From an uncultured delta proteobacterium (GTDB lineage: Bacteria > Desulfobacterota > Desulfobacteria > Desulfobacterales > JAHEIW01): a DNA stretch of 32,000 nucleotides. Below are positions 1 through 32,000 of the stretch, piece by piece. Position 1 is the first letter of the stretch, and each line of letters opens with the position of its first letter. Where the stretch lies: assembly GCA_963706575.1 (NCBI GenBank), contig CAVPNL010000001.1, positions 206,311-238,310 on the forward strand, in the 5' to 3' direction. The notes below the pieces were generated by a model, which searched no databases, was not told the origin of the DNA, and was given only the letters and a program-made list of their open reading frames with translations. The position numbers were made by a program, and so were the translations under genes.

Positions 1-2
1 CC

Positions 3-1142
3 GATGACATCGAACCCGAGCGTTTCGATGAAATTGCCGAAGAGACTATGGGACCTCATCATATGACCGGATGTTTCGGTTGCCAGGTGCATTGCCGGGC
101 TCAGTATAAAATTCCGACAGGCCCTTTGGCTGGAAAATACGATGAAGGGCCTGAATATACCTCCCTGGGGGCTTTTGGGGCCGAGACCGAAACACCCCGC
201 GCCGAGACGGTGCTGACGGGTAATCATCTGGTCAATCAGTACGGAATGGATAATCTTGAAACCGGCAGTCTCATTTCCTGGGCAATGGAGCTATACGAAC
301 TGGGTATCATCACCGACAAAGAAACCGATGGGCTGGATCTGAGTTTTGGAAACGATGCGGCAGTCATCGAAATGATTGAGCGGATCTGCTACCGCAAGGG
401 TTGGCTGGCAGATGCACTTGCCGACGGCGGTATTCCGGCTTCGAAAAAGATCGGGAAAAGCTCCTTTGATTATCTCGTTCAGGTCAAAGGTATGAATAAT
501 TTGAATTCGGATGAACGGCCGACTCCGGCGCTGGCGCTCAATGTTGCCACTGCATCCAGAGGATCGGACCATTTGAGGAGCAGACCGGCCATCGACTTGT
601 ATCATTTGCCGGAAGAGGTTTTGAGAAAAATTTACAGCAACCCGGTTGCCTATGACGGGCCGTTGAGCTCCGAGCACAGCGAATATGTGGGCAAACCCTG
701 GCAGGTTTTCTGGCAGGAAAACTGTTTCATGGGCGTCGATTGCCTCGGTATCTGTAAATATCATACAACATTCCTGGGGCCGACCTTGCCCAATTTCGAA
801 GACTGGACAAAAGTACTTTACTATAATACCGGTCTTGAAATGACACCCGAGGAGATCTGGGAGGTCGCCTTGCGCGGCAACATGATCGAAAGGCTCTTCA
901 ACCTGAGAGAAGGGCTGACGCGAAACGATCTTGAAAAAGGCGATATGCTGAATCATCGCTATTTCGATGAGCCCTGCAAAAGAGGCGCCATCGATGTGGT
1001 CGGCCTGACGATCGATAAGCAGAAATTCGTTAAGATGGTTGATGAATTTTACGCCCATAAGGGACTCGATCGCAACGGTGTTCCTAAACCGAAAACCTTA
1101 AAAAACCTCGGCCTGGAAAATGAGCCGTCCCATTTACTATAG
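3..1142 (+). CDS. aor: Aldehyde:ferredoxin oxidoreductase (tungsten AOR family), C-terminal ~380 aa; 5' end lies outside the window
   Basis: The frame is open from the window edge (DDIEPERFDEIAEET precedes the first Met), so the gene is truncated. It carries a GCFGCQVHC Cys motif and the overall pattern of AOR-family C-terminal domains. A polyferredoxin gene starts 10 nt downstream. Confidence 0.8.
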   Translation, partial: DDIEPERFDEIAEETMGPHHMTGCFGCQVHCRAQYKIPTGPLAGKYDEGPEYTSLGAFGAETETPRAETVLTGNHLVNQYGMDNLETGSLISWAMELYELGIITDKETDGLDLSFGNDAAVIEMIERICYRKGWLADALADGGIPASKKIGKSSFDYLVQVKGMNNLNSDERPTPALALNVATASRGSDHLRSRPAIDLYHLPEEVLRKIYSNPVAYDGPLSSEHSEYVGKPWQVFWQENCFMGVDCLGICKYHTTFLGPTLPNFEDWTKVLYYNTGLEMTPEEIWEVALRGNMIERLFNLREGLTRNDLEKGDMLNHRYFDEPCKRGAIDVVGLTIDKQKFVKMVDEFYAHKGLDRNGVPKPKTLKNLGLENEPSHLL

Positions 1143-1152
1143 GAGGAATTAG

Positions 1153-1650
1153 ATGTCTAAAGTACTATACGTAGATCACCAGAAGTGCACAGGCTGTCAA
1201 CTATGTGAGCTTGTGTGCGCTGTGTCGCATGATGGAATATCCAATCCCGCCAGAAGCCGGATCCGGGTGGTGAAATGGGAGGCTGAAGGCCTGTACATCC
1301 CGATGACATGCCAGCAATGCCAGGATGCGCCCTGTCTGAATGTTTGCCCGGTCAAGGCCATCTCGCGCAACGAGGAATCGACCCGGGTGACCGTTGATTA
1401 TGATGTCTGCATCGGCTGTCGTTCGTGTGTTGGCGTATGTCCTTTCGGGGCCATGAGTTTTAATCCCACCGACAGACAGGTCTTCAAGTGCGACCATTGT
1501 GACGGCGATCCGCAGTGTGTCCGGTTCTGTGAAGAAAAGGCTGTGGATTTTATCGAGGCGGACAAGGTGAGCATCAACAAGCGGCGCAAAGCGGCGGAAC
1601 GGGTATCGGCCGCGAGCAAGGATGCCGCAGCCCTGGAATCTCAGCTCTAG
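1153..1650 (+). CDS. 4Fe-4S polyferredoxin-type electron-transfer protein (16 Cys, four cluster motifs), probable AOR partner
   Basis: AGGAGG lies 7 nt upstream of the ATG. Four Cys motifs are present: CTGCQLCELVC, CQQCQDAPCLNVCP, CIGCRSCVGVCP and CDHCDGDPQCVRFC. The gene sits immediately after the AOR gene. Confidence 0.85.
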   Translation: MSKVLYVDHQKCTGCQLCELVCAVSHDGISNPARSRIRVVKWEAEGLYIPMTCQQCQDAPCLNVCPVKAISRNEESTRVTVDYDVCIGCRSCVGVCPFGAMSFNPTDRQVFKCDHCDGDPQCVRFCEEKAVDFIEADKVSINKRRKAAERVSAASKDAAALESQL

Positions 1651-1691
1651 CTGACACCTTTCAGCTTACGGTTTTATTTTGGGTAAAAGAT

Positions 1692-1729
1692 AAAGGTTCC
1701 CGGTTAACCCGGGAGCCTTTATTTTTTTT
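1692..1729 (+). terminator. Rho-independent terminator after the AOR-ferredoxin pair
   Basis: A 12-bp stem (aaaggttcccgg / ccgggagccttt, one G-T pair) with a 5-nt loop (ttaac) is followed by a T8 run. Confidence 0.7.
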
Positions 1730-1746
1730 GATGAAGAAATGAAACA

Positions 1747-3171
1747 ATGGCAGTTTCCAGTTCAACATATCGCTCTCCCAAAAAAATGGCCATCATTACA
1801 AGCTATTTCAAAGGTGAGACATACGGGCTCCTGGGCCCCCAGATGGCGGCCACCATCATTGAAGACCATGGCGCCTGTGAATGTATCGTCATTGCCGTAA
1901 CCCGCGAAGACGAAAAAGCCACCCTTAAAAGGGTGTTGGCGGATTATTTTGCGGCCCAAAGGTCCATCATCGGCTTTTCTGCCTTAAGCGGTCGGGAAGA
2001 TCTTTTCTCGCTGGCCGGTGAATTGAAAGCGGAGGGGGCTATCACGATTCTTGCGGGACCCCAGGCCAACGTTGACTTTTCAGGAGAAAGGGGCTGGCGC
2101 AATCATCCCCATCGCTTCAAGGGTTTTTGGGGATGCTTCGACTTCGGCCTGCAGGGGCCGGCGGAACAGGTGGTTGCGCTGTTACACCGTCTGGATAAAA
2201 ATGATGGATTGCTGATCCCCGGTCTGTTATATCTGAACAAGGAAGGTATCGTCAGACAAAATCCTCCTAAGGAATGGGACCACAACTATCTGGGAAAGGT
2301 GCGCTGGGATAATATCTACCGGCTCACCAAAGATGGGGTTGCGCCTTTAAATGTCGATACGGGTCAGGTTCTGCAGCACATCGGCTGTCCCCATGCCGCC
2401 CGAATGACCGAACCGCAGATCGATTATCCAGCTTCAATACGCCAAGGCCAGGGACAAAAGATCAAGCTCAATCTAAAGGGTTGCAGTTTCTGTGATGTGG
2501 CAGCTGACAAAGGATTTCACGGAAAGCTGGATACGGAAACGGTCATCTCTCAAATCCAATGCCTGCCTGAAACACCGCAAGGCAGGAAGATTGCGTTTGA
2601 ACTCATTAATGAAAATCCACTGTCCGCGCTTTCCGGATTGCTGCAAGAATTGCATTCGCGCAACATCAGAATTTCACAGATCAATCTCACCTTAAGGGCG
2701 GATGGGCTTCTATCAGGGCTGCAGCATTTAAAAGCAGCCTTGAAGGTGGCGGGTAAACTGGGAATTTATATACTGCTGAGCTCAATCGGGTTTGAGTCAT
2801 TTGATAACCGCATCCTGCGAAATCTGAACAAAGGCTTGAGTGTCGAAACTAATCTAAAGGCGATTCGTCTCATCCGGCAGCTTAAAGAAGAATTTGGAGA
2901 GGCATTCGGGTATTCCAGCAGGGAAGGGGCCAATCACGGGTTTATCCACCCCACCGCCTGGGACACCGAAGAAACCGCAGCTGAAATCCAGAAAAATATT
3001 TATCTCTATGGGCTGCAAAACGATATCCTGCCGCCGCACAGCACCCCTCTTATAATCCATCACGCTTCGGGCCTGGCAGACTGGATCAGAGAAATTGAAG
3101 GCCGGGAGCGGCTCTGGTTCAAGCGTTACGGCACGGTTATCGGCTGGTGGGGTTCAGCGCACCGCATTTGA
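1747..3171 (+). CDS. B12-binding-domain-like / radical SAM-like protein with a non-canonical split Cys motif; function unknown
   Basis: The N-terminus is Rossmann-like (MAIITSYF...IGFSALSG...ILAGPQA). GCPHAA...x31...CSFCDV occupies the position of the GCPxxCxFC motif. IGFESFDNRILRNLNKG matches the xGxESxxxxxLxxxxKG signature of class B radical SAM enzymes. The start codon is uncertain (alternative Met14 at 1786), and no clear RBS precedes either one. Confidence 0.5.
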   Translation: MAVSSSTYRSPKKMAIITSYFKGETYGLLGPQMAATIIEDHGACECIVIAVTREDEKATLKRVLADYFAAQRSIIGFSALSGREDLFSLAGELKAEGAITILAGPQANVDFSGERGWRNHPHRFKGFWGCFDFGLQGPAEQVVALLHRLDKNDGLLIPGLLYLNKEGIVRQNPPKEWDHNYLGKVRWDNIYRLTKDGVAPLNVDTGQVLQHIGCPHAARMTEPQIDYPASIRQGQGQKIKLNLKGCSFCDVAADKGFHGKLDTETVISQIQCLPETPQGRKIAFELINENPLSALSGLLQELHSRNIRISQINLTLRADGLLSGLQHLKAALKVAGKLGIYILLSSIGFESFDNRILRNLNKGLSVETNLKAIRLIRQLKEEFGEAFGYSSREGANHGFIHPTAWDTEETAAEIQKNIYLYGLQNDILPPHSTPLIIHHASGLADWIREIEGRERLWFKRYGTVIGWWGSAHRI

Positions 3172-3234
3172 GCGAATTTTCTGCTGCCTCTAGAATGCAC
3201 TGATGATCACCGGCCGCCTGCTCTCTCTCCACAA

Positions 3235-3382
3235 TTAGACCCTATCTCAAAAATGTCTTTTGGCCCAATATCTTTGTTGGTGCCTCGCTTTAAATCCTCA
3301 ACATACAACAGTATGCCTGCGGTTTAAAGCTCGGCTCCGCCGCGATCTTGAACCAAAATCCTATTTTTGAGATGGGGTCTAA
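3235..3382. repeat. ~148-bp imperfect palindromic element between convergent genes
   Basis: The terminal 20-bp inverted repeats are ttagaccctatctcaaaaat (3235-3254) and atttttgagatggggtctaa (3363-3382), with one mismatch. The arms continue imperfectly inward (ttttgg, cgctttaaa / tttaaagc). Confidence 0.6.
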
Positions 3383-3397
3383 TAAATTAGGGCCATA

Positions 3398-5173
3398 TTA
3401 TCCCGGTATTTTGGTTAATTTAATTTTTTCTTTACCCGATATCACATCATCGATGCCGATTTTCTCCTGTTTGAGGTATTCATCGCCAAAAGCCTTTTCG
3501 ATCGCCCCTTCCTGGAAGAGCTTGACGGTGATAAGAACCCTCAGTCGCCGCTTATCGAGCTTATTCACCCCCGTCAGGGGCCAACCGTCAAGGATTTCCA
3601 GCCTTTCTGGCCATTGAAAAATAGCGATGCCCTGTTCCTCCATAAATCGTTGAATTTCTTTTAAGGTAATGGTCTGCCCCGCCTCCGGCTGGATAAAGGC
3701 ACAAAGTTTTTCGCCCAGCTTCTCATTCGGCATGCCGACGACTGCAACGTACATCACCTTGGGGTGTCTTACCAGCAGATCCTCTACTGCTTCAGGGTAG
3801 ACATTCTCACCGCCACGGATAATCATATCCTTTTTACGGCCTTCCACGACAAAGCGTCCGTCAGGCCTTTGAGACATCAGATCTCCTGAATGAAAGAAAC
3901 CCTTTTTGTCAAAAGCCTTTTCATTCTCTTCAGGATTTCTGAAGTAGCCTTTGAGGTTCAAGAATCCTTTGGCAACCATCTCGCCGATTTCCCCTTGTTG
4001 CACTTCTTCATTTTTTTCATTAAAAATCTTGATTTGGACCAACGGGTCCATATACATCGGGTAGCCGACCGTATACAGTTGAGGTTCCTTCGGGCTGTCC
4101 CAGCGATTGCAAATCAGTGGGCCCTCGGCCATCCCAAAATGATTGACTATATCTACGTCCAATTCAGTCAGGCAAAACTCGGCAAGCTCGGGTTTTACCT
4201 TTTGGGCGGCCACGCCCATAACTCGCAGGGTGGAAAGATCATATGTTTTGCGCAGCTCCAGCGCATTCTTCCAATAGGTTACCTGCACGGGGATCAAAAG
4301 GGTATGGGTCACACCATATTTTTGGATCAGCTCAAAGCTTTCCAGCGGTCTGGGGGATTTTGTCATTACGACGCTTGCCCCCATGAACAGTGCCGGGCCG
4401 GTCATGCCGGTGAAAGAGGCATTGTGTTCAACCGGAATAACGATGAGGGCTACGGACTCCTGGGTATATCCGGCTAATCTCGCATACCCCTCGAATTGAC
4501 ATATATAATCATTATGGGTTCTGGGTATTCCTTTGGGCAGACCGGTTGTCCCCCCTGACAATTGTTCACAGCAGATGTCATTGGGGTCCGGTTTGACGTC
4601 ATCGAGATAGTCCGGTGGAACTTCAGCTTCAATCGGCTGCTCCAGAAGCGCATCCAGACTCAGCCACCCTTGCGGTGGCTTCCCTTCGGCGACCATCAAG
4701 ATCTCTAAATAGGGATGCGGGTCTTTTATTTGCTCCACCATTTGCACAAAATCGAACTTCTCAGCGCCCATCACACAGATCCCGCGGGCACGGTGGAGCC
4801 CGATTTCATGATTGACTTCCAGCTTCCTGTGTCTTGGGAGGCACATTATGGGTATGGCGCCGATCCGATTAAGTCCGAAAAATAGATAGAAAAATTCAAT
4901 CACATTGACCATCTGGAGAACAAAGAAGTCCCCATACTGAACCCCTAATCTTTTGAGGTGAATGGCCATTCTGTTTGATTTTTCATGCAACGCCTTCCAG
5001 GTAATCGCTTTGGTATCATCCGCACAGGCCAGTTTGTCAGGAAAGATATTTGCATTGCGCTCGAGCAGATCATACAAGGTCCAGTTACGCCAGAATCCTC
5101 CGGCAACATATCTGTCTATCTCTTCCTGGGTGAAAGGATGCCAGCCGTCAATAATTTCGCGATGGGTCATCAT
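3398..5173 (-). CDS. AMP-forming aryl/acyl-CoA ligase, DhbE/EntE-like (2,3-dihydroxybenzoate-AMP-ligase-like) adenylating enzyme
   Basis: The motif LSGGTTGLPKGIPRTHNDY closely resembles the EntE/DhbE P-loop region, and GDL...DGRFVVEGRKKDMIIRGGENVYP is the adenylation core. The ORF track starts at a GTG (5179). AAAGGAG lies 6 nt upstream of the ATG at 5173, which I prefer. There is a C-terminal extension of roughly 50 aa. Confidence 0.85.
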   Translation of the reverse strand: MMTHREIIDGWHPFTQEEIDRYVAGGFWRNWTLYDLLERNANIFPDKLACADDTKAITWKALHEKSNRMAIHLKRLGVQYGDFFVLQMVNVIEFFYLFFGLNRIGAIPIMCLPRHRKLEVNHEIGLHRARGICVMGAEKFDFVQMVEQIKDPHPYLEILMVAEGKPPQGWLSLDALLEQPIEAEVPPDYLDDVKPDPNDICCEQLSGGTTGLPKGIPRTHNDYICQFEGYARLAGYTQESVALIVIPVEHNASFTGMTGPALFMGASVVMTKSPRPLESFELIQKYGVTHTLLIPVQVTYWKNALELRKTYDLSTLRVMGVAAQKVKPELAEFCLTELDVDIVNHFGMAEGPLICNRWDSPKEPQLYTVGYPMYMDPLVQIKIFNEKNEEVQQGEIGEMVAKGFLNLKGYFRNPEENEKAFDKKGFFHSGDLMSQRPDGRFVVEGRKKDMIIRGGENVYPEAVEDLLVRHPKVMYVAVVGMPNEKLGEKLCAFIQPEAGQTITLKEIQRFMEEQGIAIFQWPERLEILDGWPLTGVNKLDKRRLRVLITVKLFQEGAIEKAFGDEYLKQEKIGIDDVISGKEKIKLTKIPG

Positions 5174-5614
5174 GGTCACCTCCTTTGCAAACTGAAGACA
5201 AACCTTCCATGGGTCTAACTTCCCTGAAAGCCCAGCTGGCGGGAAAGGGAGCCAGCCGCCTCTCTTAAGGTCGGTTCAATGATTTTTTCTTTTTCTGAAC
5301 TGAATTGTACGACAGGCACCGGAATGTTTATCGACGCCGCCACTGTCCGATGCAGATCAAATACCGGCGCTGCATGGTAATTATATGCTCATCATTATTC
5401 GCATATAAAGGTGCTCTTTCACCGTTTTTGTCAACCCCAAAAACGCTTGTACACTATTTTAGTTGAGAATTGGAATCTGCAAACCGCTTGACGAAAAAGA
5501 ATATAATTGATTTAACATTGACGCTTGCACATCATACAAATGATACAGAACATAAGCTATAAAAAGGATCAGTTTGAAATTGCGGGATGAATTAAAATAG
5601 AGGGGGGGAGTTTG

Positions 5615-6922
5615 ATGCAAAAAAAATACGATGCCATCATTATCGGTTCAGGCGTTATTGGGTGCTGTGTGGCCTTCGAACTGGCCAATCGGGGGTATAA
5701 GACACTGAGTGTGGACAAGCTCGGCGACGCCGGAATGGGTTCCACGAGCGGGTCATGCGCCATCATACGTTTTCATTATTCCACCACCGAAGGCGTGGCG
5801 CTGGCAAGAGAAGGTTATTACTACTGGCTGGACTGGCCCACCTATCTCGGGGTAAGGGACCCCGACGGCATGGTCACATACCGCAATACCGGGGCCCTGG
5901 TCATCAAAACGCCTGTCAATAAAAATCTCAGCCGTGTGAAAGCTGTTTTGGATGAATTTGGCATCGGCTATTTGGAACTGGAGCCGGAGGAGATCAGTCG
6001 CTACCTGCCCAACGTTAACCTGGCCAGCTACTTTCCCCAAAAATGGATAGACGATCCGGAATTCGGTCAGCCCACCGCGGAGAAGATTCCCGGTGCCCTC
6101 TGGATCCCCGAGTCCGGTTATATCTCAGACCCCAAACTTTCTGCGCATAACGTCCAGGTGGCGGCGCAGGCCAAAAAGGCTGAATTTTTATACGGGGCAG
6201 AAGTTTCTGAGATATTGAAGGTAAAGGGGCGCGCCGCCGGCGTCAAGCTAAGCGACGGCAGCGAAATCGAAGCGCCGGTTGTGGTGAATGTGGCGGGTCC
6301 CCACTCCTTTTTAATCAATCGAATGGCCGGTGTAGAAGAATCGATGAAGATCAAAACACGTCCGATGAAGCAGGAAGTCGCCCATGTGCCGGCGCCCGGG
6401 GGAATGAATTGGGAGCGCGATGGTTACATGCTGTCTGACGGAGACATCGGTTGCTACTCGCGCCCGGAGGTGGGTAATCACATTTTGATCGGCAGTGAAG
6501 ATCCGGAATGCGATCCGCTCCTGTGGGTGGACGACCCGGACAATTACGACACCAACTTTACCGATCAATTCAAGTGTATGGTCATGCGCGAAGGCATGCG
6601 GGTCAACGACCTGGCCATCCCCAACCAGTATCAGGGCGTGGTCGATCTCTATGACTGCAGTGATGACTGGATTCCCATTTACGACAAATCCGATCTGCCT
6701 GGATTTTACATGGCCATCGGCACCAGCGGCAATCAGTACAAAAACGCCCCGGTTGCGGGGGCGATGATGGCTGCACTGATCGATGCCTGCGAGAAGGGGC
6801 TCGATCACGATGCAGATCCGTTCCAGTTTTATATGAAATATACGCGGCGCAATCTAAACGTGGGGGTTTTCAGCCGGAATCGCGAAATCAATAAAGATTC
6901 CAGTTTTTCGGTCATCGGCTAA
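5615..6922 (+). CDS. FAD-dependent oxidoreductase (DAO / sarcosine-oxidase-beta-like family)
   Basis: The N-terminal dinucleotide fold is KYDAIIIGSGVIGCCVAFELANRG. A purine-rich RBS (gaggggggag) lies 4 nt before the ATG at 5615; the track start at 5612 is a TTG. Confidence 0.8.
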   Translation: MQKKYDAIIIGSGVIGCCVAFELANRGYKTLSVDKLGDAGMGSTSGSCAIIRFHYSTTEGVALAREGYYYWLDWPTYLGVRDPDGMVTYRNTGALVIKTPVNKNLSRVKAVLDEFGIGYLELEPEEISRYLPNVNLASYFPQKWIDDPEFGQPTAEKIPGALWIPESGYISDPKLSAHNVQVAAQAKKAEFLYGAEVSEILKVKGRAAGVKLSDGSEIEAPVVVNVAGPHSFLINRMAGVEESMKIKTRPMKQEVAHVPAPGGMNWERDGYMLSDGDIGCYSRPEVGNHILIGSEDPECDPLLWVDDPDNYDTNFTDQFKCMVMREGMRVNDLAIPNQYQGVVDLYDCSDDWIPIYDKSDLPGFYMAIGTSGNQYKNAPVAGAMMAALIDACEKGLDHDADPFQFYMKYTRRNLNVGVFSRNREINKDSSFSVIG

Positions 6923-6997
6923 AGAGCGCAACCGCTTACCATGCAAGTAATCATCAGTTGTTACGATAAGTAAAAAAAAATATGGAGGTTATATCAA

Positions 6998-7570
6998 ATG
7001 GATAAGATCAATTTGGGATCAACTATCCCCGCATACCCCATGCCTGTTTCCCTTGTGGGAGCCTATGTGGACGGCAAGCCGAATTTTATGGCCGTGGCAT
7101 GGTTTACCATGGCCAGTTATAAACCACCAAGGATTGCCATTACCCTCGGGAAGGGCCATTACACCAATCCTGGAATTAAAGAGAATAAAACCTTCAGCGT
7201 TTGCCTGCCTTCGGAGGATATGGTGGAAATGACTGATTATTGCGGAATTGTATCGGGTAAAAAAACCGATAAATCGGAGATTTTTGATCTTTTTTATGGT
7301 GAGCTGAAAACAGCCCCGTTGATCAGAGACTGTCCTTTATGCATGGAATGTAAGCTGGTGGAAATTGTGGAGAGTGCTTCGAATGAAATCTTCATTGGCG
7401 AAATCATGGGAACCTACACAGAAGATAGATTTCTGACTGATGGTAAATTGGATTTTAGAAAAATGAAGCCCTTGATACTCTCACAACCGGACACCTCTTA
7501 TTGGCGCCTTGGGGAACAGATGGCCAGGGCCTGGAGTATCGGTAAAAAATACAAAGCCAAACGCAAGTAG
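6998..7570 (+). CDS. Flavin reductase-like (FMN-binding split-barrel) protein, copy 1
   Basis: GGAGG lies 9 nt upstream of the ATG. The pattern PVSLVGAYVDGKPNFMAVAWFTMASYKPPRIAITL is typical of flavin reductase domain proteins. Confidence 0.75.
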   Translation: MDKINLGSTIPAYPMPVSLVGAYVDGKPNFMAVAWFTMASYKPPRIAITLGKGHYTNPGIKENKTFSVCLPSEDMVEMTDYCGIVSGKKTDKSEIFDLFYGELKTAPLIRDCPLCMECKLVEIVESASNEIFIGEIMGTYTEDRFLTDGKLDFRKMKPLILSQPDTSYWRLGEQMARAWSIGKKYKAKRK

Positions 7571-7693
7571 CACCGTTGGCAAAGAGGCAGGCAACTCTCG
7601 AGTAGTTCAATAATTCTTGACAGAAAACCTTTCCAGCTTCAACCTCTCAGAAGCAAAGGACGGGCAATTGAAAACAGGAAATCGGCTGCAGGA

Positions 7694-8314
7694 TCATTTC
7701 TTTTGCGCGAGCAAAATCCGGTTATTCTTTTTGCGGGATTTTTCGATTTGCTTGTCTGTTCCCCAGCGCCTGAACAGATCGTGTTCGATGCCCATGTAGT
7801 CGAACACCTTGCCGATGGTCTGGTCGATGATATCTTCGATGGTCTCGGGTTGGTGGTAGAATGACGGCACCGGGGGCAATATGTGGGCGCCCATTTCGGC
7901 AGCCAGAGTCATCAGGCGAAGGTGTCCCACATGCAGCGGTGTTTCCCTGACCACCAGAACCAGTTTGCGCTTTTCTTTCAACGTCACATCCGCCGTCCGC
8001 ACCAGCAGGTTTTCATTATAGGAATTGGCGATAGCGGAAAGCGATTTAATGGTACAGGGTATGACGACCATGCCTTCGGTCAAAAAGGAGCCGCTTGCCA
8101 GGGATGCGGCCATATCCTTATGATCGTAGACGAAATCCGCCATGGTTTCAACATCAGCTGGCTTGTAGCTGGTTTCGATTTCGATATTTAGCCGGCCGGC
8201 GTTGGAAATGATCAAATGGGTTTCGAAGTCCGTTTGCCGCAGCACGTCCAACATGCGTACCCCGTAAGTGACCCCGCTGGCCCCCGATATGCCGATCACG
8301 ATTCTTTTAGCCAT
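7694..8314 (-). CDS. ubiX: UbiX-family flavin prenyltransferase (prFMN synthase)
   Basis: The N-terminus KRIVIGISGASGVTYGVRMLDVL, the motifs LVVRETPL and IMPP-like LPPVPSFY, and a length of about 200 aa are all typical of UbiX/Pad1. Confidence 0.9.
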   Translation of the reverse strand: MAKRIVIGISGASGVTYGVRMLDVLRQTDFETHLIISNAGRLNIEIETSYKPADVETMADFVYDHKDMAASLASGSFLTEGMVVIPCTIKSLSAIANSYNENLLVRTADVTLKEKRKLVLVVRETPLHVGHLRLMTLAAEMGAHILPPVPSFYHQPETIEDIIDQTIGKVFDYMGIEHDLFRRWGTDKQIEKSRKKNNRILLAQKK

Positions 8315-8413
8315 TAATTTTTCCTTTTGGTTTAAAAACCTTATTTTTTTATATATGATTTTGGGTTAAATGAATATATTTTAACGTTTATCCTCAGAAT
8401 TTTTTTGACGAGA

Positions 8414-8803
8414 TCAAGTTTCAGAAGCAAGCCGGGCCAGAATCATCTCCACCAGGGTCTCAGTGTTGCGGACAACATGCTGGATGCCTTTAGGGGCAAG
8501 GTTGTCCCAGTGGATTCCGGCCGTGACAACGACCTGGGTTTTTAACGCAGCCGCCAGAATTTCGGCAGCGGCCTTGGCCAGTTCGTCTTCCTTGTGCCCC
8601 ACCAGGCAGATAACGGATGCGCTGGAACTGGTAACATCCGGGTCTTTGAGACTCGGGCGCGGCTGGGCCACCGCCACCGCTCCGATATGCGGTTTTTCAC
8701 CGCCCCAGATAGCCACCAGCACATCCTCGCCGATCAATCGGACGCTGGCGGACAGATTATAAGCATCTTCCTCGGTTTTTATAATAAATTCTTGGATTGT
8801 CAT
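8414..8803 (-). CDS. lpdD: LpdD-like small accessory protein of UbiD-type decarboxylases (prenylated-flavin chaperone family)
   Basis: The protein is 129 aa. The motifs WGGEKPHIGAV and VTAGIHWDNL resemble the GGxxPHIG and TAGIH motifs I recall from Lactobacillus plantarum LpdD. Its start codon directly abuts the stop of the upstream gene. Recognition is from memory, not a search. Confidence 0.5.
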   Translation of the reverse strand: MTIQEFIIKTEEDAYNLSASVRLIGEDVLVAIWGGEKPHIGAVAVAQPRPSLKDPDVTSSSASVICLVGHKEDELAKAAAEILAAALKTQVVVTAGIHWDNLAPKGIQHVVRNTETLVEMILARLASET

Positions 8804-10015
8804 TTAAAAAATTTCCAACGCAGCGTTAACAACTGCCCGGGCAAAGGCTTCATCTTCCATGTGGGCCTGGACTTCGACAATTTGGATTTGAGAATTCAAT
8901 TTTTCACGAAGCTCTTCGATAAAAATGCGATCCTCTTCGGGATTGTGTGTCGGGTTGCCCGGCATGTCCACGGACGACCACCCGTTAAGCGGTATCATCA
9001 TTCTTACCGGGCCCGCGGCACGGTTCAGTTTTTCCGCAAATACCTGGGCCACTTTTTTTAATTCATCCGGTGAAATCCGCAGCCAGGTGCGAAATTTATC
9101 CAGATCGTATTTTGCGCGTTGATGGTGCTCGGGCGTATATCTGGATTTAGAAGGCGTAATATGATTTACACTGCAGGTGGCAATGATCTGAGGGATTCCA
9201 ATCTTGCCGGCCGATTCCAGGCGATTGGGGCCCGCATCCCTCGTAAAACCGAACAGGTGTTCACCAACCCCTCCGGGCGCCAGATCGACGACACCCTGAA
9301 ATAATTTTTGGGAAATCATTTCCTCCATAGCGCGGTCGCAGATCCCGGCGGCATGGAAGCCGATGACCTGGTAGCCTGCTTTTTGCAATTCGGCCTGAAC
9401 CCGACTGGCACATTCATCGCAGGGTCCCAGCATGGTCAGTGCGATGGCCGTACTTTTGCCCGTTCCGGGTGAAGTGACGTTGCCTTGAACCATCCCGGCA
9501 AGGGCACAGGCTGCCCGATCAAAAACATTTTTAAGCAAATCCGAAAGCCCCGACAATTCGATGACCGAATGAAAAAGGATAATGTCACCGGTACCGATAT
9601 AGCGGGTGGAAAGACCGGGGAGGGCCGCGGCCGAAGAAATCATCAATTTGGGAAAACCGAAGGGCAGGGACCGCATCACTTCAGTAACCATCAGAGAGCC
9701 GGTGGCACCGCCCATGCCGGTAACCCCGTGGATTTTGCCTTCCACTTGCAGTTGCTTGGCGATGGTGGAGGCCCCCGCGATGGTGATGTTGGTTATCCGG
9801 GCGCGATCTTTCGACTGGCGGATGTCTTCAAAGCGGCTTCCCCCCGCTTCAGCCACACGATCCGGCAGAATATCGGCTTCCGAAGCCCCGTCACCGCGCA
9901 TCGAAATATCCATTAGCAGGGCATTGAGCCCGAGCGACTCCACCTGCTCCTTGAGGTATAAGGTTTCTTCCCTTTTGGTATTCAGGGTAGAGATAATCAG
10001 AACAGTCTTTTTCAT
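8804..10015 (-). CDS. Tm-1-like ATP-binding domain protein (UPF0261 family), copy 1
   Basis: The protein is 403 aa. The N-terminus KKTVLIISTLNTKREETLYLKEQV matches the UPF0261 pattern (xIxxxGTxDTKxEE). It also has GMGGATGS and an overall two-lobe layout. Confidence 0.7.
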   Translation of the reverse strand: MKKTVLIISTLNTKREETLYLKEQVESLGLNALLMDISMRGDGASEADILPDRVAEAGGSRFEDIRQSKDRARITNITIAGASTIAKQLQVEGKIHGVTGMGGATGSLMVTEVMRSLPFGFPKLMISSAAALPGLSTRYIGTGDIILFHSVIELSGLSDLLKNVFDRAACALAGMVQGNVTSPGTGKSTAIALTMLGPCDECASRVQAELQKAGYQVIGFHAAGICDRAMEEMISQKLFQGVVDLAPGGVGEHLFGFTRDAGPNRLESAGKIGIPQIIATCSVNHITPSKSRYTPEHHQRAKYDLDKFRTWLRISPDELKKVAQVFAEKLNRAAGPVRMMIPLNGWSSVDMPGNPTHNPEEDRIFIEELREKLNSQIQIVEVQAHMEDEAFARAVVNAALEIF

Positions 10016-10039
10016 CGGCTATATTTTAGTAAAGTGTTG

Positions 10040-10112
10040 CTCACGCAAAGCCGCTTAGCAAGTAAGGTTTAAAGCTAAAAATCTTCTTTGCGACGTTGCG
10101 TCTTTGCGTGAG
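10040..10112 (-). other. Intercistronic stem-loop between the CoA ligase and the Tm-1-like gene
   Basis: A perfect 11-bp inverted repeat, ctcacgcaaag (10040-10050) / ctttgcgtgag (10102-10112), encloses 51 nt that contain two tctttgcg direct repeats. No U-run follows on the coding (minus) strand. Confidence 0.5.
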
Positions 10113-10123
10113 GCCAATTAAGG

Positions 10124-11779
10124 TTAGGAACTTTCCTGTTTTACTTTCTCGGCGATTTCCTTTTTAAGCGTCTCTTTATTGACTTTTCCGGAATCGCCGA
10201 CGGCCGGAAATTCGGACACGACCTCCAAGCGTTCCGGCAGTTTGAACATGGCCAGCTGTTTGCCCTTCAGGAATTCCACCATCTCATCGAAGGCAAAATC
10301 CTGGCCGGCTTTGGGTATCACATAAGCGCAGGCGCGTTCACCCATCTCTTTGTCAGGGTAGCCGACAATAGCCACCGAGGCCACCTTGGGGTGATCGTTT
10401 AACAATCCCTCGATTTCAGCCGGATAGATGTTTTGGCCGCCGCGAATAATCATGTCTTTTGAGCGGCCCAGAATCCACAGGCATTCCTGGTCGAATTTGA
10501 CGATGTCTCCGGTGGTGGTCCAGCCATCGGGGTCGAATACCGTGGCGGTAAGCTCCTCATCACGGTAATAGCCGGCAGGCGCGTGGGGGCCTCTGAAATA
10601 GAGGATGCCGGGCTCTCCATCCGGCACTTTATTGCCGTCTTCATCCAACAGGCGTACCTTGTTGCCGGGCAGCATGCGGCCGACGGTTCGGCGTCTGAGG
10701 TCTTTGGTATCCTCCACCCGGCATCCGGATACCGAGCCCATATCCTGGGTGCCCAGGTCGCTGGTGATGACGGCACCGAAGGCCTGTTCTGCTTCTTCGG
10801 CAATCTGGGGTGAGAGGTAGCCGCCGGCAGAGCGAATAAAACGCAAAGAGCTTAAGTCATATTTGGAGGTGTCGCATTCCAGCATCCGCACCAGGTGGGT
10901 GGGGACCACACCGATGGCAGTAGCCTTTTCTTTTTCTATCAGGGCCAGGGCGTCTTGCGGGACGAACTCTTCCAGCATGACTGTTTTGGCGCCGGCCAGC
11001 GGCGCTGCAAAGTAGGTCAGAGTTCCGGCTGCACCGCCGGCGTGCGGGGCAATCGCCATGGTAATATCATTGTTGTTCAGGCCCCAGATGCTCACGCGTC
11101 CCTTTGACGTGCAGACACGGGGGGCGGTAGGCCATTCCACCAGCTTGGGCAGCCCGGTGGTGCCGGAAGTGGTTGTCAGCAGGGCGACATTCCAGAGCGG
11201 ATCCAGTCGTCTTTCGTTAAGCACATTTTCATCAATGGGATTTTCAGCGGCCTCCCGGGCCAATTGGGTCAGAGAATAGGTGTTCTCCGGAGCTGAATCC
11301 GGCACGGTGTCGTCAAAAAGGAAAATATTTTTTAGATGCGGAAAGCGCTGTTGCAGGTCCTTATACATTTCAAGATAATCAAAATTGCGGTATTCATGAG
11401 GAATCACCACCGCTGTGGCTTCCGTTCTTTCTACCATGTATTCCAATTCTCTTTGACGCAGATACGGATAGACCGTCAGAGATATGAGGCCGGCTCTTTC
11501 GCTGGCAATTCTGGCCAGAAAGCCGTAAACACTGTTTGGGGACTGAATAATAATACGTGAATATTGCGGGATTCCCATTTGAACCCAGGTAGCGGCAATT
11601 CCGTCCACTAGGCGTTTGGCCTGCGCCCATGTCACGCGAAATTTGGAATCCACCAGCGCTTCCTGGTCGCCGTACTCGCGGGCATTTCTATTCCAGAAGT
11701 CGTAAAAGAGCTCCTGGGTCCAGTATCCTTCGTTTAAAAATTCGTCCACCATCTCTTTTTGATAACGAATGGGTTTCAC
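10124..11779 (-). CDS. AMP-forming acyl/aryl-CoA ligase
   Basis: The gene has a GTG start with GGAGG 7 nt upstream. Motifs are TTSGTTGLPKLVEW, TGDIV...GRSKDMIIRGGQNIYP and a C-terminal GKVNK. Confidence 0.85.
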   Translation of the reverse strand: MKPIRYQKEMVDEFLNEGYWTQELFYDFWNRNAREYGDQEALVDSKFRVTWAQAKRLVDGIAATWVQMGIPQYSRIIIQSPNSVYGFLARIASERAGLISLTVYPYLRQRELEYMVERTEATAVVIPHEYRNFDYLEMYKDLQQRFPHLKNIFLFDDTVPDSAPENTYSLTQLAREAAENPIDENVLNERRLDPLWNVALLTTTSGTTGLPKLVEWPTAPRVCTSKGRVSIWGLNNNDITMAIAPHAGGAAGTLTYFAAPLAGAKTVMLEEFVPQDALALIEKEKATAIGVVPTHLVRMLECDTSKYDLSSLRFIRSAGGYLSPQIAEEAEQAFGAVITSDLGTQDMGSVSGCRVEDTKDLRRRTVGRMLPGNKVRLLDEDGNKVPDGEPGILYFRGPHAPAGYYRDEELTATVFDPDGWTTTGDIVKFDQECLWILGRSKDMIIRGGQNIYPAEIEGLLNDHPKVASVAIVGYPDKEMGERACAYVIPKAGQDFAFDEMVEFLKGKQLAMFKLPERLEVVSEFPAVGDSGKVNKETLKKEIAEKVKQESS

Positions 11780-11821
11780 AGGTATCCTCCCTTTGCGTGT
11801 TTAAATCGTTCTGTGGTAATG

Positions 11822-12352
11822 CTAGTCTTCCTCTTTTTTAGATGCGGCGCGTTTGGCCTTAAGACCGGCTTTAAATGTTTCCCAAAATTGCCTGTCGGTA
11901 TCTTTCCAGGCCGCTCCCCAGCGTTTTTCGAAATAGGAAACCGGTAGACGGTCATGCCAGGACTTCCAGGGATCGCGGCCTTCCTTTTTTGCGATCAATA
12001 CATCCGTCAAATAGTCAATAATGTTTGTCAGCTCTTCTTTGGGCAAATAAGACACCGCGCCCTCTTTGATCGATCGCACAAGATTATCCGGGCTCCAGGC
12101 ATGCGCGGTCAGCATGACCGCCGGGATGTTTTTGCGGGTCGCAATTTCCAGCAGACCGTAACCGTCAACCCCCATAATATCCAGGATCACCAGATCAAAC
12201 GGTTGCGATTCCAGCATTTTCCGGGCTTCCTTAAATGAAGGCGCGGTTACCAACTTACACATCGGCAGTAAATCGACCAATGTGTCCAGAACATCCTGCT
12301 CGTCGTCGACTGCCAGGACCCGTTTGCCATCCAATAACTTATGCTCTGCCAT
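11822..12352 (-). CDS. Single-domain response regulator (CheY-like receiver with an uncharacterised ~55-aa C-terminal tail, no recognisable HTH)
   Basis: VLAVDDEQDV, DLVILDIMGVDG (phospho-acceptor Asp), MLTAHAW and YLPKE match the conserved receiver-domain positions. Confidence 0.8.
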   Translation of the reverse strand: MAEHKLLDGKRVLAVDDEQDVLDTLVDLLPMCKLVTAPSFKEARKMLESQPFDLVILDIMGVDGYGLLEIATRKNIPAVMLTAHAWSPDNLVRSIKEGAVSYLPKEELTNIIDYLTDVLIAKKEGRDPWKSWHDRLPVSYFEKRWGAAWKDTDRQFWETFKAGLKAKRAASKKEED

Positions 12353-12378
12353 CTTTGCAGTTCCTTTTTACTTTTTTC

Positions 12379-12505
12379 TCTGCGGATTATTGCCACAGAT
12401 AACTCAGGTTTCGGAAAACAAATAATATCCGCAGATTTTCGCAGATTAAAAAATTATTAATAAATCTCTTTTGTTCAATCCGTGTAATCTGCGTAATCTG
12501 CGGAT
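12379..12505. repeat. Array of five to six copies of a 9-11 bp motif (AATCTGCGGAT / ATCCGCAGATT) in both orientations
   Basis: Copies are tctgcggat 12379-12387, atccgcagatt 12427-12437, tcgcagatt 12439-12447, aatctgcgt 12486-12494 and aatctgcggat 12495-12505, plus a degenerate ccacagata near 12393. The 12427 and 12495 copies are perfect reverse complements. Confidence 0.65.
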
Positions 12506-12521
12506 AAAAGCTTTTAATACG

Positions 12522-13928
12522 CTAAAGGCCTAGCTCAGACCATCTTGCCTGAACCTTTTTTACGATTTCCGGATCCAGCTCGATGGGAATTGGCTTGTCT
12601 TTCCAGTCATAGGGAATCGTGGCATCCAGCAGGAGCCGGCCGGTAATCTCCCTGGCATTTATGGGAAGCGAGGGGTCAAGCGGTGTTGATCTTCCGCGTT
12701 TAATCACCTGAGACCGGTTGGGCTGGAACCGGAAGCTCAGGGCATACATGACCCGCGGGATATCCCAGGGATCAATATCTTCATCCACGACGATAACCGT
12801 CTTCAGTCCATAGGCACCCATCTCGGTAGAAATAGCCGCGGTCAGAACCTGATCGGCATGCCCGGGATACATCTGCTTCATGGAGATGATGGCGAGAAAC
12901 CGTCCGGATCCTTCCGGCGGGCAGTAAACCCCCTTCAAGCCCGGTATTTTCATGGCCAGCAGCTGCTGCCACAGGGTCGCGCCGTATGAAAGTGCCATGG
13001 TCATATGCGTGTCGGTGACTGCTCGGCCCACGGTGGTTCCCCATAAAATGGGGTTGTTTCTGTGGGTGACGCATTTGACATCGATGTAATTGCGGGGATC
13101 CGTCCCCACCCCGGAATAATAGCCGGTATATTCTCCAAACGGCCCTTCTTCCATGAATTTATCGGCATCCACTTCACCTTCGATGACGATTTCGGCATGA
13201 GCCGGTATGGGCAGATCCACGGTTTCTCCCTTCACCACTTCAACGGCTTCGCCTCGCAGAGCGCCGTACACATCATATTCCGATACAAATGCAGATACAC
13301 GGGCCGCCCCTAAGACAAAGAGCAGCGGGTCGCATCCGATCACCGAAGCCACCGGCATGGGTTTGCCCATGGCCTGGTATTTCTTCAGCATGATGTCGGC
13401 GTGTTTTCCTTTGATGAACTGGGTGCCGATTTTGTCTTTCTCTAAAAGCTGGCTGCGGTAGGTCCCCAGATTCACCCATCCGCTCTCCGGATCCTTGCTG
13501 ATGATGAAATGGGCCGTACCGATATAGCGTCCGCCGTCAAGCGGATACCACTGGGGAACCGGGAATTTAAAAAGGTCGATTTGATCGCCGGTTAATATAT
13601 TTTCTTTACACGGTGCGCTTGATGATGCCACTTCTTTAGGCGCTATCAAGTTTTCACCCAGCTTGGCCCATTCTTCATATAGATCCCCCAGCGTGGATTC
13701 AAGCGGCATGCCCATAATCAAAGCCAGTCGCTGGGTTGTGGTGCAGACACTGGTGATGACCGGCGTGTCGTAGTCTTTGACATTTTCAAATAGGAGTGCC
13801 GGACCGCTTTGCTCTTCGTTAAGCTTGGCAATATGCGACAGCTCCAGGTTCCAATCGACTTCGGCCGTGATCCGTTTGCACAGACCCGTTTCCTCGCCTG
13901 CTGCAATAAAATCCCTCATGTCTTTCAT
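12522..13928 (-). CDS. UbiD-family prFMN-dependent (de)carboxylase
   Basis: The protein is about 468 aa. The N-terminus MKDMRDFI...LLFENVKDY and the EGPFGEYTGYYSG motif are typical of UbiD enzymes. AAGGAGG lies 8-9 nt upstream of the ATG at 13928; the track start at 13949 is a TTG. Confidence 0.9.
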   Translation of the reverse strand: MKDMRDFIAAGEETGLCKRITAEVDWNLELSHIAKLNEEQSGPALLFENVKDYDTPVITSVCTTTQRLALIMGMPLESTLGDLYEEWAKLGENLIAPKEVASSSAPCKENILTGDQIDLFKFPVPQWYPLDGGRYIGTAHFIISKDPESGWVNLGTYRSQLLEKDKIGTQFIKGKHADIMLKKYQAMGKPMPVASVIGCDPLLFVLGAARVSAFVSEYDVYGALRGEAVEVVKGETVDLPIPAHAEIVIEGEVDADKFMEEGPFGEYTGYYSGVGTDPRNYIDVKCVTHRNNPILWGTTVGRAVTDTHMTMALSYGATLWQQLLAMKIPGLKGVYCPPEGSGRFLAIISMKQMYPGHADQVLTAAISTEMGAYGLKTVIVVDEDIDPWDIPRVMYALSFRFQPNRSQVIKRGRSTPLDPSLPINAREITGRLLLDATIPYDWKDKPIPIELDPEIVKKVQARWSELGL

Positions 13929-13978
13929 AAAACATTTCCTCCTTTTCAAATTAATAAAATTGCCTTTGGTTAATATAT

Positions 13979-15046
13979 TTACGGAATCTTAATTCGTTTC
14001 ATAGCCTGTTCCATCAAGAGCTGGCGGCCGCTTTTAGCGCCAATGACGGATTGCGTCTTGCGCTGGCTCCATACGGTTTCCGGGCGGGCCTGAACAATAA
14101 ACATGTTTTCCGGAAACGGGATATCTTTATCAATGGCCCATTCGATATCCATGGGGCGGCCGTAATGGTTTTCGATATTTTTAGCAGCGCTGACCAGCGC
14201 TTTGATTTCGTCATCGGCCAGGCAGCAGGTGCACTGCATATCTTCAGCGACATCCGCGTCGACGGTTTCCCCTTTTTCCAGATCATAGACACATTCGATG
14301 TGTTTGGTTGATATGGTCCTTTCATTGATTTCCAGCATGACCTTATCGACCACAAATTTATCCGGGTTGACAGAACCGGAAACCACGGTTTCGCCCAGTC
14401 CCCAGCTGCCCTCGATGAGGACCTTGGAAATATCACCGTTGGTCGGGTTCAGCGTAAACATAACCCCGGCGGCTTTTGAATTGACCATTTTCTGAATGCC
14501 TACACTGATGAGGACCTTGTCATGGGGAAAGTCGTTCTTAATGCGGTAAGCGATTGCGCGGGGGGTATATAAGCTGGCCCAGCAATTCTGAACTTTGCGG
14601 ATAATCTGATCCGCTCCCTGAATCCAGAGATAGGTGTCCTGCTGACCGGCGAAGCTGGCGGTGGGTAAATCTTCAGCGGTCGCGCTTGAGCGCACCGCTA
14701 CGGGAATCGATTCCACGGCACATTTTTCACACAGTCCGGAATATCCATCCTTGATGGCCTCGCTGACAGCATCCGGCATTGGGGTCTTTTTGATTAACGC
14801 CTGCACGTCGGCGCTGGCATTATTGAGGGCCGCCACATCATCGGGGTTCAGATCGGAAACCCTATCGATAATCCGGGTTTTAATATCGGCATCGGTAATG
14901 AATAATAAATAACTGTCAGTAGTTACCGCAAATCCGGGCGGGACCCGAATAGCGGCTTTGATCATTTCTCCCAGGCTGGCATTCTTGCCGCCGACAATGG
15001 GGATTGAATTTTTATCCAGTTTTTCGAAATCCAGGATATAATCCAT
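13979..15046 (-). CDS. PEP-synthase N-terminal (ATP-grasp, PPDK_N) domain protein; phenylphosphate synthase beta-subunit-like (PpsB-like)
   Basis: Motifs are VGGKNASLGEM, VAVRSSATAEDLPTASFAGQQDTYL and DIEWA...IVQARPET. I prefer the start at 15046 (MDYILDF, with AAGGAAG 5 nt upstream); the alternative ATG is at 15061. Confidence 0.8.
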   Translation of the reverse strand: MDYILDFEKLDKNSIPIVGGKNASLGEMIKAAIRVPPGFAVTTDSYLLFITDADIKTRIIDRVSDLNPDDVAALNNASADVQALIKKTPMPDAVSEAIKDGYSGLCEKCAVESIPVAVRSSATAEDLPTASFAGQQDTYLWIQGADQIIRKVQNCWASLYTPRAIAYRIKNDFPHDKVLISVGIQKMVNSKAAGVMFTLNPTNGDISKVLIEGSWGLGETVVSGSVNPDKFVVDKVMLEINERTISTKHIECVYDLEKGETVDADVAEDMQCTCCLADDEIKALVSAAKNIENHYGRPMDIEWAIDKDIPFPENMFIVQARPETVWSQRKTQSVIGAKSGRQLLMEQAMKRIKIP

Positions 15047-15071
15047 ATTTGCTTCCTTCATAGCCTACCAT

Positions 15072-15104
15072 CTGAAACCCCCTCCCTAAGGGAAGGGGTT
15101 TCAG
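15072..15104 (-). other. Strong intercistronic hairpin between the PpsA-like and PpsB-like genes
   Basis: The arms ctgaaaccccctccc / gggaaggggtttcag form a 15-bp stem with one mismatch and a 3-nt loop (taa). No U-run follows on the minus strand, so this is not a canonical terminator. Confidence 0.6.
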
Positions 15105-15177
15105 CATGGAGGCTCAATTTGCATGGTCCAGATTGGCACTAAAGGCTAAAGCTTTTCAGGATAACCGCGTAAAGTGG

Positions 15178-17034
15178 TTAGCCTGCTCGTTTAACAATCT
15201 CGACCACCCCGCTGTCGCCGTCCACTTTGACGATATCGCCGGTTTTGATCACCGATGTGGATATCCCGGTGCCGGTAACAGACGGTACGCCATACTCACG
15301 GCAGACGATGGCGGCGTGGCTGGTCAGTCCGCCAATGTCAGTCACCGCGGCTTTGATTTTGGTAAACACGGGTGCCCAGGACGGATTGGTGGACGGGCAG
15401 ACCAGGACCTCACCGGGCTGCAAATCCACAATGTCTTTGAGCCGTTTCAGCACACGGGCCGGGCCCTCGGCGAGACCGGCCGAAGAGGCGAAACCTTTGA
15501 TTTCAGAAACATCCTCGCCTGCGGTTGCGTCGACACCCTTGAGCCATTCTTTCACTTTATCCGTGGTGATACCCCACAGCATAATCGTAAAAGGTTCGGC
15601 CACTTCTTCGGGCGGGACGCCCAGAGCCGGGATGGGGTTCCAGTTGCCGGCGGCTTCAAGGATTTTTTTGCGCTTTTCGGCTTTAGCTTTATAGTAGTCT
15701 CCTCGCATGGGGATATCCACACCCAGCGCCCAGCCGGTTGACACTTCGGTCAGCAGTTGCGGAATTTCATAGCGGTTAAACATAAAGATGTCATCGACTT
15801 CGTTTAACATCCCGTTGTTAACCAGCAGTGTTCCCAATTCTCTGATCTTGGCAAACCAGATGGTGTGGAACCAGTGCTCAACCCAGAAGAGGTGATCCTC
15901 GGCGTATGTATAAATGGTTCTGACCGTGTTGTAAGCATCATCAAAGGCTTTTCGATCGTCGTCGGTTTTGATGAGTTTGCGATATTCGGCCACAATTTCA
16001 TCTCTTTGTTTTTCAATCTCATCCAGTGAGCGCTCGATGTTCTCGCCGTTTTCCAGCCGTTCGACATAGCCTTTAATGTAACTGTAAGGAATGGACGGAT
16101 CGGTCAGCCAGCTGCCCTCATAATGAAACCAGCCGCTGCCGCAGGATACATAAAACCACGGGTCTTTGGCTTTCTCATACTCTGCCAGCCAATTTTTTCC
16201 ATTCTCTGTGTTTTGAAGTTCGGCGACCTTGTCTTCCACCGACTTGTCACTCTTGAGAATAGCGGAAACTTCCTTGGCGGAAGCCGCCATTTTGGAAAGG
16301 CGGCAAAGCTCTTCTTCAGGCTTGAACATGGATACATAGGCGCCGGCCACCATTTTGCCGATGGCACTTTCACTGATACCGGGAAAAAGCTTGCGGGCGA
16401 CATCGGCAAACATCAGATAGGCCAGGTAGGTCAGGTTCAGCATCTCGAAATGATACTGCCAGCCCTTAAACATCTGGTTGACCAGTTTGTCAAAGGACTC
16501 AATCAAATAGTAACTGTCGTACACCCCGGTGGGCGCCGGCAGCACCTGATCCTCGGGAACATATTTCGGCAATTCGCTGGGGACCCTCACCGCGGCCATT
16601 TCTTCGCCGAGCGCTTTAAACTTGGTCAACCATTTGTCCCAGAGTTCATTATAATGTTCAAATACATAAAATACGCGTTTTTCAAAATACCCGGCTTTCT
16701 CACCGATGATTTCTTCCGGTGGCGGGGCGATAGCGCAGATGTACATGTAACATCCCACCATTCGTTGGGCGATTCCCTGTGCCGGTGGAATACAGAATAC
16801 GCGGGTGGTATACTGTGACAGGGAAATCTGCCAGGCTTCCTGAAAAATCAAATCCAGTGGCGGCATGGGCTCCGGGGCATGGATTTTGTCCTGATACCAG
16901 AATTGGGCCTTTTCCCAATCTGATCTGTCTTCTGAAAACAGGTGGTGGGAGGGGTACATTTCTTCCCAGCCTTCAAGTTCAGGAGGGACCTGAAACTCAT
17001 GCGGGTCCGGGAATCTTCCAGATTGATCGGTCAT
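15178..17034 (-). CDS. PEP-utilising enzyme with C-terminal phosphohistidine swivel domain; phenylphosphate synthase alpha-subunit-like (PpsA-like)
   Basis: AGGAGG RBS is present. The C-terminus VLVCPSTNPSWAPVFTKIKAAVTDIGGLTSHAAIVCREYGVPSV is the mobile His domain. The 618-aa size and pairing with a separate 355-360-aa ATP-grasp subunit match the split architecture of phenylphosphate synthase. Confidence 0.8.
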   Translation of the reverse strand: MTDQSGRFPDPHEFQVPPELEGWEEMYPSHHLFSEDRSDWEKAQFWYQDKIHAPEPMPPLDLIFQEAWQISLSQYTTRVFCIPPAQGIAQRMVGCYMYICAIAPPPEEIIGEKAGYFEKRVFYVFEHYNELWDKWLTKFKALGEEMAAVRVPSELPKYVPEDQVLPAPTGVYDSYYLIESFDKLVNQMFKGWQYHFEMLNLTYLAYLMFADVARKLFPGISESAIGKMVAGAYVSMFKPEEELCRLSKMAASAKEVSAILKSDKSVEDKVAELQNTENGKNWLAEYEKAKDPWFYVSCGSGWFHYEGSWLTDPSIPYSYIKGYVERLENGENIERSLDEIEKQRDEIVAEYRKLIKTDDDRKAFDDAYNTVRTIYTYAEDHLFWVEHWFHTIWFAKIRELGTLLVNNGMLNEVDDIFMFNRYEIPQLLTEVSTGWALGVDIPMRGDYYKAKAEKRKKILEAAGNWNPIPALGVPPEEVAEPFTIMLWGITTDKVKEWLKGVDATAGEDVSEIKGFASSAGLAEGPARVLKRLKDIVDLQPGEVLVCPSTNPSWAPVFTKIKAAVTDIGGLTSHAAIVCREYGVPSVTGTGISTSVIKTGDIVKVDGDSGVVEIVKRAG

Positions 17035-17239
17035 TTTCTTCCTCCTTTCGGTGGTGGGTTAAAGATGCGTTGCGAGAAAAATGTTGCATGCAAATCATTT
17101 AATAGGCTTTCGGTCGGAGGAACTGAAACTCAGAAAGGAACTCAGAGTCAGTTGAGGTGAGAGCACAGAAGCCTGAAATTAAATAAGATTTATTTTCTAT
17201 GAAGGAATTAAATAAATCTGTCAATCCAATTTAATTTAT

Positions 17240-17261
17240 GTTATGCATAACTTTTAGTTAT
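17240..17261. promoter_or_regulatory. Candidate LysR-type operator (overlapping palindromes with GTTAT/ATAAC half-sites)
   Basis: GTTATGCATAAC (a perfect 12-bp palindrome) overlaps ATAAC-N5-GTTAT, which fits T-N11-A. The element lies 37 nt upstream of the LysR-1 ATG, in the divergent region shared with the PpsA-like gene. Confidence 0.4.
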
Positions 17262-17297
17262 GGATAAATTTGACCTATAAAAAAAAGTAAGGATGCC

Positions 17298-18284
17298 ATG
17301 TTGAATTTTAACCAGTTCCGTGTCTTTTATTATGCCGCCAAAAACTTGAATTTCACCGTTGCCGCCGGAGAGCTGTTCATTACCCAGCCGGCCGTTACCT
17401 CTCAGATCAAATCGTTCGAGGAGTTTTGCAACCTGAAGCTGTTTAAAAAAAGAGGACGCCGGATCTACCTGACAGATGAGGGCAAATCTCTTTATGTGCA
17501 TGCGGCCAAAATTTTTAAATATGAAAAAGAAATCGAACACATCATTGATGATATGCGTGAACTCAAGCGCGGAATCCTCAGTTTAGGGACGACGAAAGCT
17601 TACGCGCGTTATTTTATGCCGCTGATGATCACCACGTTTCATAAAAACTATCCCAACATTAAAATACAGCTGAACGAAGGCAGTTCACTGGAAATGATCC
17701 ACAGTTTGCTGGATTTTAAAATAGAGGTGGCGGTGATTGCCAGGACAGAAGATAACCCGGAGGTCCATTTTCTCCCGTTTAGCCGGGAAGAAATGGCGGT
17801 CATCGTTTCAACGGATCATCATTTGAGCAGGGAAAAAGCGACCACCTTTAAAGCGCTGTCTGCAGAACCCTTTATTATGAAAGAAAAAGGCTCAGGGACG
17901 CGCAAGCTGGTGGAAGAATTATTTGAAGCCGAGCAATGCACGCCTGACATTTTGATGGAAACCAGCAATACCGAGTTCATCAAACAGCTGGTGCAGCGCG
18001 GAGAAGGGGTTTCGTTTGTCGTGCGGGAAGCGGTTGCCGCCGAACTGAAAGAAAAGAAGCTGATTGCCGTTCCCCTGAAAGACCCAACAGTGTATCTGGA
18101 TGTCAGCATTGCCTACCTGAAAGGCCAGGTGCTTTCGCCGCCGGCCAGAGCCTTTGTCGATACCTTAATCGGTTTGAAGTCAGACGATTTGCACCCCATG
18201 GGAATCGGTCTGATGATGGCCAAAATGCTTACCCAGCGCAAGGAGGAGCAAAGAAAAATTTCGAAAATGAGGAAGTCCATATGA
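17298..18284 (+). CDS. LysR-family transcriptional regulator, copy 1
   Basis: The N-terminal wHTH is FRVFYYAAKNLNFTVAAGELFITQPAVTSQIKSFEE, followed by a LysR substrate-binding domain pattern. AAGGA RBS is present. Confidence 0.9.
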   Translation: MLNFNQFRVFYYAAKNLNFTVAAGELFITQPAVTSQIKSFEEFCNLKLFKKRGRRIYLTDEGKSLYVHAAKIFKYEKEIEHIIDDMRELKRGILSLGTTKAYARYFMPLMITTFHKNYPNIKIQLNEGSSLEMIHSLLDFKIEVAVIARTEDNPEVHFLPFSREEMAVIVSTDHHLSREKATTFKALSAEPFIMKEKGSGTRKLVEELFEAEQCTPDILMETSNTEFIKQLVQRGEGVSFVVREAVAAELKEKKLIAVPLKDPTVYLDVSIAYLKGQVLSPPARAFVDTLIGLKSDDLHPMGIGLMMAKMLTQRKEEQRKISKMRKSI

Positions 18285-18880
18285 GCGATCGACCTGTTTT
18301 CAAGCAAATTTATCAACTTGCCCAACCGTATCTAAACACGCGCTACAATGATGTCCACACTGAGATGTCCATGCAGCTTGCATACCAACTGCTAAGTGCC
18401 GAGGGAGGTCAGGAAAGTATTGTGATTCCGGCTATCATTCTGCACGATGTCGGCTGGCAAAAAGTTCCGGTAGCGCTTCATCTGAAGGCATTTGGTCCTA
18501 AGGCAACCTCACCGGAGATAAACAGGACTCACGAGAAAGAAGGCGTAAAGATCGCCCGAAAAATTTTAACAGAGATTAATTATGATAAGGAAAAAATTAC
18601 TGAAATACTCAAAATTATTGACGGCCATGATTCCAGAAAAAATTCTATTTCGTTAAATGATCGGATCGTTAAAGACGCAGACAAGCTCTGGCGCTATACT
18701 CAAAAAGGGTTTGAGGTAGACAACAATCGATTTGAAGAGACCGTCGCTGAAGGATTAAACCGCCTGCGCAAATATTTAGCCAGGTGGTTTTATACGGATA
18801 CGGCCTTTCAAATCGCAAAAGATGAACTCCAACAGCGGGAAAGAGAAGCTGACAATGATTCGAGGCTGGCCGGTAATTAG
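18281..18880 (+). CDS. HD-domain metal-dependent phosphohydrolase
   Basis: The H...HD...H...D pattern is present (VHTEMS, IILHDVGW, GHDSRK, KDADKL). An ATGA 4-bp overlap joins it to the LysR-1 stop. Confidence 0.75.
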   Translation: MSDRPVFKQIYQLAQPYLNTRYNDVHTEMSMQLAYQLLSAEGGQESIVIPAIILHDVGWQKVPVALHLKAFGPKATSPEINRTHEKEGVKIARKILTEINYDKEKITEILKIIDGHDSRKNSISLNDRIVKDADKLWRYTQKGFEVDNNRFEETVAEGLNRLRKYLARWFYTDTAFQIAKDELQQREREADNDSRLAGN

Positions 18881-19406
18881 TCGTGAGCAGGTTGGGGATT
18901 TTGGGCTCTTTTCATTGATTCAAAAAACGGTGCGCTCAGCACGCACGGGCGAAATCAGAGAGGTGCAGGCGATCCAATTTCCAGACTGGGTGTTGGTCCT
19001 TGCACTCACGCCGCAAGAGGAAGTCGTGATGGTGCGTCAATTCCGCCACGGCACCGAGCAGGTCTGTTTGGAGTTGCCCGGCGGGTTGGTGGATTCGGGT
19101 GACGATTCACCCGAATTATCCGCTCAGCGGGAACTGCTGGAAGAGACCGGATATCAAGCCGATGAAGTTGTACTTCTGGGAGAATGTTGCCCGCAGCCGG
19201 CGGTTTTGACCAATAAATGTCTTTTTTATCTGGCCCAAAATGCTGTCCGGGTTCAAACCCAGAACCTGGATGCCGGTGAGGATATCGAAATTTTGGAAGT
19301 TCCTTTAAAAGAGATTGCGGCTAAAATCAGAAACGAGGAAATCGATCACGGCATGGTGCTATTGGCCTTCTTCTATTTCTGGATGAAACAGGGGCAGATG
19401 GGATAG
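18855..19406 (+). CDS. Nudix hydrolase (ADP-ribose pyrophosphatase / NudF-like)
   Basis: The Nudix box is GGLVDSGDDSPELSAQRELLEETGY. I prefer the start at ATG 18855 (purine-rich gagaag upstream); the track start at 18822 is the alternative. It overlaps the HD gene 3' end. Confidence 0.8.
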   Translation: MIRGWPVISREQVGDFGLFSLIQKTVRSARTGEIREVQAIQFPDWVLVLALTPQEEVVMVRQFRHGTEQVCLELPGGLVDSGDDSPELSAQRELLEETGYQADEVVLLGECCPQPAVLTNKCLFYLAQNAVRVQTQNLDAGEDIEILEVPLKEIAAKIRNEEIDHGMVLLAFFYFWMKQGQMG

Positions 19407-19412
19407 AAAAAT

Positions 19413-20783
19413 ATGCAGCCTGCTACGCCTGAGCACCTGCCAAATATTTTATCGTTTAAGCGTCGTCTGTTTCTTGGTTTCCTGTTGAGTATCATTCCTA
19501 TCCTATTCATTGCCGGCGCGGTATCCATTCCATTTTATTTTGAATCTTCCACGATTCTCTATAAATTCGGATCTGACAGGCAGCTTTTGCGTTCGGGTCA
19601 AGTGGTGGGAATGGTTGCCGGGTGTCTGCTGCTGTTGCAAATCATCCTGGGCGCGCGTTTGAAATTTCTTGATCGGGTCTTCGGTCTTAGCAATCTTTTC
19701 AGGTTTCATCGTATTTCCGGTTTCAGCATTGCCTTTCTGATTAGCCTACATCCCATCCTGATATTCATTCCCGAAAACAGGATTTTCATTCCGCTTAAAT
19801 TGCGCTACTGGCCTGAATTTGTCGGCCTCCTTCTTTTGTTGCTGATTATCTTCACATTGATTTCCAGCCATTGGCGGGCCCGGCTGGGGCTCTCCTTTCA
19901 CCGCTGGTGGACAATTCATCGATGGACGGCCGTCTTGATCGTCATTACCTTTTGGGTTCATGTATCATCTGTCAGTGATACTTTCGAGCAGAAGCTGCCA
20001 CAAATGCTTGCTTTCTGCGCAATGGGCTTCTGCGGGCTGTTATTTTTCTCGATCAGAATCCGCCCCTTAAGAAACCGCCGAAGATCTTTTCTGGTTTCAA
20101 CGATTGAACCGGTTGGAGAAGATGCCATGTGTCTGGAGATTATCTCAAAGACAAAGAATAAATTTAGTTATCTGCCGGGCCAGTTCAGTTTCTCCACTTT
20201 TTTCTCGAACCATATTTCAAGGGAGGAGCATCCTTTCTCTTTGACCTCCACTCCCACAAGGACTTCCTGCCTTCAATTTATTGTTCGCACCACTGGCGAT
20301 TGGACACCTAAATTAAAAAATCTTCAGCCGGGAGACCGTGTTTTGCTGAATGGCCCTTTTGGACTGTTCAGTCATTTGCAGCTTCCCGCAAAAAACGAGA
20401 TCATAATGATCGCAGGCGGGATTGGCATAACCCCGATGTTGAGTATGCTGCGGTATATGGCCGACTGCAATGATCAGCGCAAAATCACGCTGATATGGAG
20501 CAATCAAACCCGAAAGCATATCATCTTCCCGGATGAGTTCCAGAGCCTGGAAGCCCAATTAAAAGGGCTTCGCATCTTTCATGTCCTGACCAGAGATCCT
20601 GAATTCTGGGGTGAAGCGGGGCGATTGGATAAACACAAGCTCAAAATGCTCCTTTCAGATTGTAGTCAATCATCGGCCATATTTGTCTGCGGCCCCCATC
20701 AAATGATGAAAGAAGTGCGCCGCTGCCTTGTTTCCCTTAATTTTTCGAAACATTTGATTTTCATGGAGCGATTCAGCTTATAG
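19413..20783 (+). CDS. Ferric-reductase/NOX-like membrane flavocytochrome (bis-heme TM domain fused to an FNR-like FAD/NAD(P)H domain)
   Basis: The N-terminal half is hydrophobic, with two His-x13-His pairs (FHRISGFSIAFLISLHP and IHRWTAVLIVITFWVHV). FAD motif HPFSLTS, NAD(P)H motif GGIGITPMLSML and C-terminal CGP are present. Confidence 0.8.
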   Translation: MQPATPEHLPNILSFKRRLFLGFLLSIIPILFIAGAVSIPFYFESSTILYKFGSDRQLLRSGQVVGMVAGCLLLLQIILGARLKFLDRVFGLSNLFRFHRISGFSIAFLISLHPILIFIPENRIFIPLKLRYWPEFVGLLLLLLIIFTLISSHWRARLGLSFHRWWTIHRWTAVLIVITFWVHVSSVSDTFEQKLPQMLAFCAMGFCGLLFFSIRIRPLRNRRRSFLVSTIEPVGEDAMCLEIISKTKNKFSYLPGQFSFSTFFSNHISREEHPFSLTSTPTRTSCLQFIVRTTGDWTPKLKNLQPGDRVLLNGPFGLFSHLQLPAKNEIIMIAGGIGITPMLSMLRYMADCNDQRKITLIWSNQTRKHIIFPDEFQSLEAQLKGLRIFHVLTRDPEFWGEAGRLDKHKLKMLLSDCSQSSAIFVCGPHQMMKEVRRCLVSLNFSKHLIFMERFSL

Positions 20784-20930
20784 TCCCTCAGCGTTGACAT
20801 AAGCCACACCATACTTATATCTAAAATGAGCGTTTGAAATTTTAAAAATGGGGATACATCTTTATTCCAGAGGAATGCTATCGATTTATATTTTTAAAAT
20901 TTAAAACCCCTACGGGGATTGCCGATCTTA

Positions 20931-21002
20931 CCGCATCTACCGCGTCAGATGCCGTTTCGCATAGTCAACTATAGCGGAACGACATCTTCCTTGTAGCTGC
21001 GG
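20931..21002 (+). other. 72-nt extended imperfect hairpin in the ferric-reductase-like / yceI-like intergenic region
   Basis: The outer arms are ccgcatctac / gtagctgcgg. The inner ~17-bp stem is gatgccgtttcgcatag-tcaa-ctatagcggaacgacatc, with a tetraloop, one mismatch, one G-U pair and one bulge. No T-run follows. Confidence 0.5.
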
Positions 21003-21071
21003 CAACCTCGACAATCGCTCAATTTAGATCTAATGATGAGCCTTTCAAATTTTAAAAGCAGGAGAAAACTC

Positions 21072-21665
21072 ATGCAAAAGACGGTTTCCATATTTGTTGC
21101 GGTATTGGCTGTACTTCTAATTGATAGCTTTGCATTTGCAGAGGCAGAAAAATGGGAAATTGATAAAGCCCATTCAAATATCTACTTTGATGTGAAACAT
21201 ACGTATGCCACCGTAAGAGGAAAGTTCGACGATTTTTCAGGCACGTTAAAATTTAATCCGGACAACCTGGCACTGAGCAGTGTAAAGTTTGAGGTCAAAA
21301 CCAAAAGCATTAATACGGGTATTCCCAACCGTGATAATCATCTTCGGTCAGAAGAATTTTTCTCAGTGAACAAATATCCCTTCATGACCTTTGAATCTAC
21401 AGATGTAAAACTGAAGAAAGGCAATCAATACACTTTAGAGGGAAATCTCACTATCAAAGGAAAAACAAATAATGTGGCTTTCCCATTCACTTATTTCGGA
21501 ACGCGTGAGAACCCGCTGAAAAAGGGAAAAACGGTTGCCGGTTTCGAAACCCGATTTTCCATTGATCGCCTGGAATACGAGGTCGGACCTGGAAAATACG
21601 CTGCAATGGGTATTATTGGAAGAAATGTTGATGTTTTAATTACACTTGAGGTACTCAAAGAATAA
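21072..21665 (+). CDS. YceI-family periplasmic (polyisoprenoid-binding-like) protein
   Basis: AGGAG lies 7 nt upstream of the ATG at 21072. The signal peptide is MQKTVSIFVAVLAVLLIDSFAFA. The YceI pattern is WEIDKAHSNIYFDVKH...TVRGKF. An in-frame upstream ATG at 21033 would add an SRRKL n-region but has no RBS. Confidence 0.85.
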   Translation: MQKTVSIFVAVLAVLLIDSFAFAEAEKWEIDKAHSNIYFDVKHTYATVRGKFDDFSGTLKFNPDNLALSSVKFEVKTKSINTGIPNRDNHLRSEEFFSVNKYPFMTFESTDVKLKKGNQYTLEGNLTIKGKTNNVAFPFTYFGTRENPLKKGKTVAGFETRFSIDRLEYEVGPGKYAAMGIIGRNVDVLITLEVLKE

Positions 21666-21866
21666 TCGGTGAATCAAAAAAAGCAATCCATCGACTTAAA
21701 GGTAGACCTGAGAATTTTTTATATTCGAATGAACTTCTTTACAGCCATAAAATATTCCGGTAAATAGACGGTGTTCAGATTTTCGATCCGGCAAAGCTAA
21801 AATTGTGTTATAGGTCGAGTAAAATCAATTCATAAAGATCCGGCGTAAGGAAAACGGTTTGCTGGA

Positions 21867-22814
21867 ATGATCAATCTTAATCAGCTCAGGGCATTTTATC
21901 AGGCCGCAAAATGTCAGAATGTGAGCCTGGCGGCCAAGGAGTTATTTGTCAGTCAGCCGGCGGTTACGGCACAGATAAAGCTGTTTGAAGAAAACTGTGG
22001 CCTGAAGCTTTTTAAAAAAAAAGGCCGCAACCGCTATCTTACCGACGAAGGCAAAACACTCTTCAATTACGCCCGAAAGATCTTCGAATATGAAAAGAAA
22101 ATCGAAGATGCTGTCGAGCAGATGAAGGAATTAAAGAAAGGCAGCCTTCGATTAGGCTCGGCCCGGACTTACGCCCGTTACTTCATGCCTTTTTTACTCA
22201 CCGGATTCCGTGACGCTTACCCGCAGATTAAAATTCATTTCGATGAAGGCAGTTCCCTGGAAATGATCAACAGCCTGATCGATTTGAAAAACGAAGTGGT
22301 GATCATCGCCAGAGCCGATGATCATCCGAACATTGCCTTCATTCCTTTCAGCCGGGAGGAACTGGTGCTCATATTACCGCCCAATCATCCTTTGGCAGAT
22401 AAAGATAGCATCCGTTTTGAACAAATCGCCGCCGCGCCCATTATCATGAAAGACCCGGGTTCCGGGACCCGCAAACTGGTAGACGAATTATTCGCTAAAA
22501 ATAATTGTACGCCCAATATTTTGATGGAAACCGGGGACGCTGAAATCATCAAGCTGCTGGTGCAGCATGGAGAGGGGGTCTCGTTTCTGGTGAAAGAGGC
22601 AGCGGCCGTCGAACTGCATGAAAAAAAACTGGTCACCGTTCCTTTGAAGAAACATTCAATTTTCTTAGATGTCAGTATCGCTTACCTCAGGCAGCAGCCG
22701 CTTTCACCTGCTGCAAAGGCGTTTCTAAAGAGTCTGGAGAATTTAGGGACTAAGAAAATGCGTTTCCAGGGGATGGGCGCCCTGATGGCAAAAATGCTTG
22801 CCGATGAAAGATGA
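21867..22814 (+). CDS. LysR-family transcriptional regulator, copy 2 (paralog of 17298-18284)
   Basis: The wHTH is LRAFYQAAKCQNVSLAAKELFVSQPAVTAQIKLFEE. By hand count, 44 of the first 65 residues are identical to copy 1, and the two share a C-terminal MG.G.LMAKML tail. Confidence 0.9.
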   Translation: MINLNQLRAFYQAAKCQNVSLAAKELFVSQPAVTAQIKLFEENCGLKLFKKKGRNRYLTDEGKTLFNYARKIFEYEKKIEDAVEQMKELKKGSLRLGSARTYARYFMPFLLTGFRDAYPQIKIHFDEGSSLEMINSLIDLKNEVVIIARADDHPNIAFIPFSREELVLILPPNHPLADKDSIRFEQIAAAPIIMKDPGSGTRKLVDELFAKNNCTPNILMETGDAEIIKLLVQHGEGVSFLVKEAAAVELHEKKLVTVPLKKHSIFLDVSIAYLRQQPLSPAAKAFLKSLENLGTKKMRFQGMGALMAKMLADER

Positions 22815-22980
22815 TTATCTGGTCTAACCTATCAATTGCCAAAATAGTTATTTCCAGTTTCATAAAAATTTGTTACGTGTTATCTCAATAAATCTGTAAT
22901 GAGTTGAGATTTGGTTTTCTGGCAAAAAATTGCGAATAAATTTTGCATTTAATCAGTCAGCGCAAACAAAAGGAGGGATT

Positions 22981-23316
22981 ATGCCCGGTAAATTCGAATT
23001 GAAAAAAGGCAAAAGTGGAAAGTTCTCGTTTAATCTTAAAGCTGCCAATGGACAGGTGATTCTGACGAGTCAAGCTTACAAAACCAAAGCGGCTGCGAAA
23101 AATGGAATTAAATCTGTTTGTACGAACTGCGGGAAGAAGGCCAATTTTGAACAGAAGACATCAAAGAAGGGCGAACCCTACTTTGTTATGTTGGCCTCTA
23201 ATAAGCAGGTTATTGGCAAAAGTCAGATGTATGCCAGCAAGACGTCAATGCAGAATGGCATTGCATCTGTTGAGAAAAATGCGTCCAAAGCCCAGGTTAA
23301 GGATTTAAGCGCCTAG
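22981..23316 (+). CDS. YegP-family protein (two tandem DUF1508/UPF0339 repeats)
   Basis: AGGAGG RBS precedes the ATG at 22981. There are two internal repeats: FELKKGKSGKFSFNLKAANGQVILTSQAYKTKAAAKNGIKSV and FEQKTSKKGEPYFVMLASNKQVIGKSQMYASKTSMQNGIASV. Confidence 0.8.
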   Translation: MPGKFELKKGKSGKFSFNLKAANGQVILTSQAYKTKAAAKNGIKSVCTNCGKKANFEQKTSKKGEPYFVMLASNKQVIGKSQMYASKTSMQNGIASVEKNASKAQVKDLSA

Positions 23317-23411
23317 CTTATTTTAATCGGAATGTCCCGGATGAGTAAATGGTCTATAGCAAAAGGGATTTAACACTTCAGTTATTATTAAATTGATATA
23401 TTCAGTTTGAA

Positions 23412-23488
23412 GATGAGTGGTCAGCGTTATCACTTTTTGGGGTGATTTGAAAGATGAATCCTAAAGGTATCTGACCACTCATTTTTTC
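23412..23488 (+). terminator. Candidate terminator with an unusually large loop, downstream of the YegP-like gene
   Basis: A perfect 12-bp inverted repeat, atgagtggtcag / ctgaccactcat, with a 46-nt loop is followed by T6. The loop contains a small inner hairpin (atcac / gtgat). Confidence 0.4.
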
Positions 23489-23518
23489 GCAATGTATCAC
23501 ATCATTTCACAGCGACAA

Positions 23519-25732
23519 TTATCCTGTCACCGGGTGCTCATTGCCGTAGCTTTTAACCTTGTATACTTTGCATTGAAAGGTTCGCAGCGGCCAGGAGCCT
23601 AATGCTTCATCGCACTCCTCTTCGGCGCTTGAGGTGCAGACGTTGATATTGGACACCCACACGCCGTGCAGCCAGGGCTCCTCTCCCGGCATTTCCGGAT
23701 ACCACCATCCATGCTGGCCGTGCACCACGCGAGGGTCGATGTGCTCAAAGATTTCAACTTTTTGCATGACCCGCCCATGTTGCGTTTCGATCCAGGCCCA
23801 ATCGCCTTCCGCAAGCCCCAGATCTTTGGCCGTGTCGGGATGTAGCTGCATTTTGGCCCAGGGGTATCGTTTGCGCAGCTTTTCGATCTGGCGATGCTCG
23901 GAGTGAAAGAAGGGATGAAAGCGACCGCCGGTGATTAGAATCAACGGATACTTTTCAGCGAGCTCGGGCGTGCGGATTGCGCTTTCCGGAGGCTCTTGAT
24001 AATAGGGCAGTGCGTCGTAACCCAGTTTTTCCATCACTGTTGAGGCAAGCTCGATCTTCCCGGTTGGTGTGCCGAAACCGCCCATTTTTTCATATTTTTT
24101 GTATTCCCATTTCTCGGGTTCCCAACGGCCCATTTCAAGTAGTTTCTTGAAATTCAATCCCATGGGCTCCAGGCGATAATCATAGTACGCTTCCAGGGTT
24201 TCCCAGGGCCAGTGCTGCTCCTGCCCCAATCGGACACCCAGCCCGCGCCAGAAGTCAAAGTCGGTGCGCCGGTCGTGCTTACCCGCAATCGTAGGCGGTA
24301 CGGCCGCCTCGCCGGCCACAATAACCGGTGTCGTGTTGTGAAAATTCCACAAAAAGTCACGCTCCTGCCACATGGCGCTCGGCAATACATAGTCTGCCAG
24401 CTGGGCGCTGGGGGTCATAAAATAGTCCACCACGACATAGAGATCCAGGCTTCTGAGGGCTTTGTGGACGAGCTTTGTATTGGGTATGGTGACCATAGGA
24501 TTTGATGAGAGCGTAATCAAGGCGCGCACCGGATAAGGATCGCTGTACGCGATTGCCTTATAGAGCGATGGGGCAGGGGCCATGCAGGTATAGCCGAACA
24601 TATCACAGCGTTTGCCCCAGACACGTTCCACGTTGCTCTGGACCATTTCGTAACCGGGCCAGCTGTAAAGTTTAAATTGATTGCCCAGAATTTTTGCGCG
24701 CTGTTCGACCGGCAGGGCTTCGGGCATCTCAATTTCATGCTCGGTGATAAACGGCGCCGGGCCCAACAGTTCCTCGCCACCCTGCACATCCACATTGCCC
24801 ACGATGGCCGAGATAATGTGGCGCGCTGCGATGGCGCCATACGAATTGGGTTGGTGGGCCACCCCCATACCCTCCATGGCACAGGAAGGCGTTTCGGTGG
24901 CAAACATGCGAGCAGCCGCCTTGATCTGGTCTGCCGGCACCCATGTGATTTCGGCGGTCTTGTCGAGTGGATATTCTTTGGCGCGTTGCGCCAGCGCATC
25001 AAATCCATGGCACCATTTCGTGACAAACTCTTTATCGTAAAGATCTTCTTCGATAATAACATTAATCATGCCCAGCAGCAGGGCGCAGTCCGTGCCCGGG
25101 CGCAGCTGAAGCCACAAATCTGCTGCTTCGGCCGATTCCGAACGGCGGGGGTCGATGACAATGAGTTTGGCGCCGTTCTTCTGTGCGCCCTCGATGCCCT
25201 CCCAGATGGTCTGGTGAGAATGAGGCGGATTGCGGCCGATGAGCATCACACAGCGGGTATTCTGCAGTTTTTCGATGTGCATCCAATACGGCCACCAGCC
25301 GAAAAGCGTGGTGGCCACCACCGCTGAATTACCGTGACAGATTTGAGCCTGGCCGCACTGGTTGGGACTGCCGAAAAGGTTCAGAAAACGCGAATTGAGC
25401 TCCTCGTAGGTTCGACTGGTGCCGGCTGTTACCCCCAGGGTTTCGGCACCATACTGATCCTTGAGTGCCTGTAATTTAGCGGCAATCTCATCCAGGGCTT
25501 CGTCCCAGCTGATCTGCTGCCACTTGTTTTCACCTTTCTCTCCGATTCGCTTGAGCGGATAATTCAGACGGTCCGGATGGTAAAATCGGTCTAAATCCGG
25601 GGCCCACTTGCGCGGGCATTTCTTGATAGTTGAGGTGCTGACGTTGACGATCTGATTGTCTTCCACCTCGAGATCGAGAACGCAGCGCGGTTTGCAGCGA
25701 AAACAGATGGAATGCTTGATTTCCTTAGCCAT
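23519..25732 (-). CDS. Cytoplasmic molybdopterin/tungstopterin bis-PGD oxidoreductase (DMSO-reductase superfamily), acetylene-hydratase-like, monomeric type
   Basis: GGAGG RBS is present. The N-terminal [4Fe-4S] motif is C10-x2-C13-x3-C17...C39 and there is no twin-arginine signal. The 737-aa length and stretches such as LYDKEFVTKWCHGFDALAQRAKEYPLDKTAEIT resemble my recollection of Pelobacter acetylenicus acetylene hydratase. No adjacent beta or gamma subunit gene is present. Confidence 0.8.
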   Translation of the reverse strand: MAKEIKHSICFRCKPRCVLDLEVEDNQIVNVSTSTIKKCPRKWAPDLDRFYHPDRLNYPLKRIGEKGENKWQQISWDEALDEIAAKLQALKDQYGAETLGVTAGTSRTYEELNSRFLNLFGSPNQCGQAQICHGNSAVVATTLFGWWPYWMHIEKLQNTRCVMLIGRNPPHSHQTIWEGIEGAQKNGAKLIVIDPRRSESAEAADLWLQLRPGTDCALLLGMINVIIEEDLYDKEFVTKWCHGFDALAQRAKEYPLDKTAEITWVPADQIKAAARMFATETPSCAMEGMGVAHQPNSYGAIAARHIISAIVGNVDVQGGEELLGPAPFITEHEIEMPEALPVEQRAKILGNQFKLYSWPGYEMVQSNVERVWGKRCDMFGYTCMAPAPSLYKAIAYSDPYPVRALITLSSNPMVTIPNTKLVHKALRSLDLYVVVDYFMTPSAQLADYVLPSAMWQERDFLWNFHNTTPVIVAGEAAVPPTIAGKHDRRTDFDFWRGLGVRLGQEQHWPWETLEAYYDYRLEPMGLNFKKLLEMGRWEPEKWEYKKYEKMGGFGTPTGKIELASTVMEKLGYDALPYYQEPPESAIRTPELAEKYPLILITGGRFHPFFHSEHRQIEKLRKRYPWAKMQLHPDTAKDLGLAEGDWAWIETQHGRVMQKVEIFEHIDPRVVHGQHGWWYPEMPGEEPWLHGVWVSNINVCTSSAEEECDEALGSWPLRTFQCKVYKVKSYGNEHPVTG

Positions 25733-25874
25733 TTTTATAAACCTCCAATTTTATTTATTCGGTTATAAATGGATATCGGACTTCATATACGCTATTTTAT
25801 GAGCGGGTTTGATGATTAAGTCAATTCATATGATTTTATAAAAAATATAAGTTTTTCTTATAGGATGCTGCCTC

Positions 25875-25926
25875 GGAGTGTTGGAGTCCTGGAGTGGTGG
25901 AGAAAGATAGAAATGGAACATTGGAG
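25875..25926. repeat. Phased GGA(G) repeats with an exact 8-nt period (CUCC/UCC on the operon sense strand)
   Basis: GGA begins at 25875, 25883, 25891, 25899, 25915 and 25923. That is six of seven consecutive 8-nt slots; slot 25907 reads ata. Confidence 0.6.
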
Positions 25927-25972
25927 TGACGGCGTGTCAGGTAAAGTCAAGTTAAGCAGAACATATTCTTCC

Positions 25973-27181
25973 CTAAGTTTGCTCCTGGATCATTTGATCC
26001 ATCATTTGAGCGGCTATTGTCGCAAATGCCGGATCGTTAATGTGGTGATCGGCTTCTTGAATTTGGATTTGAGGAGCGAGTTTTTCCTTAAACAGTTGCG
26101 CAAAAAACTGGTTCATGAGCGGTTCATAAAGGGGGCCGCCTGCGCGATCAGCCTCCGACCATCCCTGCAAAGGGATTAATATTTTTATATTTGAAGGGTC
26201 TTTATTTAATTTTTCTGATAGCTGATCGGCCAGTGTTCGCGTTTCGTCTTCGTTCAGGCGAATGGCAGAGCGGAAATCATAAAAAAAGATCTTGCGGTCT
26301 TTATACTGGTCGGGAATATTATGCCGGGTGAATTCTAAAACCGCACAATCAAGCCCCCCCGGTACGACCAGACGGGGTATCGAATGCCCCGGGACCGGCT
26401 CGAATCGCTGCGGCCCGATATCGCCGCAATATCCGTCCAGCAGATGATCGGCCAGCTCATGGGTGGCCAGGTCGAGGATGCCGTGGAAATACCCTTGAGC
26501 CGCAAGTTCCTCCATGGCCATGCCGCCGGTGCCGTTGGCATGGAATGCAACCACCTCGTACCCCAGCTTTTCAAGGGCTTCTTTGGTAGCCTCCGCACCA
26601 GCAGTGATGAATCCGAAAAAGGGCAGGGCAATCCGTTTTTTGGCCTCTTGAGGTTTCCAGCGGCTTTGGACCATGCCACAGATGCCTGCTGCGGCTTTAT
26701 CCAGGATACGGCCCGAAACACTGTTTATACCCAGCAGGTCGGCGACACTGTGTATCATGGTGATATCTTTGGTGCCGACTGTCCGTGCCATGTTACGGGA
26801 GGCCACGGTGGAAACCATAACTTTGGGGACACCCAACGGGAGTTCATGCATGATACTGCTGGCGATATGGGTACCGGTGCCGCCGCCGGCAGAGATCATT
26901 CCAGATATTTCACTCTCCTCATAGAGTTTTTTAATTCGGGCGCTGGCCTCATTGATCATTGCTGCAATGGCTTTATCTCTGCTTTCTTGCACAGCCGAAT
27001 TATTTTCAATAACCAATTGGTACAAGTCCAGATCTACCGGGGCCGGAGATGGATTGCCGGTGCCGACATTAACCGTTAAAACATCTACACCCATTTGCTC
27101 AATACGATCTTTTAGAAAAATATGCTCTTCAGCCTTGGTGTCAAAAGTCCCCACCACTGCGATCTTCGGCTTAATGCTCAT
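25973..27181 (-). CDS. Tm-1-like ATP-binding domain protein (UPF0261 family), copy 2
   Basis: The protein is 402 aa. The N-terminus is PKIAVVGTFDTKAEEHIFLKDRIEQMG, and GGGTGTHIASS and FHANGTGGMAMEEL are present. It is a colinear but divergent paralog of 8804-10015. Confidence 0.7.
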   Translation of the reverse strand: MSIKPKIAVVGTFDTKAEEHIFLKDRIEQMGVDVLTVNVGTGNPSPAPVDLDLYQLVIENNSAVQESRDKAIAAMINEASARIKKLYEESEISGMISAGGGTGTHIASSIMHELPLGVPKVMVSTVASRNMARTVGTKDITMIHSVADLLGINSVSGRILDKAAAGICGMVQSRWKPQEAKKRIALPFFGFITAGAEATKEALEKLGYEVVAFHANGTGGMAMEELAAQGYFHGILDLATHELADHLLDGYCGDIGPQRFEPVPGHSIPRLVVPGGLDCAVLEFTRHNIPDQYKDRKIFFYDFRSAIRLNEDETRTLADQLSEKLNKDPSNIKILIPLQGWSEADRAGGPLYEPLMNQFFAQLFKEKLAPQIQIQEADHHINDPAFATIAAQMMDQMIQEQT

Positions 27182-27214
27182 GATGCTTCATCGTCCTCTG
27201 TTTTTTATATCCCA

Positions 27215-27240
27215 ATAACGGATAACAAATAACGAATAAC
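27215..27240. repeat. Four tandem ATAAC units with an exact 7-nt period (GUUAU on the sense strand) just upstream of Tm-1-like copy 2
   Basis: The sequence is ataacgg ataacaa ataacga ataac, with units at 27215, 27222, 27229 and 27236. It sits inside the 66-nt intercistronic gap. Confidence 0.65.
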
Positions 27241-27247
27241 TACTAGT

Positions 27248-27727
27248 CTAAATTTCATTTAGACGATAGAATCCATCTTTATGCCAGACGAGCGGAGGAT
27301 TGCCCGTATCGTTCTGATTAACCACCCGCCCGATGAAAAGGTGGTACCCTTTTATTTCATTTGAACTCTCGACCTCACATTCCATCCAGGCGGCCGCCCC
27401 CTCCGGGACCAGGGCCGCACTGCCGGCCCCCGGTTTTGCCTTAATGGCAAAGCGCTCAAACTTATCGGTGATTAGGCCCTTGGCGCTGCCCACCTGCATG
27501 GCCAATTGTTTTTGGCCATCTCCGGCGATGACGAGCGTAAACCTGCCGGCCTCTATAATTAATTTTTCGGTCAGGTGACCTTTAGCTACACTGATAACCA
27601 GCAGTGGTTCTTTTTCCGACACAAACATAGCGGTAGCCGTCATGATATCTCTTTCGCCTTCATGGGCAGTGCTGACGAACACCACCGAACACGGCAGCCA
27701 GTAGAATACATTGTTTTCTTTATTCAT
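27248..27727 (-). CDS. Flavin reductase-like (FMN-binding split-barrel) protein, copy 2
   Basis: The pattern LPCSVVFVSTAHEGERDIMTATAMFVSEKEPLLVISVAKG is typical of the flavin reductase domain. Its start lies 4 nt after the ACAD stop. Confidence 0.65.
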   Translation of the reverse strand: MNKENNVFYWLPCSVVFVSTAHEGERDIMTATAMFVSEKEPLLVISVAKGHLTEKLIIEAGRFTLVIAGDGQKQLAMQVGSAKGLITDKFERFAIKAKPGAGSAALVPEGAAAWMECEVESSNEIKGYHLFIGRVVNQNDTGNPPLVWHKDGFYRLNEI

Positions 27728-27731
27728 TTTT

Positions 27732-28856
27732 TTACCTCAGCAGATATCTGGAAATTAGCAGTTTTTGGATCTCTTCGGTCCCTTCCTCGAAATGATACGA
27801 GCGCGCATCCCGAAAATGGCGCTCAATCGGATAGGCCCGTGTGTAACCGATGCCGCCGTGTATTCGCAGAGCCATTTCCGATACGCGGGTCAAAACTTGC
27901 TCCGCGAAAAGTTTTGCCATGGCGGCTTCTTTAACGATATCCATGCCCTGATCGAACTTCCAGGCCGCTTCATATGCCAGCAGACGGGCAGCCTGGATTT
28001 CGGTGCCCATCTGGGCGATGTTGTTTTGAATGGCCTGCCGTTTGGCAAGCAGCTTGCCAAAGGTCGTTCTTTGTTTGGCATAATCAATTGCCAGATCCAG
28101 CATGCGTTGGGCTAACCCGACGCAGCAAAACGCAATGGAGACCCGGCTCAGGTGCAGCATGCCAAAGGCCACCTCCAAACCCTTGCCCTTTTCACCCAGG
28201 ATGTTGGCGGCGGGTACCCGGCAATTTTTGTAAATCACATTGTAGTGCCGTGGCCCCACGCAGCCCATCATCTTTTCCATGGGCTTAAGCACCACCCCGT
28301 CACATGGCAGGTCAATTAAAAAGGAAGTAATGCCTTCTTCGGTGGCTGCAAACGCATAGATGAGTTTGGTGTAGCCCGGAAATAGGGTTATGAGCCACTT
28401 GTGGCCGTTTAGAATATAAGCGTCGCCATCTTTTTGGGCCTTGGAGTTGATATCTTTGCCGGTGCCGGCTTCGGGCTCGGTCAAGCTGTTGGCTGCCCAG
28501 ATCTTGCCGGATGCCAGCTGCGGTAAATACTTCTCTTTTTGTTCTTCGGTTCCAAAATGCAGGATCGGCCGCCAGAACAAACCATTCATGGTGTGTGCGA
28601 TCAATCTAACCGTTGCATAGGCTTTGGCCAACTCTTCAAGAACCGGAAACCACTCCACCGCACTCCATCCCTGACCCCCGTATTCCTGCGGAATGGTAAG
28701 GCCGAAGAATCTTCCCTTTTTGAGTTCTGCCACCAACTCATCGGGCAGCTTTTCATCTTCTTCCAGTGGTTTCGACAGGGGGTCTAAAACATTTTCCACC
28801 CACTCGCGGGCTTCTTCTTTGTATTTTAGAATTTCATCGGACAGACTAAAATCCAT
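27732..28856 (-). CDS. Acyl-CoA dehydrogenase
   Basis: The protein begins MDFSLSDE. It has LTEPEAGTG, a C-terminal GGIGYTRAYPIERHFRDARSYHFEEGTEEIQ, and AGGAG 6 nt upstream of the ATG at 28856 (the track start at 28862 has no spacer). Confidence 0.9.
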   Translation of the reverse strand: MDFSLSDEILKYKEEAREWVENVLDPLSKPLEEDEKLPDELVAELKKGRFFGLTIPQEYGGQGWSAVEWFPVLEELAKAYATVRLIAHTMNGLFWRPILHFGTEEQKEKYLPQLASGKIWAANSLTEPEAGTGKDINSKAQKDGDAYILNGHKWLITLFPGYTKLIYAFAATEEGITSFLIDLPCDGVVLKPMEKMMGCVGPRHYNVIYKNCRVPAANILGEKGKGLEVAFGMLHLSRVSIAFCCVGLAQRMLDLAIDYAKQRTTFGKLLAKRQAIQNNIAQMGTEIQAARLLAYEAAWKFDQGMDIVKEAAMAKLFAEQVLTRVSEMALRIHGGIGYTRAYPIERHFRDARSYHFEEGTEEIQKLLISRYLLR

Positions 28857-28876
28857 ATGCATCTCCTTTTCACAAT

Positions 28877-29638
28877 TTAGCCAATCATTGTCAGGCCGCC
28901 GTCAATACTCAGAACCTGACCGGTTAGATATCTTGAATCATCGCTGACAAAAAAGGCGACCACATCCGCCACGTCTTCGGGTTCGCCCAGGCGCCTGAGC
29001 GGGATTACGCGTGTCACCGCCTCGGTGTATTTTTGACCCTTTTCGCCCGAATGCAGGTTGTCCCAGAGATCGGTATTCACCGGACCCGGGCTGACGCAGT
29101 TTACCCGGATGTTGTAACGAGCCAATTCTTTGGCCAGCGCTTTGGAGCTGGCCATGATGGCCGCCTTGGTGCCGCAATAAAGGACCTCACCGGGGTTGCC
29201 GATTCTTCCCGCGTCTGAGCCCAGGCTCACGATATTGCCGCTTTTTTGTTCTACCATGATGGGGATGCAAACATGTGAAGCAATCAGAAAACTTTTGTAA
29301 TTCACATTAATCATTTTTTCCCATAAATCTTCAGCGGTCTCCACAAAGTAGCGGGATTCATCGATCCCGGCATTGTTGATCAGAATGTCAACAGATCCCC
29401 ACTCCTGGTGGATTTTTTCCACCGATTTTTTAACGGTGGCATAATCCGTGACATCGCAGGCAAGCGGGATGGCCTCGACGCCGAATTTGCGAATTTCTCC
29501 GGCAACTTTAAGCCCCAGATCCTTCTGAAGGTTTAAGACAGCCACATTGGCACCATCTTTTGCCAGCCGCAGGGCAATCGCGCGCCCGATTCCGCGGGAC
29601 CCGCCGGTCACAATCGCTGTTTTTCCTTTTAATCCCAT
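28877..29638 (-). CDS. Short-chain dehydrogenase/reductase (FabG-like SDR)
   Basis: Motifs are TGGSRGIGRAIA, NNAG, YCGTKAA (catalytic YxxxK) and PGPVNT. Confidence 0.9.
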   Translation of the reverse strand: MGLKGKTAIVTGGSRGIGRAIALRLAKDGANVAVLNLQKDLGLKVAGEIRKFGVEAIPLACDVTDYATVKKSVEKIHQEWGSVDILINNAGIDESRYFVETAEDLWEKMINVNYKSFLIASHVCIPIMVEQKSGNIVSLGSDAGRIGNPGEVLYCGTKAAIMASSKALAKELARYNIRVNCVSPGPVNTDLWDNLHSGEKGQKYTEAVTRVIPLRRLGEPEDVADVVAFFVSDDSRYLTGQVLSIDGGLTMIG

Positions 29639-29700
29639 AGTTGAAACCTTTCTAGATTCAAAATTTGTAAGGTTTTACGCATCGCATCTCAGAAAAGAAT

Positions 29701-30891
29701 TTAGGCCGATTTGGCGCCTTTGGGCAGAGCGCTCGGTCGGGCTATTTTTTTTGTAAACGGCGCAGGCGCTGCCAGCTTCCCTTCAGGCCACCGGGAACAG
29801 TTCACCTTTTCCATCCTTGAGTCGGCCTCCAGGCACCAGTTACAGGCTGTACAGGGTACGATCTCCTTTGCCTTCCCTTCGAGGGCCTTTTGAGGCCAAT
29901 CCGGATCGCAGAGCAATGCGCGACACAGTCCAATAATTTCCGCCTTTTCCTGCTGCAGGATCTCTTCAGCCATTTTGGGAGTGCGGATCTTGCCGGCCGT
30001 TACAATCGGAGTGTTAAAGCCGGCCTTATTAACTGCTTTTTTTATGCCTTCGGCCAGATAGACATGGGTTGCGTCAGGAAACCACCACGTCGGGCTCATC
30101 CGATGACCGCTATAACCGGACATGGGATCCGGAGGTGTGTTTTCAGGAGGAGGAGGTGCATCTTCGAATCTGCTGCCGCCCGACACGCTGATGTAGTCGG
30201 CTCCCAGCTCAGCGAATTTTTTGGCAACCTGTGTGCTTTGAAGCAAGGTTGTTCCCGGAGCTGTGAAATCCTCACCATTTATTCTAATGCCAAGGGGATA
30301 ATGCTCGCCGACAACCTGACGCGCCGCTTTATAAACTTCTATCGGTAACCGCATTCGCCTGTTCAAACCACCCCCATAGTCATCCGTTCTGTCATTTGAT
30401 AACGAAAGAAATGAAGATAGGCTATAGGCGTGGGCCATATGGAGTTCGATAAATTCAAAACCTGCTTTTAAGGCGCGCTCTGCAGCGTCTGCATGTTGGC
30501 GCACAATAATCGGAAGATCTTCGGGTTTGAAATCCGAAACTTTTTGTCTCCAACCGCTTCTGGCGATCTTCAAGAAATGCATGATTTGGATCCCGATTTT
30601 GGTATCCGGATTCACCTCACGAACGCTTCGAACAAGATCTTCTAATTCTTTGGTAAAACTATCATCACTGATACGCAGATTATACGAGCTCCGTGAGGGC
30701 AAAACCACCGCCGCTTCCACGACTAAAGAACCCACACCGCCATTTGCTTCCCGTCGATATCTGGCGATGAGATCATCTGTGACGTGACCGTCTTCTGTGG
30801 CCAATCCGGAAACCATTGAAGTCCGCATGATTCTGTTAGGAAATGTCACGCCCTTCAGATTAATTTTCGAAAAGAGGTTTTCATATTTCAT
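29701..30891 (-). CDS. Old-Yellow-Enzyme-family NADH:flavin oxidoreductase with a C-terminal [4Fe-4S] Cys motif, lacking the FAD/NAD(P)H domains of enoate/dienoyl-CoA reductases
   Basis: OYE core motifs are FPNRIMRTSM and ELHMAHAYSLSSFLS..NDRTDDYGGG. The C-terminus has C347-x2-C350-x2-C353-x11-C365, and the protein then ends about 30 aa later (396 aa in total). Confidence 0.85.
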   Translation of the reverse strand: MKYENLFSKINLKGVTFPNRIMRTSMVSGLATEDGHVTDDLIARYRREANGGVGSLVVEAAVVLPSRSSYNLRISDDSFTKELEDLVRSVREVNPDTKIGIQIMHFLKIARSGWRQKVSDFKPEDLPIIVRQHADAAERALKAGFEFIELHMAHAYSLSSFLSLSNDRTDDYGGGLNRRMRLPIEVYKAARQVVGEHYPLGIRINGEDFTAPGTTLLQSTQVAKKFAELGADYISVSGGSRFEDAPPPPENTPPDPMSGYSGHRMSPTWWFPDATHVYLAEGIKKAVNKAGFNTPIVTAGKIRTPKMAEEILQQEKAEIIGLCRALLCDPDWPQKALEGKAKEIVPCTACNWCLEADSRMEKVNCSRWPEGKLAAPAPFTKKIARPSALPKGAKSA

Positions 30892-30922
30892 TTCGAATTC
30901 CTTTCGTTCTCCGATCGATCGA

Positions 30923-32000
30923 TCATTCTAACGCTTCTACTTTTAGCTTTTCTTCTATATCTTTTTTAAGAATCTTTTTATCCGCCTTCCCTGCAGCAGT
31001 CAATGGTATCTCGCTCACAAAAATTGTCCTTTCAGGATAGTGTATTTTAGCAGCCTCCAGCGTCTTTAAGTGGTCAAGAATTTCCTCATGGGAGAGCTTT
31101 GTCCCTTTTACGAGTTTAACATAGGCACAGATTTTCTCACCTAAATCCGGATCCGGCATGCCGACCACGGCCACGTATTCCACCTTTGAATGCGAAGAAA
31201 TGAGATCCTCAACATCGCGGGCCGCAATGTTCTCACCACCCCGGATAATGATATCCTTTATGCGGCCGGTAATCCGTACATTGCCGCCTTCATCCACGGT
31301 TGCGAGATCACCGGTGCGAAAGTAGCCATCAGGTGTAAATTCTTTCTTATTCGCATCCGGATTTTTCAGGTACCCTGTAAAAACTCCCGGGCCCTTGGCG
31401 CTCAACTCTCCCTCGACCCCTGTAGGGCATGGATTCCCATCCTCGTCAAGGGTTACGAATTCATCATAGGGGCAGCAAGGACGGCCGATAGTACCCCGTC
31501 TTACCTCCACAGGGTCTTCCGGACGGGACTGGGACAACGGGCCTTCCACCATACCGAAGGCATTAATATAACGGGCTTTGATTTTTTCTTCCACCGCCGT
31601 CACCAGCTCGGGTGGGCTGTTGGCGGCACCCACGTAAATTTTCTTTAAGGAGCTTAAGTCATAATCAGCCAGGTTCTCGAACTTGACAATCCGGCTAATC
31701 AGTGTGGGAACAAGTCCTGTGCAGGATATTTTTTCATCCTGCACGATTTGGCAGAAATCCCGGGGATAGGTGGAATCCAGCATTACTATGGTGGCACCGT
31801 GGAATACTGGACCGGTTATGCAGACAAGCAATGCCAGGTTGTGCCCCACGGGCGTTGCCACCAGACAGGTGTCGGTGACATTCATATGCCAGGCGCGCGA
31901 TTTGTACTCTATATTGCAGATATAGTCGTTGTGAGTTCTGGGGGCGCCTTTAGGCAGTCCAGTCGTACCGCCGGACGGTAGGATCTGACAGACATCGCGA
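30923..32000 (-). CDS. AMP-forming aryl-CoA ligase, DhbE/EntE-like, 5' end outside the window (paralog of 3398-5173)
   Basis: The frame stays open upstream of the first Met to the window edge, reading RDVCQILPSGGTTGLPKGAPRTHNDYICNIEY. The adenylation core is TGDLATVDEGGNVRITGRIKDIIIRGGENI. Confidence 0.85.
   Translation of the reverse strand, partial: RDVCQILPSGGTTGLPKGAPRTHNDYICNIEYKSRAWHMNVTDTCLVATPVGHNLALLVCITGPVFHGATIVMLDSTYPRDFCQIVQDEKISCTGLVPTLISRIVKFENLADYDLSSLKKIYVGAANSPPELVTAVEEKIKARYINAFGMVEGPLSQSRPEDPVEVRRGTIGRPCCPYDEFVTLDEDGNPCPTGVEGELSAKGPGVFTGYLKNPDANKKEFTPDGYFRTGDLATVDEGGNVRITGRIKDIIIRGGENIAARDVEDLISSHSKVEYVAVVGMPDPDLGEKICAYVKLVKGTKLSHEEILDHLKTLEAAKIHYPERTIFVSEIPLTAAGKADKKILKKDIEEKLKVEALE

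Follow-up and report, generated by a model that had tools for sequence, protein, structure and literature searches.

A probable operon for the upper anaerobic phenol pathway in the Desulfobacterales, related to the phenol cluster of Desulfatiglans anilini

Gene content and conservation of the locus

The minus-strand array at 7694-17034 of the window (the 32,000-nucleotide stretch of DNA analyzed here) combines a split dikinase, a single UbiD-family protein and a CoA ligase, which raises the question of whether it encodes an undescribed ATP-driven system for arene activation or a version of one already known. This analysis established which domains and protein families the locus contains, its orthology and the conservation of its synteny. 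All eight co-oriented ORFs were found, with intergenic gaps of 0 to 169 nt, and the ORF and domain searches agree with the initial annotation on their orientation, short spacing and domains. The features of the array and its flank are as follows.

7694..8314, minus strand: UbiX flavin prenyltransferase, 206 aa (curated NCBIfam models)
8414..8803, minus strand: LpdD-like prFMNH2-binding chaperone, 129 aa (Pfam PAC_bac, E 5e-38)
8804..10015, minus strand: UPF0261 / Tm-1-like ATP-binding protein, MarK family, 403 aa (UPF0261 and UPF0261_C)
10124..11779, minus strand: aryl-acid adenylating enzyme / CoA ligase, 551 aa (Pfam AMP-binding and AMP-binding_C)
11822..12352, minus strand: stand-alone receiver, 176 aa (Pfam Response_reg, residues 12-106)
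12522..13928, minus strand: PpcB-type UbiD carboxylase, 468 aa (UbiD_N, UbiD and UbiD_C domains)
13979..15061, minus strand: PpsB-like ATP-binding subunit, 360 aa (PPDK_N ATP-grasp, PEP synthase / PPDK type)
15178..17034, minus strand: PpsA-like phenylphosphate synthase alpha subunit, 618 aa (C-terminal PEP-utilizers mobile domain)
17247..17261, no strand: perfect palindrome ATAAC-N5-GTTAT of the T-N11-A type, between lysR and ppsA
17298..18284, plus strand: divergent LysR-type regulator (Pfam HTH_1 and LysR_substrate)
18281..18880, plus strand: HD-domain phosphohydrolase, 199 aa, co-oriented with lysR (Pfam HD)
18822..19406, plus strand: Nudix hydrolase, 194 aa, downstream of the HD gene (Pfam NUDIX)

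The synteny of the cluster is kept in 80 genomes from several Desulfobacterota orders; its gene order was found again in dozens of Desulfobacterota genomes, and the complete eight-gene order in at least 13, a recurrence beyond chance. Among the window's 28 main ORFs no CBS domain, HAD-type phosphatase domain or second UbiD was detected, and no gap within the array has room for an 80-aa PpcC. It had been noted that PpsC and PpcD are not visible locally; this is true, and in the window it extends to PpcA and PpcC. Within 10 kb of UbiD in the relatives PpsC, PpcA, PpcC and PpcD are absent as well, and none of 80 related loci carries a second UbiD in that interval. The Desulfomonilaceae version of the cluster has an in-cluster CBS protein like PpsC, and the family is therefore tied to the Thauera scheme.

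The carboxylase and dikinase subunits

As mechanically called, the UbiD ORF begins with a TTG at 13949 (12522-13949, 475 aa); an ATG at 13928, preceded by an AGGAGG site, is most likely the true start and yields a 468-aa protein matching the homologues. The protein passes the curated NCBI equivalog model TIGR02724 (phenyl_P_beta) with a score of 513.5 against a cutoff of 468.95, and is 84% identical to Ppc-beta2 of D. anilini (H567DRAFT_02059). Three further models were tried and scored below their cutoffs: phenyl_P_alpha (PpcA; 232.9 vs 564.6), VdcC (316.5 bits vs 650) and E. coli-type UbiD (238.6 vs 788).

The PpsA-like protein consists of a family-specific N-terminal region of ~500 aa followed by a C-terminal phosphohistidine swivel domain (Pfam PEP-utilizers, residues 539-609). 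It matches NCBIfam NF006153 with 865 bits (cutoff 578) and shares 62% identity with D. anilini Pps-alpha (H567DRAFT_02052; PMC7500099) across 610 aa. The phosphohistidine is kept as His573 in GGLTSHAAIV, aligned to His571 of Pps-alpha; a sequence search of solved structures gave no match for the N-terminal 500 aa. Of the models for PEP synthase and rifampin phosphotransferase, the PpsB-like protein (Pfam PPDK_N, E 1e-119) covers the N-terminal third alone, and in the PDB it matches N-terminal domains of PEP synthases best.

Proposed pathway

Judged by sequence, the operon is a Desulfobacterales copy of the phenol-degradation cluster studied in the sulfate reducer D. anilini, and for that reason the locus is largely ordinary. 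We consider it probable that the genes form a LysR-controlled operon for the upper anaerobic phenol pathway, of the type found in the strict anaerobes Desulfatiglans, Geobacter and Syntrophorhabdus. For the host organism the catalytic steps are our inference, as are the carboxylase's partner subunits and the ligase substrate; the steps would run as follows. PpsB would bind ATP and the phosphoryl group would be loaded onto His573 of PpsA, which would then phosphorylate phenol to give phenylphosphate, AMP and Pi. The PpcB-type UbiD would para-carboxylate phenylphosphate to 4-hydroxybenzoate with release of phosphate, using a prenylated flavin that UbiX would make and that, in this lineage, the LpdD-type prFMNH2 chaperone would deliver. 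The DhbE-like ligase would turn 4-hydroxybenzoate into 4-hydroxybenzoyl-CoA, a step that may pull carboxylation forward and supply a benzoyl-CoA pathway encoded elsewhere. The order first proposed for the array, ATP-driven phosphorylation followed by UbiD carboxylation and capture by the ligase, holds up.

A single UbiD may be insufficient for the carboxylation, because D. anilini Ppc-beta2 was active in vitro only with a second UbiD paralog; together the two used phenylphosphoamidate and not phenylphosphate (PMC7500099). Phenylphosphate carboxylase activity was undetected even in D. anilini extracts (PMC6114531). The window contains no 4-hydroxybenzoyl-CoA reductase genes, which counts against the phenol-pathway reading. 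In favor of it, the D. anilini phe cluster is phenol-induced, and extracts of phenol-grown cells turn phenol and ATP into phenylphosphate (PMC6114531). Protein amounts for orthologs of the window genes, taken from the table of PMC7500099 (phenol vs benzoate, replicate 1), are listed below.

02059 (UbiD ortholog): phenol 1.8e10, benzoate 8.8e8
02058 (ligase ortholog): phenol 1.26e10, benzoate 6.6e8
02057 (UPF0261 ortholog): phenol 2.5e9, benzoate 5.3e7
02056 (UbiX ortholog): phenol detected, benzoate not detected

The ligase is presumed to be the 4-hydroxybenzoate-activating enzyme. It passed the cutoff of no NCBIfam model; its nearest solved structures are DhbE, salicylate-AMP ligase, PchD and EntE, and it groups with hydroxybenzoate-adenylating enzymes. 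The gene lies downstream of UbiD in 40 of 44 related loci, and the protein is 80% identical to H567DRAFT_02058, which is ~19-fold higher on phenol than on benzoate in that replicate. Against this assignment, the D. anilini authors labelled 02058 "function unknown" (PMC6114531) and placed 4-hydroxybenzoate-CoA ligase at another gene, 02049.

Cofactor genes, receiver and regulator

UbiX exceeds the cutoffs of NF004685 (263.4 vs 188) and TIGR00421 (240.8 vs 108.9) and is 75% identical to D. anilini 02056. The ATG of the LpdD-like gene directly abuts the UPF0261 stop codon; its product matches the LpdD entries 8pzh, 8p4w and 8po5 of the PDB (E ~1.7e-6), and in 15/15 orthologs the metal site of LpdD (PMC10865409) retains H35 and H61, with D63 replaced by Glu. 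The receiver carries a conserved Trp-rich helical C-terminal tail, and its residues D16, D17, D58, T82 and K105 are invariant among 39 orthologs from the loci and 20 database homologues. An AlphaFold model (pLDDT 84) shows a (beta-alpha)5 fold and, at 132-175, additional helices, with Foldseek matches confined to the receiver part. The protein looks like a phosphorylatable regulator; its gene is present in 23/44 related loci and never co-occurs with the CBS gene. The LpdD-type chaperone (15/44 related loci, absent from D. anilini) and the canonical stand-alone receiver are lineage-specific additions.

The LysR protein is likely the regulator of the operon, and most related loci have a LysR gene at the same position and orientation. 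The palindrome at 17247..17261 occurs once in the window against 0.03 expected and is a candidate LysR operator; its exact form was found in just one other related locus (L076). The HD phosphohydrolase had no match in NCBIfam. Homologues are found behind lysR in loci L009, L010, L035, L048 and L082, and in other lineages a homologue lies within the operon, where distant forms (29-32%) are located between UPF0261 and LpdD (L030, L031, L034, L071 and L081). The Nudix protein shows weak NudE/NudK similarity under the cutoffs; its gene adjoins lysR in 13 related loci, with the receiver present in all 13. The HD phosphohydrolase is a possible pathway accessory, and the Nudix hydrolase a possible accessory.

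Alternative readings

The UPF0261 protein is encoded downstream of UbiD in 44/44 related loci, a constancy that the ligase, LpdD and the receiver do not reach. The array had been credited with a full prFMN toolkit; LpdD and UbiX bear this out but the Tm-1-like protein does not, as the sole demonstrated activity of UPF0261 is the ADP-forming phosphorylation of phenolic hydroxyls by MarK (2025; PMC12624787). This protein could itself be a core catalyst, an ADP-forming aryl kinase like MarK. It could phosphorylate phenol for half of the ATP that the PpsAB dikinase spends, or act on a phenolic intermediate further along the pathway (4-hydroxybenzoate or the corresponding CoA ester), or handle phosphoryl groups in place of the missing Ppc subunits. 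It is homologous to MarK (PDB 9MPY) at E 4e-56, but identity is just 31%: the Thr-Lys of the ATP site is kept (N-T-K for D14-T15-K16, with D14 changed to Asn), as are G195 and, in the window, H219, but H304 is replaced by L and H348 by V, and position 219, whose histidine contacts the phenolic oxygen in MarK, is Ser in 48/52 cluster-type orthologs. Clusters without the ligase have a different UPF0261 subtype at the same place, the D. anilini ortholog 02057 (68% identity) is ~48-fold higher on phenol than on benzoate in replicate 1, and how sulfate reducers pay for the ATP of the pathway is a stated open question (PMC6114531, PMC7500099). PpsA and PpsB are nonetheless retained upstream of and adjoining UbiD in 55/56 related loci, which leaves no obvious need for another phenol kinase, and we regard a core catalytic role for UPF0261 as unlikely.

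The initial annotation considered phenol, aniline, catechol and hydroquinone as substrates. An undescribed ATP-driven system for a weakly acidic arene other than phenol, with the single UbiD as a complete carboxylase, would agree with the absence of PpsC, PpcA, PpcC and PpcD from the window and from 10 kb around UbiD in the related loci, and with a PpsA that is just 62% identical to its D. anilini counterpart. The specificity of the kinase could differ, because PpsA lineages only ~41% alike occur with nearly identical UbiD proteins in related loci, and the aniline synthase of D. anilini takes both aniline and phenol (PMC7500099). However, the UbiD, ligase, UPF0261 and UbiX proteins are 68-84% orthologs of phenol-induced D. 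anilini proteins, and the identical reduced gene set is already known from phenol degraders (PMC6114531, PMC5946492). Support for phenol is much stronger than for aniline, catechol or hydroquinone, since the UbiD is the ortholog of Ppc-beta2 and not of the ani-cluster Ppc-beta, which is 52% identical to Ppc-beta2 (PMC7500099). A system for another arene is thus quite improbable.

That UbiD, LpdD and UbiX form a reversible hydroxyarylic-acid decarboxylase of the Vdc/Lpd/Shd type acting directly on phenol/4-hydroxybenzoate with no phosphorylated intermediate, and with PpsAB serving another purpose, is highly improbable: LpdD and UbiX are typical partners of gallate- and protocatechuate-type decarboxylases (PMC10865409) and the VdcC similarity is clear, but that score is far under its cutoff while the PpcB model is passed, a VdcD-type small subunit is missing, PpsA and PpsB lie directly upstream in nearly every locus, and LpdD, present in so few loci, is an optional extra that does not define the cluster.

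Comparison with known systems

Returning to the phenol-pathway reading, the closest known system is the D. anilini phe cluster (H567DRAFT_02049-02059; Xie and Muller 2018, Xie et al. 2020; PMC6114531, PMC7500099), which shares ortholog-level proteins with the window. Like the window it has a single ppcB without adjoining ppsC, ppcA, ppcC or ppcD, an upstream LysR gene and a second UPF0261 paralog nearby. The subunit composition had been thought undescribed, a claim that falls with this orthology and with the published reduced set (PMC6114531, PMC7500099, PMC5946492). That claim was staked on a UbiD outside the PpcA/PpcB family and on missing subunits not encoded just outside the window; the UbiD lies inside the family (TIGR02724, 513.5 vs 469), and the D. 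anilini genome encodes the missing subunits at other sites, except for ppcC, which is absent; this goes halfway against the claim. In the window ppsA-ppsB-ppcB are contiguous at the head of the operon, whereas in D. anilini ppcB comes first and ppsAB follow three 4-hydroxybenzoyl-CoA reductase-like genes that the window lacks; the window has both the receiver and the LpdD-like chaperone, and D. anilini neither. The reduced phenol cluster is already known, and the less known part consists of the constancy of UPF0261, the LpdD and receiver additions, and the HD gene.

Thauera aromatica PpsABC has the same split dikinase of a 70-kDa phosphohistidine and a 40-kDa ATP-binding subunit, and PpcABCD shares with the window a UbiD-family beta subunit (the window UbiD passes the model derived from this family) and a UbiX-like gene in the cluster. 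This link is based on the NCBIfam model and on published, moderate identities of 38-49% between the D. anilini orthologs and the Thauera proteins (PMC6114531). Thauera has a CBS-type PpsC, a second UbiD (PpcA), a small PpcC and a HAD-type phosphatase PpcD that the window lacks, and UPF0261 and the DhbE-like ligase are constant extras relative to Thauera.

In Geobacter metallireducens, Schleinitz et al. in 2009 reportedly found ppsA, ppsB and only a ppcB homologue, with no recognisable ppcA or ppcC, and the mechanism of the carboxylase is said to be likewise an open question there. This pps-ppcB cluster is likened to the window by its described gene content only. Xie and Muller cite Schleinitz 2009 for the reduced Geobacter cluster (PMC6114531), and that study is cited in PMC13101534 too. 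Clusters of ppsA and ppsB with ppcB alone, lacking adjoining ppcA, ppcC, ppcD and ppsC, have been reported from G. metallireducens (2009), D. anilini (2018) and Syntrophorhabdus. PpsAB, PpcB and a UbiX-like gene form the published core of nitrate-, sulfate- and iron-reducers and syntrophs (PMC5946492). Deletion of ppsA in G. metallireducens reportedly abolished growth on phenol (cited in PMC13101534).

The LpdBCD and VdcBCD systems (gallate decarboxylase of Lactobacillus plantarum; Vdc/Bsd of Streptomyces and Bacillus) likewise combine UbiD, UbiX and an LpdD-family protein, and the metal-site histidines of LpdD are common to the LpdBCD-type system and the window. Unlike in those systems, the window UbiD fails the VdcC model, lacks a VdcD-type subunit and is coupled to a dikinase, and LpdD is optional in the cluster family. 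MarK (Saro_1862, Novosphingobium aromaticivorans) belongs to the same full-length two-domain fold family as the UPF0261 protein; its context is a biotin-dependent acetophenone-type carboxylase, whereas UPF0261 of the window accompanies a UbiD carboxylase in a strict anaerobe. The ani cluster of D. anilini (Pas-alpha/beta, Ppc-beta) follows the same logic of dikinase, UbiD-type carboxylase and CoA ligase. Within D. anilini, ani and phe proteins are at most 36% identical, with Ppc-beta and Ppc-beta2 higher as given above (PMC7500099). The window UbiD sides with the phe paralog Ppc-beta2, and the other window proteins were compared with their phe counterparts only.

Gene content and layout of the array

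Eight open reading frames (ORFs) follow one another on the minus strand between 7694 and 17034 in the window ORF list, with intergenic gaps of 0-169 nt.

Genes of the array (coordinates, strand, product)
15178-17034, minus: PpsA-like protein, 618 aa; the sole recognised domain is a C-terminal PEP-utilizers phosphohistidine domain
13979-15061, minus: PpsB-like protein, 360 aa; PPDK_N ATP-grasp
12522-13949, minus: UbiD, 475 aa as called; full-length
11822-12352, minus: receiver protein, 176 aa
10124-11779, minus: ligase, 551 aa; AMP-binding
8804-10015, minus: UPF0261 (Tm-1-like) protein, 403 aa
8414-8803, minus: LpdD-like protein, 129 aa; PAC_bac
7694-8314, minus: UbiX, 206 aa

Pfam and NCBIfam returned the same identities for all eight ORFs as the initial annotation, and its LpdD-like label proved right, as the PAC_bac protein matches solved LpdD structures (8pzh, E = 1.7e-6). 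The most likely start codon of UbiD is an ATG at 13928 preceded by an AGGAGG site; translation from there would give a protein of 468 aa.

An Rfam scan found no RNA families in the whole window. Predicted sigma-70 promoters and intrinsic terminators over the array were no more numerous than in shuffled sequence, and matches to the sigma-54 consensus fell below chance expectation, with none upstream of ppsA. Co-transcription of the array is therefore presumed from its short gaps and synteny. A weak terminator-like hairpin with a T-rich tract (12427-12446, minus strand) lies in the 169-nt gap between UbiD and the receiver and is the sole coding-strand site of its kind between array genes, although terminator-like sites overall do not exceed the shuffled level.

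Putative phenylphosphate synthase genes

The alpha subunit of the phenylphosphate synthase PpsABC is a protein of ~70 kDa with a C-terminal phosphohistidine domain, and its catalytic histidine in Thauera is His569. In the array's PpsA the PEP-utilizers (swivel) domain occupies residues 539-609 of 618, as in this alpha subunit, and the catalytic histidine is retained: His573, within GGLTSHAAIV, aligns to His571 of Desulfatiglans anilini (PMC7500099). PpsB carries PPDK_N only and is encoded separately, across a 116-nt gap from ppsA, as is the ~40 kDa beta subunit; ppsA and ppsB are adjacent in 55 of 56 related loci.

PpsC, PpcD and a second UbiD are indeed missing locally, as first reported: no CBS, HAD phosphatase or second UbiD domain is present in the 28 substantial ORFs of the window. 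The CBS-domain protein sought here is the gamma subunit of PpsABC, which is stimulatory and non-essential (PMC6114531). ATP-dependent conversion of phenol to phenylphosphate has been seen in extracts of phenol-grown D. anilini, which bears a PpsA ortholog 62% identical to that of the window (PMC6114531).

A single UbiD of the PpcB type

The UbiD protein scored 513.5 bits against TIGR02724, the NCBI equivalog model for the phenylphosphate carboxylase beta subunit (cutoff 468.95), and fell below the cutoffs of the NCBI models for the PpcABCD alpha subunit, VdcC and ubiquinone UbiD. Its score against the VdcC model NF041204 was 316.5 with a cutoff of 650, which sets it apart from the UbiD component of VdcBCD/LpdBCD. 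In a homologue search that took in 5.8 billion proteins the family proved dense: the best 120 matches were all at least 80% identical, many carry the name phenylphosphate carboxylase subunit beta, and a D. anilini protein was among the best (84% identity). By these profile scores the window UbiD is of the PpcB type, an outcome that the initial annotation had listed as counting against its own reading.

No second UbiD (PpcA) was found in the window, and each of the 80 related loci, searched up to 10 kb on each side, also holds exactly one. Neither PpcC nor PpcD is present in the window; the array gaps, at most 169 nt long, are too short for the small gamma subunit of PpcABCD. There is precedent in D. 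anilini, where ppsC-, ppcA- and ppcD-like genes lie at other genomic locations and ppcC is missing (PMC6114531). Extracts of D. anilini gave no phenylphosphate carboxylase activity (PMC6114531), and recombinant Ppc-beta2 (H567DRAFT_02059) needed a second UbiD paralog for activity, which was confined to phenylphosphoamidate (PMC7500099).

Correspondence to the D. anilini phenol cluster

The D. anilini match lies in a neighbourhood ordered UbiD, AMP-ligase, UPF0261, UbiX, three xanthine-oxidase-family genes, a 615-aa PEP-utilizers protein and a PPDK_N protein. Since size, order and annotation agree, we equate it with H567DRAFT_02059 to 02051 of the published phenol (phe) cluster. Identities to the window proteins are 84% for UbiD, 80% for the ligase, 75% for UbiX, 68% for UPF0261 and 62% for PpsA. 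Compared with benzoate, growth on phenol greatly raises the levels of phe cluster proteins (PMC6114531), and values in the raw proteome table of Xie et al. 2020 (PMC7500099) indicate that all four orthologs checked, 02056 to 02059, are phenol-induced in this cultured relative.

Proteome values for D. anilini phe cluster proteins (PMC7500099, replicate 1; 4-aminobenzoate, aniline, benzoate, phenol)
02059 (UbiD): 1.5e9, 8.8e8, 8.8e8, 1.8e10
02058 (ligase): 8.5e8, 8.0e8, 6.6e8, 1.26e10
02057 (UPF0261): 0, 5.0e7, 5.3e7, 2.5e9
02056 (UbiX): 0, 0, 0, 3.9e7

Conservation across related loci

A scan with one genome per species yielded 260 relatives, and the best 80 of the 260 loci were used for comparison. 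These 80 all come from Desulfobacterota-type MAGs, comprising Desulfobacterales, Desulfatiglans relatives, Desulfomonilaceae and Syntrophaceae; the window's organism is related to Desulfobacterales MAGs with 95-96% protein identity. The operon is very common in Desulfobacterota of sediment and groundwater, and the complete eight-gene order of the window was found in at least 13 genomes.

Feature frequencies among related loci (tblastn synteny and ORF clustering)
PpsA and PpsB directly upstream of UbiD: 55/56 loci with enough sequence
UPF0261 gene downstream: 44/44
Ligase: 40/44
UbiX downstream: 27/44 (upstream in the Desulfomonilaceae type)
Receiver: 23/44
LpdD: 15/44
UbiD per locus: exactly one

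In the 80-locus alignment the core consists of PpsA, PpsB, the PpcB-type UbiD and UPF0261, usually joined by the DhbE-like ligase and UbiX, while the receiver, LpdD, an HD phosphohydrolase, a Nudix hydrolase and a CBS protein are optional. The CBS protein follows UPF0261 only in Desulfomonilaceae-type clusters, where it looks like an in-cluster PpsC. CBS and receiver genes never occur together (0 of 12 CBS loci; 38 loci have a receiver), an exclusion that may be a simple lineage effect.

Conservation between the window and the Desulfomonilaceae is very uneven, with identities of 87-90% for UbiD, 81-83% for the ligase, ~62% for UbiX, ~52% for UPF0261, ~48% for PpsB and ~41% for PpsA. In the Desulfomonilaceae-type loci (L046-L078) UbiD and the ligase are much better kept across orders than PpsA and PpsB of the same operons. 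Either the kinase pair has been swapped between lineages, or the carboxylase-ligase pair is unusually tightly constrained or horizontally spread.

Two further genes seen in related loci are missing from the window. A 170-aa PNPOx-like protein (flavin-binding fold) is encoded immediately behind ubiX and ahead of ppsA at L074:6419-6931 and in 13 other Desulfomonilaceae-type loci, and a DUF89/ARMT1-like metal-dependent phosphatase occurs at L037:1921-2799 and in six other loci.

The UPF0261 protein

The initial annotation had counted the UPF0261 protein as part of a prFMN toolkit. We found no evidence in support of this; its closest solved relative is 9MPY (E = 4e-56), the aromatic kinase MarK of Novosphingobium aromaticivorans. 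No UPF0261 protein before MarK had a known activity; MarK carries out the ATP-dependent, ADP-forming phosphorylation of phenolic hydroxyls (PMC12624787). Its homologues keep the ATP-site residues D14-T15-K16 and the phenol-site residues G195, H219 and H304, each in more than 90%, and His219 hydrogen-bonds the phenolic oxygen (PMC12624787). At these sites the window protein reads N-T-K, keeps G195 and H219, and has Leu in place of H304; H348 is also lost. Among 52 cluster-type orthologs, DTK is found in 47, G195 in all 52, Ser for H219 in 48 and Leu for H304 in 49.

UPF0261 is the most interesting unexplained part of the array because it is universally present and, in D. anilini, phenol-induced. 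Both its presence across the loci and the phenol induction of its D. anilini ortholog would favour a catalytic, kinase-type role, a reading that we nevertheless regard as unlikely.

Two UPF0261 allele types occur in otherwise very similar operons. The position of MarK His219 is His in the window and in three related loci (L003, L012 and L060), three of these four having Asn for Asp14, and Ser in all other orthologs. At another locus (L010) UPF0261 shares only 70% identity with the window protein, against 93-94% for the genes on either side, a pattern suggestive of recombination or rapid divergence at this single gene. A second UPF0261 paralog (25973-27181, minus) is paired with an HpaC-like flavin reductase (27248-27727, minus) and keeps MarK DTK, G195 and H219 in 28 of 28 orthologs. 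This pair sits right after UbiX in L030, L031 and L081 and upstream of lysR in L013, L015, L020 and L022.

LpdD-like protein, receiver and ligase

Relative to LpdD of L. plantarum, metal-site residues H35 and H61 are kept and D63 is replaced by Glu in 15 of 15 orthologs; together with the match to solved LpdD structures, these residues identify the protein as an LpdD-family accessory of the kind found in VdcBCD/LpdBCD. The searchable literature yielded no mention of LpdD within clusters for phenylphosphate carboxylase. Recombinant carboxylase has so far resisted attempts to obtain it in active form, and co-expression of the LpdD homologue might yield it.

Residues D16, D17, D58, T82 and K105 of the receiver are invariant, as in canonical receivers, and the predicted structure has an ordinary receiver fold with conserved Trp-rich helices after it. 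Structure prediction with Foldseek gave generic receiver matches only, none covering the C-terminal tail. The protein is probably a phosphorylatable regulator.

The nearest solved relatives of the ligase are DhbE, salicylate-AMP ligases and EntE, a relationship that fits hydroxybenzoate activation. The D. anilini authors listed the ligase ortholog as "function unknown" and assigned 4-hydroxybenzoate-CoA ligase to a different gene (PMC6114531).

Divergent genes and flanking regions

A LysR regulator is encoded divergently, upstream of ppsA, in most loci. The lysR-ppsA intergenic region contains an ATAAC-N5-GTTAT palindrome that is unique in the window; as a candidate conserved LysR operator, it recurred exactly in one related locus only. 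Behind lysR sit genes for an HD phosphohydrolase (18281-18880), the sole phosphatase-like gene near the cluster, and a Nudix hydrolase. In five other genomes, more distant HD homologues (29-32%) are part of the operon itself, with UPF0261 on one side and LpdD on the other. One may speculate that the HD protein stands in for PpcD or supplies dimethylallyl monophosphate to UbiX. The region 17001-23000 has a G+C content of 0.40-0.47, compared with 0.49-0.55 in the flanking catabolic operons, and holds genes for lysR, HD, Nudix, a ferric-reductase-like membrane flavoprotein, YceI, a second lysR and DUF1508.

Genes on the UbiX side of the array (coordinates, strand, product)
48-1142, plus: AOR-family gene, cut by the window start
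1153-1650, plus: 4Fe-4S protein
1747-3171, plus: radical-SAM-like protein
3398-5179, minus: second aryl-acid ligase
5612-6922, plus: DAO-family FAD oxidoreductase
6998-7570, plus: flavoredoxin

The AOR, polyferredoxin and weakly radical-SAM-like genes are convergent to the phenol operon. This trio, or a pair from it, comes after UbiX in L013, L017, L020 and L043 with 78-90% identity, and the D. anilini phe cluster likewise adjoins an AOR (02046). These genes could encode a BamB/BamC-like reductase or a pathway-linked aldehyde-handling enzyme. The second ligase, next to the DAO-family and flavoredoxin genes, scores 386 bits to DHB-AMP ligase, more than the operon ligase. A third ligase gene, from 30923, heads an operon with OYE, SDR and acyl-CoA dehydrogenase genes; its apparent truncation (30923-31885) is merely the cut of the window end, with the reading frame open to base 32000.

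PhdC, a prFMN maturase, belongs to the HpaC-like fold family. The two Flavin_Reduct proteins of the window were considered as maturases of this type and set aside, the PhdC entry being absent among their matches: the first (6998-7570) is a flavoredoxin (PDB 3bnk, E = 1.5e-60), and the second (27248-27727) matches HpaC-type reductases only weakly.

Proposed pathway and comparison with known systems

Taken together, the data make it likely that the array is an anaerobic phenol-activation operon of the strict-anaerobe type. In the proposed scheme PpsB and PpsA would convert phenol to phenylphosphate in a dikinase reaction releasing AMP and Pi, and the PpcB-type UbiD would carboxylate phenylphosphate to 4-hydroxybenzoate. 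UbiX would make the prFMN of UbiD, with LpdD helping its delivery in the window's lineage, and the ligase would form the CoA thioester of 4-hydroxybenzoate for downstream enzymes encoded elsewhere.

A further reading is that the strict-anaerobe pathway uses a different accessory chemistry and is not a stripped-down Thauera system. UPF0261 would then act as an aryl kinase converting ATP to ADP, or as a subunit that handles the phosphoryl group, and would cut the ATP cost of phenol activation or replace functions of PpcA, PpcC and PpcD; the HD phosphohydrolase would be the phosphatase-like partner; and the LpdD-like protein, perhaps with the HpaC-like reductase next to the second UPF0261 paralog, would provide oxygen-independent prFMN delivery or maturation. 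This reading seems improbable to us.

What the array chiefly contributes is a set of clearly delimited candidates (UPF0261, HD, LpdD and the receiver) for the biochemistry by which strict anaerobes carboxylate phenol. The first biochemical function of the UPF0261 family, that of an aryl-OH kinase, came in 2025, and the core status of UPF0261 directs experiments to it. It is a candidate for explaining two questions raised by the D. anilini and Geobacter studies: how phenylphosphate carboxylase works without alpha, gamma and delta subunits, and how energy-limited anaerobes fund phenol activation.

As a pathway the array offers little that is new, being another uncultivated Desulfobacterales copy of an operon known in D. 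anilini from proteomics and enzyme assays; its value is comparative, in that the 80-locus alignment sorts core from optional parts. The interpretation in the initial annotation is partly supported: the array it observed is real, and its central claim, an undescribed subunit composition, gives way to published examples of the same gene set (PMC6114531, PMC5946492). The array pairs ppsA and ppsB with one ppcB and a ubiX-like gene, and ppcA, ppcC and ppcD are all missing from the cluster. This makes it a phe-type cluster, a reduced form already described for the strict anaerobes D. anilini, Geobacter and Syntrophorhabdus (PMC6114531, PMC5946492). Xie and Muller likewise match the ppcB-only cluster lacking ppcC to that of Geobacter metallireducens (PMC6114531).

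What the first reader, a model, noticed from the sequence alone, without database searches (positions are those of the whole stretch)
8414..10015. Tm-1-like (UPF0261) ATP-binding protein translationally coupled to an LpdD-like prenyl-flavin accessory protein
**Seen**
- The TAA stop of the 403-aa UPF0261 gene (8804-8806) is immediately followed by the ATG of the LpdD-like gene (8803-8801). There is no spacer and only a weak internal SD.
- UbiX lies 100 nt further downstream and UbiD upstream on the same strand.

**Established, to my knowledge**
- UPF0261 is the N-terminal ATP-binding module of tomato Tm-1.
- Bacterial members are biochemically uncharacterised and usually accompany a PEP-hydrolase-like TIM-barrel partner. 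That partner is absent here.

**Inference**
- This placement suggests an ATP-dependent role in prFMN handling, UbiD cofactor loading or activation, or the carboxylase reaction itself.
- Such a link has not been described, as far as I know.
Basis: partly seen in the sequence, partly recalled or inferred. Interest (0 to 1): 0.65.

Follow-up and report, generated by a model that had tools for sequence, protein, structure and literature searches.

The report
Kinase-fold gene fixed in anaerobic phenol operon
A divergent member of the Tm-1/MarK ATP-binding kinase family is a near-invariant, so far ignored gene of the operon that strictly anaerobic bacteria use to carboxylate phenol, which makes it a testable candidate for the missing factor of that poorly understood enzyme step.

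Summary
A 403-aa UPF0261 gene (8804-10015, minus strand) ends in TAA and directly abuts the ATG of a 129-aa LpdD-family gene (8414-8803). UbiX follows after 99 nt.

They close an operon: PpsA-like, PpsB-like, PpcB-type UbiD, receiver protein, aryl-acid AMP-ligase, UPF0261, LpdD-like, UbiX. This matches the published phenol ('phe') cluster of Desulfatiglans anilini. There the UPF0261 protein (H567DRAFT_02057) is about 50-fold phenol-induced but was never discussed.

In 91 related loci:
- the ligase precedes UPF0261 in 72/73;
- UbiD lies upstream in 44/45;
- UbiX follows in 67/70;
- the LpdD-like gene is present in only 40/80.

The statement that the family is biochemically uncharacterised is outdated. 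MarK (2025) is a UPF0261 ATP-dependent phenol-OH kinase. This lineage keeps the ATP motif but has lost family-conserved acceptor-site residues (Leu replaces His304; His219 is Ser in most members). It coexists with PpsAB or with MarK-like paralogues, so it is probably not the primary phenol kinase.

My reading is an ATP-dependent phosphoryl-transfer accessory of the carboxylation module (about 0.4). Function is unproven.

The parts
15178..17034 (-). PpsA-like phenylphosphate synthase alpha-type subunit (618 aa, PEP-utilizers mobile domain)
   Evidence: PF00391 and NF006153 at 865 bits. Conserved upstream of the UPF0261 gene in 27/31 informative loci.
13979..15061 (-). PpsB-like subunit (360 aa, PPDK_N ATP-binding domain)
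   Evidence: PF01326 at 1e-119. Present in 32/36 informative loci.
12522..13949 (-). UbiD-family carboxylase, phenylphosphate carboxylase beta (PpcB) type. It is the only UbiD in the window.
   Evidence: UbiD_N, UbiD and UbiD_C domains. TIGR02724 513.5 bits against a cut-off of 469. Present in 44/45 informative loci at 78-96% identity.
11822..12352 (-). stand-alone receiver-domain protein (176 aa) inside the operon
   Evidence: PF00072. Present in 36/49 informative loci.
10124..11779 (-). aryl-acid AMP-ligase (551 aa), counterpart of D. anilini H567DRAFT_02058 ('2,3-dihydroxybenzoate-AMP ligase', phenol-induced, function unknown)
   Evidence: AMP-binding domains. Immediately upstream of UPF0261 in 72/73 informative loci. 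D. anilini data from PMC6114531 and PMC7500099.
8804..10015 (-). UPF0261 / Tm-1 / MarK-fold ATP-binding protein, 'clade A' (403 aa). This is the finding's gene.
   Evidence: PF06792 plus PF23189. MarK 9MPY E=4e-56 and Tm-1 E=8e-49. ATP motif is N12-T13-K14. Acceptor-site positions in MarK numbering: G195=G, T196=P, H219=H, F283=H, I285=T, H304=L, H348=V.
8801..8806 (-). TAA-ATG junction (stop directly abutting start, same frame): translational coupling
   Evidence: Read directly from the sequence. Gap 0 in 25 of 43 orthologous junctions, and overlap or 2 nt or less in about 10 more.
8414..8803 (-). LpdD-family (PF21758) prFMNH2-chaperone-like protein (129 aa)
   Evidence: PF21758 at 5e-38. LpdD structures 8pzh and 8p4w at E=1.7e-6. 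H39, H70 and E72 correspond to LpdD H35, H61 and D63 and are invariant in 40/40. Present in only 40/80 informative loci.
7694..8314 (-). UbiX flavin prenyltransferase (206 aa), 99 nt downstream of the LpdD-like gene
   Evidence: PF02441, NF004685 at 263 bits, TIGR00421. Downstream of UPF0261 in 67/70 informative loci.
17298..18284 (+). divergent LysR-type regulator of the operon
   Evidence: HTH_1 plus LysR_substrate domains. Conserved divergently upstream of PpsA in most long loci.
18281..19406 (+). HD-domain phosphohydrolase (18281-18880) and NUDIX hydrolase (18822-19406) after LysR. These are possible phosphatase or DMAP-supply functions.
   Evidence: PF01966 and PF00293. Conserved beside the cluster in L005, L008, L011, L012, L050, L068 and L090. 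An HD gene lies directly next to UPF0261 in L013, L092, L028 and L016.
25973..27181 (-). second UPF0261 paralogue in the window ('clade B', 402 aa, 31% identical to the first)
   Evidence: PF06792 plus PF23189. Keeps D-T-K and His219. Its orthologues sit directly upstream of PpsA or the regulator in L038, L075 and L076.

Best explanation
**What it is**
- The 403-aa gene is, by synteny, the orthologue of D. anilini H567DRAFT_02057.
- It belongs to a narrow, divergent lineage ('clade A') of the UPF0261 / Tm-1 / MarK kinase fold.
- It is a fixed component of the phenol -> 4-hydroxybenzoyl-CoA operon of strictly anaerobic Desulfobacterota: PpsAB, one PpcB-type UbiD, an aryl-acid AMP-ligase, UPF0261, an optional LpdD-like gene, and UbiX.

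**How I think it works**
- It binds ATP at the conserved N-terminal (D/N)-T-K site.
- It carries out, or controls, a phosphoryl-transfer step on the aromatic intermediate at or just after the UbiD carboxylation. In other words, it handles aryl phosphate for a carboxylase that lacks the PpcA, PpcC and PpcD partners of the Thauera enzyme.
- It is not the primary phenol kinase. That role belongs to PpsAB, or to a MarK-like paralogue in loci without PpsAB.
- The LpdD-like gene coupled to it is a separate, dispensable prFMNH2 chaperone serving UbiX -> UbiD. Their abutting stop and start codons reflect operon packing in one sub-lineage.

**Shown**
- Fold and family.
- Operon membership and its conservation.
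- Retention of the ATP motif.
- Remodelled acceptor site.
- Phenol-induced expression of the syntenic counterpart.

**Inferred**
- ATP use.
- The aromatic or phosphoryl substrate.
- The step at which it acts.
For: **Family precedent**
- The only catalytic activity known for UPF0261 is ATP->ADP phosphorylation of phenolic hydroxyls (MarK, PMC12624787).
- The window protein matches MarK at E=4e-56 over its full length.

**Operon conservation**
- In 91 distinct loci, the ligase is upstream in 72/73, UbiD in 44/45, PpsB in 32/36, PpsA in 27/31, and UbiX is downstream in 67/70.
- The LpdD-like gene is dispensable (40/80) and was lost several times on the UPF0261 tree.

**Sister lineage**
- The sister UPF0261 lineage (44-47% identity) also lives in dikinase/UbiD/ligase clusters, but next to the ligase.
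- In L100 it sits at the opposite end of the operon from UbiX and LpdD, beside a low-molecular-weight phosphatase-family (LMWPc) gene.
- HD-domain phosphohydrolases (metal-dependent hydrolases) recur directly beside UPF0261.

**D. anilini clusters and proteome**
- Both aryl-phosphate-type pathways in D. anilini carry their own UPF0261. The phe cluster has 02057 and the ani cluster has 03869. The ani cluster has no UbiX.
- Replicate 1 areas (4-aminobenzoate / aniline / benzoate / phenol): 02057 = 0 / 5.0e7 / 5.3e7 / 2.5e9; 03869 = 5.4e9 / 6.5e8 / 0 / 0.
- On phenol, 02057 is about 65 times more abundant than UbiX (3.9e7) and reaches about 14-20% of PpcB and the ligase. That is the level of a pathway enzyme, not a trace cofactor-biosynthesis factor.

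**Room for a missing function**
- The operon has no room for, and no homologue of, PpcC or PpcD.
- Phenylphosphate carboxylase activity could not be measured in D. anilini extracts, and the authors infer 'a different catalytic mechanism' (PMC6114531).

**Division of labour**
- L016 is a compact operon with no PpsAB in the 17.5-kb locus: UbiD, ligase, clade-A UPF0261, LpdD, UbiX, a MarK-like UPF0261, and an HD-domain gene.
- This suggests the MarK-like copy is the kinase and clade A does something else at the carboxylase.
Against: **Altered acceptor site**
- Clade A has lost residues that are conserved family-wide in the acceptor site. His304 (69% of 134 representatives) is Leu.
- His219 (86% family-wide) is Ser in most clade-A members, although it is His in the window protein.
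- Asp14 (92% family-wide) is Asn in the window sub-lineage.
- Canonical MarK-type chemistry may therefore be altered or lost.

**Signals favouring a cofactor module**
- Pairwise-distance correlations put UPF0261 closest to UbiX (r=0.85) and LpdD (r=0.88). Correlations with UbiD (0.51) and the ligase (0.67) are lower.
- This could reflect a UPF0261/LpdD/UbiX functional module rather than linkage.

**Possible redundancy**
- Refolded D. anilini UbiD subunits alone were reported to convert phenylphosphoamidate to 4-aminobenzoate (PMC7500099). A phosphotransfer helper is therefore not strictly required in vitro.
- HD and LMWPc phosphatases could cover the dephosphorylation role.

**Gaps**
- There is no direct evidence for any substrate.
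- Orthology to 02057 rests on gene order and protein lengths, not on sequence.
Confidence: 0.4

Rival explanations
1. This is the first reader's idea: an ATP-dependent prFMN/UbiD activation factor. The clade-A protein would work with the LpdD-like chaperone and UbiX. It would load, mature (without oxygen) or exchange prenylated FMN in the PpcB-type UbiD, as NTP-dependent maturation or reactivation factors do for other complex-cofactor enzymes.
For: - Gene order is UPF0261, LpdD-like, UbiX, with stop/start abutment or overlap in about 35/43 loci.
- Where LpdD is absent, UPF0261 runs straight into UbiX, with gaps of 11-60 nt in many loci.
- UPF0261 distances co-vary best with UbiX (r=0.85, n=39) and LpdD (r=0.88, n=19).
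- The acceptor site has departed from the MarK and family consensus.
- PpsAB or a MarK-like kinase already covers phenol phosphorylation.
- Carboxylase activity of these UbiDs is notoriously not recoverable in extracts.
- How strict anaerobes oxidise prFMNH2 is an open question (PMC10865409, PMC13040415).
Against: - LpdD-like is absent in half the loci.
- In sister clusters the UPF0261 genes are separated from UbiX and LpdD, or occur without them (L100-L102).
- The D. anilini ani cluster has a UPF0261 but no UbiX. That UPF0261 is abundant in cells where UbiX is not detected.
- 02057 is about 65 times more abundant than UbiX.
- No fusion of UPF0261 with LpdD, UbiX or UbiD was seen among family representatives.
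- The canonical L. plantarum LpdD system described in PMC10865409 involves no UPF0261 partner.
- The co-variation may be simple linkage.
- The fold's only known activity is small-molecule phosphorylation.
Confidence: 0.3
2. A non-catalytic or regulatory ATP-binding subunit ('pseudo-kinase'). Clade A would have kept nucleotide binding but lost acceptor chemistry. It would act as an ATP-sensing or scaffolding partner, either of a canonical UPF0261 paralogue (clade B or MarK-like) or of the ligase/UbiD, much as Tm-1 acts by ATP-bridged protein binding.
For: - Rare substitutions occur at the most conserved family positions: N for D14, S for H219 in most members, L for H304.
- The sister lineage has E-E-K instead of D-T-K. 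In four of four loci it sits in tandem with, or one gene from, a paralogue that keeps D-T/S-K; three of those four also keep His219. This suggests heteromers of degenerate and canonical subunits.
- MarK is a dimer.
- Canonical paralogues occur near clade A in the window (25973-27181) and in L015, L016, L038, L075, L076, L079 and L081.
- UPF0261 is the fastest-evolving large protein of the operon. Its median identity to the window is 70%, against 90% for UbiD.
Against: - Clade A keeps T-K and the glycine-rich segments, and the window protein keeps His219.
- Most loci show no second UPF0261 within 10 kb.
- High expression on phenol fits an enzyme as well as a subunit.
Confidence: 0.15
3. Primary, cheaper phenol kinase. 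Clade A would itself phosphorylate phenol (ATP->ADP, one ATP equivalent), as an alternative or backup to the AMP-forming PpsAB.
For: - MarK precedent.
- Gly195 is retained, and the pocket is more hydrophobic and lacks the ketone-binding His348, as expected for unsubstituted phenol.
- L073 and L074 carry UbiD, ligase, UPF0261, UbiX and Hcr-like genes with no PpsAB or other UPF0261 in the fetched locus.
- The energy-budget problem of sulfate reducers was raised in PMC6114531.
Against: - It coexists with PpsAB in 27/31 loci and with a MarK-like paralogue in L015 and L016. The role would therefore be redundant.
- His219, which contacts the phenolic oxygen in MarK, is Ser in most of the clade, and His304 is Leu.
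- Phenylphosphate synthase activity in D. anilini is attributed to PpsAB.
Confidence: 0.1

Closest known systems
MarK (Saro_1862) of Novosphingobium aromaticivorans, multiple aromatic kinase, PDB 9MPY (PMC12624787)
   Same: - Same two-domain UPF0261 fold, matched over the full length at E=4e-56 and about 31% identity.
- N-terminal T-K of the D-T-K ATP motif is kept.
- Gly195 is kept, and in the window protein so is His219.
- Both are encoded in aromatic-catabolism operons whose chemistry starts with phosphorylation of a phenolic OH followed by a carboxylation.
   Different: - MarK sits with a biotin-type acetophenone carboxylase (acvCDEF/hpeCBAD) in an aerobe. Here the partners are a prFMN-dependent UbiD, UbiX, an LpdD-like gene and a PpsAB dikinase in strict anaerobes.
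- Pocket residues T196, F283, I285, H304 and H348 are P, H, T, L and V here. His219 is Ser in most of the clade, and D14 is Asn in the window protein.
- A truly MarK-like paralogue (40-45% identity, pocket G-T-H-F-V-H-F) exists separately in L015, L016 and L079.
Desulfatiglans anilini phe cluster gene H567DRAFT_02057 ('Uncharacterized protein, UPF0261 family', 403 aa) and ani cluster gene 03869 (PMC6114531, PMC7500099)
   Same: - Same gene order: PpcB-type UbiD (02059), DHB-AMP-ligase-like (02058), UPF0261 (02057), UbiX-like (02056).
- Nearly identical lengths: 468/552/403/193 aa against 475(468)/551/403/206 aa.
- Both have a PpsAB pair in the cluster and come from Desulfobacterota.
- 02057 is strongly phenol-induced at protein level.
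   Different: - D. anilini has no gene between 02057 and 02056, so it lacks the LpdD-like gene. About half of the loci examined here are like that.
- Sequence identity could not be checked because the D. anilini sequence was not retrievable.
- Neither paper assigns or discusses a role for the gene.
Thauera aromatica phenylphosphate carboxylase PpcABCD with phenylphosphate synthase PpsABC
   Same: - Same pathway logic: phenol -> phenyl phosphate -> 4-hydroxybenzoate -> CoA thioester.
- PpsA-like and PpsB-like proteins are present.
- The UbiD here scores above the PpcB equivalog cut-off.
   Different: - Only one UbiD is present, so there is no PpcA.
- There is no gamma subunit, no HAD-type delta phosphatase and no PpsC in the operon.
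- Instead the operon has a UPF0261 protein, an LpdD-like protein, a second type of AMP-ligase and nearby HD and NUDIX hydrolases.
LpdD of Lactiplantibacillus plantarum (prFMNH2-binding chaperone of gallate decarboxylase LpdBCD; PDB 8PZH/8P4W; PMC10865409)
   Same: - The 129-aa neighbour belongs to the same Pfam family (PF21758).
- It aligns over 117 residues at E=1.7e-6.
- It keeps metal-site residues His35 and His61, with a carboxylate (Glu) at Asp63.
- It sits beside UbiX in a UbiD operon.
   Different: - The LpdD system as described in PMC10865409 involves no UPF0261 partner.
- Here the gene is translationally coupled to one, and is dispensable in half of the related operons.
Tomato Tm-1 N-terminal region and the bacterial UPF0261 + TBST/PEP-hydrolase TIM-barrel pairs (PMC5028733)
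   Same: - Same fold (Tm-1 3WRW, E=8e-49).
- The Lys equivalent to Tm-1 K20, which contacts ATP, is present.
   Different: - No TIM-barrel partner is fused or nearby in the window or in 102 loci.
- A fused PEP_hydrolase-UPF0261 protein does exist elsewhere in the family (P0338).

Membership tests
UPF0261 / Tm-1-like ATP-binding family | Both Pfam domains (PF06792 N-terminal, PF23189 C-terminal) above gathering score | tested here: met
   172.1 and 229 bits against a cut-off of 27. NCBIfam NF002674 scores 376.7 against a cut-off of 335.
UPF0261 / Tm-1-like ATP-binding family | Full-length similarity to solved members (MarK 9MPY, Tm-1 3WRW) | tested here: met
   E=4e-56 over residues 2-402, and E=8e-49.
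UPF0261 / Tm-1-like ATP-binding family | N-terminal D-T-K nucleotide-binding motif (MarK D14/T15/K16; Tm-1 K20) | tested here: inconclusive
   - The window protein has N12-T13-K14, so T and K are kept and D is replaced by N.
- D is present in 92% of 134 family representatives and in most of clade A.
- ATP binding itself was not tested.
MarK-type aromatic (phenol-OH) kinase | Acceptor-site residues reported as >90% conserved among MarK homologues: G195, H219, H304 | tested here: not met
   - G195 is kept.
- H219 is kept in the window protein but is Ser in most of the clade.
- H304 is Leu throughout the clade.
- H348, T196, F283 and I285 also differ.
MarK-type aromatic (phenol-OH) kinase | Co-localisation with acvCDEF/hpeCBAD-type (biotin-dependent) carboxylase and phosphatase genes | tested here: not met
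   None of the 27 window ORFs scanned carries such domains. The partners are UbiD, UbiX, PpsAB and a ligase.
MarK-type aromatic (phenol-OH) kinase | ATP->ADP phosphorylation of a phenolic hydroxyl | not testable with these tools
   This needs an enzyme assay.
LpdD / PF21758 prFMNH2 chaperone (the 129-aa neighbour) | Family profile match and similarity to the solved LpdD | tested here: met
   - PF21758 at 129.7 bits, E=5e-38.
- LpdD 8pzh, 8p4w and 8po5 at E about 1.7e-6 over residues 9-125.
- The structure prediction was too poor to add anything (pLDDT 56.7, no significant fold match).
LpdD / PF21758 prFMNH2 chaperone (the 129-aa neighbour) | Conserved Mn2+-site residues H35, H61, D63 | tested here: met
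   H39 and H70 are invariant. D63 is replaced by an invariant Glu72 followed by an invariant Asp73. This holds in 40/40 orthologues.
LpdD / PF21758 prFMNH2 chaperone (the 129-aa neighbour) | Specific binding of reduced prFMN and activation of a UbiD | not testable with these tools
   This needs anaerobic biochemistry.
Thauera-type phenylphosphate carboxylase PpcABCD | PpcB-type UbiD subunit | tested here: met
   TIGR02724 at 513.5 bits against a cut-off of 468.95.
Thauera-type phenylphosphate carboxylase PpcABCD | Second UbiD paralogue (PpcA), small gamma subunit and HAD-type delta phosphatase encoded with it | tested here: not met
   - There is one UbiD in the 32 kb window.
- Intergenic gaps in the operon are 29-169 nt, which leaves no room for a gamma gene.
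- No HAD-family domain was found in the scanned ORFs.
Strict-anaerobe phenol ('phe') cluster as in D. anilini | Gene order PpcB-type UbiD, DHB-AMP-ligase-like, UPF0261, UbiX, with PpsAB in the cluster | tested here: met
   - Window order.
- Published tags 02059, 02058, 02057, 02056, 02052 and 02051 and their lengths.
- The same order occurs in 91 loci.
Strict-anaerobe phenol ('phe') cluster as in D. anilini | Sequence orthology to H567DRAFT_02057 | not tested
   The D. anilini sequence could not be retrieved with the tools. The genome scan found only closer relatives.
UPF0261 + TBST/PEP-hydrolase TIM-barrel pair | A PF09370 partner gene adjacent or fused | tested here: not met
   - No PF09370 in the window ORFs.
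- tblastn with the PEP_hydrolase domain of P0338 found nothing in the window or the 102 loci, 1.16 Mb in total.
- This rests on a single query, so sensitivity is limited.

The most novel reading that the evidence does not exclude
**Claim**
Clade-A UPF0261 is the missing ATP-dependent component that makes the single-UbiD (PpcB-only) phenylphosphate carboxylase of strict anaerobes work.

**Most novel form**
- It would be the first nucleotide-dependent activase or reactivase of a prFMN enzyme.
- Together with the LpdD-like chaperone and UbiX, it would load, mature or exchange prFMN in UbiD without oxygen.

**What it would explain**
Carboxylase activity of these enzymes has never been recovered in extracts.
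Probability: 0.27. Interest if true: 0.85.

Novelty: new variant of a known kind. Interest (0 to 1): 0.6.

Why it matters
**The open problem**
- Anaerobic phenol carboxylation in sulfate- and iron-reducing bacteria is unresolved.
- Their clusters contain only one PpcB-type UbiD and lack the gamma and delta subunits of the Thauera enzyme.
- The carboxylase activity was not measurable in D. anilini extracts. The ATP cost, up to four equivalents, seems too high for these organisms (PMC6114531).

**What this gene offers**
- It is near-invariant in the operon and phenol-induced in D. anilini.
- It is ATP-binding by family membership and motif retention; ATP binding was not tested here.
- It is a concrete, clonable candidate for the missing factor.
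- Since 2025 its family has had a biochemical precedent (MarK) that tells experimenters what to assay.

**Possible payoffs**
- If it acts on the substrate, it extends the new UPF0261 kinase family to anaerobic, prFMN-dependent chemistry.
- If it acts on the cofactor, it would be the first NTP-dependent maturation factor for UbiD enzymes. That would help heterologous activation of recalcitrant UbiD (de)carboxylases used in biocatalysis and CO2 fixation.

**Wider pattern**
- At least four UPF0261 lineages are deployed in these clusters: clades A, B, MarK-like, and an E-E-K lineage.
- The E-E-K lineage occurs in tandem with, or one gene from, a second UPF0261 paralogue that keeps the D-T/S-K motif.
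- This points to an unrecognised enzyme toolkit of anaerobic aromatic degraders.

Tried and rejected
**Searches that gave little**
- The look-up of encoding contigs with the window protein itself found no exact record.
- The homologue search with the LpdD-like protein returned only close single-domain relatives of 123-151 aa. It showed no fusions and gave no view of distant contexts.
- The Schleinitz 2009 Geobacter paper (PMC2698347) is not held. Whether the Geobacter cluster carries the gene could not be checked.
- The D. anilini protein sequences could not be retrieved. Orthology is therefore by synteny and length only.

**Structure**
- Prediction of the LpdD-like protein was restricted to close homologues and gave pLDDT 56.7.
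- The PDB fold search gave no significant match. Proteasome-assembly chaperones appear only among weak hits with TM up to 0.40. This is uninformative.
- A co-fold of UPF0261 with LpdD-like or UbiD is not possible with the single-chain tool.

**Signals**
- The promoter and terminator scan over 7500-17400 found no excess over shuffles and no intergenic terminator on the minus strand. It neither supports nor splits the operon.

**Ideas considered and set aside**
- ATP regeneration from phenyl phosphate (phenyl-P + ADP -> ATP coupled to carboxylation). On my own rough thermodynamic estimate, the phosphate ester's energy is probably needed to drive carboxylation. I keep it only as a low-probability sub-case.
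- A prenol/DMAP-forming kinase feeding UbiX. Nothing supports it, and a conserved NUDIX/HD pair is a more conventional DMAP route.
- Replacement of PpsC. This is disfavoured because the UbiD/ligase/UPF0261/UbiX core persists in loci without PpsAB.
- The window's Flavin_Reduct gene at 6998-7570 as a conserved PhdC-like maturase. It has no counterpart next to the cluster in the other loci.
- A chance hitchhiker gene. This is rejected by the conservation and the proteome data.

Full report
**1. The observation**

On the minus strand the sequence reads ...GAA ATT TTT TAA ATG ACA....
- The 403-aa ORF (10015->8804) stops at TAA (8806-8804).
- The next triplet, ATG (8803-8801), opens a 129-aa ORF that ends at 8414.
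- The spacer is zero, both ORFs share a frame, and only a weak GGAA lies upstream.
- UbiX (8314->7694) follows after 99 nt.

Domain searches identify the run of minus-strand genes:

| Coordinates | Gene | Evidence |
|---|---|---|
| 15178-17034 | PpsA-like | PEP-utilizers |
| 13979-15061 | PpsB-like | PPDK_N |
| 12522-13949 | UbiD | TIGR02724 'phenylphosphate carboxylase beta', 513.5 bits, cut-off 469 |
| 11822-12352 | stand-alone receiver protein | Response_reg |
| 10124-11779 | AMP-ligase | AMP-binding domains |
| 8804-10015 | UPF0261 | PF06792 + PF23189 |
| 8414-8803 | LpdD-like | PF21758 |
| 7694-8314 | UbiX | NF004685 |

A LysR regulator is divergent at 17298-18284. The promoter and terminator scan showed nothing above shuffles. 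The coordinates and the description in the finding are correct.

**2. The two proteins**

The 129-aa protein:
- It matches PF21758 at 5e-38. This family is labelled 'LpdD_chaperone' in the precomputed annotation.
- It matches the L. plantarum LpdD crystal structures at E=1.7e-6.
- LpdD is a prFMNH2-binding chaperone with a His35/His61/Asp63 Mn site (PMC10865409).
- In 40 of 40 orthologues the two histidines are invariant, and Asp63 is an invariant Glu followed by Asp.
- A structure prediction was too weak to add anything.

The 403-aa protein:
- It matches MarK (9MPY) at E=4e-56 and tomato Tm-1 at E=8e-49 over its whole length.
- MarK was published in August 2025. [quoted passage not shown]

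**3. The operon is a known one, and the gene is already in it**

The D. anilini phenol cluster (H567DRAFT_02049-02059) contains:
- ppsB (02051) and ppsA (02052);
- a UbiX-like gene (02056);
- 'Uncharacterized protein, UPF0261 family' (02057, 403 aa);
- a '2,3-dihydroxybenzoate-AMP ligase' of unknown role (02058, 552 aa);
- ppcB (02059, 468 aa) (PMC6114531, PMC7500099).

This is the window's gene order, with near-identical lengths.

Replicate 1 of the published proteome (Table_1 of PMC7500099, with the 02057 and 03869 rows), given as areas for 4-aminobenzoate / aniline / benzoate / phenol:

| Protein | 4-AB | Aniline | Benzoate | Phenol |
|---|---|---|---|---|
| 02057 (UPF0261) | 0 | 5.0e7 | 5.3e7 | 2.5e9 |
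| 02058 (ligase) | 8.5e8 | 8.0e8 | 6.6e8 | 1.26e10 |
| 02059 (PpcB) | 1.5e9 | 8.8e8 | 8.8e8 | 1.8e10 |
| 02056 (UbiX) | 0 | 0 | 0 | 3.9e7 |

- The aniline cluster has its own UPF0261 (03869, 411 aa), between pasB and a CoA ligase. Its areas are 5.4e9 / 6.5e8 / 0 / 0.
- Neither paper mentions these genes in the text.
- The authors could not measure phenylphosphate carboxylase activity.
- They note the missing gamma subunit and the energy-budget problem, and infer 'a different catalytic mechanism'.

**4. Neighbourhood statistics**

Sources of loci:
- The genome scan gave 12 loci at 55-93% identity.
- The metagenome scan gave the best 80 of 335.
- Exact look-ups gave four more.

After removing duplicates there are 91 distinct loci.

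| Feature relative to UPF0261 | Present / informative |
|---|---|
| AMP-ligase immediately upstream | 72/73 |
| UbiD upstream | 44/45 |
| PpsB upstream | 32/36 |
| PpsA upstream | 27/31 |
| Receiver protein | 36/49 |
| UbiX downstream | 67/70 |
| LpdD-like gene between UPF0261 and UbiX | 40/80 |

- Where the LpdD-like gene is present, the junction has gap 0 in 25 of 43. About 10 more overlap (ATGA or TAATG) or are spaced by 2 nt or less.
- On a UPF0261 tree, LpdD presence is patchy. Deep branches have it, and several sub-lineages show clean deletions that leave 11-60 nt between UPF0261 and UbiX.
- The three loci without UbiX (L013, L092, L028) have an HD-domain gene beside UPF0261.
- In L073, UbiX is followed by 4-hydroxybenzoyl-CoA-reductase-type genes by Pfam. 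L075 and L079 have ORFs of matching sizes in the same position. This is consistent with the phenol -> 4-hydroxybenzoyl-CoA -> benzoyl-CoA pathway.
- Caveat: the loci are related Desulfobacterota sequences chosen by similarity, so they are not independent samples.

**5. This lineage is not a MarK orthologue**

In MarK numbering, the ATP motif is D14-T15-K16. The acetovanillone site uses G195, T196, H219, F283, I285, H304 and H348.

| Protein or lineage | ATP motif | Acceptor-site residues |
|---|---|---|
| Window protein | N-T-K | G, P, H, H, T, L, V |
| Most of clade A | D-T-K | Ser at position 219 |

Source.

Among 134 family representatives (50% clusters nearest the query), conservation is D14 92%, K16 90%, G195 94%, H219 86% and H304 69%. 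Clade A is therefore atypical for the whole family, not only for MarK. It is also narrow: the best 50%-cluster representative is only 54% identical, in a family of 533 representatives at E<=1e-30.

Three further UPF0261 lineages occur around these clusters:
- Clade B is the second UPF0261 gene of this window (25973-27181). It has D-T-K and His219. Its orthologues lie directly upstream of PpsA or the regulator in L038, L075 and L076.
- A MarK-like lineage is 40-45% identical to MarK, with pocket G-T-H-F-V-H-F. It occurs in L015, L016 and L079. L016 is a compact operon with unrelated flanks and no PpsAB: LysR | UbiD, ligase, clade A, LpdD, UbiX, MarK-like, HD.
- A sister lineage is 44-47% identical to the window protein and has E-E-K in place of D-T-K. 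In four of four loci it sits in tandem with, or one gene from, a second UPF0261 paralogue that keeps D-T/S-K; three of those four also keep His219:
  - L097: UPF, UPF, UbiX.
  - L100: UbiX, LpdD, an ORF with no Pfam hit, PpsA, PpsB, UbiD, ligase, LMW phosphatase, UPF, UPF.
  - L101: UPF, ligase, UPF.
  - L102: UPF, UPF, ligase, UbiD, PpsA-like.
- More distant relatives (L098, L099) have no UbiD or UbiX nearby.
- Fusions in the family involve PEP-hydrolase, GNAT or TIR domains, never LpdD, UbiX or UbiD.
- No TIM-barrel partner occurs in the window or in any locus.

**6. Weighing the mechanisms**

Points favouring a substrate-level phosphoryl role:
- The family precedent.
- Each aryl-phosphate or aryl-phosphoamidate pathway has its own paralogue.
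- The association persists when UPF0261 is far from UbiX and LpdD, or without them.
- Phosphatases (HD, LMWPc) recur as neighbours.
- LpdD is dispensable.
- Protein abundance is about 65 times that of UbiX.

Points favouring a cofactor or UbiD-activation role:
- The fixed order UPF0261, (LpdD), UbiX, with tight coupling.
- The altered acceptor site.
- Redundancy with PpsAB or MarK-like kinases.
- A mirror-tree signal:

| Pair | r | n |
|---|---|---|
| UPF0261 - UbiX | 0.85 | 39 |
| UPF0261 - ligase | 0.67 | 39 |
| UPF0261 - UbiD | 0.51 | 39 |
| UPF0261 - LpdD | 0.88 | 19 |

- That signal may be linkage or a rate effect. UPF0261 is the fastest-evolving large protein of the operon, with median identity to the window of 70% against 90% for UbiD.
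- In the L008-type loci every other gene is 82-94% identical to the window but UPF0261 only 68-70%.

Points favouring a non-catalytic ATP-binding subunit:
- The degenerate sister lineage paired with paralogues that keep the ATP motif.
- The rare substitutions in clade A.

My ranking is:
- substrate-level phosphoryl-transfer accessory of the carboxylation module, 0.4;
- prFMN/UbiD activation, 0.3;
- regulatory or scaffold subunit, 0.15;
- primary phenol kinase, 0.1.

None of these is demonstrated.

**7. Comparison and novelty**

- The fold, the operon type, LpdD and UbiX are all known.
- The gene's presence in the D. anilini clusters is on record, but uncommented.
- New here:
  - the gene is near-invariant across the 91 loci of this operon type examined here;
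  - its lineage is a divergent branch of the family with a remodelled acceptor site;
  - it is translationally coupled to an LpdD-family chaperone in about half of the operons;
  - several other UPF0261 lineages populate the same clusters.
- In the searched library no paper connects UPF0261 or Tm-1 with UbiD or UbiX.
- I classify it as a new variant of a known kind.
- Interest is 0.6. It is not surprising in kind, but it gives a direct handle on the unresolved carboxylase of strict anaerobes.

Noticed in passing
It lies between a Flavin_Reduct gene and a molybdopterin oxidoreductase, after acyl-CoA dehydrogenase, SDR, OYE-type and AMP-binding genes. Its orthologues sit directly upstream of PpsA or the regulator in L038, L075 and L076.
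   Followed up: partly
window 18281-18880 (+) and 18822-19406 (+): An HD-domain phosphohydrolase and a NUDIX hydrolase follow the LysR regulator and are conserved beside the operon in at least seven related loci. HD genes also lie directly next to UPF0261 in L013, L016, L028 and L092. They could dephosphorylate aryl phosphate, or make DMAP from DMAPP for UbiX. Neither role was tested.
   Followed up: partly
L015:6329-7591 and L016:12187-13410; also L079:202-1404: A MarK-like UPF0261 paralogue (40-45% identical to MarK, MarK-type pocket G-T-H-F-V-H-F) follows UbiX in L015 and L016. L016 has no PpsAB in its 17.5 kb locus. L015 is cut at the contig end just upstream of UbiD, so PpsAB cannot be judged there. 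An ADP-forming kinase may therefore replace the AMP-forming dikinase in some operons.
   Followed up: partly
L097:9001-11894, L100:9001-11482, L101:5564-10233, L102:7573-10251: A sister UPF0261 lineage with E-E-K instead of the D-T-K ATP motif, and no His219, sits in tandem with (L097, L100, L102) or one gene from (L101) a second UPF0261 paralogue that keeps D-T/S-K; three of these four also keep His219. This suggests heteromers of a degenerate and a canonical subunit. L100 also carries a low-molecular-weight phosphatase-family (LMWPc) gene between the ligase and the pair.
   Followed up: partly
L008, L011, L012, L050, L068, L090 versus window 8804-10015: In these loci PpsA, PpsB, UbiD, the receiver gene, the ligase and UbiX are 84-95% identical to the window's, and LpdD-like is 76-82%. 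UPF0261 is only 68-70% identical and carries D/S instead of N/H at the two key positions. This points to either allelic replacement or accelerated evolution of this one gene inside an otherwise conserved operon.
   Followed up: partly
window 6998-7570 (+): A 190-aa Flavin_Reduct (HpaC-like) gene lies divergently next to UbiX. The prFMN maturase PhdC has this fold (PMC13040415). The gene has no counterpart next to the cluster in the other loci, so it may simply be a flavin reductase.
   Followed up: partly
window 11822-12352 (-): A stand-alone receiver-domain protein (176 aa, no output domain) is inserted between UbiD and the ligase. It is present in 36 of 49 informative loci. Its role is unknown.
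   Followed up: no
window 48-1142, 1153-1650, 1747-3171 (+); 3398-5179 (-); 5612-6922 (+): This stretch holds an aldehyde:ferredoxin oxidoreductase C-terminal part (cut by the window start), a 4Fe-4S protein, a weak radical-SAM-like protein, a second DHB-AMP-ligase-like enzyme (593 aa) and a DAO-type flavoprotein. Several of these recur downstream of UbiX in related loci (L020, L047, L054, L057, L065, L078, L090).
   Followed up: no
L073:11815-15748; similar ORFs in L075 and L079: In L073, Pfam shows FAD_binding_5, 2Fe-2S and MoCoBD subunits (4-hydroxybenzoyl-CoA reductase type) directly after UbiX. L075 and L079 have ORFs of matching sizes in the same position. D. anilini annotates such genes as 'CO dehydrogenase' subunits. 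In the 32-kb window, no such gene was found among the ORFs of at least 110 aa scanned.
   Followed up: partly
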